Assembly (NCBI GenBank): GCA_965240325.2
Contig: OZ251222.1
Coordinates: 248,001-312,000, forward strand
Origin: Rebecca billardiae RCC1528
Taxonomy: Eukaryota > Protista > Haptophyta
Length of the DNA stretch: 64,000 bases
Direction: 5' to 3'
Shown here: one piece after another, positions 1-64,000 of the stretch
Numbering within the stretch: position 1 is the stretch's first letter
Layout of the letters: every line of letters begins with the position of its first letter
The notes under the pieces: model-generated
Database searches by the model: none
What the model was told of the DNA's origin: nothing
Seen by the model: the letters and a program-made list of their open reading frames with translations, nothing else
Translations under genes and position numbers: made by a program

Positions 1-1099
1 AATGGGCCGGGCCAGCGATCGGCGTCTCGTCGACGAGTGCGGGCAGCTGGTGGCGAGCTCCGGCTTGCACGGGCAGCAGGGAGGTGGAAGGGTGAGGGCA
101 GCGGGCAGTCGGCACGGCCAGGCGGCGGTAGTGACACGACGGCGGTCAACACGGAGGGGTCGAGCCGCGGGCACGTGGTCTCGGCAGCTGCCGCGCGGGC
201 AGCTGGGTCATGCGGGGCGGCGCTGCAGGTTGCACCCGCCGTGTGAGGCGTCGAGCCGCATCCGCTCTGAGGGCTCGATCTGGGCGGCGGACACGAACGC
301 CGTAAGCGGCGTGCTGCAGGCGGGGCCGCGAGAGGCGGGGCCGCAACAACTTCCGCCGTTATCGCCGGGCGGCGACGCCTAGTCGCCGCCCTCCTCGCGC
401 GCCATCGCAGTGATCTGACCCCACACGCCTGGCATCATCGCCTCGGAGAAGTGCCGCTGCCGCGCAGCTCCAAACTCGAGCGGCGTGCGTGCTCGGAGCA
501 GCAGCCGGCTGCGGATCAGGCTTCAGTCGAATGCATACGCACCTGTGGCTGCCGTGCATGGCCTCCTCACCGAGGAAGAAGGGTGTTCTGTGGCCATCCA
601 TAAAAAAAGGTGCGCACTGGCGCCCGAGCCGCCCGCGCGGCACGCGACCTCAACTGCACCTGTTCCGATCTCGAGCTGTGGGCAGGGCGGGGTGTCTTGG
701 ATCGATGGGGAGACGCTCGGGGAAATTCGTCGGGGTAGTCTGGGACTGCGCGCGCACGCTCCCCGCCCTTCAGCGCGCCGCGCGTCGCCATGCTGAATTT
801 CCGCGAGCGGGCGGGTGCAGGGGGGGCCCGTAACGACATCTTTTCCGAAATCTTGCGCTGTGTTACTCATCACTTAATTACTGCTGCTGCTGACGATATT
901 AGTGCGCCGAATTTGAGTATTCCGTGTCACGGCGTCGTGATGACTAGTATATACTCTCGACGACAGTGCGTCATCATTAACAGCAGCCGGCTGCTACGCA
1001 TGCTCACGGGCCGCTGGCAGCACGCCAGCACTCGGTCCGTCCGCCGACCCGCGTCGGCGGACTCAGACGCGGTGACGTGGCCGCACGGTCGCGGCGTAT

Positions 1100-1445
1100 G
1101 ACGCGGGCACGGGGCAGCGCTCGGTCAGTATCGATATCTGATACTACGGATACCACCCGTCCCAGCCCCATACGTCAAGGCTCGAGTCGAGTCCGTGGTA
1201 TTGAAAAATACCCGCAACTAGTCGTGCGTGGCGGCCATCATGTCTAATAGTCCGGGCGCTCATGACATTCCATGGAATGTCATGAGCCCGCTGAGCCGAA
1301 GACGGGCTCACGTGCGCAGGGTTCACTCACTGGGACGCGGGTGGCCTGACGGACGACACTCTGAGCAGCCTGACGGCTCGGGCTTGCCGGCGCGTTGCAT
1401 ACCACGTTGTTAAATGTATACCGACCGTTTGCCGCCCGGCCGTGA
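1100..1445. repeat. Degenerate foldback with a perfect 30-bp palindromic core (1258-1287)
   Basis: GCTCATGACATTCCATGGAATGTCATGAGC is its own reverse complement. Symmetric matches continue outward, e.g. gggcagcgctcggtcagtat (~1112-1131) vs ataccgaccgtttgccgccc (~1418-1437), at similar distances from the centre. Confidence 0.7.
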
Positions 1446-1701
1446 CGGCGTGACGCGGCAGCGCGAAGCGCCGCGCGCGCGCGCACTCTAAGTTATTACT
1501 CTAAGACGACCCGAAGACACGAACTTTGGGTCGCCCGCCACGTGCGAGCGGTCCGGTCCGACCAAGCCTGTGCTGCCTTCGAGCGGCGGCGCCCACATGC
1601 GTGCTGCTCCAAGGCGCGAAGAAGGCGATGCGGACAGTGGAGGACGGCGCTCGGGGCAAAGTGGGGCGCACTGCCTATGCGCAGCGGGTCTGTCTGCTAG
1701 C

Positions 1702-2873
1702 TTACTGCGGCGAGCGCCGGCCGAGCGACAGCAAGACGTGCACGAACTGCGCCGCCATAGCGGTGAGCACGAGCCAAAAGAGGGAGACCGGCTGTCGAAG
1801 CAGCTTGCTGGGCTCGCTGGCAAGCATGCGCATCGCCGACGCACGAGACTGGGCTTTCGCACACGCGCCCACCGACGCGCGAGCGTCGGCGACCACAGCG
1901 CGCACGTCCACGTGCTCTCGGAAGAGGGTGCGGACGTGCTCGACGGCCGCCGCGTCGGAGTCGGCCATCGGGTCGACGCGCAGCACGTGGCCTTCCGGAT
2001 CGGGGTGGGTGAAGATGAACGAGCACGCCTCCTCGGGCGCGAGCTCGGCGAGCTGCTCGCACTGCGGCAGCAGGCCATACACGCGCTGCTTGGGCCGGTG
2101 GGCCTCGAAGTACTTGCGCAGGTACGGCTCGCACTTCTCGAGCGCGTACATGCCTGCGGCCGAGGCGCGTCAACGGCGGGGAGAGGGACGTGGGGCATGG
2201 TGCGGTGCGCGGCTGAGCCAGCGCGTGCGGGACGGGCGCATGGCGAGCTCGCGCCTTCCCGCGCAGATCAGCGCACTCAGAGGCATTCCGGCCGGGGCCG
2301 TCGGCACAGGCGCACCCGCGCTCCGAGCTCACCAGTGCTGACAAACTTGTTGAAGACGGCGCCGATCACAGGGATGCCACGTCGCTCGAAGTACGTCGCG
2401 CACAAGTTGTACGAGTCAATCGCATCGCCCACGCCCTGCTTGCCCACGAGCAGCACGCAGGCGTGGCACGCAAGCGCAATGTCGGCCGAGGAGCAGCCCA
2501 CGATCGAGCCGACGGAGGGATAGCCCACGCCATCGATCACGACCACGCGCTTGCCCTGCGAGATACGCTCGACGGCGCTCACGCACTGACGCACAAGGTC
2601 CTCCGACGTGCCGTGCTCACCGTCCAGAAACGCGCGCGTGAACCCGCGGTAGAAGACCACCGGGCCGATGTGCACGTACGCGATGCCCATCGACTCGCAG
2701 TACTTTGCGGTGAGCGTCGGGGCGACGCACTGCGTCGCCGGCTTGATGTACGCGACCTCAGAGGGCTTGAAGCCGAGCTCGAGCAGAGAGGCGAGTAGGC
2801 CGAGGCTGATCGTCGACTTGCCGCAGTGCGACTTGTCCCCGGCGACGAGCACGCGCAGCTGCTCGCCGCCCAT
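1702..2873 (-). CDS. BioD/CobQ/Pta-N-like P-loop protein (AAA_26-type), join(2333..2873,1702..2153)
   Basis: P-loop-like AGDKSHCGKST, YIKP, VVIDGVG and IGAVFNK motifs. A GTGAGC...CCGCAG intron at 2332-2154 joins the two ORFs in frame (STG|MYALEK). Confidence 0.75.
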
Positions 2874-3114
2874 GTCGATTGCGTCGCCCGTCCGATCACG
2901 GCCGCCGACCGGCCAATGAACCCACCCGTTCCAGAAAGGCGATTAGTTCGGACATGGTCCGGGAGCTGATACGGTCGTGACACGACCGTATCAGCGCCCG
3001 GACCACAGTGGGCAGGCGCACGCGGGGCCGCGGCCGTTGAGAGGGGGCGGGGGCGGGCGGGCGACGTCGACGTCGCGGCGATCCACGCGCTCTGCTGTCG
3101 AGGAGTTGCTGTTT

Positions 3115-4098
3115 GCGCCGCGCGCCGCGCTGGCGGGGCGGCCGGGACCCACGCGCGCCTTCGAACCCCCGGCGCCTGCGTGCTCATCGGCTTCCTCCGC
3201 CTGCGAGTAGCCCACGACCGCGCCCGCCGCGCTCTTTGAGTGCGGGTTGACCGCGCCCGAGCCTGCTCGCCGCCGAGCGCAGGGATGAGTTGAGCACGGC
3301 GCGAGGCGGCGATCGCGATCGGGCGATCGCATGAGCCCATTTGGGCCCCATCTGCCACGGCGCGACCGCTTCAGAATGCGTATGTGACCCCACTTGTCAT
3401 GGATGTCGGGTAGCGGGCGAGCACTGTTGGCCAGCGTGTCCGCGCGCGCCGCGCCTGTGCAGGGCCAGACGGGTCGCAAACACATCACAGTTGGCATCAG
3501 GACATGCTGATTACCGTGTATTGCCCAGCGTGGGCCAGCAAGGGCATGACCTTCACTGCTCTGCCAGCTCGCAACGTGCGTCAATGCTGACGGCAACTCT
3601 GGTCGCCAGAAGAACTTGCTTGAGTTCTCGTCGCGAACACGGCAGGCGTCGCATAACTACAGATGCGGACCAATCGTGCCAGCCAGTTTGCGTAGTGCAG
3701 ACATCACGAGACGCCACGGAGCGGCATCCGACCCGTATAGCCTTGCGCGAGCGCGCGCGCGCGCGCGGACATGCTGGCCGACAGTGCTCACCTGCTACCC
3801 GACATGAGACAACCATGACATGTGGGGTCACATACGCATGCTGAAGCGGTCGCGCCGTGGCAGATGGGGCCCAAATGGGCTCATGCGATCGCCCGACCGC
3901 CATCGCCGCCTCGCGCCGTGCTCAACTCATCCCTGCGCTCGGCGGCGAGCAGGCTCGGGCGCGGTCAACCCACTCAAAGAGCGCGGCGGGCGCGGTCGTG
4001 GGCTACTCGCAGGCGGAGGAAGCCGATGAGCACGCGGGCGCCGGGGGTTCGAAGGCGCGCATGGGTCCCGGCCGCCCCGCCAGCGCGGCGCGCGGCGC
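3115..4098. repeat. Long inverted repeat / foldback, arms ~335 bp (3115-~3450 and ~3757-4098), spacer ~250-300 bp
   Basis: The arms are near-identical reverse complements. The ORF track gives the same peptides on opposite strands (WGHIR..KRSRRGRWGPNGLMRSPDR). Weaker symmetry continues inward to ~3478/3729. Confidence 0.93.
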
Positions 4099-4461
4099 CC
4101 AAGTCACGTATATCTCGGGCCGCACGTCGGCCACGCGCCACTTGATCGCCATCCTGCCGCCACGAGCCGGGTGCGCGCGGGGCGCCTGGAGGCGGAACAA
4201 CACCCCGTGGAACGGGTGGAACCACGACACGCATCATGATGACGCGCACTTCACGGAGAGAAAATCATCATCAGAAAAAAAAGGTAGTGAAGGAAAGATG
4301 ATTGATGATGGGCGGGAGACATCGAATACTCGTCCTAATTTGTTTACATCCCCTGCCGCGACCGCGCTGACGTGGATCCGTGATGCCCGCCCACTGGCAC
4401 TGATCTCGAGTTCAAGACTCGTCAGCCCTCCCTGTCGTCAGGTTCGATGACGGCAGGCTGA

Positions 4462-7400
4462 TCAGTCGTCGGCAGCAGGCGCGGCAGCAGCCTCGCCGCC
4501 ACCGGCGGCCGCATCGGCGCTGCCCGGTGCAGCCTGATTGGATGGCGACGACGGCGCCGTCTTGCTCGCCGGCTGCGCCGCGGCGCCCGGAGGCGCAGCC
4601 GCTCCGCGGAACAGGTCGGCGGTGAGTGCTCTGTACACGCTCCGAGCGGTCCGGTCGGCGGTGAGCACCTTGCGCACGTCCTTGCGCGCGCGCTCGGCGA
4701 CGAGGTTGGCGACGAAGCTCATCTCGTTCACGATCGGGTCGTCCTCGGACAGCCGGCGCGCCGCCTCGAGCCGGCGCGCGGCGGGCGCGGAGTCGTCGAG
4801 CACGAGGGCGAGCGCCTCGCGCCGCGCCGCGCTCGAGCGGCGCGAGAGGCCGTCGTGCGAGTGCGAGCCAGCGGCGCGCGCGCGCGCGGGCGGCTGCGCG
4901 GCGGGTGCGGCCGCCGGCGCGCGGGCGGCCGATACATCGCGCTCGGCGGCGTCGGCGTGCGCGCCTGCCTCGCGCTCCGCCTCGCGGGCAGCTCGGCTGC
5001 CGGCGGCCGGCGCGGCGCCCTCGGCCGCCGATGGGCCAACAATCGGCTCGCCCGCGCGCGCGCGCGCCTTGAGGCGCTCGCCGTGCTCGACCTCGAGCGC
5101 ACGCACGCGCGCGTGCAGCGCGCTCCGCACGTCCTCGAGCAGCGCCTGCGTGCCCGGCTCGGCGGCGGCGGCGTGCTCGTCTGCGCCCGCGGCCGCGATC
5201 GGGTCCGCGGCGGCGGCGTGCGGCGCAGCGCCACCGTCATCGCGCGTCGCGCCGCCGCCGCCCGCGGCCGAGATGAGCTCGGTCACGTCGAAGGGCCTCG
5301 GCTCCGAGCGCGCGGTGTGGCCGAGCGCGCGCTCGATGTACGCCGCGTACCGCACGCCGCTCGCCGCGCCGTCGGCGTTCGCGTCGCAGAACGCGGTGCA
5401 CGTCGCCTTGAGCGCGCGCGCGAGCTGCGCCAGCGGCAGCGTGCCATTGCCGCCCTCCGCCGTATCTCGGTGGGCGAGATAGAGCAGCCGCCCGTACGCG
5501 GCAAACCCGGCGATGAGGAGGCGGGGGTTGGTGCTCACCGCGCTCGCGAGCGCCGGGCGCTCGTGCGGGAGCACGAGCGCGTGCAGCGCGCGCAGCTTGG
5601 GCTCGAGGTTGCACCGCACGTCCGCCGTGAGCAGGGAGGGCGCCTTGGAGACCATCACATCGACTGAGGGGGGCTCGGGCGCGCCGCCGCCTCCGCGCGC
5701 CGCGCCGTCGGCGCCGTCGGCGCCGCGGCTCGCCGCGCCGCCCGCCTCGGTGTGCACGCTGTGCAGCATGGAGTGGAGCTCGAGCATGCGGGCCTCGAGC
5801 GCGCGCACGTCTCTGAGCAGCAGCGTCGGCGCCGCGCTCACGACCGCGCCCACGTCGCAGCCGGGCAGCAGCCGCTCGAGCGCCGCCGCCTTGGCGCGCA
5901 CGCTGCCCGCCACGTCTGCGCCGAGCAGCGCGGGGCAGCGCGCGACGATCGCGCGCACGTCCCGCCCGGGGAGCAGCGCGTTGAGCTCGTCGAGCTTGGC
6001 GCCGAGCGTGTCGCGCACGTCGGCAGTGAGCAGCGTGGGCGCGCGCGCGACCAGCTTGCGCGCGTCCACGCCGGGCAGCAGCGCCTCGATCTCCGACACC
6101 TTCCGCTCGAGTCTCGCGGGCTCGACGCACAGAAGCGTCGGCGCCAGCCTGGCGATGCGCTCGAGCCGCTCGCCGCTGGGCAGCAGCGTGCGCAGCGCGT
6201 GCAGGCGGGCGCGGAGCTCGTCGGCGGTGGCGACGCCGGTCGCGAGCGCGGGCGCGCGCGAGACGATCTTGAGCACGTCCGCCCCCGGCAGCTCCTCGCG
6301 CAGCAGGTGCAGCTTGGCGCGCGCGAGCCGAAGCCGCTCGTCGCCCGCGTTCACGAGCGAGGGCGCGGCGCTGAGCAGGTCGTCGAGCTCGCTGATGTCC
6401 GCGCCCAGCTCGACGGAGAGCGTCTTGAGCGTGCGCTCGGCCTTGGCGAGCGTGCGCAGCCGCGAGCCGACCACGCGGAGGACCTCGCCGCCGAGCACCT
6501 CGGGCGCGAAGAACACCTCGACCACGTCGTGCCAGTCGGTCGCACCGCGCGGCTGCGCGCCGCGCGCCGCGCCGCGCGCGCCGCCGGCTCGCGCGCCGCC
6601 GCCGCCGCCGCCAAAGCCCACCGCGCCGCCGCTGCCGTCGACCGCGGTGTACCGCTCCCACTGCGAGCGGAGCAGGTCTCCGCACAGCGCCTGGAGCTCG
6701 GCGGTGGGCTTCAGGTCGACGAGCTCGCACACCTCCGCCTCCGACGTCTTGGGCTCCACCTGCGCGCACACGTCCCCGGGCGCGAGCCGCGCGAGCAGAA
6801 AGTCTCGGTACTCCGGGTACTTGGCGTCAAAGGTGCGCGTGCTCGCCTTGAGGACGGACGAGAGCTGCGTGACGGGGACGGGCTCGCCGGTGGCGGCGCG
6901 CAGGAAGGAGAGCCGCCACAGCGCGCCGAAGCCGACGAGCAGCAGCGCCGGGTCGCGCTCCACCTTCTGCGCGAGCTCGTCGGGGCCGCCGAGCCCGGTG
7001 GGCTTGACGAGCACGTGCAGCCGCAGCTCCGAGAGCTTGGCGAGGACGGTGCGCTTGATGTCGCACGTGAGCAGCGCGGGCACCCGCTCGATCATCCGCG
7101 GCACGTCCGCGTGCGGCAGCAGCGCCTTGAGGTCGCCCACCTTGGGCACGACCGAGCCCGTCGAGTGCCGCAGCAGCGTGGGCGCGAGCGTGACGACGCG
7201 GCCGACGTCGACGCCGGGGAGGGCGGAGGCGAGCAGCCGCACTCTAGGCTCGAGCTTCGTCTCGATGTCCTGCCCGAGGAACGCCGGGTTGCGGCAGAGG
7301 ATCTTGGGCAGGTCGGCCGTGGGCACGAGCTCGCCGACTTGCGCCGCCCATGTGCGCATTGCGTCCACGTCGCGAAACGTCGGGCGCTGCGCGGAGAGAC

Positions 7401-7692
7401 GCAGCAGGCGCGGGAGCAGCGGGCTATCCGGGCTCAGCTTGTACTCGTCCACCCAGAACGCCCGCACCTGCTGCTCCTCCGCGCCGAAAGCCAGCGGCGC
7501 CGACGACACGCGCGCAATGCGAGCAGACGCGATCACGGCTGATCGCGCACAGTGCGCATGCGCGGCGGGCGCGCGCGGGCGAGCCGCGGGCGTGATCGCG
7601 GCATGCACGCGAGGCCGTGCAGCCGGCGTGGACGTGCCCTGCACGACGCACGCGAGCGCCAGGGCCGTCGACACCGCCGCGGCAGGCGTCAT
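4462..7692 (-). CDS. mTERF-like helical repeat protein with N-terminal signal/transit peptide (probably plastid-targeted)
   Basis: Many ~35-aa repeats of the form LP..DV..+V..AP.LL..DV...L..KL..L in two blocks. Hydrophobic leader (STALALACVVQG) followed by an Ala/Arg-rich stretch. First ATG at 7692. Confidence 0.7.
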   Translation of the reverse strand: MTPAAAVSTALALACVVQGTSTPAARPRVHAAITPAARPRAPAAHAHCARSAVIASARIARVSSAPLAFGAEEQQVRAFWVDEYKLSPDSPLLPRLLRLSAQRPTFRDVDAMRTWAAQVGELVPTADLPKILCRNPAFLGQDIETKLEPRVRLLASALPGVDVGRVVTLAPTLLRHSTGSVVPKVGDLKALLPHADVPRMIERVPALLTCDIKRTVLAKLSELRLHVLVKPTGLGGPDELAQKVERDPALLLVGFGALWRLSFLRAATGEPVPVTQLSSVLKASTRTFDAKYPEYRDFLLARLAPGDVCAQVEPKTSEAEVCELVDLKPTAELQALCGDLLRSQWERYTAVDGSGGAVGFGGGGGGARAGGARGAARGAQPRGATDWHDVVEVFFAPEVLGGEVLRVVGSRLRTLAKAERTLKTLSVELGADISELDDLLSAAPSLVNAGDERLRLARAKLHLLREELPGADVLKIVSRAPALATGVATADELRARLHALRTLLPSGERLERIARLAPTLLCVEPARLERKVSEIEALLPGVDARKLVARAPTLLTADVRDTLGAKLDELNALLPGRDVRAIVARCPALLGADVAGSVRAKAAALERLLPGCDVGAVVSAAPTLLLRDVRALEARMLELHSMLHSVHTEAGGAASRGADGADGAARGGGGAPEPPSVDVMVSKAPSLLTADVRCNLEPKLRALHALVLPHERPALASAVSTNPRLLIAGFAAYGRLLYLAHRDTAEGGNGTLPLAQLARALKATCTAFCDANADGAASGVRYAAYIERALGHTARSEPRPFDVTELISAAGGGGATRDDGGAAPHAAAADPIAAAGADEHAAAAEPGTQALLEDVRSALHARVRALEVEHGERLKARARAGEPIVGPSAAEGAAPAAGSRAAREAEREAGAHADAAERDVSAARAPAAAPAAQPPARARAAGSHSHDGLSRRSSAARREALALVLDDSAPAARRLEAARRLSEDDPIVNEMSFVANLVAERARKDVRKVLTADRTARSVYRALTADLFRGAAAPPGAAAQPASKTAPSSPSNQAAPGSADAAAGGGEAAAAPAADD

Positions 7693-7915
7693 CAAGCGCG
7701 TCGGCGCCCGTCCCGTGACGCTTCGTCACCGGCGAAAGATCGATGACAGCTGCGAAAGTGAAGCCAGGATCTCCAGAGCCACTGCTTCCTGGCTGCTACT
7801 TAGTTTCGTCGCCTGCCCATAACTTTGGTCGTCGCGAAGCCTCGTCGCCGAGGACGAGATCGTTCGCCAACTTTCGGTTGGAAAAAGTTGGCCGGAGTCG
7901 CAGGCGAACGCAAGT

Positions 7916-9019
7916 TTGCCCGAGATCCCGGACTGGAGCAAGCAAACCGGCAGAGAGAAAGCGCGTGCCGCCATCGTCGGTATCGTCGGCTCTCGATCGG
8001 CGCCGATGTACTTCGCGACGGCGTTCTCGCCGGACCGGCGGCACCTCGTGTGCGCGGGTGCGAGCGGGCGCGTGCACGTGTGGGACGTCGAGAGCGCACT
8101 CTCCGCATCCGACGGGCCCGCCGAGGGCCACACCGCGCGCTCTTTCCGCGCGCACAGCAACACCATCTATGCACTCGTCTTTGTGCGCGTGGGCAAGCGT
8201 GAGCTGCTCGTGACGGGGGGCGACACGGACATTAAGGCGTGGGCCTGGCCGGATGTGATGGCAAACCTCGCCTCAGCCGGTGAGTCCACCCCCGAGCCCG
8301 CCTTCCGCGTGGAGCACCCGCGCGCGACCGGAGTGCGCGGGTCGATCGGCGCGCTCGCCGAGACCAACGGCCTCGCGTTCGATGCGCGCTCGTCGACGCT
8401 CTTCTCCGCGGCGGGCGACGGCAACGCGTACGCCTGGGACGTGGGCACCGCCAAACTCGTGCGCACCTTCGCCGGCCACGAGGGCTACCTGCACTGCGTC
8501 GCGGCGCGGCCGCTCGCGAAGCAGATCGTGACGGGCTCGGAGGACGGCACGGCGAGGCTGTGGGACGTGCGCGCGGCCGACGGCGCGGTGTCGACGCTGC
8601 GGCCGCCCGGGGCTCCGTGCGGCTGGTGCTCGTGCGCGCAGGTCGATCAGACCGAGGACTGGCTCGTGTGCGGCTGGGGCTTCGGGGCGCTCACCACGTG
8701 GAGCCTCACCGCGCACATCTGCACGGCGGCCATGCCCACGCTCGCCGCGCCCCAGTACGTGTGCTTTGCGGCGCACTCGCAGAGCTCGCTCTACTCGGTG
8801 GGCGCGGAGCCGCTCGTGTACGAGTGGACGCTGTCGGGCACGCTCAACCAGCGCATGCCGAGCAAAGCCACGTCGCTCTTCGGCGTGGCCTCCGCGCCGT
8901 CCTCCGGCATGCACGAGCGCCTGGGCGGGCTGATCGCCGTGTGCGGCAACGCGCCCGTCGTGCAGCTCGTCGACGGCGGGCTGGGCACGGTGGTGGCCGA
9001 CTTGGCGCCGCGCGAGTAG
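7916..9019 (+). CDS. THOC6: WD40 protein, THO complex subunit 6
   Basis: WD repeats and THOC6-type motifs: FRAHSNTIYAL, DIKAWAW, AETNGL, AAGDGNAYAWD, FAGHEGYLHCV, TGSEDGTARLWD. The start is uncertain: first in-frame ATG at ~8006, with a possible upstream mini-exon at 7743-7757. Confidence 0.82.
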   Translation: MPEIPDWSKQTGREKARAAIVGIVGSRSAPMYFATAFSPDRRHLVCAGASGRVHVWDVESALSASDGPAEGHTARSFRAHSNTIYALVFVRVGKRELLVTGGDTDIKAWAWPDVMANLASAGESTPEPAFRVEHPRATGVRGSIGALAETNGLAFDARSSTLFSAAGDGNAYAWDVGTAKLVRTFAGHEGYLHCVAARPLAKQIVTGSEDGTARLWDVRAADGAVSTLRPPGAPCGWCSCAQVDQTEDWLVCGWGFGALTTWSLTAHICTAAMPTLAAPQYVCFAAHSQSSLYSVGAEPLVYEWTLSGTLNQRMPSKATSLFGVASAPSSGMHERLGGLIAVCGNAPVVQLVDGGLGTVVADLAPRE

Positions 9020-9467
9020 TGGGCACAGGGCACCGCCACCGCCTCGCCCGTCGCGCGCGGCGGACCGTCCGGAGATGGGTGTACGCCGCCGATCGCTGCT
9101 TGTGATGGCGCGGATTCGAAGTTTCCGCGCCACGCCTTCCGTCGTCGTTTCGCCGACGATGATGAATTCGCGCGCGCTGCGCCGCTGCGCCGCCGGTGCT
9201 GACGAGTGCAGCATGCGCTGATTTATATCGCGTTTGTTCGGGCCCGGCCCCGGCCGCGCCCGCGCCGCCGCCTGGGGGTGGCCGCCGGGTATAGTGGAAT
9301 CACGCCCGGTAGTATGACGCGACTATATATATTAATATAATCTGTGAATTAAGACTGAAGCTAATAAGACAGTCAGCAGCCGCCAGTCTTCTTCATATCG
9401 AGGCGGTGACGCGGCCCCTGCGACAGCGTTTCTGATGAGATAAAAAATCGCGTCGTCATCATCATGA

Positions 9468-12400
9468 TCATGGCGGCATGGGTGCTCCGGTCTGCGCCAT
9501 GTTTTTCCTCATGAAGTTCTTGTGCTGCCGCTTCTCCGCTTGCCTCCTGCGGTCGATCTCCGGATCCATCCGATCGTCCACTTTCTTTCTCGCCTCCGGG
9601 AGCGCGAAGACTGGCGGCTCGCCACGGACCTGTGTGCGCGCGGCGCACCGGGGCGGGCCATGCGTGAGCGTGGAGCGCGCGCGGCGCGAGGTGCTCGCTC
9701 TGACGGCGGCGCGAACGCGCGCCGTCGCGACGAGCGGCTGCGCACCTCGTACGACCACTGCATCTCGGCCGTGGTGATGAGCAGCGTGCCCTCCGCCACC
9801 TTGCCGTACTCGTACGGCGTGAAGGACACGTAGAACGTCTGCCCGTCCGCGCTCGCGCGCGGCAGCACGCCCTCGATCGGCCGAACGTTGAAGACCTGCG
9901 CGTGTGCGCGTGTGTGCGCGTGCGCGTGCGCGTGCGTGTGCGCGTGTGAGTGCGCGGGGAGCGCGGCCGGGGAGGCGGCGGTGCGCGGCGCTCGGCGCGC
10001 TCAGGCCGCGCGCGCGGCGCGCACCGTCGACGACTCGGCGGTGAAGCCCGCGGTGAACTCCGCGTTGGTGTCGAACGCGTTGTTGAGCGTGAACGCGACG
10101 GTGGCCGTCTTGTTGAGCGTCGACTCGAGTCGGATCAGGTCGTCCACCTCTGGCGTGCTCGCGTTCAGCGTGAGCTCGTACTTCCAGCGGCCGCCGCTCG
10201 GCTGCGCGGCGCGCGCGCGGCGGGAGGGCGCGGCGCGGGGCACCACGCGCGGGGAGGCGCGGGTGAGAGCCCGGCGCGGGCCGAGCCGCGCGGCGGGCGC
10301 GCGCGGCCGGGAGGCGGCCGGGCGGCGCGGCGCGGCGCGGCGCGGCGCGCGCAGCCCACCTGTCGCAGCACGATGGCGACGGTTGTCTTGAGCGGCCGCA
10401 GCGGCAGCCACTGCACGGCCACCGGCAGCACGCCCTGCGGGGAGAGCGTGCCCGCCACCTCCATGCGCAGCGAGGAGGCGATCAGCGCCGCGTGCTCCTG
10501 CAAGGCGCGAGCGGCGAGCGCGCGCATCCGCGCCGTGAGCGCAGGGGCCGCGCGGCGCAGCGGCGCAGCGGCGCGCGCGGGAGGGAGCGTGCGCGCGGCC
10601 GCTGCTCGACGCGCGCGAGCGCTCTCACCTCGGGGATCTCCTGGATGTCGATGGCGAACGGCCCGGGGATGCGCCCGCCGCCGAGCTCGAGCCCGTCGAG
10701 CGGCAGCTCGAGCATCGTCTGCAGCTGCTGCCTCGCCTTCACGCTGAGCACGTACGGCTTGAGCGAGGGCCGCGACTCTGCGAGGGCGACGATCGGCGTC
10801 ACCCAGACGAGCGTCGGGTCGTCGTCGACCGAGATGACCACCGTCGCCTCGTGCTCCTGCATGTCCTCGGCGGAGAAGGTGAAGGAGGCCTGCAGCTTGG
10901 CGCTCGACTCGACGACGATCCCCGTCGTCCGCCGCAGCAGCAGCGCGAACGCCGGCGCGCCCGCCGGCTGCTCGAGCCGGACAGAGACGCCGATCGCGCG
11001 GTCGAACGGGTTCACAAAGTTGACCGCGCCCGACGTGACGGTGCCGAGCTCGGCGACCACCTCGATCGCGGGCATGCGCGTGGGGTGCGTGCCGACGCCG
11101 GTGAGGTGGAAGGTCCACTCGGCGAGCCGCGGGTGCGTGAGCACCACCTTCGCCTCCTGCGCCTCGCCGAGCGCCGACGGCGAGTACTGCATCACCACGT
11201 CCGTCGAGCCGAACGGCGGCAGCGTGAGCGGCCCTCCGCGCTTGGTGCCAACCATCCAGTTGCGCGTGTTGCTGCACACGCTGCGCAGCGAGATCGGCTC
11301 GTTGATCGGGTTGTCCACGCGCACGACGTGCTCCGCCGTCTTGCCCAGCTCGCACTGCAGCTCGGGCAGCTCCTCCGCCGCCGGCTTCTCCGCCTTGAGC
11401 AGCAGCTTGTACCAGAACTCGCCCACCTGCGCGTTGATGAAGGAGACCGCGCCCGCGCCCACGCCCGCCGTGAGCGGCGAGTAGATCAGCTCGTACCGGG
11501 CGACGGTGTCGGGGCCGGGGCCGATGCGGAGGGTGGGCTCGCCCACGAGGCCCTCGCCCTCCAGGTCGACCTGGAACTCCACCGCCTCGCCCAGCGGGTT
11601 CACCACCTCCACCTCCACCGCCGCCCCCTTCCGCACGACCGCACCCACCTCGATTGTCCTCTCGGCGGGCGGCGGCGACGCGCGGATCTCGACCGTGTAC
11701 CACAGGTAGCGGCCGTCGGGCGCCTTGAAGGTGATCGAGCCGTGGACCGCGCCGCCGAGCTGCGGCGCGATGCTCAGCGCGTAGCGCGACGGGTGCTGCC
11801 TGTTCAGCGTCGAGCCGCGCCGCGAGCCCGCCGCGCTCGGCACCGCCGACTGCCGCCTGGACGCGTTGTCCTCGCGCTCCTGCCGCCCAAACGGCACGGC
11901 GCCCGAGCGCGCGGGCACCTTCACCGTCGGCTCGCCCGAGACGTGCATCAGGTCGGACTCGACGGTGACCTTGCACTCCTTGCCGTCGGCGGAGGGGTTG
12001 AACACGCCGAACTCGTGCTTCGTCTTGCTCCGCGCCTGCACGTCCAGCACCACCGTCCCCTCGGCGAGCGGCTCCTCGCCCACGCCCACGAGCGCGTACG
12101 CAAACCGGTCGCCGGTCGTCGCGTTCGAGAGGACGAGCTCGCCCTCGACCTTGCACATCCACTCGGGGGCGAACTCGAGGACGTACTGCTCGGTGCGGCC
12201 GGCGGGGACGCGCAGCGACGTCGAGCCGCGGAAGTACTCGCCGCTCAGGCTCGCCGTCAGCTCCCACGGCAGCGGCGAGTTGTTCACCACCGGGATCTCC
12301 TGACGGATCGAGCGGCGCGCGGGCGCGGCAAACTCGAGCGTCGCGCGCGTGCCCGGCGCGGGCGCGGTGCCGGCGAGGTCGTAGACGCGCACGTCGAGCG

Positions 12401-15400
12401 GCGAGTAGAGCACGAGCTTGGACGTGTACATCCCCGGCCGCTTCGGGTTGAACTGCACGCGCACGAGGTTGGCGCTCGCCGCCGAGCCGGCGGTCATCTG
12501 GCCGGTCGCGAGCGGCGTCTCCGCGCCGGACGGCGGCCCCTGGCCGGGCTCGGTCGAGGTCGCGCGCCGCCGCAGCCCCTTCGCCTCGAGCAGCTCGACG
12601 AAGGGCGGCCCCTGGAAGAAGGTGCCGGAGAACTCGAGCTTGAAGTAGAGCGGCGGCGCGCGCAGCGCCTCGCGCGACTTCTCCATGTCCTTGTCCCGCA
12701 CCTTCGCCAGCCGGCGCAGCGCGTCGGAGCGCGCCTTCTCGAGCGCCTCGTTCTTGAAGGCGAGCTCAAACTCGAGCGTGGCCGAGGTGGCCGCGTCCGC
12801 CTTGAGCGAGATGGTGTCGATGGAGGGCGGGAGGAGGCCGGTGCCCGTGACGACGTACACGAACTCGCCGCGCCGCTCGTCGAGGAACGAGATCTCGCAC
12901 GAGTGCTGCCCGAGCATGAACGGCAGGAACTGCAGCCGCACCGACGTGGACGCGCCCGGCGCGAGCGTGAGACTCACCTCGGGGCGGCGCGGGTCGGCCG
13001 ACGCGATGTGGAAGGCGCTGGGGAGGCGGCTGATCGAGCGCTCGAGCTCGGTGAGCCGGTCGACAGGGCCCGCCGCCTTGGACGACGCCGCGAGCGACTG
13101 CGCGCCGCTCGGCCCGCCCGGCGGCGGGCGCATCGACGGGCGGCGCGCGGGCGGCGGCGAGTGGCCGTCGCCCAGCGCCGCGCCCGTCGCCGCCGGGTCG
13201 CGGTCGAGCGCCGGCCGCTCCTCCGAGAGGCTGATCGCGAAGGTGCAGAGCTCGTCGAAGGGGTTGGTGACGACGACCTCCTCCTCGCGCACCTGGTACA
13301 GCGCCCCCTCGAGCGCGAGCGTCTTGTGCGGCCGCTTCGACGTGATCGTCGCCGTGAGGATGAAGGCGAGCGACGTGGCGTGCGCGGTCGTGTTGCCGTC
13401 GCCGCGCGAGAGGAAGAGCAGACGCGCGGACGCGTCCGCGGCGAAGCGCGAGGCGAAGGTGACCGGGTACGCGAGGGTCGTGCGCGGCTCGATGCGCACC
13501 GTCCGGCCGAGCGGCAGCTCGAACGCGTTGCTCCCCTCCACCCGCACCGCGTACACGATCGGCTTGCGCGACGAGTTGGACAGCTCGATCGACTTTGTGA
13601 TCTGCTCGTGCAGCGCGCCCGCAAAGTCGATGGTCGCTTTGGGCACGTAGTGCGGCAGCGTGTGGTACAGCGCGAGGACGGCGAGGGCGAGGTCGCGCTC
13701 CGTGCCGTGCAGGAAGGTCTCGACCGACGGCGGCCGCTCAAGCCCGAGGTGCTGCGTCATCGCCTCGACGCACAGCGTCACGTTGCGCGCGCGCTCCTCC
13801 GCGCTGCACGGCAGCGGGTGGAGCGCGTCGATGGCACAGCCTGGAGGCTTGCGCCGCGCGCGCCCCTCCGCCGTGGGCGGCGGCGGGCCGTCGCTCGTGC
13901 CGCGCCGGCTGCCCACGGCCTCCGGGCCGTCGCCCGTGCCGCGCCGGCTGCCCACGGCCCCCGCGCTCCGCCTGCTGCTCTTCGCGCTCTCCGCCTCCGA
14001 GCCCTCCGCCTCGGGCTCCTCCTCGCCGGCCGCCAGCTCGGGCGTGCGCAGGAAGGGCGCGTGCGAGAGCAGGAGCGCGCCGAGCACGTGGCCGTTGCGC
14101 AGCTGCTCGAAGCTGGTGATGCGCGCGAGCGGGCCGAGCGCGAGCTCGGGCGCGGCGCGGCGCCAGTGCGAGCTCACCCAGTGCAGCAGCAGCCCCTCCG
14201 CCACCGAGTACACGTTCGACCCCGCGAGGCCCGACTCAAAGTCGTCCGAGCGGTCGAGCACCTCCGCCACGCCCGGCGTGCCACGCAGCGCCTTGGGCGT
14301 GAGCCTCGACGCGACGAAGACCTTGATGAGCTGGTAGAAGACGGCGGACCACGCGGTGAGCGAGACGTACTTGTGCCGCGCCGTCAGCTCGCGCCGCTCG
14401 CCCTCGCTCAGCTTCGGCTCCACCGGCCGCCCGTCGTACAGCTTCTTGTCCTCGCGCCAGATGGCAGACTCACTCGTGGGCGGCGGCTTGGCCGCGCCGA
14501 GCCGCGCCGCGTGCGCCGCCGCCTTGCGCTCGGCCGAGTGCCAGCGCAAGAAGTCGTCGCGCGAGAGGAGGTACTCGGGGTGCACGTCGGGCAGCAGCGC
14601 GCCGTGCGACTTGAGGAACGTGATCAGCGCGTCGTACTGCTGCCACAGCGCGCGCGCGAGCGCGACGCGCGACTTTGCGGGCCGGCCAATCACGGCCTGC
14701 GCGTCGCGCGGCACGAGGTGCGCGACGTTCTTGCCGGAGACGGACTCGAGGATGTCGATGAGCGGGCGGCCGCGCGCGGCGATCAGCCCGCCGGGGAAGG
14801 GCCGCTGCGTCGGCAGCTCGTACAGGAAGTTCTTCACCCACGGCAGCAGCACCGCCGCCTCCGCCTCGGCGGCCGCGACCGCGCGCGCGAGCTCGGCGTC
14901 GGCCGGGAACTGCGGCCGCACGGGCGGCACGGGCGGCGTGCCGGCGGCGGGCGAGTCGACGGGCGCGGAGGAGCGCGCGAGCGCGGCGGTGTTGGCGGTG
15001 GGCCCCCTGCCGCCGACCCCGCGCGAGAACGAGCGCGACTGCCGCCGCTTCTGCATCGAGCCCCCGCCCGCGTCCGCGGGCACGAGCATGAGCGGCCGCC
15101 CCTGCCCCTGGTGAGCCACCTCGTACGCCGCACGGTTGGGCCCGAGCCACGGCTGCACGGTGAAGAGCGAGTTGTCGGTGGAGGCGGAGACGTCGATGCC
15201 GTACCGCCGGCCGTGCGTGTCGATCAGCAGCACGCGCGCGGTGAACGCCATCGGCTTCTTCGACGAGAACGACAGCACGATCGGCAGCGCCTCCTTGGCG
15301 AGCCCGATCATGTTGCCCTCGGGGTAGCTCAGCCGCAGCGGCACCTTGGACGTGTCCGCGGGCAGCTTGTGCTGCAGCTCGAGGTTGTCGTACCCGTCGT

Positions 15401-18400
15401 TGATCACGAGGAAGGTGGCGGAGGCGGTGAAGCCGAGCGGCACGGGCGGGAGCACCACCTCGCTCCGGTCGAACGTGAGCCTCGGCCGCACGCCGCGCGC
15501 GCTCAGCTCGAGCTGCAGGTACGGCTTGCGACGGTCCGCGTCCAGATAGACAGGCAGCCCGACGCCGTCGAGCGCGCACACGCGGTCCGGGCGGAAGCGC
15601 ACGCGGATGCGCGCCTGCTCGCCGGCGTGCAGCACGCCCTCGGTCGGCTCGATCTCGACGAGCCCGTCCGACGGCAGCGCGTGCGTCGCGAGCTCCCACC
15701 GCAGCGACTTGCGCGACGGGTCGACGTTCTGCAGCGTGACGTGTGCGTCGTACGGAAAGTCGCGCGCGCGGATGATGCACGGGCCCAGGTCGAGGTTGAG
15801 CGGCGAGAGCACCATGCGCGTGGCGACCGACTCGGCGGTGACGGCGCGGCGGAGCTGCGGCGACGGCGCCAGGCCGGCGAGCGCGAGCGGCAGCTCGAAC
15901 GCGTGCGACGCCACCTCCGTCGGCGTGTACGTGAACGCGAGCTGCAGCCGCGCGCCGGGCGCGACCGAGATCCGATAGTCGCGGTTGTCGCGGTCGTCCA
16001 CCTCGAAGGAGCGGTCGTCCTCGTCGTCCGTGCCGATCATCGAGTTGAGCGAGGCGCCGAGGTTGATGGAGTTCCGCTTCCCCCGCGCGCCCGCCCCGCC
16101 GCCCTCCGCGAGCAGCGCCTCGGAGAGCAGCTGCAGCGGCGTGTCCGCCTCGTCCTCGCCCGCCGGCCTCGGCTCGTCGTCCGTGTCGTCGCGCGCGGGC
16201 GGCGGCGTGTACGCGAGGTCAAAGCCCGGGTGCTGGGTGAGCTTGAGGTCGAGGAGCGCGACGAGCGCGCCGGTGTTCTCGATCGTGAGCGTGCGCGCCA
16301 CCTTCGCGCCCACCGTCACCGTGCCGAACTCGAACTCGTCCTCGGCGATCAGCACGTCTGGCAGCTGCGCGTCCGCCGTCACGTGCAGCCGCACCGGCCG
16401 GCCGCCGCGCACGTGCGCGGAGAGGGTCGTGTCCAGCCGCATCGCGCTGGCGGGCGCGAGCTCGAAGACGACCTCGGCGGAGGCGCCGGGGCCGAGCCGC
16501 TCCATCGCCGGCGCGAGCGTCAGCCCGGGCGGCGGCGACTCCCAGTAGAACACCGTCGGCTCGACGCCCGTGTTCTTGAGCGTGACCGTCATCTCGCGCC
16601 GCAGGCCGAGGGCGACCAGCCCAAAGTCGAGCTTCTTCACGTCCGCGCTCAGCTTGGCCTCGTCGAGCTCGGCCTTGCAGAGCAGCGTGCGCGAGGGGCC
16701 GCCCTCGACGACGAACGTGAGCATGTGCTCGTACGCCGCGCCGGGCAGCGGCGTGAACGCCACCTGCACCTCGAGGCTCTTGCCCGGCTCGACCGCGCCG
16801 CGCTCGGGCGTCACCTCGAACGCGATCGGCCGCTTGGACGAGACCGCCGGACCGCGGCACTCGAACGCGGCGCGGAAGGTGCCGTGGTTGGTGAGCTTGA
16901 CGGGCAGCGTGAGCGTGGGGTCGAGGTTGTCCGGCGGGAACGCGAAGCGCAGCTCGTCCGTCGACAGCTCCAGCTCGATCGGCACCACCTCGCCCACCAC
17001 GCTGAACTTGTACGAGTAGCGGTCGTTGATGGTGTACGAGACCGTGCGGCGGAAGGAGGTGGGCGTGGGCGAGCTGAAGATGATGTCGAAGCCGGCGATG
17101 CCGTTGGGCGGGATCACCTGCGACTCGGGGGTGGACTGCTTGAGCTCCTCCTCCTCCGCCGCGTCCACGCTCACCAGCACGTGCGTCAGCAGGTCGTTCG
17201 CCAGGTTGAACGAGCGGTGGACCGCGGTGAAGACGGAGACGGTGCCAAAGTCGATCGTCTTGGGCCCGCCCGGCACGAGCAACAGGTCCTTGGGCGGGAG
17301 CGACATGTTGCAGTCGCGCACCTCCTCGTGCGAGCTCGGGCGCAGCTTGTGCTTCCGCCGGATCAGCTTGCGGTCGTCGAAGAGCAGCCCGCGCGCCTTG
17401 TTCCCCTTCCCCTCCACGATCGGCTCGCCGTCGATGTCGTACGGGTGGTCGAGCCAAAGCGGCTCCTTGGCGCGCGGCAGCTCGAGCGTCGGCTGCTCCG
17501 CCGCCCAGCCGCCGTGCAGCGGGTGCTCGCCGCGCGCGGAGAGGCTCGCCATGCCCAGGTCGACGCCCAGCTCGAACGCCGCCAGGTCCGACACCACCGG
17601 CCGCACGAAGCGCGACGCCTCGCGCGCCGCGCGCTCCGCGTGCGACTCCCTCAGGAAGCCGACGTACTTGTCCTTGTGCTGCAGCCGGTGCTCGAGCTCG
17701 CGCGGCGTGAGCTCAAAGCCAGTGTGCTCGACGCCCTTGCGGTCGAGGGCGGCGTTGAGCGCGCTCTGCTCGGCGAAGGTGCGGCGCTTCGTGATGTTCG
17801 GCAGCCCCGTCGCCAGCGCCATGTCCACCTCCGCGCGCTCGTGCCACACCGTCTTGCGCCCGCCGCCCCGCTCCGCGCCGTCGCCGACCGGCCCGCGCAG
17901 CGCGTGCGTCGTGATGCCGCCGCCGAGCGGCCGGATCGTGGTCGGCCCAAAGTTGGGCTCGCGCTCAAAGTCCTCGGGGAGGGCGAGCGGGCCGCCGGCC
18001 GTCTTGCGCCGCCCGCTCGTCCCCTGGCACACGCCCGACACGTCGACGGGCAGCGTGAGCACCGCGCCCTTGAACGCGAACAGCTTGAGCACCTTTGAGA
18101 TCGCGCCCTGCTGCCGCGGCTCAAATGAGACGAGCACGTCGCGCGAGCCGCCGGGCGCCAGCCGGCCGCTCGCGGGCGCGACGCGGAAGTTGGCGACCTT
18201 GGAGAAGGAGAAGTCGACGGGCATCTCGCGGTTGCCGTTGGTGATCGTCACCGCCGTGTCCACGTGCTCGTACAGCTTGCACGGCTCGGCGAACTGGATG
18301 GAGGCGCGCGAGAGCCGCACGTCGGGCGTGACGGCGCACCCGTCCAGCACCACGTCGATGCTCTGCGACGTCTCGAGCACCGAGAGGCGCTTGGCCACGG

Positions 18401-19514
18401 CGAAGCGCGGCGGCGGGCGCTCGCTCATCTCCGCCCGCGTCGCGCGGAACCCCGCCTTGCTCGGCGGGTTCGGCGGCGGCGAGAACGAGAACGCCACGTC
18501 CATCGAGCCGAACGGCTCGATGATGCCGTCCGCTGGGCTCACGCCAAACACGGCGTCCGACTTGTCGTGGTCGAGCGACTCGTCCTCGGCGAGGTCCTGC
18601 GGGATGTCGTCGTCGCGCAGCGTGGCGAGGGCGAAGGAGATCGCCTTCGGCCCGTTGTTCACCAGCGTGCACGCCACCTTCTTCGCCAGCCCCGCGTACA
18701 GGTTGCCGAAGTCGAGCTTGGGCGGCATGAGCACGCCCTTCTTGTCGAGCAGCTCGACGCGTTGCAGCAGCACGTTGGCCGTCACGTCGATCAGCGCGGG
18801 GGCGACGCCGCCCTCGACGGCGAGGCGGGCGAGCGCGCGCGCGGGGCCGAGCGCGTTCGGCGTGAGCTCGACGCGCACGCTCACCTCCTGCCCCGGCGCC
18901 ACCTCGCCCCGGTCCGGCACGAAGCGCACGAGCGTCGACTCGCTCAGGTCGGCAGACGTCAGCTTGACCTCCTCGCCCGTCGACGCCTCGACCATCGCGA
19001 CGTCGAAGCTGAAGAGGCCGGGGCGCTTGCCCGTGTTGGTCAGCGTGATCTTCTTCTTCGCCGCCTGCTCGTGCACCACCGGGCCGAACGCCACTGTCGT
19101 CTCGCAGTGCAGCTCGGCGCGCGGGCGGAACGCGCGCATTGGCACCTCGAGCACGTGCCCGCTCACATCGATCTTGAGCGCGGAGTGGAAGTCGTCGTCG
19201 TCGGCGAGGATGAACTCGACATCGGCGGTGACCTCAATGCCGGGCGCGATCGTCGCCGTGCCCAGGCGGCGCATCGTGAACCCGCTGCCCACGGGCGGCG
19301 CGACGAAGCGGATGCGCTCGTTGCGGTGGCTCACGTTCTTCACCGTCACGCGCATGACGTACTTGACGCCGCGCTCGACGTCAACAAAGTCGATGGAGGG
19401 CGGGTGGACGCGCACGCGCCCGTACAGCACGTCATCGCCGTACTCCTCCGCCGGCTCACGAGGAGCCTGCACGGCCGGTGGCGGCACGCCACCGGCGCCG
19501 CTGCTGTCCACCAT
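9468..19514 (-). CDS. CFAP47: Cilia- and flagella-associated protein 47 (ASH/Ig-like repeats plus calponin-homology region), join(10629..19514,10360..10497,10025..10201,9746..9895,9468..9629)
   Basis: ~3170 aa with many ASH/PapD-like repeats (L.N.G...F, P..G.+.PG). Motifs SNVYSVAEGLLLHW, GEFWYKLLL, GGRWKYEL and QWSYEVRG. Four phase-0 GT-AG introns restore a continuous frame. Confidence 0.85.
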
Positions 19515-19756
19515 GGCGAGCAGCCAGCGCAACCGACAAAACGTCGCCCGGAGTCGGCGCCGAAACTGCCGGACTTTTGGCCCGTACCACGATTTTCTCA
19601 TTTTCAGGAACTTCAGGCGATTGAGATGATGCATGGCCGGTCTGCGTAATCATCATCATGATCGGACCGGACCGCGCGTCGGCGCATCATTCCGTCTGAT
19701 GCTGACGCGCCGTCGTCTCCACTACCGCGCAGGTGTGCTCCGAGCGCCCGGCGTCC

Positions 19757-20024
19757 CTATCGGCTGGGCGCTGCTCGCAGACTCTGCTCTGCGGAGCGCT
19801 TGCCGAGCCAACGGCGCACGCTCGCCTGGATGCGCACGGCGGCAGCTCGCCGCTCGCGAAGGGAGCGCCGCGCCTGCCGCCCACGCTCGACGGCGCCGAC
19901 GCGCTGCGCCGCGCGCGCAGTGTCGCCACCTTCGCGTCGGCCGTCGGCCGCGCTCGCGACGGGCTGCGCCCGCGCGCTCCCAGGCCCGAGCGTGTGCGAC
20001 GCTTGCGAGGCCGAGCGCGCGGTC

Positions 20025-20067
<43 letters not shown>

Positions 20068-21733
20068 GTTCCGCCGCAGCGCCACGGCCGGCGGCGCTGA
20101 GCTTGGCGTGCGCGGTGGGCTGCGGCAGCACCAGGTCTGCCGCCGCGGCGGGTGCGTGCGTCATGCTCGCCGCCGCCTCAGGCTTGAGCAGCCCGCACCA
20201 CGAGAAGAAGCGCACGACGCGCGGCACGTCGAGCTGGGTAAAGTACTCATCTGAGTAGACGTGCTCGACCAGCTCGTCCTCGCTCGCGCCCGTCTCGGCG
20301 CAGTAGTGGGCGTACAGCGTCTCGCACGCGCGGCGGAAGCCGACGCGCTCGGGCTTGAGCTCCGCCCACAGCACCTCGAACGCCTTCTGCGCGAAGAAGT
20401 CCGCGCGGAAGAAGTGCGCGAACCGCTCGCAGTAGAGCGCGAGCTCGGCGCGCAGCCGCGCAGGCGAGCCCGGGTGCACCGACATGTTGGCGAGGTGCTT
20501 GGGCAGCGTGGTGCGCGTGCCGCAGGGCAGCTGGCCGGAGGGCACGGGCGTCTTGAGCAGCAGCGCGCCGCGCTCGCGCAGGAAGCGCACGCCCTCGAAC
20601 TCGCGGCCGAAGTTCGACGGGTGCGAGAACAGCGCCCACGCGTCGTCGTTGAGCGCCTGCCACACGTCGACGATGCCGAGCGCGTGTCGGTCGTCGTAGT
20701 CGAGGAGCAGCGGCGCCTGCACGCCCAGGGTGGCGGAGAGGACGGCGAGGAACCAGTTGACCGCGTGCACCGCGACGTGGTCCCGCCCGAACGTGTCGCC
20801 CACCAGGTCGAAGTAGAACCGCGCCGGCTCGACGTACGCCGACGAGACCGCGCGCTCCTTGTGCTCGTCGAGGTAGTCCTCAAAGCACGCGCGCACGTGC
20901 AGCAGCGCGCCGTCGCGCGTGCCGAGCGCGGCCGAGGTGGCCGGGTCGTACGAGGGCGAGGCGTTGAGCGAGGGGGGCGCGAAGGAGCCCTGGGTCGAGC
21001 CCGACGACGTCGACGAGCTCAGCTTGGACGACGCGGTGCCACCCGCCGCGCCCGCGCGCGAGCTCTGCTCGAGCAGGTGGTACGAGCGCTGCACGAGCAG
21101 GTTGAATGCCTGCCGCTTGGCGCTCGCGCACCGGCCGGCGCGGTCGCAGATCTCGGAGAGCTTGGCGGGGAGCGCCTCGGCGTCGTCGAGCTCGTCGATC
21201 AGCGTGAGCGCGTACGTCAGGTGCGCCTGGCGCGCCACCATGTGCGCGTGCAGCTGCTCCACGCGGTCGACGATCAGGCAGTCGTGGATGAGGTCGCGCT
21301 GCTCGGCCGCGGCGCGCGCGTCGGGCAGGTTGTACGCCTTGCGCACGACCGAGCGCACGACCGCGTTGAACGTGCGCGCGTCGGACATGCGTCGCCGAAG
21401 CGCCTTGTCCGCGCGGAGCCGGGACTCCATCTCCTGCAGGTAGCGCAGCGTGCGCGTGCCACTCATCCACGCCGGCTGCACGCAGATGATGGACGCTGCG
21501 AGCGCGTACTCGTCGGGCATGCGCTCCTCGTCGAAGCGCGACCAGCGCGTGCGCATCTCGAAGCTCGACGTGCGCGTGATGTCGCCAAAGTGCCGCGGCT
21601 CGCCGCCCACCGAGGGCCGCTCGTCCACAAACGCGCCCGCGGGCGGCGGCGGTTCGCGCGCCACGACCGTGTCAGCGGTGCCGGGCGCGCCCGCCGCGCG
21701 CCGGCCGGCGTTCGTCGACGCGCACGCTCCCAT
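19757..21733 (-). CDS. Uncharacterised protein with N-terminal acylation motif (MGACAS) and C-terminal IQ motif
   Basis: ATG at 21733 gives MGACAST (Gly2, Cys4, Ser6). Globular helical core; C-terminal AAVRIQASVRRWLGKR. Confidence 0.7.
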
Positions 21734-22399
21734 CGCTCGCTCACAGAGGCTTCGGCCCTCGCGCGCGTCCACGGGCGGTCTCCCCGCTCCCTCGCCGGCG
21801 AGCTGCGGCGCGCGCCTTGGCCTCCTCGGCGACGGTGGGCGCGAGCTCGCCACCAGTTGCCCGCCTTCGCAAGCCCCAATCGACAAGCCACCGGGCGAGG
21901 CGGGGGGCGAGGGGCGCGCGGCGCGCCCGCGCCGTGTCGCGAGGCGGTGTCATAATTGGCACGCTTTGATGAGCTTGCAGATCCGGTTGGTCGGTAGTAT
22001 GCTCGCCTATCTAAAAGAAAGTACAACTAGGTAAACTTCAGTCGCAAAATGCTACATGCCGTATATGATTCGTATGTCCAAGCTCCTGAACCGCATAGTG
22101 CATCAGTCTCGTCGCTTCAATAAGAGCCCGGTACCGAGCTGTCTGAGACAGTTGTAAATGGTTTTAAATCATGTGCTATCGAAGTACCCCTTTATGATCG
22201 GTATGGTAGTCCTGGTCCGGCGGCGGTTCCTGAGCCACTGGGGGGTGCCCTCGAAATAAAAACCCAAGAAAACAACAGCGCATGATTTTTCTTGCGCATT
22301 TTCATTTTTTCGCCGCCATGCCGCGAATCAGCAAGGACTTTCATCGGGGCCGCGCGGTCGCGCCTCGTCTTCCCTCGGCTCCCCGGCTTCGCGGCCGCG

Positions 22400-23816
22400 A
22401 TGGGGTACGGGGGTGGCGGGGGTGGCCGAGGCGGCACGCTCCCCCGCATCCGCTTCCACCCGGCGACTCGGCCGGACCGGCTGGTCGTCGACCCGAACCG
22501 CGTCACGAAGTACAAGCTCATCGGCGACGGCGCACGCGCCGAGGGCGCACACGGCGGCGCGGCCAGCGGCGCCTCTGGGGCCGCGATGGACAGCGCCGAG
22601 GCCGACAGCGCGGGGAACGGCGAGCTGAACCTCCCTCGCTCGTCCTGGCTCTTCCCCCCCGACGAGCTCGCGGCGATCTCGCGTTGGCGCGAGATGCGGC
22701 GCGTGGGCGCCGGTCTGAAGAACCTGGGCAACACGTGCTTCCTCAACTCGGCGCTGCAGTGCCTGACGTACACGCCGCCGCTCGCGAACGCGTGCGTGCA
22801 GGCGCTCCACTCGAAGCGCTGCGACGCCGCCGGCCTGTGCGTGTACTGCGAGGTCGAGAAGCACGTGTGCCGCGCGCTCTCGTCCGCGCAGCCGATCGCG
22901 CCGCACACGATCGTCCGGAACCTGCGCGTGATCGCGCGGCACTTCAAGGCGGGGCGGCAGGAGGACGCGCACGAGCTCACGCGGTACATGATGGACAAGA
23001 TGCAGGCCGCCGCGCTCCGGGCCGAAGGCCTCGGCGGCACGGGCGCCGGCGGCGCGCCCGGCCGAGCGCCGAGCGCGGCCGAGCACGCGCTCGGCCGCAC
23101 GACGCTGCTCGCGCAGGTGTTTGGAGGCCAGCTGCGCTCGCAGGTGGTGTGCGCGGGGTGCGGCGCGGCGTCGGACACTTTCGACCCGGTGATGGACCTC
23201 TCGCTCGAGCTGAACCGCGCCACGTCCGTCCACGCCGCGCTGCGCAAGTTCACCGCCGCCGAGGTGCTCGACGGGCGCAACGCGTACAAGTGCGGCGCGT
23301 GCGCCAAGCTCGGGCGCGCGCGCAAGCGGCTCACGGTGCACCGCCCGCCGCTCGTGCTCACGCTGCAGCTCAAGCGGTTCGGCTTCGGCTTCGGCGCGCG
23401 CGCGCGCGGCGGCAAGATCAGCGGCCACGTCGCCTTCGACGAGACCCTCGACCTCGCCCCGTACACCTCCGCCGGCCCGCGCGCGCCCGTGCCGTACTCG
23501 CTGTACGCCGTGCTGGTGCACGCGGGCGCGGGCGTGCACTCGGGCCACTACTACTGCTACGTGAAGGCGCCGTCGGGGGTGTGGTACCGCATGGACGACG
23601 ACCGCGTCGCGCAGGTGGGCCTCGGCTCCGTGCTCAAGGCGCACGCGTACATGCTCTTCTACATGCGCAGCGCCACGCCGCCGCCGGCAGCGGGCGCGCA
23701 CTCCCTCGCGCACGCCGAGCCCGCCGGGCCGGCGCCGCCGCCCGCGCCAGGGGCCGCCCAGCTGCGCGAGGCCGGGCCGCGCGAGGCCGACGGGCGCCGC
23801 GGTGCGGAGAGCGGCA

Positions 23817-23914
<98 letters not shown>

Positions 23915-23926
23915 TACGTGCCCGGA

Positions 23927-24005
<79 letters not shown>

Positions 24006-25350
24006 ATGCCGACGAGCACCGTGGCGGCTCTGCCGACGACAGCGACGTCGCCGTGCTCGGCTCTGAGCGCGAGAGCGAGGAGGAGGAGGAGGACGAGGGG
24101 TGGCTCCCGCCCGGCCGGCCGCGCGAGGAGCGCGGCCGCGCCCCGCGCCCCGCCCGCGGTGCGGCCGCCGAGCGCTCGATGCGGCTGGCGATGGTGGCGC
24201 GCGCCCTCGCCAGCGAGGGCTTTGATCTCCTTCGCTCGCGCCCACTCGGACTGCACCTGCGCGGCGCGGCGGCGGGGCCGGCCGGGCGTGGTGGCGCGCG
24301 GGGCGCGGGGCGCGGGGCGGGCCTCCGGCTCTCGCGCTGCGCGGCTGGGCAGCTGCGATGGCGCGCTCTCGGCGCGGGGCACGCCGCGCTCCGCCCGGCG
24401 GCGCGCAGCACGCCGCGCGCACCGCGCACAGCGCGCCCGCCAGGGCCTCCGCTCCCGCCGCGCGCCGCGGCGGCGCTGGCAGCCTCGGCCACGGCTCAGC
24501 CTGAGACCGAGCGCAGGGGCGGGCGGCAGCAGCCCGCTGCGGCTCGGGCGCACCCCGGGGCTGCGCCCGGGGCAGCGCAGCCGCCGCGCACGGGCGCCTC
24601 TGCGGAGATGCTGCCACCCGGCGCGCTGCCGAGCCGCCCAGGCGAGGCGAGGGCAGCGGCGGCGGCTGCTCGAGCGCAGCCGCCCGGCGCGGGCGCAGCC
24701 GCCGAGCCACGACAGCCGCGGCCGCAGCAGCCGCGGCCGCAGCAGCCGCAGCAGCAGCAGCCGCCGCCGAGTGACTCGGCTGCGGGCACTGGGGCCGAGT
24801 GGGTGCCGTACGCGGTGGCGCGGGGCGCGGACGGCGCAGGTGGCGGGGGGCGGCCGTCGGCGACTGCGTCACTGCAGTTTGGCTCGGGCGTTGGTGCGCC
24901 TCGCGCCGCGCGCACGCGCCTCGCGCCGCGCAGGCCGCGCGCGACCCGCGCGTGTGCGTGCGCGCGCGCAGCAGTCAGGCGGCTCACGCCCAGCGCGCAC
25001 TGCGCACGCACGCGCACCGCCCGCCGCCTGCCCGCTGCCACCCGCAGGCCTGTGGGAGGAGCACGCCGCCGACGCGGTGCGCGCGACGCAGGAGAAGCAG
25101 CTGCGGGCGCTTATGCAGCAGAGCGGTGCGCCGCCGCGCGCACCGGGCGTGCCCTCCGCACGCGCGCGCCGCCAGCGCGCCGCTCAGCGCACGGCGCGCG
25201 CCGCCCCGTGCACACCCGCTCGCAGGCGCCATCCGCAAGAAGCGGCGGCGCGACGACATCGAGTACGACCGCGGCCGGACCAAGAAGCTCAAGCCGAAGG
25301 GGCCATCGTCCAAGTCGCCGTATCGCTTCGGCCAGGCGGCGCCCAGCTGA
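22400..25350 (+). CDS. USP36: Ubiquitin-specific protease, USP36/USP42 (UBP23)-like, join(22400..24893,25048..25125,25226..25350)
   Basis: Cys box GLKNLGNTCFLNSALQCL, QEDAHE, His box HSGHYYCYVK and AYMLFY. The spliced C-terminus DDIEYDRGRTKKLK resembles the USP36-family tail. Two phase-1 introns. Confidence 0.85.
23819..23995 (+). repeat. (GAC)31 and (GAC)23 trinucleotide tracts encoding poly-Asp within the USP gene
   Basis: Pure GAC runs at 23819-23911 and 23927-23995, separated by codons for EYVPG. Confidence 0.97.
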
Positions 25351-26098
25351 TGGCCGCCGCGTGCGGTGCCAGCGGTGCCGGCTGGCGGCAGCTCGCTCGA
25401 GGCGGGCGCCCCGGAGCCGGCGTGCTCGTCCTCGTGATGCGTGGGCGCCGGCTTCGATCTGGTGTTCTATGCCCGAGCCTCACGCCGTGGCGCCATCCTT
25501 CATCGGGCGCGCTTGCCACGCCTTGTGCCGCTCGAGCCGGTCGACGAACGCCCAGCGACGTGCTGCATGGGCAGCTGCGCCTGTCCGTCAGACACGGTCT
25601 GTGTGCGCACCGGGCCGCGCGCCCGGCTCATCAGCCGTGACACCACTGTGACGCGCGGCTGCTCCGGGTCGCCGTCATCATCGGCGCGGCCGCAGAGCGC
25701 CGAGAGCGTCATACGACCGCGCGCAGCATGCATCAGTGCAGATCGCGAATATAACTGCTGCACAGCAGCGCGCAGAAGTCGGCGGCGCAGTGAACTGAGA
25801 CTCGTATAGCCTATAATCGCACACGACGCGGGGCGACTGGACGTCATCATCATATCTGATTCTCGTCTGCGTTCCGCTACTAGGGCCTAGCGGCGCGCGC
25901 ATGCGCATATATATATCAGCGTAGTAGTGCTGATTAATATTATTATACTATTCGTCGTCGCGTTCATATTATCGTCATCATCGTCAGCGCTGCTGATGTC
26001 GACACTTGACCCGCCTCATGACGACATCCGCGTAAACCCACCGACCGAGCACGCGGGCGGCGGGCTGAGCGCCAGGCCGACGACGGCAGACTGGGCGC

Positions 26099-29000
26099 TC
26101 ACGCCGGCACGAAGGCGCGCAGCCCGTCGATGCCGGACGTGCGCCGGCACATGGCGCCAAACTGGCGCACGATCGCGTCGTGCCGCAGCGGCGGGCGGTG
26201 CGCCATCAGCTGCAGAAAGAGCGCCGCGCCCTCCTCGCCCGCGCTCGCCGTCGCCTGCTTGAGCGGCTCGCTCATCAGCGCCATCGAGAGCCACTGCGGC
26301 GTGTACCCCGGCCGCGCCTCCGCCAGCACGCGCACGAGCTCGCACTGGTGGTCGAGAAGGTTCTCCGGCGAGAGGGAGACCAGCCCTGCGCCACACACGC
26401 ACACGCGCGCGCGCGAGCGGCGTGGTGGGACGGGCGGGCGCGCGCGCGCGGCGCGTGTCAGCGCGCGCGGTGCGCCGTGGGCGTGGCTGTTGGCACGGCC
26501 GGCGGCACGGGACGGCTCGAGCCTGCTGCTGCTGCTGCTGCGCGCGCACCGAGCAGGCAGCTGCCTGCGATCTGCGAGCCGTGCGCGTCGAGCACGTGCG
26601 CGCGCGCCGCCGCGTCCGCGCCCTCGGCGCCGCCGTCGTCCGCCGCCGCCCGCTCGAGCAGAAGGCAGAGCATGGCGATGCACGCGCGCGTGTGCGTGAA
26701 CTCCTGGTGGGTGAGGCAGCGCGCGCTCGCGTCCAGCAGCTGGTGCAGGGAGCCGGGCGCGCTCGGCTCGGCCGGCAGCGAGAAGACCAGAGCCGCGCGG
26801 AACACCAGCGTCCGGTGCAGCTGCGTGGCGGCGCAGGCGCGTGCGCGCGCGTCGGCGCGCGGTCGGGGCGTCAGCGCGCTGTCAGGAGCGCTCGCGCGCA
26901 GGCGCGCGCGCGCTCGCTCCCCCGCCCCGCTCCCGCCGCGCAGTGTGTCGGCGCGGCTCGCTGGCTGGCGGGTCTCAGCCGCGCGCGCGCGCGCGCGCGC
27001 GACAGCGCCGCACCATCTCGAAGAACTCTCCCAGCAGCTGAGGCTCGCGCTCGGCTGAGCGGCTGCCGCCGCCGTCCGCGGCCGCGGCGGCCGCGAGGAC
27101 GGGAGTGCACACGGCGTCCGTCAGCGCGGCGAGCGCGGCGAGCATCGCGTCGCGCAGCTCCGGCGCGCCCAGCGCGGCGCCGAGCACCTCCACCGCCGAC
27201 CTGAACAGCTGCAGCGCGCCCGCGCACCGCGTCGCGCCGAACGCGTCCGTCGCCAGCCTGAGGACGGACGGCAGGTGGGGCGCGAGTAAGCCCTTGGCGC
27301 ACACGAGCGCGCGCGTGAGCACGTCGAGCAGCGCGTCGACAACGCCCACGTCCGAGCCGCACGCGGCGGGCACCTGCTCGAGCAGCGGCCACAGGTCGGC
27401 GACCACCGCCATCAGAGCGGTCGCCGGGTTGGGCGGCGCGCCGCCGCCCGCGCCCGCGCCGCCGCCCGCCGCCGCCGCCGCGGCCGCGGCCGCGGCGGCC
27501 GCTCCCGAGCTGAAGCGCAGTGAGATGCGTGAGCTGTCGGCATCGCAGAAGCGGATGGCGGCGGAGATCAGGCTGAGCTCGAGCGCGAGCGCCGCGCACA
27601 GCTCCGGCGCCGCGCCGCGCCCGTTCCGCGCCTGCGCCAGCAGCAGCTGCAGCTGCGCCGCGGGCGCTCGCACGAGCGCGCCCAGCAGCCGCGTCGCCGC
27701 CTCCGTGTCGCGCGCGCCGAGCACGCCCACCAGCCGGCCGAGACCCTCGACGATCGGCACGCGCGCGTCGTCGCCGCTCGGCCGGCCGTCGCACGCGACG
27801 AGGCGCGCGCCGCTGCCCACCAGCGCCGCCGTCGCGCCCACCAGCGCGCCCAGCACCGGCTCCGCCGCGAGGTGCGCCGTGCAGTGCGCGCACACGCTTC
27901 TGAACGCCTCAGCGCCTGCGAGCTGCAGCCGCGCAGCCTCCGACGCGCCGGCGGGCATCGGCCGTCCGGCGGTGGCGAGGGCGGCGGAGAGCTCGGCGGC
28001 GTCGGCGGCGCGCGGCGCGGCGGCGCCCGCGACGAACAGCGTGAACGACACCGCCGGCTCGATGAACGGCGTGCGCGACCTGAGCCAGAAGCCAAACATG
28101 CCGCTGAACGCCGCGGCCGCCGGCAGCAGGTGCCACTCGACGGGGGGCGCGCGGCCGACGCTGCCGCCGCCGCTGCCCAGCGCGGCCGCGCCGTCGGCGG
28201 CGGCGCCGTCGGCGAGGGCGGGGATGCCCTGGAGCAGCGTGAAGAGGTGCGCGAGCACCGCGTCGATCTGCGCCTTCTCCGTCGCCTTGTCCGAGCGCGC
28301 GTCGCCGAGCAACGCGCCCGCCTCGGCGCCGAGGTCGGGCGGGTGCGCGCGCTCCATGGTGGGCGTCGACGGCGGCGCGGACGGCGCGGACGGCGCCGTC
28401 GAGCGGAGCCGCGCCTTGAGCTCGACGTGTACGGCGACGAGGGCGAACGCGACGACCTCGGTGCGCCGCCACACGCCCGCCCACGCCGCCGCGCTCGCCG
28501 GCCGCTCGCCCGGCAGCATCGCGCTCAGCGCCACGGCGTAGCGCGCGCCGCCGACCGCGCCGAAGCAGCAGCCCAGCACCTCGGCCGCGGCCTGCTGCCG
28601 CCACTTTTCAAAGTCGCCGTCGTCCGCCTCGGGGTCGACGGCGCCGTCGTCGCCGACGGGCCACATGCACCGCTCGACGGTCACGCCGAGCAGCCGCTCG
28701 TACAGCGGCGCGCGCATGTGCTCCGCGCGCGCCGCCATCGGGATGTCCTGCAGCGCACTCCAGGCCTCTACAAGGTTGTCCGCCACGCGGTACGAGGGAT
28801 AGGCCATGCACTCGAGCATCAGGAGGGTGAGGGCCTGCAGGTGCTGCGCCTCGGCGGAGGCGCCGGCGGAGTTGCACGCGAGCGGGCGCGCCGCGCACGC
28901 GGCGAACTGCCCGAGCACCCGCGTGAACGCCGACGCCCACTCGTCGTCGTCCGCCGCGTCCGCCGCGGCCTCGCGCGCCGCGCGCTCGAGCCGGGGCCGG

Positions 29001-29902
29001 AGCGCGACGAGAGCGGACGCCACCCACGAGGCGAGCGCGACGTCGTCGGCGGTGGAGGAGAGGACGAAGGCGTCGATCGCGCAGAGCTCGCTCAGCGCGT
29101 CCGACGCGGCCACCGCCGTCGCGTCCTCGCCCAGCGCGCCGAGCAGCGCCGCCACCAGCTCCCAGTTGGCGCGCGCCAGCCCGTGCAACGAGAGCTGCTC
29201 GCGCGACGCGACCGCCCACGCGCGCAGACAGTCGAGCGCCGCGCGGCGCAGCTCGACGGAGGGCCGCGCGGCGGGCTGCTCGGCGGGCGGGACGAGGTGG
29301 CGCTGCACGTGCTGCGCCACGCTGCCCACGAACGGGGCGAGCTCCGCCGTGCCCACGAAGCCCATGCCGTTGGGCGCGCCGCCGCCGCCGCCGCCGCCGC
29401 CAAAGCCGCCGCCCGCATTCGCCAGCTGCTCGAGCTCGTCCGCGAGCGCGGCGAGGAGGGCGAGGGAGGCGAGGGCCCCACGCTCGCCGAGCTCGCCGCC
29501 GCCGATGCCCAGCGCCGTGCTCACGTACTGCCCCGCCGAGCCCGGCTGCTGCGCCGCCGCCGCGCCGAGCGCGATGCACAGCCGGCGCATGACGAGCGTG
29601 TCCGTCGGCGCGAGCTCACGCTGCACCTCGGCGTAGACGAGCTCGGTGAGGACCTGCAGCACGGGCCCGCGCGTCTCTTCGGGGATGGTGCGCCACTCCC
29701 GGCGCACCTTCGTGTGCAGCACATTCGCGCCGAAGAAGCGGATCTGCTGCGCGCTCGCGGGCGCGAGCACGAGCTCTCGGCAGACGTCCCACGCGCCCTG
29801 CGTCTCCGCAAACGCCATGAGCCACGTGTTCGCCGAGGCGCGCTGCGCCTCGTCGTCGCCGTACAGCACGCTGATCGCGCGCGCCACGTCGTCCGCCGAC
29901 AT
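26099..29902 (-). CDS. Importin-beta family karyopherin (transportin-3/importin-13/MOS14-like), join(27014..29902,26550..26820,26099..26385)
   Basis: IBN_N-type start (ISVLYG...ANTWLMAFAETQGAWDV...IRFFGANVLHTKVRREW) followed by HEAT-like helices. Two GT-AG introns restore the frame at the C-terminus. Confidence 0.8.
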
Positions 29903-30208
29903 CGCGCGGGGCGTCGGGCTGGCGCGAGGGCGCGTCGACGACCTGTCCGCGGGCGTGAGGCCCCAGCTGCGAACTCCGCACGCACCAGTTGGGCGCGCGC
30001 GCCCGGCTCGTGAGTCGCGATGCGCACCAGCGCTCAACGCGGCGTGCGCGGTGCCTGCCTGCCCCTCTGGAATTCGTCGTCGTGAGAAGGTCGTCGTCGC
30101 AAAATCATCCGCGCCAGCGCGGAAAAATGTTTTCCGGGGATATCGTCCGCGACGCGCGATGCCAATAACAGACGGCATCACGGCAAGAACCAAACAGCGC
30201 ACCTCAGC

Positions 30209-32518
30209 ATGGGCGGCGGCCGGGCGCCCGCGCGGGCGCCTCCGCCCTTCCTCGCCGCGGCGCCATCGAAGGCCGCAACGGCCGGCATCGGCGCGCGCGC
30301 ACACAGCGGACACTTTGAGCTCGCGCCGTCGCGCCAGCTTGCAGCGCTCTGGGTGCAGCTCGCGCACCCGCACGCGCGCGGCGACGACGTGGACCGCGAG
30401 TGCCAGCGCGCGCATGCAGAGATGGCGCAGGATGGCGGGCGGGCGCTGGTCAGCGACCTTTGCGCCCGGCTCGCCAACGCGATCGACTTCCAGCGCGACA
30501 TGGGCGGCTGGGTCTCCGCCCTCGCCGATGGCTACAGGAACGACACGCGCGCGCAGGTCGCCACTGCGGCCTCGCTCGCCGGCCGCGAGCGTCAGGTGCG
30601 CAAGGAGCGCGAGCGCGACCTGGACGAGGCGCGCACGGCGGTGTCGGAGCTGACCTCGCAGCGCGAGGCCGACCTCGACAAGGCGCGCGCCGCCCTCGCC
30701 GCGCTGCGCGCGGACAACGAGGCGCTCATCTCGCACGTGCGCGAGCTCGAGGCGCGGCTCGCGGACGGGCACGCGGACATGTGGCGCACGCGCGTCTCCC
30801 AGCTCACCGAGATGAGCCGCGCCGAGAGCGCGCTGCACGAGCGCGACATCGCGCAGATGGCCACGCGGAACGAGCGGCTGCAGAAGGCGTACCGCGCCGA
30901 GATGAGCGCGCACGAGGAGACCAAGCGCGAGCTGCTCGGCGCGAAGATTGCGGAGGCGAAGGCGGCCGCCGAGGCGGAGCGGCTCGAGAAGAAGCTGCTG
31001 GCCGCGACCAACGCCGCGCCATTCGTCGGGCTCAACTCGGCGTCGGTGATGGCGGGCGCGGCGCACAGCGCGGCACACGCGCCGGGCGCGACGCCCACCG
31101 GCTCGAATGTCGCGAGCGCCGGCTGGCAGCACGACGCTCACGCGCAGCGCGGCGGCTCGCCCTCGGCTGGCGGCGCGCGCGCGGCACGAGCTCCGCGGCC
31201 GGCCGCGCGGCCGCGCACGGCGGGGCACGCGCCGCCGCACGCGACGCCCTCCCCGCTGAAGCCGGCGCGCGCGGCCGGCGTGCCCGCCGTCGACGTGCAG
31301 TACACGCAGCGCAGCGACACCACCGCCACCGCCACGCCCGTGCGCCGCTCCGTGAGCTCCGCGCCCACCATCCGCGCCTCGACGGTGGGCGCGCATGCGG
31401 CGCCGGCCGGCGCTCACGGCCACGCGCTCAGCCGGCGGGCGGGCGTGGAGGAGGAGCCCGCGAGGCTTGCGGACGGGCCGGGTGGCGCGCGGCCGTCCAC
31501 GGCGAGGGCGGGCGCGCAAGGGGCCGCCGCCGGCGCCGCGCGCCAGCCGCACCTGCGCCCGCCGCCCGCCGGCGCCGGGCGCGTGGCCAATCTCGAGCGC
31601 AATCTCAACAGCCGCTTCTCGAGATTGACACGAGATCTGGATGCGGCCGCGCCGGGCGACGCGGCGGCGGGCGGCGCGACGACGGAGGCGCCGGTCTTGA
31701 CGCAGGCGTCGGCGATGCGCCAATCGGTCCCGAGCCCCGGCTCGTCCATGCGCCGGGCCCGAGGCGGAGGCTTCACCCCGTCCGTCACCTACGCCGAGGA
31801 CACCGCGCTCAGCCCGGCGGCGCGCGAGGGCGAGAGTGGCAGCGGCCGCGCCAAGCGCTCGAGCTGGCGGCAGACGCAGGAGAGCACGCCGGGATGGGGC
31901 TCGCCACCGGCCTCTCCCGAGCCGTCGCGCGCGGCCTCGCCGAGCCCGCACGCGATGGGCGGCGTGCGCAGCAATCCCGCGTGCCGCAGCGCGGTGGACG
32001 CCTCCGCCACGCCTGTGGCCCCGTCTCCGTCGGGCTCCGCCCCGGCCGCAAGCGCACAGGGCGGCATGCCGCTGCGGCGCGCGCAGTCGGCGGCGCCGCC
32101 CGCCCGCGCCTCCAACGCGTTTGCTGGCCTCACGACGACCGACAACACCGCGCTGCGGCGCGCGCACGAGCGCGCACTCGAGCAGGTCGCCGCGCTCCAG
32201 GCGCAGCTCGACGACGAGCGCTTCGAGTGCCGCCGGCTCGCCGGCGTGCAGCGCGTGCTGCAGGCGGAGGTAGACGAGCTGCGCGAGTCGCGCGCGCAGT
32301 TTGTGACCAAGTACCGGCAAGCGAGCGAAGGGATGCGCATGGCCGCCGGCCAGGCGGTCGCGTACGCCTCGCTGCAGCCCGCCGTGCCGAACAAAGCACC
32401 CGGCACTTCAGCACGTGCGGCGCCGTTGCAGGCTGCAAGCCCGACGCCGCAGGCGGACACCGCAGGCGCGGCTCCCACGCCGATGGGCGGCACAACGCTG
32501 CGCCGGAGCGTGTCGTGA
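30209..32518 (+). CDS. Uncharacterised coiled-coil protein with a low-complexity central region
   Basis: 769-aa ORF with heptad-rich E/R/A/L segments near both ends and coding-like codon usage. Confidence 0.65.
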   Translation: MGGGRAPARAPPPFLAAAPSKAATAGIGARAHSGHFELAPSRQLAALWVQLAHPHARGDDVDRECQRAHAEMAQDGGRALVSDLCARLANAIDFQRDMGGWVSALADGYRNDTRAQVATAASLAGRERQVRKERERDLDEARTAVSELTSQREADLDKARAALAALRADNEALISHVRELEARLADGHADMWRTRVSQLTEMSRAESALHERDIAQMATRNERLQKAYRAEMSAHEETKRELLGAKIAEAKAAAEAERLEKKLLAATNAAPFVGLNSASVMAGAAHSAAHAPGATPTGSNVASAGWQHDAHAQRGGSPSAGGARAARAPRPAARPRTAGHAPPHATPSPLKPARAAGVPAVDVQYTQRSDTTATATPVRRSVSSAPTIRASTVGAHAAPAGAHGHALSRRAGVEEEPARLADGPGGARPSTARAGAQGAAAGAARQPHLRPPPAGAGRVANLERNLNSRFSRLTRDLDAAAPGDAAAGGATTEAPVLTQASAMRQSVPSPGSSMRRARGGGFTPSVTYAEDTALSPAAREGESGSGRAKRSSWRQTQESTPGWGSPPASPEPSRAASPSPHAMGGVRSNPACRSAVDASATPVAPSPSGSAPAASAQGGMPLRRAQSAAPPARASNAFAGLTTTDNTALRRAHERALEQVAALQAQLDDERFECRRLAGVQRVLQAEVDELRESRAQFVTKYRQASEGMRMAAGQAVAYASLQPAVPNKAPGTSARAAPLQAASPTPQADTAGAAPTPMGGTTLRRSVS

Positions 32519-34071
32519 TGCCGAGCCGGGCCCAGCCAGTCGCTCAGTCGCAGCAGCCTCTGACTGCGTGCCGTGGCACCGCTGCTCGGAGAAAGTCTCG
32601 TCAGCGCATAAAGTACCGGAATCGGGCGTGCCGTGGGGCCCGTGCAGTAGCGGGCTAGCGGCCTGCGCGGAGCGAACTGCGAAGGCTGCGGCGCGGCCGT
32701 TACGGCGGCGCGGCGCGGTGCCGGGTCCGAGCGGGTCAGCCCACCGCGCCCGCCGCCGGGGCGGCCACGAGGCACGGCCACTCACGGGCCCGAGTGCCCG
32801 CGCGCGCGGCCGCGGATCCACTACTGGCACCGGTGTACTAACGGGCTCCAGCCAGTCCGAAGATGACTGAAGACAGTACCTCTGAAACCTGAAAGTCTGA
32901 AACCTGCGTCGTCCTGTCACCTGATGTGAATGCGGGCGTCACGGCGTGATTACACCGGGCCCGCCGTGCCCATATAGAGTAGGACCTGACAGGCGGCGCC
33001 GTCTCAGCGGAGTTCATCGCCGCCAGTGAGCCGCGGAGGCCAGGGTCCGAGCCGGAGTCGCGGAGCGGGCCCCGCCCGGCCCTATTGAAAGTAGAACATA
33101 GATATATATTAGATAATCAGCGACAGCCTGCGGGTCGCGCCGGCTAGCTAGCGCAGCTGCGCGACACGGGTCGATTTAAGAGTGTTCCACCGGTCACTCG
33201 TCAGCGGCCCGGTTAATCAATACTCGGCCGTCTGTGGCTGTCGCCACTCAGACTAGTCTACTACTCACTAGTAGCAAGTACGAAGTAGAGTTATCGGCGT
33301 CAGCTACACACAGAAGTCAGACAGGCGACAGCCACCGGGACTGTCCGGACTGGCCTGCCGACGGGGCGCAGTCTGAGTCTCGAGGGATCCGATCGTCTGA
33401 CGCCTGGCAAGAGTCAAGGCGCACTACTCGCACTAGCCTCGGACTACAAGGCATGCGGGACTGCCAAGGGCCTAATAACGACCCCTGGTGACAGGAGCGA
33501 AGGCCAGCTCCGTCAAAAGCACTCCAAACACGTCCGTCCGCAGCCGCCATCACGGCGACAGCCACAACCGTCGAAAGTCGTTCGGAGACTGATAAATTCT
33601 TGAGCAGTGAGATGCGATGAGAATTGGTATAGGATTCGAAGCGTTGGCCGATGGATGAACTGATGGGACGTGTCCACATTTCCTTCTTCGCGCGAGGGCG
33701 GGTAAAGCATTAAGCAACGATCCATAATGAAGAGGAGGAATCCAACCGGGGTCGGTCATTTCGCTCAGTGGCAAATGAGAGACTGCTTAAGGTGAGTTCC
33801 AAGAAAGGGCGCTCGCTTTGTCAACTAGACGCTTATGCTACCAGATTGTCATCAATGGTGTGGAATCGCACGGGGAACTTTGGGCGAAAGTGGACCTACG
33901 ACACGCCACGCCATTGGCTGATCATCACAAATCCGGAGTCCGGACGCGGCAGATCGCGAGCCCGGCTCCGTCTGGCAGCTTCGAGATCGGGAGCTCAACC
34001 CGGACGGCTGGACCCAGCCGCGTCAGAGATTGGATTTGTAGAGTGCAGGATCCATCTCTGACGAAACGCGC

Positions 34072-35175
34072 ATGAAAGCGATCACGTGCGTTGGCGTGGT
34101 GGTGCTTCAACCAAATAGACGCACTACGATGCTGCAGCCGCCTACCTCGAAGCCTGCACATCTCCCCGTGACCACCGTGCCCGCGCAGGGAGAGGATACG
34201 GTCCCCTTGCAGGACATGATCGACTCTCTGAACGACGACTGGTGGGTGCACTCCGTCGTCCCGCCGCAGAATGGGCGCCCGCGGGAGGTGAACCGCCCGC
34301 AGATGCCGGCCGATCAGTTGCGAATCGCACCCGGCCCGCCCAGCACGACGTGCCCCGTCCACTCGGCCGACCACGTATTGATCCAGCGGCCACGCGACTG
34401 CCAGGAGGAGTCGCAGCCCACGGCAAAGAAGCGGCGCTGCCAGTGGACCGGCGAGCTGCACGCCGCCTTCGAGGAGGCGGTGCGCAGAGCGGGCCCCAGG
34501 CCCACGCCGACGAGCGTGCACGCCGCACTCAACGTTAGCCACCTGAACCTCGACTTCGAGCTGACGGTGGGGATGGTGAAGTCCCACCTGCAGAAGTACA
34601 AGCTGGACTGCCTCTGCGCGGGGTCGGCCGGCACGGCCGCCCTCATCCCCGCCCCCGCCCCCGCCGCAGAGCCGCCCAAGCTGCGCGCCGCCGAGCGCGG
34701 CTCATCCTTCTCTCGAGCAGATTCGGAGCGCGACGGCCGCTGCAGCAGCGACAAGCGTTCGCGCGGCGAGCCGATCCTGATCACGCTGCTCGATGCGCAG
34801 GCGGCGATGGGGGTGCTCGTCCGCACCATCGGTGGCTATGCGCTCACCCTCGAATTCGAGAGTGACACAAACACACTCGTGCTGAAGGTCACGCCGCCGG
34901 CAATGTGCCCCGACCATCTCGCCGACTTCGGAATCACGACGCTGCCGCTCCTCGCCGACGCGAAGGTGAGCGCGGCGGGGATCGACGAGCTGAACTATGA
35001 GTTCACGCGCCGATGCGCGCTCTCGTGCACGCCGGCGTCGAGCTCACCCTCGGACTGGACGCAGCAGATGGTCTCTACCGGCGCAGGGGACAAGACCGTC
35101 CTCATCCTCATCCCCAAGCTCGATGGGCACTGCGTCCCGCCGGGCAGGCCCGCGGGCACGCCGCTCGTGTTGTGA
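34072..35175 (+). CDS. GARP/SHAQKYF-class Myb-like transcription factor
   Basis: KKRRCQWTGELHAAFEEAV...TPTSV...LTVGMVKSHLQKYKL. The start may be a downstream Met. Confidence 0.8.
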   Translation: MKAITCVGVVVLQPNRRTTMLQPPTSKPAHLPVTTVPAQGEDTVPLQDMIDSLNDDWWVHSVVPPQNGRPREVNRPQMPADQLRIAPGPPSTTCPVHSADHVLIQRPRDCQEESQPTAKKRRCQWTGELHAAFEEAVRRAGPRPTPTSVHAALNVSHLNLDFELTVGMVKSHLQKYKLDCLCAGSAGTAALIPAPAPAAEPPKLRAAERGSSFSRADSERDGRCSSDKRSRGEPILITLLDAQAAMGVLVRTIGGYALTLEFESDTNTLVLKVTPPAMCPDHLADFGITTLPLLADAKVSAAGIDELNYEFTRRCALSCTPASSSPSDWTQQMVSTGAGDKTVLILIPKLDGHCVPPGRPAGTPLVL

Positions 35176-35494
35176 GGAGGCGGAGCGACGAGCCGTTCGA
35201 GCGGCTCGCCAGTGCGATGGCACAGCGACGCGCGACGGCCACCCGAAGCTGGCGCGCCACTCCCGGATCCGGCGTCAGCAGGTCGCACTCGCACCGACGG
35301 CGCGCCGGTCCGACCCGGGCAGCGGCGTCGGTGGCGGTCGGACGGCCAGTGAACGCTGTGACCGGCCACCGTGCGCCGTTGATCTGTGTCTGTGCCTGAT
35401 CAACATGTCAGCTGACCGAGTATTGCTGTATGACGACTGCAAATGGTCGTCCTAACACTAACTAGTACCAGGCTCCTGGAACGTCCTGCCGGCA

Positions 35495-36136
35495 GTGTCA
35501 AGCCGGCCAAGGCACGGGCCCGTGGACGGCTATCAGTATCGGCGGCGACGACCCGGGCTTTCCGTCTCTTCCGAGTCTTCGCTGGTAGCGAGCGAGGTTC
35601 CGGCAAACTTATTCACTTTCCGAGGGGAAAAGACGACGAAAGTCAAAAGTTATATTGACGACGATGAAAGTTCCGCGCTCGCCGCGCAGGGCTCGGGTAC
35701 TGGAGTGCAGGCTGCAAACGGCGAGCAGCAGCACTCTCAGAAGCGGAAGAAGAAGCCTCGGCGCGGGAAGCGCGGGCCTCGGCGTGACGCGCAAGGCAGG
35801 CGGATTCGATCTCCATCGAGCCGCCGCACCTCGTCGCGGCGCGCCGTCGAGAAACGCCAGGAGCGCAAGGCGGCGCGGCTGGCGGCCTCTCTGCCCGCAG
35901 CACCTGCGCCTGCTCCAGCTGCTGTCCCCCACGCGGACCGAGACTCGTCCATGGACGACGACTCGGACGACGAGGATGCGCAGCAGTCGGGGGCAAAGCG
36001 TACCCTGCACGCCGCAGCAGCGCCAGCCGCCGCCAGCAAGCCAGCTGAGCAGAGCGGCAAGCGCGCACGCGGCCGCGCAGGGCACACGGGGACGACTACA
36101 TCACCGCCGGATCACCCGCCAGGGCCCAGCGGCTGA
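35495..36136 (+). other. ATG-poor basic/disordered ORF, possibly a gene or retroelement ORF1 fragment
   Basis: Open 213-codon frame with NLS-like KRKKKPRRGKRG and an acidic patch, but no ATG near the 5' end. Confidence 0.3.
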
Positions 36137-36754
36137 GACGGCCGTCTGACATCCGGACCTGCACCCTCGCCCTCGCTCGGGGCACAGCAGGTCCATGCGA
36201 GCCGCGCAGCGCAGGTGGATCGCGCTCCAGCAGCTCAAGGCCGCGCTCAAGCCATTCGATCGCGGTTCAGGCTATGCTCTGCCACCAGCGCCGACTTCGT
36301 GTCGACGATCGGGCACTGCCGACGACGAATCAGGAGACCTGCGCCGTCCTACCTGTGTCGTTAAATCATAGAATGGGTCAGGCACCCGCAGCGATCTACG
36401 ATGGCCGCTGTCACGTCGGGGGCCGTCGTCAGCCGCTTGACTTCTCCACTGGCCTGACTAGGTGGCCCGCCGGAAAGCAACAGAAGGCGGCCTTCACGAT
36501 GACGGCACGAGTAGTTGGAGGTTGGCGGCAAATCCGCCGCGGGCACAGGGAGAATCCGTACCGCATGCACTCGCCTGAGCTGCCCGGTGTCGGTTGCGAC
36601 GGGCCGCCGCGCTGGGCCCGCGCGGCGCAGACAGCCGGCGACGCGCGGCGGCGGCGGCGCGGCACGGATCATCGGTTCCGATGGACAGTCAGGCCGATGC
36701 GGAGGCGGTCAAGGCTCGGTCGGTGGAGGGCGCCACCAGTAGCGGTACAGGCGC

Positions 36755-38170
36755 TCAGACGAATGAGAAGGGGACGAAGATGAGCGTCTCCTCGCCGTTG
36801 TCAGCGCGAGGGAACTCGGCAGCGCTGAGCTTCTTCTCCACGGCTGCGATCACCTCGGCGCGCAGCTTGGCCTCCGCAGCCGCCACGCCCTGGGCGGAAT
36901 CGCCTGCATCCGAGCCGACCAGCTCGGCGCGATCGGGCACGAGCGTGTCGGCGAGCACGCGCACGTCCTCCACTGCACCCGTGCTGCCACTCACGCGCAT
37001 GCGCATGTGCAGCACGCCGAGCATCCGCGCGCACTCGCCCGAGAGCTCCTCGTAGAGCGGCTCGAGCGCCTTGTCGAGCGCCGGCCCCGCCTGCTCGTCC
37101 GACAGCCCGCCTCGGAACGAGACCGACTCGGACGCGGTGAACCAGCCGTGGAGCACGAGCCGCGCCTGCGCCGGGTCACGCGTGCCGCGCACCTCGCGCA
37201 CGCCGTGCGGGATGCGCGGGTCAAAGACGGTGAGCCGGTTGAAGTGCGGCTCGATCTCGTCGAAGATCGTCGACTCCTCCAGCGACTCGCCTGGCTCGAA
37301 GGCGCGCCAGAAGTCGAGCACCGCGCGCGAGAGCAGCATCGTCTCGCCGCCCTCGAACTGGCGCTCTTCCCACTCGGTGAGGCTGAGCACGAACGCGAAT
37401 GGGCCGTGCCACGCGTCCGTGTGCAGCCCCTGCGAGTGCCCGTCCACGTAGTAGGAGAGCCACGGGGGGCTGATGCCGTCGCAGCCGAGCTCCTCCTGCG
37501 CGAACGCCGTGAGCGCCTCGCACAGCTGCGCGTACGCCTCCTCGCTGAAGTACTGCTCGGCGGGCGTGCGCATCAGGTTGTACTGCCCATACACGAACCA
37601 GTGGTTCCAGCAGAAGTTGCCCGACTCGGTGTTGCGCGGGTCGGCGAAGCGCTCCTCAAACACCTCGCGCAGCGAGCGCGCCTGCTCCGCGGGTAGGAAC
37701 TCGTCCTTGACGACCACGTGCTGCCCAACGCTCCCCTCCACGGGAAGGTCGTCGCTCTCGGTGGTGGGAGGCTCATCCTCCTCGCTGGTGCTCGAGACCG
37801 CCCCCTCGCCGCTGTCCGAGTCCGTTCCCGCGTCGTCGCTCGCGGCGGCACTCACGACGGCGGGCGGGTCGTCCGACGCCCCGGTCGCAGCCGAGGTCGA
37901 GGCTGTGTCGTCCGTGGCCTCGGTCGTAGCCGACGTCGAGGAGGTGTCGTCCGACGCCCCAGTCGCAGCCGACGTCGAGGAGGTGTCCTCAGACCCGAAC
38001 GTCGACGAGGGTGAGCTCGCACTCGCGTCCCCAAAGGTCGACGAGGCGCGCACGGCTACACGTGAGCGCGATGCGACGCCGGCGATCGGCACGCGCGAGG
38101 CTGGCCCCCACCCGGCCGCCACGGCCGCGAGCGCGGCGAGCAGCGCCGCTTGCAGCCAGCCACGCCCCAT
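36755..38170 (-). CDS. 2OG-Fe(II) oxygenase (prolyl-4-hydroxylase-like) with signal/transit peptide
   Basis: HxD (LHTD), FAFVLSL, FEGGET, distal His (IPHGV) and RLVLHGWF. Hydrophobic leader followed by RVAVRA. Confidence 0.8.
   Translation of the reverse strand: MGRGWLQAALLAALAAVAAGWGPASRVPIAGVASRSRVAVRASSTFGDASASSPSSTFGSEDTSSTSAATGASDDTSSTSATTEATDDTASTSAATGASDDPPAVVSAAASDDAGTDSDSGEGAVSSTSEEDEPPTTESDDLPVEGSVGQHVVVKDEFLPAEQARSLREVFEERFADPRNTESGNFCWNHWFVYGQYNLMRTPAEQYFSEEAYAQLCEALTAFAQEELGCDGISPPWLSYYVDGHSQGLHTDAWHGPFAFVLSLTEWEERQFEGGETMLLSRAVLDFWRAFEPGESLEESTIFDEIEPHFNRLTVFDPRIPHGVREVRGTRDPAQARLVLHGWFTASESVSFRGGLSDEQAGPALDKALEPLYEELSGECARMLGVLHMRMRVSGSTGAVEDVRVLADTLVPDRAELVGSDAGDSAQGVAAAEAKLRAEVIAAVEKKLSAAEFPRADNGEETLIFVPFSFV
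37868..37990 (-). repeat. Coding tandem repeat (~39-bp unit, DTSSTSAATGASD-like, about 3 copies)
   Basis: Repeated gtcgcagccgacgtcgaggaggtgtc-like units in the linker of the 2OG oxygenase. Confidence 0.7.
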
Positions 38171-38531
38171 CGGTGCCTAAGTAGAACGCGTTGGCGCGTT
38201 GCGGTTGCCGCCCGACCGCCGACGCGCCAGCGCCCGGTGGAATTTGAATTTAGCAAGTGATGATGGCATGATGCCCGGTGCGGCGGCGGCGCCTTGATCC
38301 GTCATCAACTCATCATCGTTGATGTCCGATTGCCGGCCGACTCGTCGAAAAAGAAAAGCAGCCTTTTTGCCTTTTTCTGATTTTCTCGCCACGCGCCCCC
38401 GCCCGCCAAATCGCGGATTCGCGGACGACAGACATCGTGGCGACGACCGCCCTCGTCTGTGTCGCGCGGCGAGGGGGCGCCGGCCGCGAGGCAGGGGACT
38501 GGACGGCTGCAGGCAGTGAGGGGAGATTCAG

Positions 38532-40170
38532 ATGGCCGCCCCATCGCCGCGCCCGGCCCACCCGGGCGGCGCGGTGCCAGCCGCGCACGGCAGCTCGCTT
38601 TCTCTCAAGGGTGCGCGTCTCAGCGGGCGCAACGCTGCGACGGCTGCGCGCGGCGCGCATCGCTGCGCCCGTTGCGGCTCGTCTGACCGTGCGCGTGGCG
38701 CCGCGCGCCGCGCGAACCGCAGTGATGCGACTCTGCAAGCCGTCGTTCTCGACCGAACTGCCCCTGCCCAACGATCCGGTGGCGCTGGGCGCGCGCACGC
38801 CGGGTGGCGCGAGTTCTGTCTCCGCGGCCGCGAGCCTCCCGCTCGCCACCTCCGCGTCGCTCACCCTCCCGCAGTCGTTCGGCAACATCTACCTCGGCGA
38901 GACGTTCTGCGCGTACGTCTCCGTGTGCAACCAGGCGGCCCACCTGCTCAACGGCCTCGGCCTGAAGGTGGAGGTGCAGACATCGAGCCAGCGCCAGCTG
39001 CTGCTCAACAACGCGCCGACCGGTCCGAGCGCGACGCTTGCGCCCGCCGGGCGCGCCGACGTGATCGTGCGGTACGAGCTGCGTGAGGTGGGCATCCACA
39101 TCCTGATCTGCTCGGCCTCGTACGTCGACGCCGACGGCGAGGCGCGCAACCTGCGCAAGTTCTTCAAGTTCCAGGTGCAGAACCCGCTTTCGATGAAGTC
39201 CAAGTCACACACACTCTCGGCCGGCACGCCAGACGAGGCGGTGATTGTCGAGACGCAGGTGCAGAACGCGACCGCGGGCGCGCTCCACCTGACCAGCGTG
39301 CGCTTCAGCCCCGCGCCCGGCCTCGCCGTGGACGACCTCAACCGGCTCGGCGAGAGCGTCGACCAGCTCGCGCGGCTCAAGCCGGGCGACGTGCAGCAGT
39401 ACATGTACCGGCTGCGCTGCGCGCCGTCTGCCTCGGCGGCCGCGCTCGCCGCCGCCGCCGCGCTCGGCCGCATGGAGGTGCACTGGCGCGGCCCGATGGG
39501 CGAGGGCGGACACTTGCAGAGCAACACCGTGCAGCGCCGCCAGCAGCCGCCGCGCGCGCTCGAGGTGACGCTTCTCGCCGTCGAGCTGCTCAGCGATGCG
39601 TCCGGCGACGCCGAGGCGGCCGAGACGCCCGAGGCGGCGGCCGGGCTGGCAGGCTGCCTCGCCGTGGCGTGCGAGACGCCGTTCGTGCTGCGCTGCCGCG
39701 TGACCAACCGGTCAGAGCGCGAGCAGGAGCTGAGCGTGAGCTGGGCGCAGCCATCCCCGCCTCCGCAGCAGCCTGGCGCGGCGCCGCCGGCCGTCGGTGC
39801 GGCCGCAGCCCCGCCGCCGCCGGCGAGCGTGCCTGCCGACCCGCGCGGCTCCGCGGTGCCTGAGCTCGTGTACACGGGCGTGATCGGCGCTGAGGTCGGC
39901 GTGCTGGCGCCCGGCGCCTCCACTGAGCTGCGGCTCGAGCTCGTGGCACTCGCGCCGGGCCTGCACAAGCTGAGCGGCCTCGTGCTCGTCGACCGGAGGG
40001 CGAATGTCTCGCATGAGGCGGGCGCCATCGGAGAGATCCTCGTGTTGAGCGGAGGCACCGCCGACCTCCCCGGTGGCGGGCACGTCTCGGCGGCGGCTGC
40101 AATGGCAGGAGATGTCCCGGACGCTGCTGCCAGCGGTGCCGGTGTGCCGCGGCTCGGTGTTGCGGCATGA
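38532..40170 (+). CDS. TRAPPC13: Trafficking protein particle complex subunit 13, join(38532..38610,38723..40170)
   Basis: The intron at 38611-38722 creates the conserved LSLKVMRLCKP. Also LPQSFGNIYLGETF, RKFFKFQVQNPL and WRGPMGEGGHLQS. Confidence 0.92.
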
Positions 40171-40593
40171 TGCCGCTATATTATGCCAGGCGCCGCGCGG
40201 CCCCGGCCGCGACAGCTACTACGACGATCTGGATGGAGCTAGTGGATTGAGAACAATGCCGATGGGCTCCGGCTTCGGTCCACCCCCCCCAGTCCGGTCA
40301 GTGGAGCGTTACATCTTGACACTGCAATCGGCGGGATCGCCGCCTCTGATGATGATCTACAATAGCTCCTAGCCCACCCCATCAGGCGGTCCGCCTCGGA
40401 CGCCATATAATCGGGCCAGATGCGGATCATCGCGTCCTATAAGCCACACCTGGCCAATAGGCGGTTCAGACTCTATTTTCTGTAACTAGATACCCAGTCC
40501 GGGTATCATTTTCGCATATGCATGCAGGTATCCGGAACGCTCCCGCACTGTGCTGAAATCTGAGTAAGGGACGGGTAATTGCATAGTAAAAAT

Positions 40594-41052
40594 GGCTCTG
40601 GCTCCGGTTGACCCCTGCCAGTCCGGTCATAGAAACCGGGCGTACCGAAAATGATCTTCGCATTCCTGCGGCCGAATGAACGCCCGAAGTGTCCCACAGG
40701 GCCCCAAGTAGGGTTGCTATGGATGGCCAATAAGTGCCCAGGGAGTGAAACTCAGTTTATGACTACTTCAGACTCTATTTTTCATAGCTATTTACCCAAT
40801 CCGGTGATACATTTCAAATAGCTACGGGTGCATCCGGATCGCTCCCGGACCGTGTTCTGACCAGAGTCTGAAATGGGTAAATACATAGTAAAAATAGAGT
40901 CTGAACTATGGAGGAAGTGCTTGTTGGCCCAATATCGCTCTGAAGTCATCATCTAGGCATCCATTGAGGTCCTCCTGTGCAGTTTTCACGAGTGACTTCA
41001 TGAAGGAGCTCACAGTGCCCGTCTCTGGCAGGGGTCAACCGAAGCCAGAGCC
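40594..41052. mobile_element. MITE-like element T, copy 1 (459 bp, 28-bp TIRs, apparent AAAT target-site duplication)
   Basis: TIR GGCTCTGGCTCCGGTTGACCCCTGCCAG / CTGGCAGGGGTCAACCGAAGCCAGAGCC with one mismatch. AAAT at 40590-93 and 41053-56. No coding capacity. Confidence 0.85.
40766..40906. mobile_element. MITE-like element M (141 bp, ~33-bp imperfect TIRs, TA flanks) inside T
   Basis: ttcagactctatttttcatagctatttaccca ... tgggtaaatacatagtaaaaatagagtctgaac, with TA on both sides. A second copy at 41597-41749 is also TA-flanked. Confidence 0.8.
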
Positions 41053-41416
41053 AAATAGAGTCTGAACCTATTGGGAGGTGGTCGGATGCGACATTTCTCG
41101 TTGAAGTCATCAATCGGGGGTCGGAAGGGACTCTGCTGCATGGTCCGCTTGGTTGACTTCGGCTCGGGGCCAAGACGTAACGGAGCTGGGGGGGGGGGTG
41201 GACCGGAGCCGGAGCCGATGAGTGATGCCGGCGTGAGTAGACGTGATTCGTCGGCTGATTCGCGTGGCGGCATCATCGCCGTGACGTCGTCGTTGTTGAT
41301 GATGGCTCAGCCTCATCCTGGCTCAGACGTCACTGGCAGGCACACCGTGGTATATCATATACTCGGATAGCACTTAGCAGTAGTCGTCGTCGTGACGATG
41401 CGGCCGATGGCTACTC

Positions 41417-41961
41417 GGCTCTGGCTTCGTTCGACCCCTGCCAGAGACGGGCACTGTGAGCTCCTTCATGAAGTCACTCGTGAAATAAACTGCACAGGAG
41501 GACCTCAATGACAATGGATGCCTAGCTAGATGATGACTTCAGACGAGCGATAGTCCGGGGCCAACAAGCACTACTTATAATTATAATTCCTCTATAGTTC
41601 AGACTCTATTTTACTATGTATTTACGACCCATTTCGGACTCTGGTCAGAACACGGTCCGGGAGCGATCCGGATGCATACGTACTACGTAGCTATTGGAAA
41701 TATGTCACTCGGACTGGGTAAATAGCTATGCGGAAAATAGAGTCTGAACTAGTCACAAACTCGGATGTTCACACCCTGGGCCACTTATTGGCCATCCATA
41801 GCAACCCCACTTCGCACTTGGGGGCCCTGTGGCGGACACTTCGGGCGCTCATTCGGCCGCGCGCAGGAATGCGATGATCATTTTCGGTACGCCCGGTTTC
41901 TAAATTCTATGACCGGACTCGGGGCAGGGGTCCGCAACCGGAGCCGCAGGCCCAGAGCGCC
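41417..41961. mobile_element. MITE-like element T, copy 2 (inverted, expanded by many micro-insertions)
   Basis: Colinear reverse complement of 40594-41052 along its whole length, including the nested M. Confidence 0.88.
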
Positions 41962-42161
41962 GCACTCGGTCTGTCGAGACTGATGCAGTGATAACTCATG
42001 ACGATCACTACTATATATATATATATATATATATTATAATATATAGCATTGATGATACCGTCTGAATCGGCGAGGCTGGCAGCAGTCTCATCAAGCAGTC
42101 TCTGAGTCGACAGTCGTCATCGATAATTAATCGGCCGATATAAGACGACATCGTCCGACTG

Positions 42162-45100
42162 TCACTGTTCAGCGCAGCTACGACACATGATTCGTCGGTG
42201 TCGGCCCAGCAGGCCAGCTCTCCCGCCGGCAGCGTCACCGGCGTCGCCGGGCTCGGCCTCGGCGGACGGAGCCTGTGCGCAGCGCGCCTCGTCGCGCTCG
42301 GCCATATATGCCTGGACTCCTGGAGGCGCGCCCCGCTGCCGGAGGGCGCGCCACTCGCCCGGCGTGCGCAAGCCGTCGGTCAGCTGCGCCAGCGGCACCC
42401 GCACCGCCGCCATCGTGCAGTCGTTCACACCGTACCCGAGCATCAGCTCATACTGAGGCGGTGCTGAGGCGGTGGGCGCCGACGTGGAGGCGGAGCCGGC
42501 GGCGGCACTGCCATCGGCGGGGCCGCGGCTGCTGTCGGGCCGACCGGCCTCGGGTGTGCCCGCCCCGCGTGCGCCGGCGTCGGGTGCGGCTGGCAGCAGC
42601 TGCAGCGAGAGCACGCGCTGGATGGTCTCGCACTCAGCGCTCTGCGCCAAGGAGGCCGCGCCCGTCTGCGGCGCTGCGCTCCACGGCCTCGCCGCCGCCG
42701 AGCGCAGCGCGGGCAGGCACCACTCCGGCCCCACGCGGCGCAGCGCGAACGGCGGGCGCGCGTCCACCGTGAAGGCGAGGTGCGTGTAGTGGTGGCCATC
42801 CTTGGCCCAGCTGCGGCCCAGCTGCGCGCGCGCAAGCGCGGAGAGATTGGCGGCGCGCTGCTCGCCGCCACCAACCTCGCCGGCACCGTCAGCGCCCTCG
42901 CCGCCGAGCGCTGCGGCGGGTGGCGGCTGTGCCGCCAGTGTGGGCGAGGGCCGGTCCAGCCGGCCGACGCAGAGCAGCTCCTCGCCACCAGGCAGCGGCA
43001 CCGGGCCGGCGGACAGGCGCACGCGCGACGACCACGCCGCGGGCAGCGACGCCCACGCGCGCGCCGCGCCGTCGAGCCGTGCCGCGCCCTCGGCGCTCAG
43101 GCCCGCACCGCCGCCGCCGCCGCCGCCCGGCGCGCCGCCCGGCGCCAGCGGCACGAGTGGCAGCGCGCGCTCGGGCAGCAGGCTGGCCAAGCGCAGCTCG
43201 GCGCGGCCTGGGTGCCGCCGGACGCGCGCGTCGACGCGCACGGCGAGCGGCGCCGGCGCCAGCGTCCACAGCAGGTGCAGCGCGCCGCCGTGCCAGAAGG
43301 GCAGCTGGTGGCGCTCGCTGAGCCCGCTGGACAGTCCGGTGCCCCGGGCCACGGCCGCAGAGACGTTCAGGTACCCGCCGCGCGTGTCGGCGAGCAGGCG
43401 CGCGCGCAGCGCGCACGCGGAGCCGTCGGCGGCCAGCGGCGCGTCCTTGACGCACTCCAGACCCAGCGGCGCCACGGACACCACCGCCGTCTGCTCGGCG
43501 CTCCCCCACGGCCCGCTCTGCCGCAGGCCGCACGTGCACGCGCCCCACAGCCCGCCGCCGCCGCCGCCGCCGCCGTCGGCGTCGGGCTCGCGGAAGAGGC
43601 GGCACTCCTTGAGAGAACGGCAGCGGCGCGGCAGCAGCACTGGCCCGCGCGCCAGCTCCACCAGCGACGCGTCGAGCAGCGCGACGGCGCACGCGTCCGT
43701 CTTGCCGAGCTGCGAGGCGGGGCCGCGCGCCGCCCAGCCCGCGTGCCGCGGCGCGCGCAGCGTGCCGCCCGCGCGCGCACACTGGCCCTCGCTCGACGTG
43801 AAGAGAGACACGAACGCCGCGGTGGGCACGCCGAGCGCGGCCGCCTCCTCCAGCCGCAGCGACGCGTAAGCGGCGTTCCAGCCGTCGAAGCGCGGCGTGG
43901 GCTCGGCCGGGCCCGCCGACGTGCGCAGCACGAGCGGCGCGCGGCACGGCGGGCCGCCGCCGGCACCACCGCCACCGCCGCCGCCCGGCTCGTCGCCGGC
44001 GTTGCTGCCGGCCGCGCCTGGCCGCGCGCCGGGCTCACACAGGGCGAGCGGCGGGCACAGCGCGAGCTCGCCCGCCTCGAGTGGGCCCACGCCGTACAGG
44101 GACGAGTCTTTGGGTGGCGGGGACGAGGGAGGCGATGCGCGTTGCTTCGAGGCACCGTCACCCTGGGCTTTCTCCGCTGTGGCCTCGGTCTTGTTCGCCG
44201 TAGCCTCGGTCGCGCTCGCCGTGGCGTTCACTGTGCCGCGGTGCGCCTTTTGACGCGCCGCCGCTTGGCCGCGCGGGGGCGTGCAGTGGTGGTCGATCAG
44301 GCACGTGCGGCCGGTCCACGCCTGCAGCATCGGCGTACAGCAGTCCCACGGGAACGGGGAGCCGTACGTCTTCTTAAATGCCCTCTCCTGCTTTGCGCTC
44401 GTGGGTCTCATCTCCTTGCAGTTGAACGCGCCGCCCAGCGCGAGCACGCGCGCGCCCGTCGCGCGGAGCGAGCGCCACAGCGGCGGCTGGTCCATCACCT
44501 CGATGGCGGACGAGGTCGGGCCGCACCGGCTCTTGGCGTACGGGAAGCTCAGCCCCTCCGTGCACGGCGCGCTCGCGAACGAGCGCACCGCGCCCTCGTA
44601 CTCCTCCGCCCAGCGCGCCCACAGCCGGTCTGTTCTTGGCGTGCGCCGCCAGAACAGGACGCCACCGTTCACGCGCACGTCGGCGAGGCAGCCGGCAAAG
44701 GAGGGCTTTTCGCCGTCGGGGGTATGGCAGCCGAAGCCGTAGCCCGCAACGTCGTACGCGCCGCCGAGCATCGCCTCGACCGCGAGCAGCACCGCGCGCG
44801 CGTTGCCGCAGAAGTGCGTGTCCGTGTCCACAAAGAGAGAGAAGTCGTACGGCGAGCGCATGATCGCAGCGATCTTGTGCCGGCGCTCGCCGAGGAGCGT
44901 GCGGTTGGGCAGCAGCGAGAGGGGCTCAGGGACGTGGCCCGACAGCACGGCGAGCTCCACGCCGCGCCACGCCGCTGTCCGGCCCATGCTGTTGAGCACG
45001 TCCACGCCCTCGGCCGACGTGAAGAGCGTCACGGCCACGCCCGCCTTGCGCGCTTCGAGCGCGGCGGCGAACGCCTTGCGCACGTAGCCCTCTTCGCCGA

Positions 45101-45215
45101 CCGCCGCAAAGACGACTCCATGCGACGTTTTCCGCAGCGCGATCGGGATCGCGCCGCACCGCAGCCAGCACAGCCCGAGCAGCAGCAGCACACCGCGCGA
45201 GTGGTGGGCCAGCAT
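42162..45215 (-). CDS. Secretory-pathway glycosyltransferase: GT-A/DxD domain plus C-terminal beta-propeller-like carbohydrate-active domain
   Basis: Signal/anchor VLLLLGLCWL. KIAAIMRSPYDFSLFVDTDTHFC, VNGGVLFWR and DQPPLWRSL in the first domain. C-terminal YTHLAFTVDARPPF...EWCLP...LMLGYGVNDC. Confidence 0.7.
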   Translation of the reverse strand: MLAHHSRGVLLLLGLCWLRCGAIPIALRKTSHGVVFAAVGEEGYVRKAFAAALEARKAGVAVTLFTSAEGVDVLNSMGRTAAWRGVELAVLSGHVPEPLSLLPNRTLLGERRHKIAAIMRSPYDFSLFVDTDTHFCGNARAVLLAVEAMLGGAYDVAGYGFGCHTPDGEKPSFAGCLADVRVNGGVLFWRRTPRTDRLWARWAEEYEGAVRSFASAPCTEGLSFPYAKSRCGPTSSAIEVMDQPPLWRSLRATGARVLALGGAFNCKEMRPTSAKQERAFKKTYGSPFPWDCCTPMLQAWTGRTCLIDHHCTPPRGQAAARQKAHRGTVNATASATEATANKTEATAEKAQGDGASKQRASPPSSPPPKDSSLYGVGPLEAGELALCPPLALCEPGARPGAAGSNAGDEPGGGGGGGAGGGPPCRAPLVLRTSAGPAEPTPRFDGWNAAYASLRLEEAAALGVPTAAFVSLFTSSEGQCARAGGTLRAPRHAGWAARGPASQLGKTDACAVALLDASLVELARGPVLLPRRCRSLKECRLFREPDADGGGGGGGGLWGACTCGLRQSGPWGSAEQTAVVSVAPLGLECVKDAPLAADGSACALRARLLADTRGGYLNVSAAVARGTGLSSGLSERHQLPFWHGGALHLLWTLAPAPLAVRVDARVRRHPGRAELRLASLLPERALPLVPLAPGGAPGGGGGGGAGLSAEGAARLDGAARAWASLPAAWSSRVRLSAGPVPLPGGEELLCVGRLDRPSPTLAAQPPPAAALGGEGADGAGEVGGGEQRAANLSALARAQLGRSWAKDGHHYTHLAFTVDARPPFALRRVGPEWCLPALRSAAARPWSAAPQTGAASLAQSAECETIQRVLSLQLLPAAPDAGARGAGTPEAGRPDSSRGPADGSAAAGSASTSAPTASAPPQYELMLGYGVNDCTMAAVRVPLAQLTDGLRTPGEWRALRQRGAPPGVQAYMAERDEARCAQAPSAEAEPGDAGDAAGGRAGLLGRHRRIMCRSCAEQ

Positions 45216-45385
45216 CGTTTTCGCGACCAAGCATTTCGTCGATATCAAATCGTCATTACCTCCGTACGTAGTCATCAATTCATTACAGTTAAACTGTACT
45301 AAGAATAAGAGACGCACAGTATCGATCGGCGGAGGGCTCCAGCAAGTATGTACCTCTGCAGCGTTGGGGGGCGCCTGCCTCGGCA

Positions 45386-47137
45386 ATGGCGGCGAGCATG
45401 CACCGCCGCGCCGGCGGTGCGAGGGCGCATCCCGCTCGATCGCCCGCTCGCCGCCACGCGCGCGTCGCCCTCGCGCTCGCACTTCTCGCCGCCGTCGACG
45501 GTGTCGCGCTCGCGCCCGCCCGCCGCTGGCGGCTGTACACGTACGACGTGCCGCTCGAGGCGCTTGGCGTGCCCGCGCCCGCCGCCGAGCGCTACCGCGC
45601 GCGCGTGCGCGAGGGGCCGACGCGCGCGCCGTGGGACGTGGGTGGCGTCGCGCAATCGCTCGCGCGCGAGCTGCCGCGCGTGATGCCCGCGTGGGCCCCG
45701 CCGCGCCCTCCGCGGCCGGGCGTCAGCTGGTCCGACCCCGGGCGGGTGCTGTACTTCCTGCCGGTCGCGCCGTTCGTGCTGTGCATGAGCACAGCAGAGC
45801 ACCGCAACGCCTCGTTCGTCGACACGAACGGGATGGCAAAGGGCATGTTCCCGTGGCTCACGGGCCACCTCGCCATGGGCGCCGCCTCCAAGCGCTGCGA
45901 GCTCGACGCGCGCCGGCTCTGCCCCGCGTACGCGGCCGTTCTGGAGTGGCTGGTGGCGCAGCCGAGCTGGGCGGGGCGCGAGCACCTGCACGTGGTGCCC
46001 GCCTCCTTCTCGGCGGACGTGCCGCGCGCGGCGTTCGCGTGCGCCGAGCGCCGCGCCATCCCCGAGGCGCAGCGCCCCGTGCTCGCGCGCCTCGCCCGCT
46101 CCATCCTCCTGTCGATGGAGGGCCGCACGTGGGCGTGGCGCGCGGACGTGGCCGCGGGCCGGCTGGTGCATCTGCCCTACTACGTGCCGCCCGAGCACTA
46201 CCTGCTCTCCGCGCGCGCAGAGGAGCTGCCCTCGCGCAAGCCCTCGCGCGTCGCGCTGGTGACGGTGCAGCCCAAGGCGTGCCATCGCTTCGACGACCCG
46301 ACGCGGCCAGACGCGCTCCACTGCGCCACCTCCGCCGCCGCCCTTGCCGCGATCGACAAAGGGCTCGGCACGCCGCCCGCGGACGTGCCGCCCGCCGACG
46401 TGCGCGCCGCGCTCGCGCTCGCCGTCAAGCACGCGACCACCGGCCGCCCCGTGCACTATGGCCTGCGCAACATGCTGCGCAAGCCGAGCGCGGCGGTCGC
46501 CTCCTTCGGCGCAGAGTACCGCCGCGCCACGTTCACGCTCGTCCCACCGGGCGACACGCTCACCTCCTCGCGCATACACGGCGCACTCGCCGCGCTCTCG
46601 ATCCCGGTGTTCCTCGTGCCGCTCGGCGTGCTGCCGTTCCGGCACACCGTGCCGTGGGAGGCGCTCTCCGTGCAGCTCTCGCCCGCCGCCGTCCTGAAGT
46701 ACGCCGCCGAGTGGGAGCGTCTCGGCGGCGGCGGCGGCGGCGGGGCCCACGGCACGGGCGCAGAGGCCTGCGGGGGAGAGCGGCTGGAGAGCGAGTGCGC
46801 GCGCGCGCGCGCGCTGCACCTCGAGCGGCACAACCCGCTCCGCGCCCTCGAGCGCCTCGAGCGCGAGGCACCGGAGCGCGTGGCGCGCATGCAGTCGCTG
46901 CTCGCGCGCCACCGCTGGAGCGTGCTGTACCACAACGGCTCGGAGGCGCTCAAAGCCGTCGTGCCGTTCGACGAGGCGGACGCCGAGGCGCGTGGCGGCG
47001 TGCCGCCGAGCGAGTGGCCCTCCGCAGCGAGGAGCCTCGCCGCCGAGCTCGTGATCGCTGGCGAGCGCCGGCTGCGCACGCACGCCGATGACGGCGCCAT
47101 GCATCAGCCCAAGGCGGCGCCGGGCGCGGTGCGCTGA
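45386..47137 (+). CDS. Exostosin family (GT47) glycosyltransferase
   Basis: N-terminal TM anchor, LYTYDVP, WAGREHLHV and ATFTLVPPGDTLTSSRIHGALAALSIPV...LPF...PW. Confidence 0.85.
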   Translation: MAASMHRRAGGARAHPARSPARRHARVALALALLAAVDGVALAPARRWRLYTYDVPLEALGVPAPAAERYRARVREGPTRAPWDVGGVAQSLARELPRVMPAWAPPRPPRPGVSWSDPGRVLYFLPVAPFVLCMSTAEHRNASFVDTNGMAKGMFPWLTGHLAMGAASKRCELDARRLCPAYAAVLEWLVAQPSWAGREHLHVVPASFSADVPRAAFACAERRAIPEAQRPVLARLARSILLSMEGRTWAWRADVAAGRLVHLPYYVPPEHYLLSARAEELPSRKPSRVALVTVQPKACHRFDDPTRPDALHCATSAAALAAIDKGLGTPPADVPPADVRAALALAVKHATTGRPVHYGLRNMLRKPSAAVASFGAEYRRATFTLVPPGDTLTSSRIHGALAALSIPVFLVPLGVLPFRHTVPWEALSVQLSPAAVLKYAAEWERLGGGGGGGAHGTGAEACGGERLESECARARALHLERHNPLRALERLEREAPERVARMQSLLARHRWSVLYHNGSEALKAVVPFDEADAEARGGVPPSEWPSAARSLAAELVIAGERRLRTHADDGAMHQPKAAPGAVR

Positions 47138-47319
47138 TGAAGAGTGCTATCATTGCTAGCCTACGATGCCATTCTTCACAATACTATCAGCACAACTTCG
47201 TCAACGTCCTCGATATCAAATAAGTTGTAAGCTACTATAGGAACGTAACGTCTACTGTAATCAAATCAGCTCCTACTTACTTACATGACGATTCATCAAA
47301 GTGAGATCGATCGAATATC

Positions 47320-48255
47320 ATGTCGTCCGACGACCTGGTGGAGGGCCTGGATGTCGGCGCGTACCTCCGACGGATCGGCATCGCGACGCCGGCCGTCGAC
47401 CTCGCTCCCACCGCCGAGACCCTGCAGCTGATCTCGCGGCACCACCTGACGAGCATCCCGTTTGAAAACCTCGATCTGTTCGCGGGCATCCCCGTCGAGG
47501 TGGGCCACGTGGACGCGCCGTGGCGGAAAATTGTTGTGGCCGGGCGCGGCGGCTGGTGCCACGAGCATGCGCTGGTAGTGGATCACGTGTTCCGGCAGCT
47601 TGGGTATACGTGCAAGCTGGTCACCGGCCAAGTCAATCCCCACGGACGCCAGACCACGCCGCCCGGCACGCACGCTCTGGTGATCGTGAGTGGGGGCGGG
47701 CTGGGTAGTCACGAGTATGCAGTCGACCTCGGCTTCCCCGACGCTGCGCTCCAGTCCCTGCGCGTCGACGCCGCGATGCACGACGTCGTGCAGACCAGCA
47801 GCACGGGCAGGGAGTTTCGCGTGAGCGTCGAGCGCGACGAGGCCGCCGGCCAAGACTGGCTGAACCGCTGGGCGCGCGCCCCCGGTGCGGAGGGCGAGTG
47901 GGCGGTGTCGTGGCGCATGCCAGCTGGCGCCGAGCCCGACCACGCACTGTACGTGGAGGGCAACGTGTGGGTGCAGCACTCCGAGGTGTCGCCATTCCGG
48001 AGGGGCTTGCTCATCACCAAGCCGTTGGAGGACGGTGGCAGGCTCACACTCTCGGGACTGCGCATCATTCGCACGAGCGCCCCCAGCCCCTCTGACGCCG
48101 GGCCGCCGGCCAAGACGACGGAGGAGGTGGCGCGGCCGGAGATCGTGCGCATGCTGCGGGACGAGTTTGGAATCGACTGGCCGGACTTGTTCGAGCGCGC
48201 GGATGCGGCCAACGCGCCGTCCACAGCGAGCCCCATCGAAGGGTTCTGCCGTTGA
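47320..48255 (+). CDS. nat: Arylamine N-acetyltransferase
   Basis: YLRRIG, IPFENLD, RGGWC (catalytic Cys), THALVIV (His) and VDLGF (Asp). Intronless. Confidence 0.9.
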   Translation: MSSDDLVEGLDVGAYLRRIGIATPAVDLAPTAETLQLISRHHLTSIPFENLDLFAGIPVEVGHVDAPWRKIVVAGRGGWCHEHALVVDHVFRQLGYTCKLVTGQVNPHGRQTTPPGTHALVIVSGGGLGSHEYAVDLGFPDAALQSLRVDAAMHDVVQTSSTGREFRVSVERDEAAGQDWLNRWARAPGAEGEWAVSWRMPAGAEPDHALYVEGNVWVQHSEVSPFRRGLLITKPLEDGGRLTLSGLRIIRTSAPSPSDAGPPAKTTEEVARPEIVRMLRDEFGIDWPDLFERADAANAPSTASPIEGFCR

Positions 48256-48629
48256 TGATCACTGCCGAGCCGCCGATGCCGCGGATGCGGCGGATGCCCA
48301 CGGCTGCGGCCCGTGTGACCATGCAGTGCCTCCCCAACTTCTCCGTGCAGCCCCGAGATGTCGCGGGCTCTGCGCGCGATCCATGGCAATCTGGTGAGGT
48401 GGGGCGCCGACTCGCGCAGCAGTGTGCCCTTCGATTGACGAGTTCGTCGTGTCATCCGGGCGAGTACGACGGCGGCTTCAGTCAATCTGAAAACGTGACT
48501 GGCTACTGACTCAGTACGAGTGCGCCAACGAGTCCTTCAGAGTTCAGTACTCCTTGAAGCGGCCCGCATGACCGGCTTGCTGTTACATATCAGCTTCGGA
48601 ACTGATATATGAACTATACCGTTTGTAAC

Positions 48630-48630
<1 letters not shown>

Positions 48631-48660
<30 letters not shown>

Positions 48661-48680
48661 GGACTCACAGAGAGAGAGAG
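48631..48680. repeat. (AG)n microsatellite followed by an AT-rich tract (48697-48740)
   Basis: Two AG runs read directly from the sequence. Confidence 0.9.
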
Positions 48681-49463
48681 TTATAGTACGACGTATCATT
48701 ATAATTATTATTATAATAAATAAAATTATTTAATCATTATTCGAGCCGAGAGCCCGTTTCAAGAGACAAAGCAGTCGTCCGACTCCGAGCAGATCGGCCA
48801 CGGAGCAGAAGACAGACGTCGCGAAGTGCCATCCGAGAACCGACTGTACTTACCGTGAACTGATGCGATAACTACGTTACTACGACCGCAGGCTCGTGGC
48901 AGCTGACTAATCTACAGCCGGACCGCGAGGCCCAGCCGTATCCGGTCCAGCGGCCCGGGGCGCCCGGGAGCTGCGTCCGGGGCGCACTCTGAGGCATGAA
49001 TGTTGAAACTGCCGCCGCGTACGTACGCGCGCACTCGGCACGCGGCACGCGGCAACAGGCGCCCGGTCGCCACACAAAGATGTGGCTCTGAGAGTACGGA
49101 TCGAACTCGAGTAGGATCGTAGCAGAGACAGGTACGGAGACGAGGCACACGGAGACTAAGATACCGGTTACTCGTTAACAGTGATACTCGAGACTGAATC
49201 GGTCTGATCACTGATGGCCCGTCGCGGGCCCGCTCGCCGGCCGCGCGAGTCAGAACCCTCCCGATCATGCTCCTCAGAGCCGCCCGGATGCCACCACTTG
49301 CCGCCAGCATCATCAGTGAGTGCTGAGCTTAATACTTGATGAAAACGTCAATAATAAACTAGAAAACTACCGGCACTAGCACTACCGCGCCGATAGGCTC
49401 GGATGCTACGGGGTACGGGCGCTCCGTCGGCGCGGGCAGTTGGCCGCCGCTGCCATTGGCACC

Positions 49464-50114
49464 CTAGCTGACATCAGCGGGCACGTCCGCAGGCTTCCCC
49501 ACGGAGAGCGCGATCGCGGCCAGCTCAGCGGCGAACGTATTGCGATGCGTCCGCGCCTTCGAGCGCATCGCTGCGACCGCCTCGAAGGCGGCCGCGAGCG
49601 ACTCGACCTCTGTGTGGAGTAGCAGGTAGGCGATCAGCCCGGCTGGCCCTCGGTTGATGCCCTGGTGGCAGTGCACCCAGACGCCCTTCCCTTCGGCACG
49701 CGCGTGCGCGATCCGCGCTGCAGATTTGCTCAGATGGCGCACGTTGCGCTCAAAGTCACCGCCGCGCCTGTCGCGCAGGTTGCCCTCTCCGTCTTGCAGT
49801 CGGAATATGTGCGACCCCTCCTTCTCGGCGACAAAGGACGCGTCGTCGAGGCGGCAGTCCACCTCGACGGAATCCTCCGCCTCGACGGGCTTGTCGTCCA
49901 CGCCGCTCAGCCAGATCTGCGCCAGCGGGTCGCCCCCTGTGTGCATTGGCGGAGGCGCGTCGGCGAGCACCGCGCCGTCGTGCAGGCGGCGCCCGGTCGT
50001 GGACGCAAACTTGATCGGCGAGAGCTCGCGGCCTTCGGACGGGTTGGATGGCGCAGATCCACGCGCCTGACGCTCGGCGGCGAGCTGCCGCAGGAGCGCG
50101 TTCGAGTCCTCCAT
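49464..50114 (-). CDS. Small dual-specificity/PTP-like phosphatase
   Basis: VWVHCHQGINRG (HCX5R), LIAYLL and AFEAVAAMR...NTFAAEL. Confidence 0.85.
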   Translation of the reverse strand: MEDSNALLRQLAAERQARGSAPSNPSEGRELSPIKFASTTGRRLHDGAVLADAPPPMHTGGDPLAQIWLSGVDDKPVEAEDSVEVDCRLDDASFVAEKEGSHIFRLQDGEGNLRDRRGGDFERNVRHLSKSAARIAHARAEGKGVWVHCHQGINRGPAGLIAYLLLHTEVESLAAAFEAVAAMRSKARTHRNTFAAELAAIALSVGKPADVPADVS

Positions 50115-50403
50115 CGCGGTGACGACGACACGGCGGTCGGCCGCCTTAGCCTGGACGCTCGCCGGCGGCGGCGGCGGCGGCGAAAGCGGGTCGCGGGTAA
50201 ATACCTGATGTAAAGTGAACGCGCGACGGCGCAGTACGATTTCACTTATTTCGTCAACCGCCTATTGGTGGCAATTACGGTACTATGGGGGGGTACGCTA
50301 TCTACGCGACAGTCGGTATTTCCGGCGCTGCTACGAACCGTCACGCCGGGCCCTCGCCTCCGCGAATGCAACTTGCAGTGTGCAGCACAGGCCGACGGTG
50401 CGC

Positions 50404-51874
50404 TCACACGTGCAGCTGCCGGCACTGCGCACTCGTCGCCTCGCCAGGGCAGTACGGGCATTTGAAGCGCGCCGTGCGGCAGCCGCGCGAGAGCTTGCTG
50501 ATCGACGCGCGGCCGAGCACATGCCCGCACGGCAGCATCATCGGCGGGTTGCCCGCCGAGCACTGCTCGCGCGAGACGGGGCATGCGAAGACGGAGTGGA
50601 AGGCGTACTCGCGCGGCAGCTCGAGCTCCACGGGGAGCCGCTCCGCCGAGGCGAACGTGCGCGGCGCGCGGCTCTGCAGCACCCCCGCCACCTTGGTGAG
50701 CGTCGGCAGCGCGAGCGCGCCCGCGCCCAGCGCCGTGCGCACGTGCGACTGCGGCGCGAGCCCGTGCAGCGCGAGGAAGTCCGCCGTGAGCGTGCGCACC
50801 GCCTCGTCCCAGTGCTCGGCGTGCAGCACCGACGCGTACGGCGACGACTCTAGCCGCCCCGCGTACAGCAGCGCGCCCATCAGCTGCTGCACCTGCGCGT
50901 GGTCGGCGGGCGCGCGCGCGCACGGCGCGAGGTGCGCGCGAGAGTAGGCGATGGCCTTGCCCACCGCGGCCGCGCCGCCCTCGCGCAGCATGCTGAGGTA
51001 GTGCAGGCGGTGCAGCGCGAAGCGCAGGTTCGACGAGCGCTCCGCGAGCGCCTCCGCGTTCGCCTCGGCCCACGCCAGCGCCGGCCCCACCTCCCGCGCG
51101 CGCACGGCGCCCACGAGCGCATCAAGGCCCTCGTGCGCATCGTACGCACTGGCCGCGTGCTCGAGGTGCGCCTCTTGCGCGAGGCGGCGCGCGGCCTCGA
51201 ACTGGCCGCATGCGTACAGGTGCTGCAGGATAGCTCGGTTCAATGCCGGCGCCGCGCTCTCGTCCAAACCGCCCCCGAGAAGGCGCAGCACGCTCTGCCC
51301 GTCGGCAGCCATGGACTGGCGGCGGCGCGGCGCGGCGCGCAAACGCGCGCGGAGGCGCGTCACGGCGCGTGCAGCGCGTGGGACGGGCTGGCGAGGGAGT
51401 GCTCGTGCACGCGCTGGCGTACCTTGTCGATGCTGCGGCAGAACTTGGCGTGGACCGCCTGCACCTCGCGGTGGTGCGCACTCACCACCGCGGGCGCATC
51501 GAGCTGGCGAGCAAGCCCATCGGCGCACCGGGGCGGACAGCAGGCGCGCGGCTGCGATGAGGCTCTCGGCCCGACGGGCGCAGGTGTGCGCGGGTCGAGG
51601 CACATGCGGCGTGTCAGCCTGCCCCTCCGCCGCGCGTGGTTGCGGCAGCGCGCACCTGCATCACGCGCTCAGCCATCGCCGCGACTGTGGCGCGCACGTC
51701 ATCGCTATCGCTGCCGCCGGCCTCGTCGAGCGCATCGCGGCAGCGCACGAGCTCGGCGATGACCTTGTCGATGAGATCGTTTGTCGGATCCAAGCGCGGC
51801 TTCTTTACCCGATCGAAGTCCTTCAGCACGCCGGACAGCGCCCCGGACGACGCAGGCGCGCCGGCGCCGCTCAT
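50404..51874 (-). CDS. RMND5: GID/CTLH E3 ligase RING subunit RMND5/GID2, join(51656..51874,51423..51503,50404..51315)
   Basis: LisH/CTLH/CRA (LNRAILQHL, ALAWA, SNLRFALHRLHYL) and the RING FHSVFACPVSREQ..NPPMMLPCGHV...FKCPYCP. Two phase-0 introns. Confidence 0.9.
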
Positions 51875-52420
51875 GATTTGCGCCCGCCGGGCGGCCGCTC
51901 GCCTATCGACCTGTACGTCAGCCCGGCCGGCCGTGCAGCCGTGTCGGTCTGCTCTGGACGACAATGGCTGCCGCGCCCCCGTCAACTATCAAGGCGATGG
52001 CGGTCACTCGCACACAAGCCAGCCAGTGTTACCACTGACCGTCCCGATGACGCCGCTGACTGACAGTATAGCCGCAACAGAGCAGACGACGACCCGTCGC
52101 ATATGAATCGCGGCGAACCGCGCGTAAACGAGTACCCAGTGACGACCTTATTTTGGGCAGCGCCAGCGGCGGTCAGACTGTCACTGACGCGGCCCGAGTG
52201 AATCGCCAATCGGAGCTGCGAGCGCGCGCATGCGGCATGGCCGCGGCCGTCGGCGTCGGGGCAGGGTGCGGATGGCGGCCAATATCATCACTGCGCTGCC
52301 CTCTCCTCGTCCCACGCAGGACCTCGCGCAAAGGCTCAAGCCCCGCGGCGGGCGTGAGTGCCTGTGACGCCCAGCACGAGTCCTGACCGCCACCGGACTG
52401 CCGCCCTTAGCAGCACGCGC

Positions 52421-52504
52421 TCAGACCTCCTGCACCTCACCACTCCGGTGGGCGTTCCCCGCGAACGGATTGCTCTGAGCGCTGCTCGCGGCTGATGGGC
52501 CGAA

Positions 52505-52545
<41 letters not shown>

Positions 52546-53250
52546 TGCCGTCCGGCCGGAACGGGTTGTCCCCGGCAGGACCGAGCCCGGTCGGAGGCTT
52601 GATCTCGGCCGCGGCGCCCGCCTCCTGTTGTGCGCCCTCGCACATGAGCGCAAAGACGATGTGGAAGCCGCCGACGGCCATGGAGATGGATGCGATGAAG
52701 ATGTGATACCATTCGTCGTCCAGCACCTGCGTGCCCACGCTGCGATTCAACAGAGCCGGACGCGGGCGCCAGGGGGGCGTCAATCCGCGGAGCCGCCGCT
52801 GCGAGCGCAGCCGGTGTCGCCGAGCGAGGCGCGATGTTGCGGCGCGCGCGCCGCACTAGAGAAAGAAGATACCCCGGCCGATGTCCGTGGTGAGGAAGGA
52901 CAGGTACGAGAGCAGGCTCTTGGTGAAGTCCATGTCGAACTCGGCGACGATCATCAGCAAGCCAAAAACGCTGCGCGGAGGGCGCATGCGATGGAGCTGT
53001 CAGCGCGCTGCGAGTTGCGACGCGCCACCGACGGCTGAGGCGGGCGGTGGCCCGTCTGCGGGGTCGAGCGCCGCATGCGGATGCCGCGTGTCGCGCAGGC
53101 GCACAGATTCCACAAGCGCGTGATGAACGAAGACATGCTCCCCCATCGGTGCTCGATGAAGACCCACAGGCTGAGCGTGATCACGGCCACACCGGTGAGC
53201 ACGCCAAACACGCGGAGCGTGTGGCGCCACTGCGGGCACTGGATCCCCAT
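52421..53250 (-). CDS. TVP15/COPI-associated Golgi membrane protein, join(53105..53250,52857..52970,52421..52739)
   Basis: The spliced product has ~4 TM segments with VFGLLMIVAE and FL...GRGIFFLYVG. The middle exon is absent from the ORF track. Two phase-2 introns. Confidence 0.75.
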
Positions 53251-53641
53251 CGCAGATGAGGCCGCACACGCTCTCGCCGCACCAGCTCGAGCGTGCTCAA
53301 CCCGGCGCTCGGCCGCTCACACCTCGGCGGAAGTTCAGGACCAGCCCGTCCGCCGCCGCCCTGCTGGAGACGGCTCTTTTTTGTTTTATTATTAAAGAAT
53401 TGCAGCTTGAGCATGCATGGAGCGGCGGGACATGGGCAACGTGGCACCCTGGCCTGCGCATCAACTGCACTGTTCGACGATGCAGTGGCACCTGTGACGG
53501 TGCTACTGCAGCCTGCGTTCTCCCTGCGGCTGGGACAGCGACAGCTGCTCGCAGCCGCCCAATCATAATAACCGCCTGGCGGATCTCCCGCCAGGGCGCA
53601 ACAACTTCCAACAGCAACTCGACAGCCTCGGCGCTGAACGT

Positions 53642-55341
53642 TCAGCGCATAGCGATCACGCCCGCCCGCCCTGATGATGCGCCTTTCTCCGCGGCGCTGA
53701 CGCGAGCTCGGATGCGATCGGTCGCGCGCTGCTGCGCGTAGCGCGGCGCCGCCCCGTCGGCGGGCGCAGCCGGGGCTGCTCCTGACAGGCGGGGCACGCG
53801 CATGCCGTGGCTGTCGCGCGGCGGCGTCGCGCCCGCGCCTTCAGCTCGCGCGCCCACCGCCCGCCGTGCAGCACGCGCGCCGCCCTCGCGCACCGGCGTC
53901 GGCTCGGAGCGCTGACTCCAGGCCCCGGCGCTGCCGCCGTGCGCGCCGCCGGTGCCGCCGCCGCCGTGCGCCGCGCCGCGCTCACTCTGTGCCCCCGGGG
54001 GCGCCTCGGCCAGCTGGTCCGTCGTCGAGTACTGCAGCACAGGCGAGGGGCGCATGTGCGCGGGCGCGGCGCACGCGCTCGCGCGCGCGGCGAGCCGCGA
54101 GGCGGCAGAGGCGACGCTGGCGCCCGCCGCGCCGGCGGCCGCTACCGGGGACCGGCGCGGTGCGGAGCGCGCGGCCGCCGCCGGGCCGTGCGGCGATGCG
54201 GCAATGCTGCCGCCGCCGCGCTCGGCGGGCGGCGACGGCGCGAGCGATGCAGCGCGCGACGACGCGGGTGTGCGCGCCGCCGAGCCGCCGCCTCCGCCCG
54301 CCTCCGGCGGCGGTGAGATCGACGGTGGCCGCGGCGGCGTCGCGAGCGGCGGCGTCGCCGCGCCAGAGCCAGGCGGCCCGGGCGGCCCGGCCGCGCCCGC
54401 GCCACGCTCGTGCAGCCTCGCGTACGGCCCCGCGTGCCAGGCCCACGGCAGCGCGCTGCGCCGCACGCCGTGCGCGCGGGCGGCGCGGACGGGTGGCGCG
54501 GGTGCGGGCTGCTTCGAGCCCGCGCCGGCCTCGCCCGCCACGGCGTCGCCACCGGCCGCGCCGGCAGCAGCCCCGGCGCCGCCGGCCGCGCCGCCCTTGG
54601 CCGCGCCCGCCGCCTCGGCCGCGCCGCGTGCGCGCGCGCGGCAGCAGCGCGTGCGCGCCGCCTGCAGCGCGCACAGGCAGACGAGGGCCACGAGCCCGAG
54701 CCGGATCGAGTACACGACTGCCGGGCTCACCTCGCCGTCCTCGCCGTCCGCGCCGCCCTCTCGGCGGCCGCCAAAGAGCCGGCTGCCCAGCCGGCCGATC
54801 CCAGGGCCGCCGCGCCGCGGCTCGGCCGGCGAGATGCGCACGCTGAAGCGCGCCTCGGTGCCGAGCTCGGTCGGCGCGCCGCCCCCGTGCGCGGCCGGGC
54901 CGAGGGACGTGGCGCGCAGCGAGCACTCGTCCGTGCCCGCGCCGAGCGCGGTGTAGCTCAGCCCGCGGAGCAGCGCGCGCAGCGCGGACGGCGGCGCGCG
55001 CACGGTCATCGCCGCGTCGGAGGAGCCGTCGCCGAGCTCGAAGCTCACCTCCGGACTGCTCAGCACACCCGGACCGCCGAGGGAGAGCACGCCCGCGTCG
55101 CACCGCACGGAGAGGCGCACGGCGAACGCGTCGCCGTCGTCCGAGGAGAGCTCCACGCCCGAGATCGGCGTGGGCGCGAGCGCGGTCGCGTGCACCGGGT
55201 CGGCGGGCGTGCGCAGGCGCGGCGGGTCGGCGGCGCACGCCACCCTCAGCTCGTGCACCCCGACGGCCGACAGTCCGGGCGGATCGGTCGAGCTGTCGAC
55301 AATCCGGTACAGCAGGGCATCCGGCGGGGCGCCTGCGTCTG

Positions 55342-55374
<33 letters not shown>

Positions 55375-57562
55375 GGGTGTCGGCATCCGTGTCCGCGCCG
55401 CCGCGCGTCGCCGCGCCGCGCGGCCAGTTGCAGCTGTTCGGAGCGGGCGTGTACGCAAGGCGCGCGTCGGCCGGCAGCCGCTGCCCGGCGCGCACGGCCT
55501 GCCCGGCGCTCGCAATCCGGAGAGCGCCGCGCGCGGGCAGCCGGACAATCTCGATCTGGAGATCGAGATCGAGATCGGCGGGCGCGGCGCGCGCGCCGCC
55601 GAGCGTGAGGTCCACGCCTGCCGAGTCCTCGCGCAGCTCGGTGCGCCCGCCCGGCGCCTGCAGCGGGTTGAGCACGCGCACGGACACGCGCGCGTCCGCG
55701 GCCGCGCGCGCGCCCCCGCTGTCCACCAGCCGGAAGCTGAAGCCGTCTGCACACAGCGCGCGCCGACCGTCGCGCGCGGCCGAGCACGCCGCGTCCTCGC
55801 CGCGCGACGAGCGGTGCGGCGCGAAGGTGTACACGACGCAGATCGGCATGCCGGCGGGGCACGGGCCGTCGGCGCCGCCGGGCGGCGCGCTCGCGCCGGG
55901 CCGCGACGCCGGCACGCGCGGCGCGCTCGGCAGCTCCGCCTCCTGCAGCGGCGGCAACAGCTGGCCGGAGCGCCAGACGCGCAGCGTACCGAACACGGGC
56001 AGCCCGGTGATCTCGGCGTGCACCGCGTCGCCCTCGGGGTCGGTGGCGGGGAAGAGCACGGCGGTGGGCGTCTCGCCGAGCGCGTCGAGCGCCGCGCGCG
56101 ACGCTGTCGGCGGGTCGTTCACCGGCGAGACAGCGAGGGCGATGCGCGCGGCCGCGCCGCCGCGCTCGGCGCCGCCTCCGTCGCCCGCGCCCTCGGCGGC
56201 GCCGAGCGCGGCGCCGTACTCGAAGCTGGCGTACGTGCGGAGCTCGCCCTCCGGCGGCAGCGCCTCGCCCGGGCGCATCGGCACGTTCTCCGAGTTGCTG
56301 TCCGGGTCCGGCACGAACCGCACGACGCCGCGCACATCGCCGCCGCCGCGTGCCGCGCCCGAGCGCTGGGCGGCGCGGAGCGCGCTCGCGAGCAGCGCAG
56401 CGCCGGGCGGGCGCAGCACATACGGCAGCTGCGCGGGGTGGATGGGCGTGGGCTCCGTCGCGGCGGCGTCCCACAGCGTGCCCCGCTCGGGCAGCGCGGT
56501 GACGCGCACGACGACCGCCTCCGCCTCCGAGCCGTCCTCCCCGCGCTGCGCCTCGTCGAACGCGAGCGCCGCTCTGAGCGGAATGACGAACCCCTGCTCG
56601 TCCTCGGCGAGCTGCAGCCGCGCGCCCGCGACTGTGGGCGCGGAGCGCGGGAGGAAGGCGCGGAGGTTGGCGCCGACCGCCTCCGGCTCGAGCGCCGCGC
56701 CGTGCAGCGCGAGCAGCAGCACCTCGCCCTCCCACGCCGCGCCGCCCCGCGCCGCCCCGCCCACCTCGAGCCGGTGGTCCGAGCGCCACGCGCTCAGCAG
56801 CGGGTGGATCGGGAACGGCACGGCCAGCTCGTACCCGACGAGCCACAGGGGCACGGTGCTCGGGCTGGCGGGCGGCGAGCGCGCCGGCCGGCGCGTGACG
56901 TACAAGCTCGCGTCGCCCTCCGCGGGCGCGACGAAGACGACGTGCACGGTGTCAGCGGATGCGTCGGCGTCTGCGCGCGCGCCCGCGCCCGCGTCGGCAC
57001 CCGCGCCCGCACCGTCGTCCGCTGGCGGCGCGAGCGCGGCGCGCGCGCTCGCGCGGTAGCAGCCGCGGCCGGTGGGCGTATCGTACGCCGCGGCCGCCTC
57101 GACAATGAGCTCGCCGCCGCGCTGCGCCACGCGCAGCGCCGTCTCGCCGCGCTCGCACTCGGCCGCACCGCCCGCACCCGACGCGCTGCCGAGCCGCACG
57201 ATCGTCGCCTCCGCGTCGGCGGGCGGCGCGGGCGGCGGGCGGATCCAGAGCTCGACGGAGAAGCCGCGTTTCGAATCCGCCAGCGCGCGCACGAGCGCGC
57301 CGCTCGTGGCCTCCGAGCGCAGCGCATGCGTGCGCCCGACGCGCACGCCGACATGTGGCGGGCACATGGCCGCGTCCGCTCGGCCGCCGTCGCTGCCGTG
57401 CGCGAGGAGCCGGCCGAGGAGCGCGGCAGGCCGCTCGTCGGCGAAGGCACCCTGCGCGCAGTCCGACTGGCGGAACGCGTACTCCACCACGCCCGGCCGC
57501 GGCCTGCCCGTGGCCGCGGCGAGTACGCCCCAGCCGCTGAGCAGCAGGAAAGCGGCGGCCAT
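53642..57562 (-). CDS. Type I membrane protein with LamG/ConA-like domain and cadherin-like/Ig (VxPVNDPP) repeats
   Basis: Signal peptide, FSVELWIRP...HVVFV...WEGEV, VSPVNDPP, DPEGDA and FSFRLVD. TM segment IRLGLVALVCLCALQ followed by a Pro/Ala-rich tail. Confidence 0.7.
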
Positions 57563-58253
57563 GGTTTGGTTCAACTGGGGCCTTGGGCGGCTGCCGGCTG
57601 GGCGCTGCTTTTTGGCCAAATAAAGCCCAAAATACATATGGAAGCATCAAAATCATATAGTAGATCGCTGGCCAAATAATAACTTTTGGGCGACATCAAG
57701 ACAGAAGTCACGATGGCGGACCCCGTTCGCCATGCGCGTCGGGCCGCCACTCCGCCAGCCGACTGCGGCTTTCAGAGCGATCTACGGCGACCATACTTCT
57801 ACCATACTTCTACTGTCTGAGTCCCTTTAGCAGCATCAAATATCAATCCTGCGTCATCCGGATTCGGTCGCGTCGGGCCGCGTCCGCCGAGCCCGAGCCC
57901 GAGTCCTCGGGCCCGCTCAAATACTATACGACTCAGTCGACTGACGACGAATCGTCGCGTGAGACGGGTCACGCTCACCGGCCACCGGGTCACGGCCACG
58001 GGACTTGACGGGAGTCATTGACATTGCCATTGGCGCCCCGCCCGGCCGGCGCGCCGCCGCGGACTCGGGCTGCAAGCCGCAAGGCGGCCCGACGGACACG
58101 GTATGGCACCGTGATTCGTACTAGTGTTGTCCCGCTGTATCTTATGGCGCGGAGAATCACGGAGCCGTCGCGTCGGGCAGCAAATATCGCCGCCGCCCTC
58201 ACTCGGTTCAGAGGACGACAGACCAGGAGGCGGTCCTGGGCGTGGCGGCGCGA

Positions 58254-60509
58254 TCAGGCAGCGCGCGGCGGCAGGGCGTCCGCATGGGCGCGGCCCTGCG
58301 CGAGCTCGACTGTCGTGTTGAGCGGCAGGCTGTCGAACGTCTCGCACGGCGGCGGCGCGCCCGCGCCCCGCCCGCCGCTCGGCCAGCACACCGTGACGCT
58401 CGCGGCGCCGCCGGGCGGCTGCGGCCCCAGGCCCGCGCACGTGCGGCGCGTGTCGTGCTGGCTGGCGTCGGCGGGGCCGGACACGTCGCGCCGCACGGTG
58501 CGGCCGCCCGCGCTCAGGAGGAGGAGCGCGCCGAGCGCGTCGCGGTTGGCGTGCGCGCCACGCAGCCGCACGCACAGCCACGCGCCGAGCTGCCGCGCCT
58601 CGTTCCGCCAGAGGAACGTGCTGTTGCGGTCGCTGAGCAGCACGTCCACGCGCCCGTCACCGTCGTAGTCCGCGAGCGCCGCGGACACGTGCGGGAAGGT
58701 GCGCGCACGCGCCATCGCCCGGGCGTCGCTCGCTTCGGAACGGAAGCCCGTGGCAGTAAGCGGATGGCCGAACCGCGTGGGGAAGGCCCGGCTGAAGCGC
58801 AGCGTGCCGTGCGCGTTACCCAGCACGACCAGCGCGTGCGGCGCGCGCTCGGAGGATGCCGCCGCGCCGCTCGTGCACACGCCGAGCGCGTCCAGCTGGC
58901 CGTCGTTGTCGAGGTCGGCGGCGGCGAGCGGCTCGGCGCGGACGCAGGGCGAGCGCTCGGGGCCCGCCACGTCGATGGTGGCCATCGGCGACTGGGCGAG
59001 CAGCTCGGCCGGCCCCGCGTACAACGCGAGCGTGGCGGACGGGTACTCGGCCGCGCACGTGAGCAGCTCGAGCGTCGACGGCTCGCCATCAAAGTCGGCC
59101 GCCACGATCGCGCACGGCCGGCGCCGGCTGCGGCGCGCGCGCGCGCCCAGCTGCGAAAAGCGGCCGTCGTCGCGCAGCGCGTCGACGACTAGCCGCGCGC
59201 GCGTCTGCGTGATCACGTGCGTCACGCCGCCGCGCCGCGCGTGCGTGTTCAGCGTGCCGACGGAGTACAGGATGCCCGCTCGGCCCTCCTCCCACGCGCT
59301 CGTGTTGAGGCCAAGCAGGGGTGGCTCCGAGCCTGCGCTGCCCGCTGTGGCCGGCGGCGGCGAGGCGAAGGCGAAGCGCTCGCCCGCGCGCGGCGGCCTG
59401 CCGAGGTGCAGCGAGGACGGTCGCGCGTGGCCCGTCTTGCGCGGCCAGTTCACCGCGAGCACGTCCAGCCAGCCGTCCGCGTTGAAGTCGGCCGCGCTGA
59501 AGCCGTGCGTGCGCTCCAGCGCGCACGCCAGCCCGGCGGCGGCCGCCGCGTGCCGGCCGCCCACGAGGTTGCCCGAGCCATCGGGGGCGTACAGCGCGTT
59601 CCAAGTGTCGGACGCCCCCTTCGCGCCGGTGCCGAAGCACCCGTCCCCGTCCGAGCCCAGCCCGCACGCGCTCACGTTCGCGTGCCCCTGCGCCGCGCCG
59701 ATCGACTGGAGCAGCTCCTGGGAGCCATCGCCGTCAAGGTCGGCCCACAGCGCGCCGTGCCCGTCAAACCAGGGTCTCACGCAGCGCTGCCCGCCGAGCG
59801 ACGTGCCGGGCAGGCCGGAGGCGACGGTGGGCCGGGATGTGTCGCGCGTAGCGTTCGGTGCGTCGGTCGGCGCGTACCGCGCGTCGGTCGTGCGCAGCGC
59901 GGAGCGCGCCCACACGCGCGGGTGCAGTGAGCACGCGGCCGTGCAGCGCGCCGTGAAGGTGCCGTCGCACCGGCTCTCGAAGAGCAGCTTGGACTGGCCG
60001 TGCAGCGCGAGGTAGATGTCCGCGCAGCCGTCGTTGTTGAAGTCCATCCACGACACGCCCCACAGCTCGTGGGACGCGCACGCGGTCGCCTCCGCCGCGG
60101 CCCCGGCGGCGGGGCCGGCAGCGGGCTGCTCCGCGCCGCTGCGTCCAAACGCCGAGATCGCAGCCGTCTCCTCTTGGGGCTCGGGGCCAGTCGGAAACAC
60201 TGACCGCCAGTAATTGTGTGCGTTGCACTCCCGTATCGGGCAGGCATGCCACGCCACACCCGCCGCGGCGGTCACGTCGCGCAGCTGGAAGCGGTCGCCG
60301 AGCGGTGCTGCGCCGCGCGGCTTTGGCCCGGTGCTATCGCCTGTGTTGGGCCATGCGGCGGTCTGAGAGAGGGTGCCCGCCACGACGCGCGCGAGACGCT
60401 CCTTCGTAGGCTTCCACCAGCGCGGCTTGGCGTGCACGTCAACACCGCGCAGCACGGCGAGCGCGGCGAGCACCAGGACCCCCGGGGGTGAGGGACGCGC
60501 CGGCGCCAT
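58254..60509 (-). CDS. Secreted FG-GAP/VCBS repeat protein with C-terminal ASPIC/UnbV domain (CRTAC1-like)
   Basis: DFNNDGCADIY, DLDGDGSQEL, DFNADGWLDV, DLDNDGQLD and DYDGDGRVDV. C-terminal WLCVRLRG..ANRDALGA...GLG...VTVCWPSG. Confidence 0.85.
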   Translation of the reverse strand: MAPARPSPPGVLVLAALAVLRGVDVHAKPRWWKPTKERLARVVAGTLSQTAAWPNTGDSTGPKPRGAAPLGDRFQLRDVTAAAGVAWHACPIRECNAHNYWRSVFPTGPEPQEETAAISAFGRSGAEQPAAGPAAGAAAEATACASHELWGVSWMDFNNDGCADIYLALHGQSKLLFESRCDGTFTARCTAACSLHPRVWARSALRTTDARYAPTDAPNATRDTSRPTVASGLPGTSLGGQRCVRPWFDGHGALWADLDGDGSQELLQSIGAAQGHANVSACGLGSDGDGCFGTGAKGASDTWNALYAPDGSGNLVGGRHAAAAAGLACALERTHGFSAADFNADGWLDVLAVNWPRKTGHARPSSLHLGRPPRAGERFAFASPPPATAGSAGSEPPLLGLNTSAWEEGRAGILYSVGTLNTHARRGGVTHVITQTRARLVVDALRDDGRFSQLGARARRSRRRPCAIVAADFDGEPSTLELLTCAAEYPSATLALYAGPAELLAQSPMATIDVAGPERSPCVRAEPLAAADLDNDGQLDALGVCTSGAAASSERAPHALVVLGNAHGTLRFSRAFPTRFGHPLTATGFRSEASDARAMARARTFPHVSAALADYDGDGRVDVLLSDRNSTFLWRNEARQLGAWLCVRLRGAHANRDALGALLLLSAGGRTVRRDVSGPADASQHDTRRTCAGLGPQPPGGAASVTVCWPSGGRGAGAPPPCETFDSLPLNTTVELAQGRAHADALPPRAA

Positions 60510-61154
60510 CGGTTGGACGCGACGTGCCCCAAACTCCGCAAGTTCAAGCAAGGGGGTTCAATCAACCCTTGCGGTTAAAGTACGTACGCAGCTCTGGTAC
60601 GCAGCGCTGTCGGTATCGACTGATCCTGTAGTTTCCTTCCAAGGAATGAAAGGCGGGGGGGGTAATCTCGCCTGCCTGAGCTGTGTGCGTCTCTTATTCT
60701 TAGTAAACTGTAAAGGGGGTTCCAACTGGTGGGTACGGTATCGTTTCTGCTCACGACGTGAGCCATTTCGGACTCTGCCTACAGGGGTGGCTAGCACAAT
60801 CATGTACACAATCTATGGGGATAAGACACAAAAACGAATAAAAGCGAGCAGACGACCGAGCGCTCATCTGATGAAGAAGACCCGAACCGTGTTCAGGCTG
60901 TTCCGAATGTCAAGCAGCTGGCGCTGAACTATGCCCGCCCTGCGTGAGCGCGTGAGCAGCCCAGTGCGTCTAGCTGCCTGAGGCGCACACTTCACGACGA
61001 CCGGTGCAGTGCACAGCAGCCGCGCTGCTAGTCGGCCCGCAGCGACCCGGGCCAGCGTGAGCCGCTGAGCGGGCATGATTGGGCGTTGACTTAGACACGG
61101 ACTGGTGATTAATTATCACGGCGGTGCCTATAGATCACTGGTCGCGATCACGGA

Positions 61155-64000
61155 TCAGCCCGGCGCCCTCGGCTGCAGGTGGCGCGACACGTACGCGGCG
61201 ACGCACGCCCACAGCACGAGCACGGCGGCGGCGAGCCCCAGCCGCGCGCGCCCGCCCGAGCGCAGCCGCGCGCCCGCGCGCTCGAGCTCGGCGCGCAGCT
61301 CGGCCGCGCCCGCGCCGCGCGGCTCGCCGTCCGCGCCGCACACGCCGAGGAACTCGTGCTCGTCGCCCGCGAGCTCGCGCCAGTGCACGCGGCAGAGCCC
61401 GTCGACGGCGAGCGCGCGCGCGGCGTTGAGCGCGCCGAACGCGAGCACGACGAGCACGACGCGCGCGAGCGCCGCGTGCGCCGCCCACTCGGCGCCGCAG
61501 CCGCAGCCAGCCGAGAGCGCCTCGATCAGCGGCCGGGGCGGCCCTGAGCACGTGGGCTGGCACGGAGGGAGCGCGGCGCAGTCGAAGGCTTGGCGCGCGA
61601 GCGTCGCGTTGGGCGGCGCGCCGGCGCACGCGCGCGTCGCGAGCAGCGCCGCCGCCGCCGAGCCGGCCGGCGCGCCGGGCGCGACGCACGCGCGCAACAC
61701 GGCGAGGTCCTCGGCCGCTCGCGCGCGCGCGGCGCTGAGCGCGCGCGCCTCGGCCGCGGCCGCGCGCGCGGCGTCGGCCGAGGCGCGCTCGCGCGCGGCG
61801 CACGCCTCGCCGCGCTGCCGCTCGCTCGCCGCGATCCCGCGCGCGAGCGCGTCGTCGCCCGCGCTCGCCGCGTGGTTGTACGCCACGGCATACAAGTTGC
61901 GGCTGACAATCGTGCCGCCGCCCGGCCCGGCGCCGGCGCCGGCGCCGGCGGCGTGGCCGATGGCGCGCGCGGCGTGGCCGGCGCGGGCGTCGGTCGGCGC
62001 GACGCAGCCGTGCACGTAGCTGCCGTACATGCCCGCCCAGAGCGAGACGCCCACCGAGAGCGCCGCGCCGCCCAGCGCGAGCGCGACCGCGCCCATCGCC
62101 ACCGGCGAGCACAGCGCGCGCGCCGCGAGCGCGCCCGGGCCGCGCGCGAGCGCGCGCACGCACGCGCCCGCCGCGCCCGCCGCCGCGCGCTGCGGCCGCG
62201 CGCCGCGCACGTCGAGCACGCCGACGCCCGCGTCGGCGCCGCGCGCGAAGAAGCGCGCGACGAGGCGCAGCGACTGCATCGCGCGCATGCACCCGTCCAG
62301 CGCGAGCGCGAGGCCGAGCAGCGCGCCCAGCCGCGCGCGCACCCACGGCACCGCCACTGGAAGCCACACCAGAGGCACGGGCGCGCGCGCCGCAGCGTCG
62401 TCCGAAGCGCCGGGCGCGAGGCGCGAGTGCGAGAAGCGCTCGCGCGCGGACTCGGCGGCGGCGGCCGCGGCGGCCGTCTCGTTCCGCGCGCGCGCCGCCG
62501 ACTCCGCCGCCGCGCCGCCCAGCGCGCCGATCGCCGCGTCCGCGCGCGCGCGCGCCGCGCCCGTGCGCTCCGCAAACTCCGAGCGCGCCACGCTCGCGTT
62601 GAGCGGCGGCGGGTCGTAGTCGGCAAAGAGCGCCGGCAGGGAGCGGAGGTACGGGCGGACGGCGGCGTCGTACGCCGCGCTGGCCGCGTCGCTCGCCGCG
62701 CGCGGCGTCGCGGCCAGCCGCTCGCGCACGGCGCGCAGCGCGAGCGGCGCGCCCTCGGGCAGCGCGGCGCGCAGGTCGCCGCTCGCCAGCCCAGCCGGCA
62801 GCCGCGGCGGCTCTGCGGAGAGAGTGAGGGCGGGCGCTCGGACGCTCGGGAGCTCGGCGACGCCGGGCGGCAGCACGGCGGCGCGCACGGAGGCGAGCGC
62901 GTCGAAGACGCGCGACACGTCCGCCAGCGTGCCCTCCACGCTCGTCGCGTACGCCCTCGCGCGCGCCGCGTTCGCGCGCGCCGACTCGGCCGCCGCCTCG
63001 TAGGCGGCGCCCAGTCGCGCAAACGCGCCGCTGAGAGCCTCCTGCGCGGGCGGCGCGCCGAGCGGGCAGCGCGCGGCGTGGGCGTCGTCGGCGTCGTCGG
63101 CGGCGTCGCCCACGGCGACGCACGCGAGCAGCTCCGCCGGCGGGCTCACCGCCGCCACGCTCGCGTTCAGCGCGCCCAGCTGCGCGCGCCACGCCGCCTC
63201 GACCGCCGCTGGCAGCGCGCGCACGTAGCGCAGCTTGGCCGCTAGGTAGTCGCGGTCGTACTGCGCGCGCGCGAGGGCGGCATGGAGGGTGGCGTCGTGC
63301 GCGGCGGCGGCGGAGGCGGCGAGCGCGCTCGTCGCGTTGAGCGCGCTCGCCTGCGCCGCCGTCGCGCCGCCCACGATCGCCTCCACGCGCGCGCGCTCGT
63401 CGCGCCCGCACGCGTCCGCGCGCGCCGCGCCCAGCCACGAGTCAAGGTTCGTACCGCGCCGCCGCGCGCGGTACAGCTCGTCGGCGGCGTCGTCGCGAGC
63501 GCGCGTGCACTCGGCGTGGTCGGCGCGTAGGCGCTCGAGTGTGCGCGCGTTCGCCCCCGCGGCCGCGCCCGTCGCCGCGTCCTCCAGCTCGAGCGCGCCG
63601 TCGAGCGCGCGCGCGCACGCGCCGAGCTGCGTGTCCGCGCACCGCGCGTGCGCCTCGCGCTCGGCGGCGGCGCGCGCCCGAAGGGCGTCGCACGCGCCGT
63701 AGACCTCGTCGAAGCGCGGGGCGGCGACAAGCGCGCCGGTCAGCGCGCGGCAAACGCCGAGCGAGCTGAGCCACAGCAGGCCGAGCGCGAGCAGGCAGAT
63801 GGCCAGCCGGTTCAGCAGCGCGCTCGCCGCCGCGTCGCCGCCGGCCGGCGCGTCCGGCGCAGGCGCGCCGTCGGCGGCCGGCGAGGGGGCGCGCTCGTGC
63901 GCGGGCTCGGCGCGCTCGGCGTCGCCCTTGCGCTCGTCGCCGCCCTCCGCCCCCAACCGCCCCGCCGCCGCGCGCGGGGCGTCGCCGTCGTCGAGCAGCG
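61155..64000 (-). CDS. Uncharacterised multi-pass membrane protein with large Cys-containing helical ectodomains (5' end outside window)
   Basis: More than 930 codons open, about 5 hydrophobic segments, coiled-coil-like luminal regions with paired Cys. Confidence 0.7.
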   Translation of the reverse strand, partial: LLDDGDAPRAAAGRLGAEGGDERKGDAERAEPAHERAPSPAADGAPAPDAPAGGDAAASALLNRLAICLLALGLLWLSSLGVCRALTGALVAAPRFDEVYGACDALRARAAAEREAHARCADTQLGACARALDGALELEDAATGAAAGANARTLERLRADHAECTRARDDAADELYRARRRGTNLDSWLGAARADACGRDERARVEAIVGGATAAQASALNATSALAASAAAAHDATLHAALARAQYDRDYLAAKLRYVRALPAAVEAAWRAQLGALNASVAAVSPPAELLACVAVGDAADDADDAHAARCPLGAPPAQEALSGAFARLGAAYEAAAESARANAARARAYATSVEGTLADVSRVFDALASVRAAVLPPGVAELPSVRAPALTLSAEPPRLPAGLASGDLRAALPEGAPLALRAVRERLAATPRAASDAASAAYDAAVRPYLRSLPALFADYDPPPLNASVARSEFAERTGAARARADAAIGALGGAAAESAARARNETAAAAAAAESARERFSHSRLAPGASDDAAARAPVPLVWLPVAVPWVRARLGALLGLALALDGCMRAMQSLRLVARFFARGADAGVGVLDVRGARPQRAAAGAAGACVRALARGPGALAARALCSPVAMGAVALALGGAALSVGVSLWAGMYGSYVHGCVAPTDARAGHAARAIGHAAGAGAGAGPGGGTIVSRNLYAVAYNHAASAGDDALARGIAASERQRGEACAARERASADAARAAAAEARALSAARARAAEDLAVLRACVAPGAPAGSAAAALLATRACAGAPPNATLARQAFDCAALPPCQPTCSGPPRPLIEALSAGCGCGAEWAAHAALARVVLVVLAFGALNAARALAVDGLCRVHWRELAGDEHEFLGVCGADGEPRGAGAAELRAELERAGARLRSGGRARLGLAAAVLVLWACVAAYVSRHLQPRAPG

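Follow-up and report, generated by a model that had tools for sequence, protein, structure and literature searches.

Probable self-nesting of a single MITE family in an AT-richer intergenic spacer of the haptophyte Rebecca billardiae

A dense cluster of inverted repeats in the genome of Rebecca billardiae RCC1528 raises the question of whether two transposon families insert into each other or whether one family inserts into itself. The cluster lies in a stretch of 64,000 nucleotides (the window), which is part of contig 1 in an assembly of 72 Mb and 41 contigs. An earlier note, made from the letters of this stretch only, had described the cluster as reciprocal nesting of two non-autonomous families, T and M, in which M sits inside T and T inside another copy of M.

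The GC content of the window is about 72% and drops to 55-56% at 40-42 kb, where the element cluster occupies a 2-kb AT-richer spacer separating two convergent frames. The left neighbour is a TRAPPC13-like gene (38437..40170, + strand; Pfam TRAPPC13_N, _M and _C, E-values from 9e-38 to 5e-15), and a gap of 94 bp separates the end of its open frame from the start of T0, the first of the elements described below. To the right stands a long open frame with no family match (42162..45482, - strand); as this frame is on the opposite strand, the cluster sits between the 3' ends of the two. Inside the cluster no open frames of at least 100 aa were found, and an Rfam scan of it returned nothing relevant. 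A (TA)n-rich palindromic tract at 42004-42053 immediately adjoins the cluster on its right; a match to mir-3688 at this tract is weak, sub-threshold and probably meaningless.

All the structures that the note lists are present in the sequence. T1, a young copy of 459 bp, occupies 40594..41052 on the + strand, where it is delimited by its inverted repeat and matched by a 100% identical copy on contig 7. Its inverted ends of 28 bp (40594-40621 and 41025-41052) complement each other at 27 of the 28 positions, and an AAAT target duplication can be read from the sequence on the left (40590..40593) and on the right (41053-41056). Within T1, a core module of 141 bp delimited by its inverted repeat, M1 (40766..40906, +), has 35-nt inverted arms that are 86% complementary, with TA on either side. 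A second unit of this type, M2, is a direct repeat 71% identical to M1; its left 130 bp are found at 40464..40593 (+) and its last 11 bp at 41057-41067, beyond T1, which splits M2 in its right arm as had been claimed.

The older inverted repeat said to enclose this assembly is present and does enclose it, but it proved to be the T-type end pair of another element with its own duplication. This element, T0 (40265..41216, +), is an older T-family member of a diverged subfamily, identified by end-to-end alignment with T1. Without T1, which splits it, T0 amounts to 489 bp, with ends at 40265-40300 and 41189-41216 that are 83% and 71% identical to those of T1, a GATG target duplication read on the left (40261..40264) and the right (41217-41220), and a 4.5% difference from its subfamily consensus. 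When T1 and one AAAT are removed in silico the core-module arm of T0 is intact again, and T0 aligns with T1 over the full length, M2 taking in T0 the same internal place that M1 takes in T1.

The inverted second copy of T, noted about 365 bp away, is T2, an older T1-type copy of 547 bp on the - strand (41417..41963) that is 91% identical to T1. It starts 364 bp past the end of T1 and 200 bp to the right of T0, carries its own core module (~41597-41749, -) and, compared with the T1-type consensus, shows 7.2% substitutions and 17 small insertions. Its right border is most likely 41963 and not 41961 as first given; placed there, the element is flanked by an ACTC duplication (41413-41416 and 41964-41967), although both border and duplication are less certain than the others because the right end of T2 is degenerate.

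A region rich in inverted repeats, in which T2 lies inverted near T1, could conceivably reflect local rearrangement, palindromic duplication or an assembly artefact instead of serial insertions. Such an origin is barely credible, given that T0, T1 and T2 each have their own, different 4-bp duplication, that T1 and T2 differ by 9%, that taking out T1 with one AAAT leaves T0 exactly in the family pattern, and that the same element structure occurs at dozens of loci.

The ends of T are distributed genome-wide and are not confined to this locus. The 28-nt end pattern of T1 gave 204 matches in the whole genome at up to 3 mismatches, against 0 in a reversed control, and the T0-type end pattern gave 159 against 0 in its control. 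About 100 T1-type copies are present, of which at least 40 are full-length and 84-100% identical to T1 (from 270 first-look candidates); the T0 subfamily contributes about 80 or more (136 first-look candidates, 79-95% identity), which brings the T family to about 180 or more copies. Elements measure 459-586 bp, each end opens with two GGCTCY hexamers, and the termini are GG...CC; the end sequence for comparison with transposase-bearing elements is GGCTCYGGCTYCGG. A metagenome scan for the T end motif gave a single chance match of 22 nt. One T copy was seen within a tandem satellite that repeats every ~110 bp (L004, contig 31).

The target duplication of other T copies is consistent in length. 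It is a perfect 4 bp in 27 of the 41 elements with both ends found, with three of the four bases agreeing in seven further elements; relatives of T0 elsewhere also have 4-bp duplications, and this length is common to both subfamilies. No consensus emerges from the duplicated bases, and GC content is 49% across the 24-bp target sites compared with 72% in the window. The possibility left by the earlier note, a 2-bp AA duplication with the inverted end extended by one base, is excluded since the base adjoining the element end varies among copies. Inverted ends and a constant-length duplication in small, non-coding, multi-copy elements are the features by which MITEs are recognised. A foldback structure of the whole element was considered and rejected, the inverted repeats being the ends and the core arms only. 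The identical copy on contig 7 has unrelated flanks and an AGTC duplication, which points to a very recent transposition of T1. Judged by copy structure and identity, T is a genuine MITE family, recently and apparently still active.

The base composition of the copies was recorded as well. T1 has 51% GC and a CpG observed/expected ratio of 0.66, the older T2 has 53% and 0.97, and T0, of the other subfamily, has 57% and 0.88, while the CpG ratio of the window is 1.33. In 34 aligned T1-type copies A>G and T>C make up most of the substitutions relative to the consensus, and excess decay of CpG sites is absent. T elements seem to drift toward the base composition of the host.

The answer to the initial question depends on the status of M. 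If M were an independent TA-duplicating (Stowaway-like) family, and M and T were currently inserting in each other, this would account for the TA on both sides of M1, for the clear 35-nt inverted arms of M and for the abundance of the M arm pattern, which has 296 matches genome-wide against 0 in the control. T-family arms, however, flank every M copy examined. M arms are present in 47 of 47 extracted T-family end pairs, always at the same internal position, and T-family arms adjoin M at all 23 further M sites sampled (20 outside the T1 copies listed, drawn from the first 100 of the 296 matches, and three other loci), so that no solitary M occurs among these 47 elements and 23 sites. With two arms per element, a T family of about 180 or more copies fully explains the number of arm matches. 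Furthermore, the M segment is covered by 40 of the 40 T1 matches listed, as expected of one inherited state and not of repeated insertions; the predicted M-less junction, an empty-site palindrome, has no match genome-wide when up to 3 mismatches are allowed, and no M-less form of the T family was found. Two mutually inserting families are thus very unlikely. Because M occupies the same site of the T family in every copy examined and T0 aligns with T1, the presence of M in T is inherited and the apparent insertion of T in M is T1 inside T0, the supposed host copy of M being the core of T0. Reciprocal nesting of T and M has to be given up accordingly; of the two non-autonomous families that had been proposed, T stands as a real mobile family and M does not stand as a second, independent, TA-targeting one.

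On alignment grounds, M can be described as an old, relatively conserved part of the T family, a central module of ~140 bp with its own inverted arms. Between the two subfamily consensuses identity is 75% in M, 83% and 71% in the ends, and 44% and 61% in the arms. In the T0 type the inverted repeat extends ~14 nt past the proposed border of M, which is therefore without a distinct edge there. The module would have been retained either by being needed for transposition or by being already present in the common ancestor.

An older, separate origin of M is a doubtful but reasonable alternative. Both subfamilies have TA on either side of M and, when M is taken out, the flanks close into a perfect palindrome; these features may fit an ancient Tc1/mariner-type insertion into an ancestor of the T family. 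M would then be a former miniature element of that type which made a single insertion, into a TA of the ancestor's palindromic centre, and has been only a passenger since. Against this history, neither an M-less relative nor a solitary M was found, and M is conserved like the ends, as a neutral passenger need not be. T elements, moreover, have concentric inverted repeats anyway, so the longer repeat may be simply part of the element.

With M as the conserved middle part of the T family, the arrangement becomes an ordinary nested insertion. The locus is read here, with a probability of about 0.8, as three insertions of one non-autonomous cut-and-paste DNA transposon family in an intergenic spacer, and what it displays is in all likelihood the self-nesting of this single family and not the reciprocal nesting of two. 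T0, the older subfamily copy, would have inserted first with duplication of GATG; T2, a T1-type copy, would have followed 200 bp off in inverted orientation with duplication of ACTC; and the young T1 would recently have inserted in the right arm of the central module of T0 with duplication of AAAT.

The further suggestion that AT-richer elements serve as each other's safe landing sites agrees with a general pattern, in that targets are AT-richer and other elements interrupt about 20-40% of end pairs. A preference for T or M as targets is not supported by the counts: a T element was found inside another T-family copy in only 1 of about 41 cases, no more than AT-rich spacer DNA by itself might yield. 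End pairs 1.3-4.3 kb apart make up about a fifth of the exact T1 pairs and about 5 of the 12 exact T0-type pairs. The insertions splitting the long T pairs that were read are unrelated sequence, mostly elements with their own inverted ends, and in at least 10 of 30 T copies the flanking sequence turns up again at other extracted loci.

Among the individual cases, a T copy on contig 14 (L061) contains a 1.7-kb repeat, and on contig 31 another copy of that repeat is interrupted in its turn by a T copy, which duplicated TGAT (L011); this pair of loci is true reciprocal nesting. A second group of 4-bp-duplicating elements is represented by L063:976-2661 (CTGG) and L083:77-951 (TTGA), whose ends read GACNNGTTGCA, with CGG coming next in three of the four ends; a T1 end hosts one of the two elements and a T0-type arm hosts the other. 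At L066:601-1973, L062, L064 and L065, T copies contain additional unrelated elements that are 1.3-1.9 kb long and have inverted ends, and one T-inserted element of 1373 bp was seen twice, at 98% identity.

Small insertions were also compared among T1-type copies (L001-L087 and window 41417-41963). Small insertions private to one copy are more than 10 times as frequent as deletions (about 154 events against 13), and copy length grows with substitution divergence (Spearman 0.73). Among the insertions of at least 4 bp (n=77), 31 begin by repeating 3-8 nt of the flank downstream and then continue with a few bases of filler, where 3.7 would be expected, and independent copies have been hit at identical sites, the filler differing between them. 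These duplication-plus-filler insertions look like excision footprints of transposons or scars of templated end joining; were they excision footprints, T copies would lengthen with age instead of shrinking. A more speculative and rather improbable extension is that T copies are preferred landing pads for the many cut-and-paste transposons of this genome, that the micro-insertions are their excision footprints, and that the conserved central module is functional in transposition (for instance as a transposase-binding site or a hairpin), within a 4-bp-duplicating superfamily whose enzyme is not yet described in this lineage.

Judging by structure, the T family would be moved by a DDE/DDD transposase that cuts the target with a 4-nt stagger. 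Among six long end pairs that were read no transposase-encoding partner with T-type ends was found. In each of these six (L061-L066, 1.8-4.3 kb) a MITE copy is interrupted by other sequence; four of the inserts have their own inverted ends and two are without defined ends, and the large open frames within the inserts gave 0 matches in a Pfam scan. Beyond these six, further long end pairs lie on contig 21 (689862-693250), contig 3 (802543-805154), contig 17 (450250-452734) and contig 18 (239295-241247). An exact T end without MITE-type inner sequence was met only once, and that end is itself interrupted by an insertion; the T-type terminal 14-mer shows no excess elsewhere (14 matches against 32 in the control). 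The three piggyBac-like genes of the genome were considered as partners and rejected because the element ends differ (TCAC... versus GGC); T-type ends are absent within 1.5 kb of each. As a separate observation, a piggyBac-like element on contigs 37 and 19 (L089 and L091) has an intact frame of 585 aa in each copy; the two copies share 99.8% identity along more than 3.87 kb, and one end begins TCAC.

As a transposon family T is new but of a familiar kind, its nested arrangement is ordinary, and since nested MITEs have long been known the locus itself is unsurprising. One well-defined MITE family with two subfamilies is added to the catalogued repeats of a very GC-rich eukaryote, and an over-reading is corrected, as an internal inverted-repeat module can mimic a nested second element. 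Two wider points are possibly worth a genome-wide study: the high rate of element-in-element insertion and the insertion-biased scars of duplication plus filler.

In comparison with known superfamilies, T shares the 4-bp length of its duplication with piggyBac and Kolobok, both of which duplicate TTAA, and its GG...CC termini fit the RR...YY rule of Kolobok ends (PMC9587614). The duplications of T are nevertheless diverse and not TTAA, which rules out typical piggyBac; TTAA occurs in 0 of 29 tabulated T-family duplications, which rules out typical Kolobok; and the two readable, identical piggyBac-like copies in this genome begin TCA. Ginger, with TG...CA ends (PMC10741241), is rejected by the GG...CC ends of T, and PIF/Harbinger (Tourist), with a 3-bp duplication (PMC4561436), by the 4-bp duplication of T and its lack of TWA. 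Sola elements make 4-bp duplications, encode a DDD transposase and have very variable ends of 11-1124 bp, the duplications of Sola2 being AWWT-like (PMC10741241, PMC3627910). T resembles them in duplication length, in its AT-richer targets and in its 28-bp ends, which fall within the Sola range; it differs from Sola2 in having no consensus in the duplicated bases, and the match is one of duplication and not of a linked Sola transposase. A Sola-like affiliation is a candidate left by elimination, by duplication length only.

Among miniature elements, Tourist duplications have the consensus TWA and those of Stowaway are TA. Stowaway is excluded for T by duplication length (PMC4561436). M resembles Stowaway in its size of ~140 bp, its inverted arms and the TA on both sides, but independent TA-duplicated copies number 0 among the 23 sampled sites and 47 elements, and the TA flanks of M are one inherited site. 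The closest parallel in arrangement comes from plants, for which nested MITEs or multimers are well described, with frequent self-insertion in some families (PMC5172404); more than 10% of 6,600 rice MITEs are reported to be multimers (Jiang and Wessler 2001, via PMC5172404). The T elements are likewise small, non-autonomous, inverted-repeat elements inserting in one another; in contrast to the plant cases, however, they reside in a very GC-rich host genome of 72 Mb and duplicate 4 bp of their target instead of TA or TWA.

Follow-up and report, generated by a model that had tools for sequence, protein, structure and literature searches.

One of two neighbouring copies of a miniature transposon has been lengthened by a series of small insertions. 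The two copies lie in a nest of MITEs within the window, by which we mean the whole 64,000-nucleotide stretch of DNA analysed here, and three independent comparisons establish that the extra bases of the longer copy (T copy 2) are derived insertions in that copy and not deletions from the shorter one (T copy 1). Copy 2 gained its roughly 88 extra nucleotides through at least 20 separate insertions spread over its whole length, and we consider the chances about even that each is the scar of a repair event, in a process that is general to non-coding DNA. The extreme one-sidedness of the changes points to an unusual, insertion-only mode of mutation of such DNA.

To our knowledge, small-indel spectra are biased towards deletion in nearly every organism studied, and indels are far rarer than substitutions. 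The single polarised locus described here, in a compact algal genome of ~72% GC, holds about 20 insertions, at most one deletion and a handful of substitutions. If the same were true genome-wide, the genome would be a clear natural example of sequence turnover driven by insertion; this would shed light on the making and scrambling of DNA between genes in the lineage, and would bear on the way repeats are aligned, dated and annotated in genomes of this kind. The pattern also hints at an unusual enzymology of break making or end joining.

The nest is a low-GC stretch between the 3′ ends of two convergent genes (Table 1). GC content is ~72% over the window and falls to 56% between 40001 and 42000. 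The 3′ end of the TRAPPC13 gene borders the nest, and the nearest named relatives of its protein are from haptophytes (Phaeocystis, Calcidiscus, Chrysotila, Emiliania). Diacronema lutheri, a member of the Pavlovales, has a GC content of 73.25% (PMC8379373), and the 72% of the window is compatible with such Pavlovales. Database searches with the product of the gene on the opposite side returned neither a Pfam match nor any relatives. No ORF longer than the one of 99 aa overlaps the nest (40200-42160), and no database record was found for two candidate full-length products or for two ORFs within copy 2. A contig from the independent Logan assembly of another run (L001) is identical to the window over 36352-40293, a length of 3,942 bp, and ends at the edge of the nest. 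Run ERR14847148 evidently derives from the same organism as the window.

Table 1. Transposable elements, target sites and flanking genes of the nest (positions in the window)
Feature	Position	Strand	Description and basis
T-family MITE copy 1	40594..41052	-	459 bp, the family consensus length; 28-bp TIRs = GGCTCTGGCTYCGGTTGACCCCTGCCAG
T-family MITE copy 2	41417..41963	+	547 bp, with ~20-23 small insertions (88 nt); alignments and TIR comparison
Copy 1 target-site duplication, AAAT	40590..40593; second copy 41053-41056	.	Read from sequence
Copy 2 putative target-site duplication, ACTC	41413..41416; second copy 41964-41967	.	Read from sequence
M element nested in T copy 1	40766..40906	+	TIR GTTCAGACTCTATTTT; motif search and alignment
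Same nested M element in T copy 2	41597..41749	-	Longer by CC/CG, a TA-TAC-TA complex and GTC
Separate M-like element (outgroup)	40464..40589	+	Split by T copy 1; other end resumes at 41053-41067
Outer T-like element	Left TIR 40262..40300; partner 41191-41222	+	Arms 93% complementary over 29 nt
TRAPPC13 gene	38437..40170	+	Pfam TRAPPC13_N, _M and _C domains, E = 9e-38 to 5e-15
Convergent gene, no assigned function	42162..45482	-	Third-codon-position GC 0.88 in frame

The T element has TIRs, a target duplication with a matching empty site, several copies, a length of 459 bp and no transposase gene, and on these grounds we class it as a MITE. The terminal repeats of copy 1 (40593-40621 against 41025-41053) are 96.6% complementary over 28-29 nt. 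Its empty site is seen in a contig of a public run that we call X1: record 2 runs directly from 40589 into 41053, so that 463 nt are missing, and four letters fit both sides; T makes 4-bp target duplications. Copy 1 inserted into the M-like element, and copy 2 is a separate insertion that lies 352 bp from copy 1 and is oriented the other way; the outer T-like element encloses both the M-like element and copy 1. The terminal motif of the M elements occurs six times in the window against zero expected. The left TIR of copy 2 (41417-41444) is nearly intact, and its right terminal region (~41905-41963) is disrupted by at least four insertions; we infer the right boundary of the element, because insertions sit in that terminus. 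No T copies beyond copies 1 and 2 were found within the window, and scans of metagenomes with a T-specific 22-mer and with the two-TIR pattern of M gave no matches. Elsewhere, the window contains a second inverted repeat (3115-3476 against 3729-4098, 92% identity) with a 7-nt indel of the TGTC-TCA-TGTC kind.

Copy 1 (40594-41052) was aligned with gaps to the reverse complement of copy 2 (41417-41963) under four gap-penalty settings. The alignments contain 437-440 matches, 18-21 substitutions, 20-23 gaps of 1-15 nt that lengthen copy 2, by 88 nt in all, and one gap, a single base in an A run, at which copy 1 is longer. A reading made earlier from the sequence alone had proposed one-sided insertions in copy 2 with few substitutions, and this proposal is confirmed, as is the presence of all eight of the examples it gave (caatgAcaatg, ctagctag, gaCga, acGac, acttCGCactt, ttctaAAttcta, aaaTaaa and gccGCAGgcc). 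A 20:1 split of gaps departs strongly from an even one (P = 2e-5), and the one-sidedness is stable across gap penalties. The arms of the inverted repeat (40984-41058 with 41411-41485, 40823-40878 with 41627-41682, and 40630-40670 with 41862-41902) are collinear, with an offset that grows progressively. Beyond the 1-nt difference in the A run, where copy 2 is the shorter, no flanking bases have been lost at the joints.

The direction of change follows from three sets of relatives. The right end of copy 2 reads ...GGCGCTCTGGGCCTGCGGCTCCGGTTGCGGACCCCTGCCCCGAGTCC and carries extra GC, a block of ~8 nt, GCG and CCG; these additions are absent from five other TIRs, namely the left one of copy 2 and the pairs that bound copy 1 and the outer element. 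The M-like element, which serves as an outgroup, is without the three additions that lengthen the nested M of copy 2 (Table 1). Finally, other T copies are represented in X1, which accounted for 9% of sampled words and whose contigs cover only repeat-derived parts of the region (40205-41215). Record 5 of X1 (379 nt) aligns to 313 nt of copy 1 (40643-40955) with zero gaps, over an interval in which copy 2 has about 14 insertions, and record 6 equals copy 1 exactly over 40926-41003, where copy 2 carries five. At eight of the 10 positions at which record 5 differs from copy 1, it has the base of copy 2. Record 5 thus combines the length of copy 1 with the bases of copy 2, and it is therefore not simply a sister of copy 1. 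The other T copies in X1 have five private insertions (CG, CC, CTGAT, CTG and T) and no private deletion inside T. The earlier reading had allowed that the family consensus might match copy 2, and the opposite was found: the TIRs, the M outgroup and the X1 copies share the shorter state. It is important to note that X1 has no depth on the flanking genes and may be a low-coverage sample, a mixed sample or a close relative. None of its contigs falls on copy 2 even at 80% likeness, neither flanking gene is covered by them, and a run search with 9.9 kb including both flanking genes matched no run.

The two branches are markedly uneven. When substitutions were polarised with the X1 copies over 40623-41003, the copy 1 branch had nine private substitutions and one 1-nt indel, and the copy 2 branch had seven private substitutions and about 18 insertions; this contrast in the ratio of indels to substitutions is significant (Fisher P = 0.0017). 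If the insertions are set aside, copy 2 hardly departs from the family consensus, and five of its seven private substitutions lie within 4 nt of an insertion. Record 4 of X1 shows four gaps in 102 nt. Because the branches are uneven, a steady background process fits only if the differences of copy 1 are inherited subfamily states. The asymmetry may reflect fast insertion in place, with the nine differences of copy 1 inherited in this manner, and it may equally reflect a burst in copy 2, perhaps also in X1 record 4; one locus cannot separate these readings.

The inserted bases themselves are of several kinds. Our curated set comprises 20 events totalling 79 nt, and it was compared with random insertions as the null. 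Duplications of at least 2 nt are present in eight of the 20 events against 2.6 expected (P = 0.003), and those of at least 4 nt in four of the 20 against 0.1-0.24 expected (P < 1e-4). A significant subset of the insertions therefore consists of direct duplications of 2-5 nt with 0-3 nt of filler, the clear cases being TAGAA-TT-TAGAA, CATTG-T-CATTG, AAGTG-CG-AAGTG, CTAG-CTAG, GCG-C-GCG, tc-G-tc, gt-C-gt and tt-A-tt. The earlier claim that most of the insertions are duplications with 0-2 extra bases thus holds for a subset above chance, but this subset is a minority, and 12 of the 20 events are not duplicative. The latter are mostly additions of 1-3 nt that contain GC or CpG (CG, CG, GCG, CCG, CGG and CC(G)), together with single bases, an AT-rich 15-mer and a palindromic +7 replacement in which TAGTACGTA stands for GG.

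Two further features, which the earlier reading did not mention, concern CpGs and palindromes. The number of CpGs in T rises from 20 to 36 through the insertions (+16), against 25 in a null with the same bases in shuffled order (P < 2e-4). Palindromes of at least 6 nt increase from eight to 20, against a null of 8.9 (P < 2e-4); examples of new ones are CTACGTAG, TACGTA, AATTATAATT, CTAGCTAG and GCGCGC, although three of the 12 extra palindromes are ancestral and were lost from copy 1 by substitution. Where the duplication is only 2 nt long, the filler base is complementary to its neighbour in four cases out of four: tcGtc, gtCgt, ttAtt and ggCgg at 40459, the last of which lies in the left TIR of the M-like element and distinguishes the two ends of that element. 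With regard to templates, direct copies and new palindromes are both in excess, and the short GC-rich inserts are not assignable to any template.

Similar motifs are found in non-coding DNA that lies outside the T copies. These counts were exploratory. They cover the 9.4 kb of low-GC, non-coding islands found elsewhere in the window, take two-copy repeats only and are set against dinucleotide-preserving shuffles; incipient trinucleotide repeats could contribute to them. In this DNA outside the target, 173 direct repeats in two copies, with a unit of at least 5 nt and a period of 5-12, were counted against 73.6 expected (z = 10.6), and the excess extends to periods 7 and 8, for which codon structure offers no explanation. 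Duplications of 5 nt with 1 and 2 nt of filler occur 25 and 20 times in the islands against 8 expected, and those of 6 nt with 0, 1 and 2 nt of filler occur 12, 10 and 10 times against 2 expected; the classes 3+0, 4+0, 4+3 and 2+1 (duplication plus filler) are likewise over-represented.

Filler complementarity can be followed over the window as well. Among pentamers of the form XY-Z-XY, those whose Z can pair with a neighbouring base occur 282 times against 202 expected (z = 5.9), or 243 against 168 outside the target, and those in which Z is non-complementary occur 197 times against 213 expected. The XY-Z-XY excess is distributed over GC-only, AT-only and mixed pentamers. Among duplications of 5-8 nt, filler complementarity is at chance level (0.41-0.47 against 0.43-0.45). 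A high-GC coding control shows neither excess and has the reverse XY-Z-XY pattern. The remaining control loci are small, with the E. huxleyi value of 1.44-fold obtained from 3.3 kb and only 1.6 kb available in a metagenome contig of 72% GC. The motifs in other non-coding islands, taken together with the clean copies of the family, therefore favour a general non-coding process over a repeat-directed one. Such a process would act on non-coding DNA generally, would not be aimed at repeats and would be fast relative to point substitution.

Among the mechanisms that might have produced the insertions of copy 2, the fill-in and end joining of staggered breaks appears the likeliest. A small staggered break, or a pair of closely spaced nicks, would arise in non-coding DNA; the duplication would come from filling in the overhangs, and the filler from the addition of a few bases, either untemplated or templated by fold-back; the ends would then be closed by non-homologous end joining, with no resection. 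Fill-in of staggered breaks followed by NHEJ is an established source of small tandem duplications (PMC8355091). The sequence-only reading had compared the pattern to fill-in of this kind, and that comparison stands for the duplication-plus-filler subset, which is above chance, but not for the set as a whole, where duplication is seen in only eight of 20 events. With 12 of the 20 events free of duplication, the simple fill-in model covers under half of them.

Known systems offer partial parallels to this preferred reading of repair scars. As in the fill-in and NHEJ tandem duplications of Schimmel et al. 2021 (PMC8355091), some of the short insertions in copy 2 repeat adjacent sequence, leave the flanks intact and sometimes have extra bases at the joint. 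Unlike those, the insertions in copy 2 outnumber deletions by ~20:1 and match or exceed the substitutions on the same branch; the duplications are very short (2-5 nt), over half of the events are non-duplicative, and the filler bases either are rich in CpG or can pair with the flank. Human short insertions akin to those that copy adjacent sequence were reportedly described by Messer and Arndt in 2007, and 'patch-mediated' insertions in rice are said to have been reported by Vaughn and Bennetzen in 2014. De novo duplications of 2-4 bp linked to topoisomerase II, in which a fixed stagger is filled in and closed by NHEJ, were reportedly found by Stantial and colleagues (2020) and Boot and colleagues (2022). 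Topoisomerase II duplications share the route of fill-in and NHEJ, but they are 2-4 bp long, whereas the most enriched class in the window is 5-6 nt with filler, and nothing ties the sites to Top2. The kind of mutation seen here is thus a known one. What is probably new, in that we found no prior description of it in the literature, is how extremely dominant and dense the insertions are, the presence of CpG-rich and complementary filler bases, and the likely extension of the process through non-coding DNA. Simple slippage was considered and rejected, as it fails to explain the filler or the palindromic additions.

A more specific version of an insertion-only process can be proposed, although we hold it only tentatively. 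It would be pervasive in non-coding DNA, would produce duplications of 2-6 nt with complementary or CpG-rich filler and would outpace point substitution. Its scars, similar in appearance to V(D)J coding joints, would be left by a staggered-cutting or hairpin-forming nuclease (RAG/Transib-like, another transposase or a host enzyme), followed by end joining with an N-adding polymerase. In that case, the DNA between genes in this lineage would be made up largely of repair scars.

The main rival to break repair is that cut-and-paste elements repeatedly entered and left copy 2, each leaving a target duplication together with P or N bases from opened hairpins, in the manner of hAT, Transib/RAG or Mutator-like elements. 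Hairpins formed on the flanking DNA, and footprints left by end joining, have been described for hAT, Transib and RAG (PMC5499845). The duplications in copy 2 have sizes typical of transposons, namely 5 nt (TAGAA-TT, CATTG-T and AAGTG-CG), 4 nt (CTAG), 3 nt and 2 nt, and the complementary filler of all four 2-nt cases, to which TAGAA-TT can be added as a fit to a 2-nt P addition, is what opened hairpins would leave. The enrichment across the window of complementary fillers, and not of non-complementary ones, is consistent with the same idea. However, it requires one 459-bp element to have been visited at least eight times while copy 1 and X1 records 5 and 6 were spared, which is an extreme density, and the spread of duplication lengths from 2 to 6 nt would call for several superfamilies; the lengths observed in copy 2 are 2, 3, 4 and 5 nt, and the resident T makes duplications of 4 bp. 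The longer duplications (5-8 nt) have no excess of complementary filler, the 12 events without duplication are left unexplained, and no allele occupied by an element was seen at any scar site. Copy 2 resembles the footprints of hairpin-forming transposons (hAT, Transib/RAG, MULE; PMC5499845) and the coding joints of V(D)J recombination in its duplications split by a few bases, P-like complementary bases and GC-rich additions, but differs in having sites at which no element is seen, heterogeneous duplication sizes, a density that would be unprecedented and longer duplications that lack a P-nucleotide excess. This evidence weighs against excision as the sole cause, and we regard the explanation as doubtful.

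We consider it unlikely that most of the insertions arose at once, through one round of resynthesis in which a polymerase prone to errors and template switching copied the element anew, for example during gap repair, break-induced replication or transposition itself. Such an event would account for the sharp difference in the indel-to-substitution ratio between the branches (P = 0.0017) and for the finding that only two private substitutions of copy 2 are not adjacent to an insertion. The load also looks all-or-none among copies, with zero gaps per 313 nt in X1 record 5 and four per 102 nt in record 4, and the insertion-adjacent substitutions and palindromic replacements resemble complex single events. 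Against this, motifs of the same kind are in excess in non-coding islands unrelated to T, a finding that speaks for a dispersed process. We know of no repair pathway that yields about 20 evenly spread pure insertions per 0.5 kb, and this too counts against a single burst. Polymerase theta is reported to mix untemplated, fold-back and trans-templated addition (PMC4912351), and the locally templated direct and inverted additions and the mixed filler of copy 2 resemble those of polymerase-theta end joining (PMC4490562, PMC4032859, PMC4912351). The scars of such joining typically combine a deletion, junctional microhomology and an insertion, and its joints usually bring deletions, whereas copy 2 has none. 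Polymerase-theta joints were accordingly rejected as the main source of the insertions, the copy 2 branch having no accompanying deletions.

It is very improbable that the length of copy 2 is ancestral and that copy 1 and the X1 copies form a subfamily shortened by microhomology-mediated deletions. Each duplication with filler can indeed be read in reverse as a deletion between short direct repeats. Moreover, the three-copy tree is unrooted and places the events of 40643-41003 only on the copy 2 branch, and copy 1 and X1 record 5 are grouped by one state that they have in common at 40766. Nevertheless, the deletion reading fails for at least 7-8 events, which are rooted as insertions by the five TIRs and the outgroup M-like element, and it is unparsimonious for the rest; the outgroups share the shorter state of copy 1. 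Twelve of the events have only 0-1 nt of microhomology, and X1 record 5 has the length of copy 1 with the bases of copy 2 at eight of 10 sites.

Similarly improbable is a repeat-directed defence, analogous to RIP, that scrambles duplicated DNA by insertions; the earlier reading had raised a related possibility in suggesting a repeat-inactivating mechanism distinct from RIP. The affected sequence is indeed a repeat, one TIR required for mobility has been destroyed, and the insertions add 16 CpGs. However, the partner copy 352 bp away and the two third copies of X1 (records 5 and 6) are free of these insertions, the substitutions show no C-to-T or transition excess of the RIP kind, and the signature is present in non-repeat non-coding islands as well, so that this part of the earlier proposal is not supported. 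In fungi, RIP introduces C-to-T transitions in all duplicated copies. Copy 2 resembles its products in being one heavily mutated repeat copy, but the changes are insertions and are confined to a single copy.

The least probable explanation is that of assembly or consensus errors limited to copy 2: the interval 41417-41963 is known from the assembly sequence alone and polishing errors favour repeats, but the adjoining 3,942 bp are identical to the independent Logan assembly of another run, and the insertions of 6, 7, 8 and 15 nt lie outside homopolymers, are structured as duplications and palindromes and occur in one copy only.

Short direct repeats occurring in two copies are about twice as numerous as expected in the non-coding low-GC islands across the window, examples of which lie at 33053-34253, 38167-38462, 48355-49514 and 57483-57993. 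The main class in this excess consists of duplications of 5-6 nt with 0-2 nt of filler, and these islands are likewise enriched in XY-Z-XY motifs whose middle base is complementary.

The T element, a MITE, carries a motif of the same class as its later insertions (the roughly 20 small derived insertions in copy 2) within its own terminal repeat, where GGCTC-T-GGCTC (40594-40607, with its partner at 41039-41052) duplicates 5 nt around a single filler base. The ends of the outer M-like element, which is split by T copy 1, read CCAATAGG[CGG]TTCAGAC (40452-40470) versus CCAATAGGTTCAGAC (41062-41079), and this 3-nt length difference is a putative gg-C-gg insertion. In the TIRs of the outer T-like element, which encloses both, it is homopolymer run length that differs, with C8 (40284-40291) versus G11 (41186-41196); contigs from the public sequencing run X1 are similarly variable at these runs. 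The few indels between the arms of the inverted repeat near the start of the window include one 7-nt insertion of the TGTC-TCA-TGTC type and a 2-nt GC difference.

Coordinates and properties of further features in the window
Feature	Position	Strand	Description
GC-rich inverted repeat	3115-3476 and 3729-4098		arms of ~360 bp, 92% identity; possibly a foldback element
Long array	23746-24111		a 135-nt unit that recurs in 23 overlapping copies; 9-, 12- and 15-nt spacing
Imperfect palindromic (TA)n microsatellite	42012-42047		in the gap that separates T copy 2 from the right-hand gene's stop codon
Right-hand ORF	42162-45482	minus	1,037-1,106 aa; strong coding signal

The right-hand ORF contains several poly-Gly/Ala tracts; it has no Pfam match, and no relatives were detectable by database search. 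The gene to the left of the transposon nest, TRAPPC13, has a counterpart with 38% identity on a 21.4-kb metagenome contig from a lagoon sample (ENA ERZ28548095). The contig has a GC content of 72% and, with the TRAPPC13 it encodes, suggests that the sample contains another very GC-rich haptophyte-like lineage. Elsewhere in the window, the long array is probably a coding amino-acid repeat.
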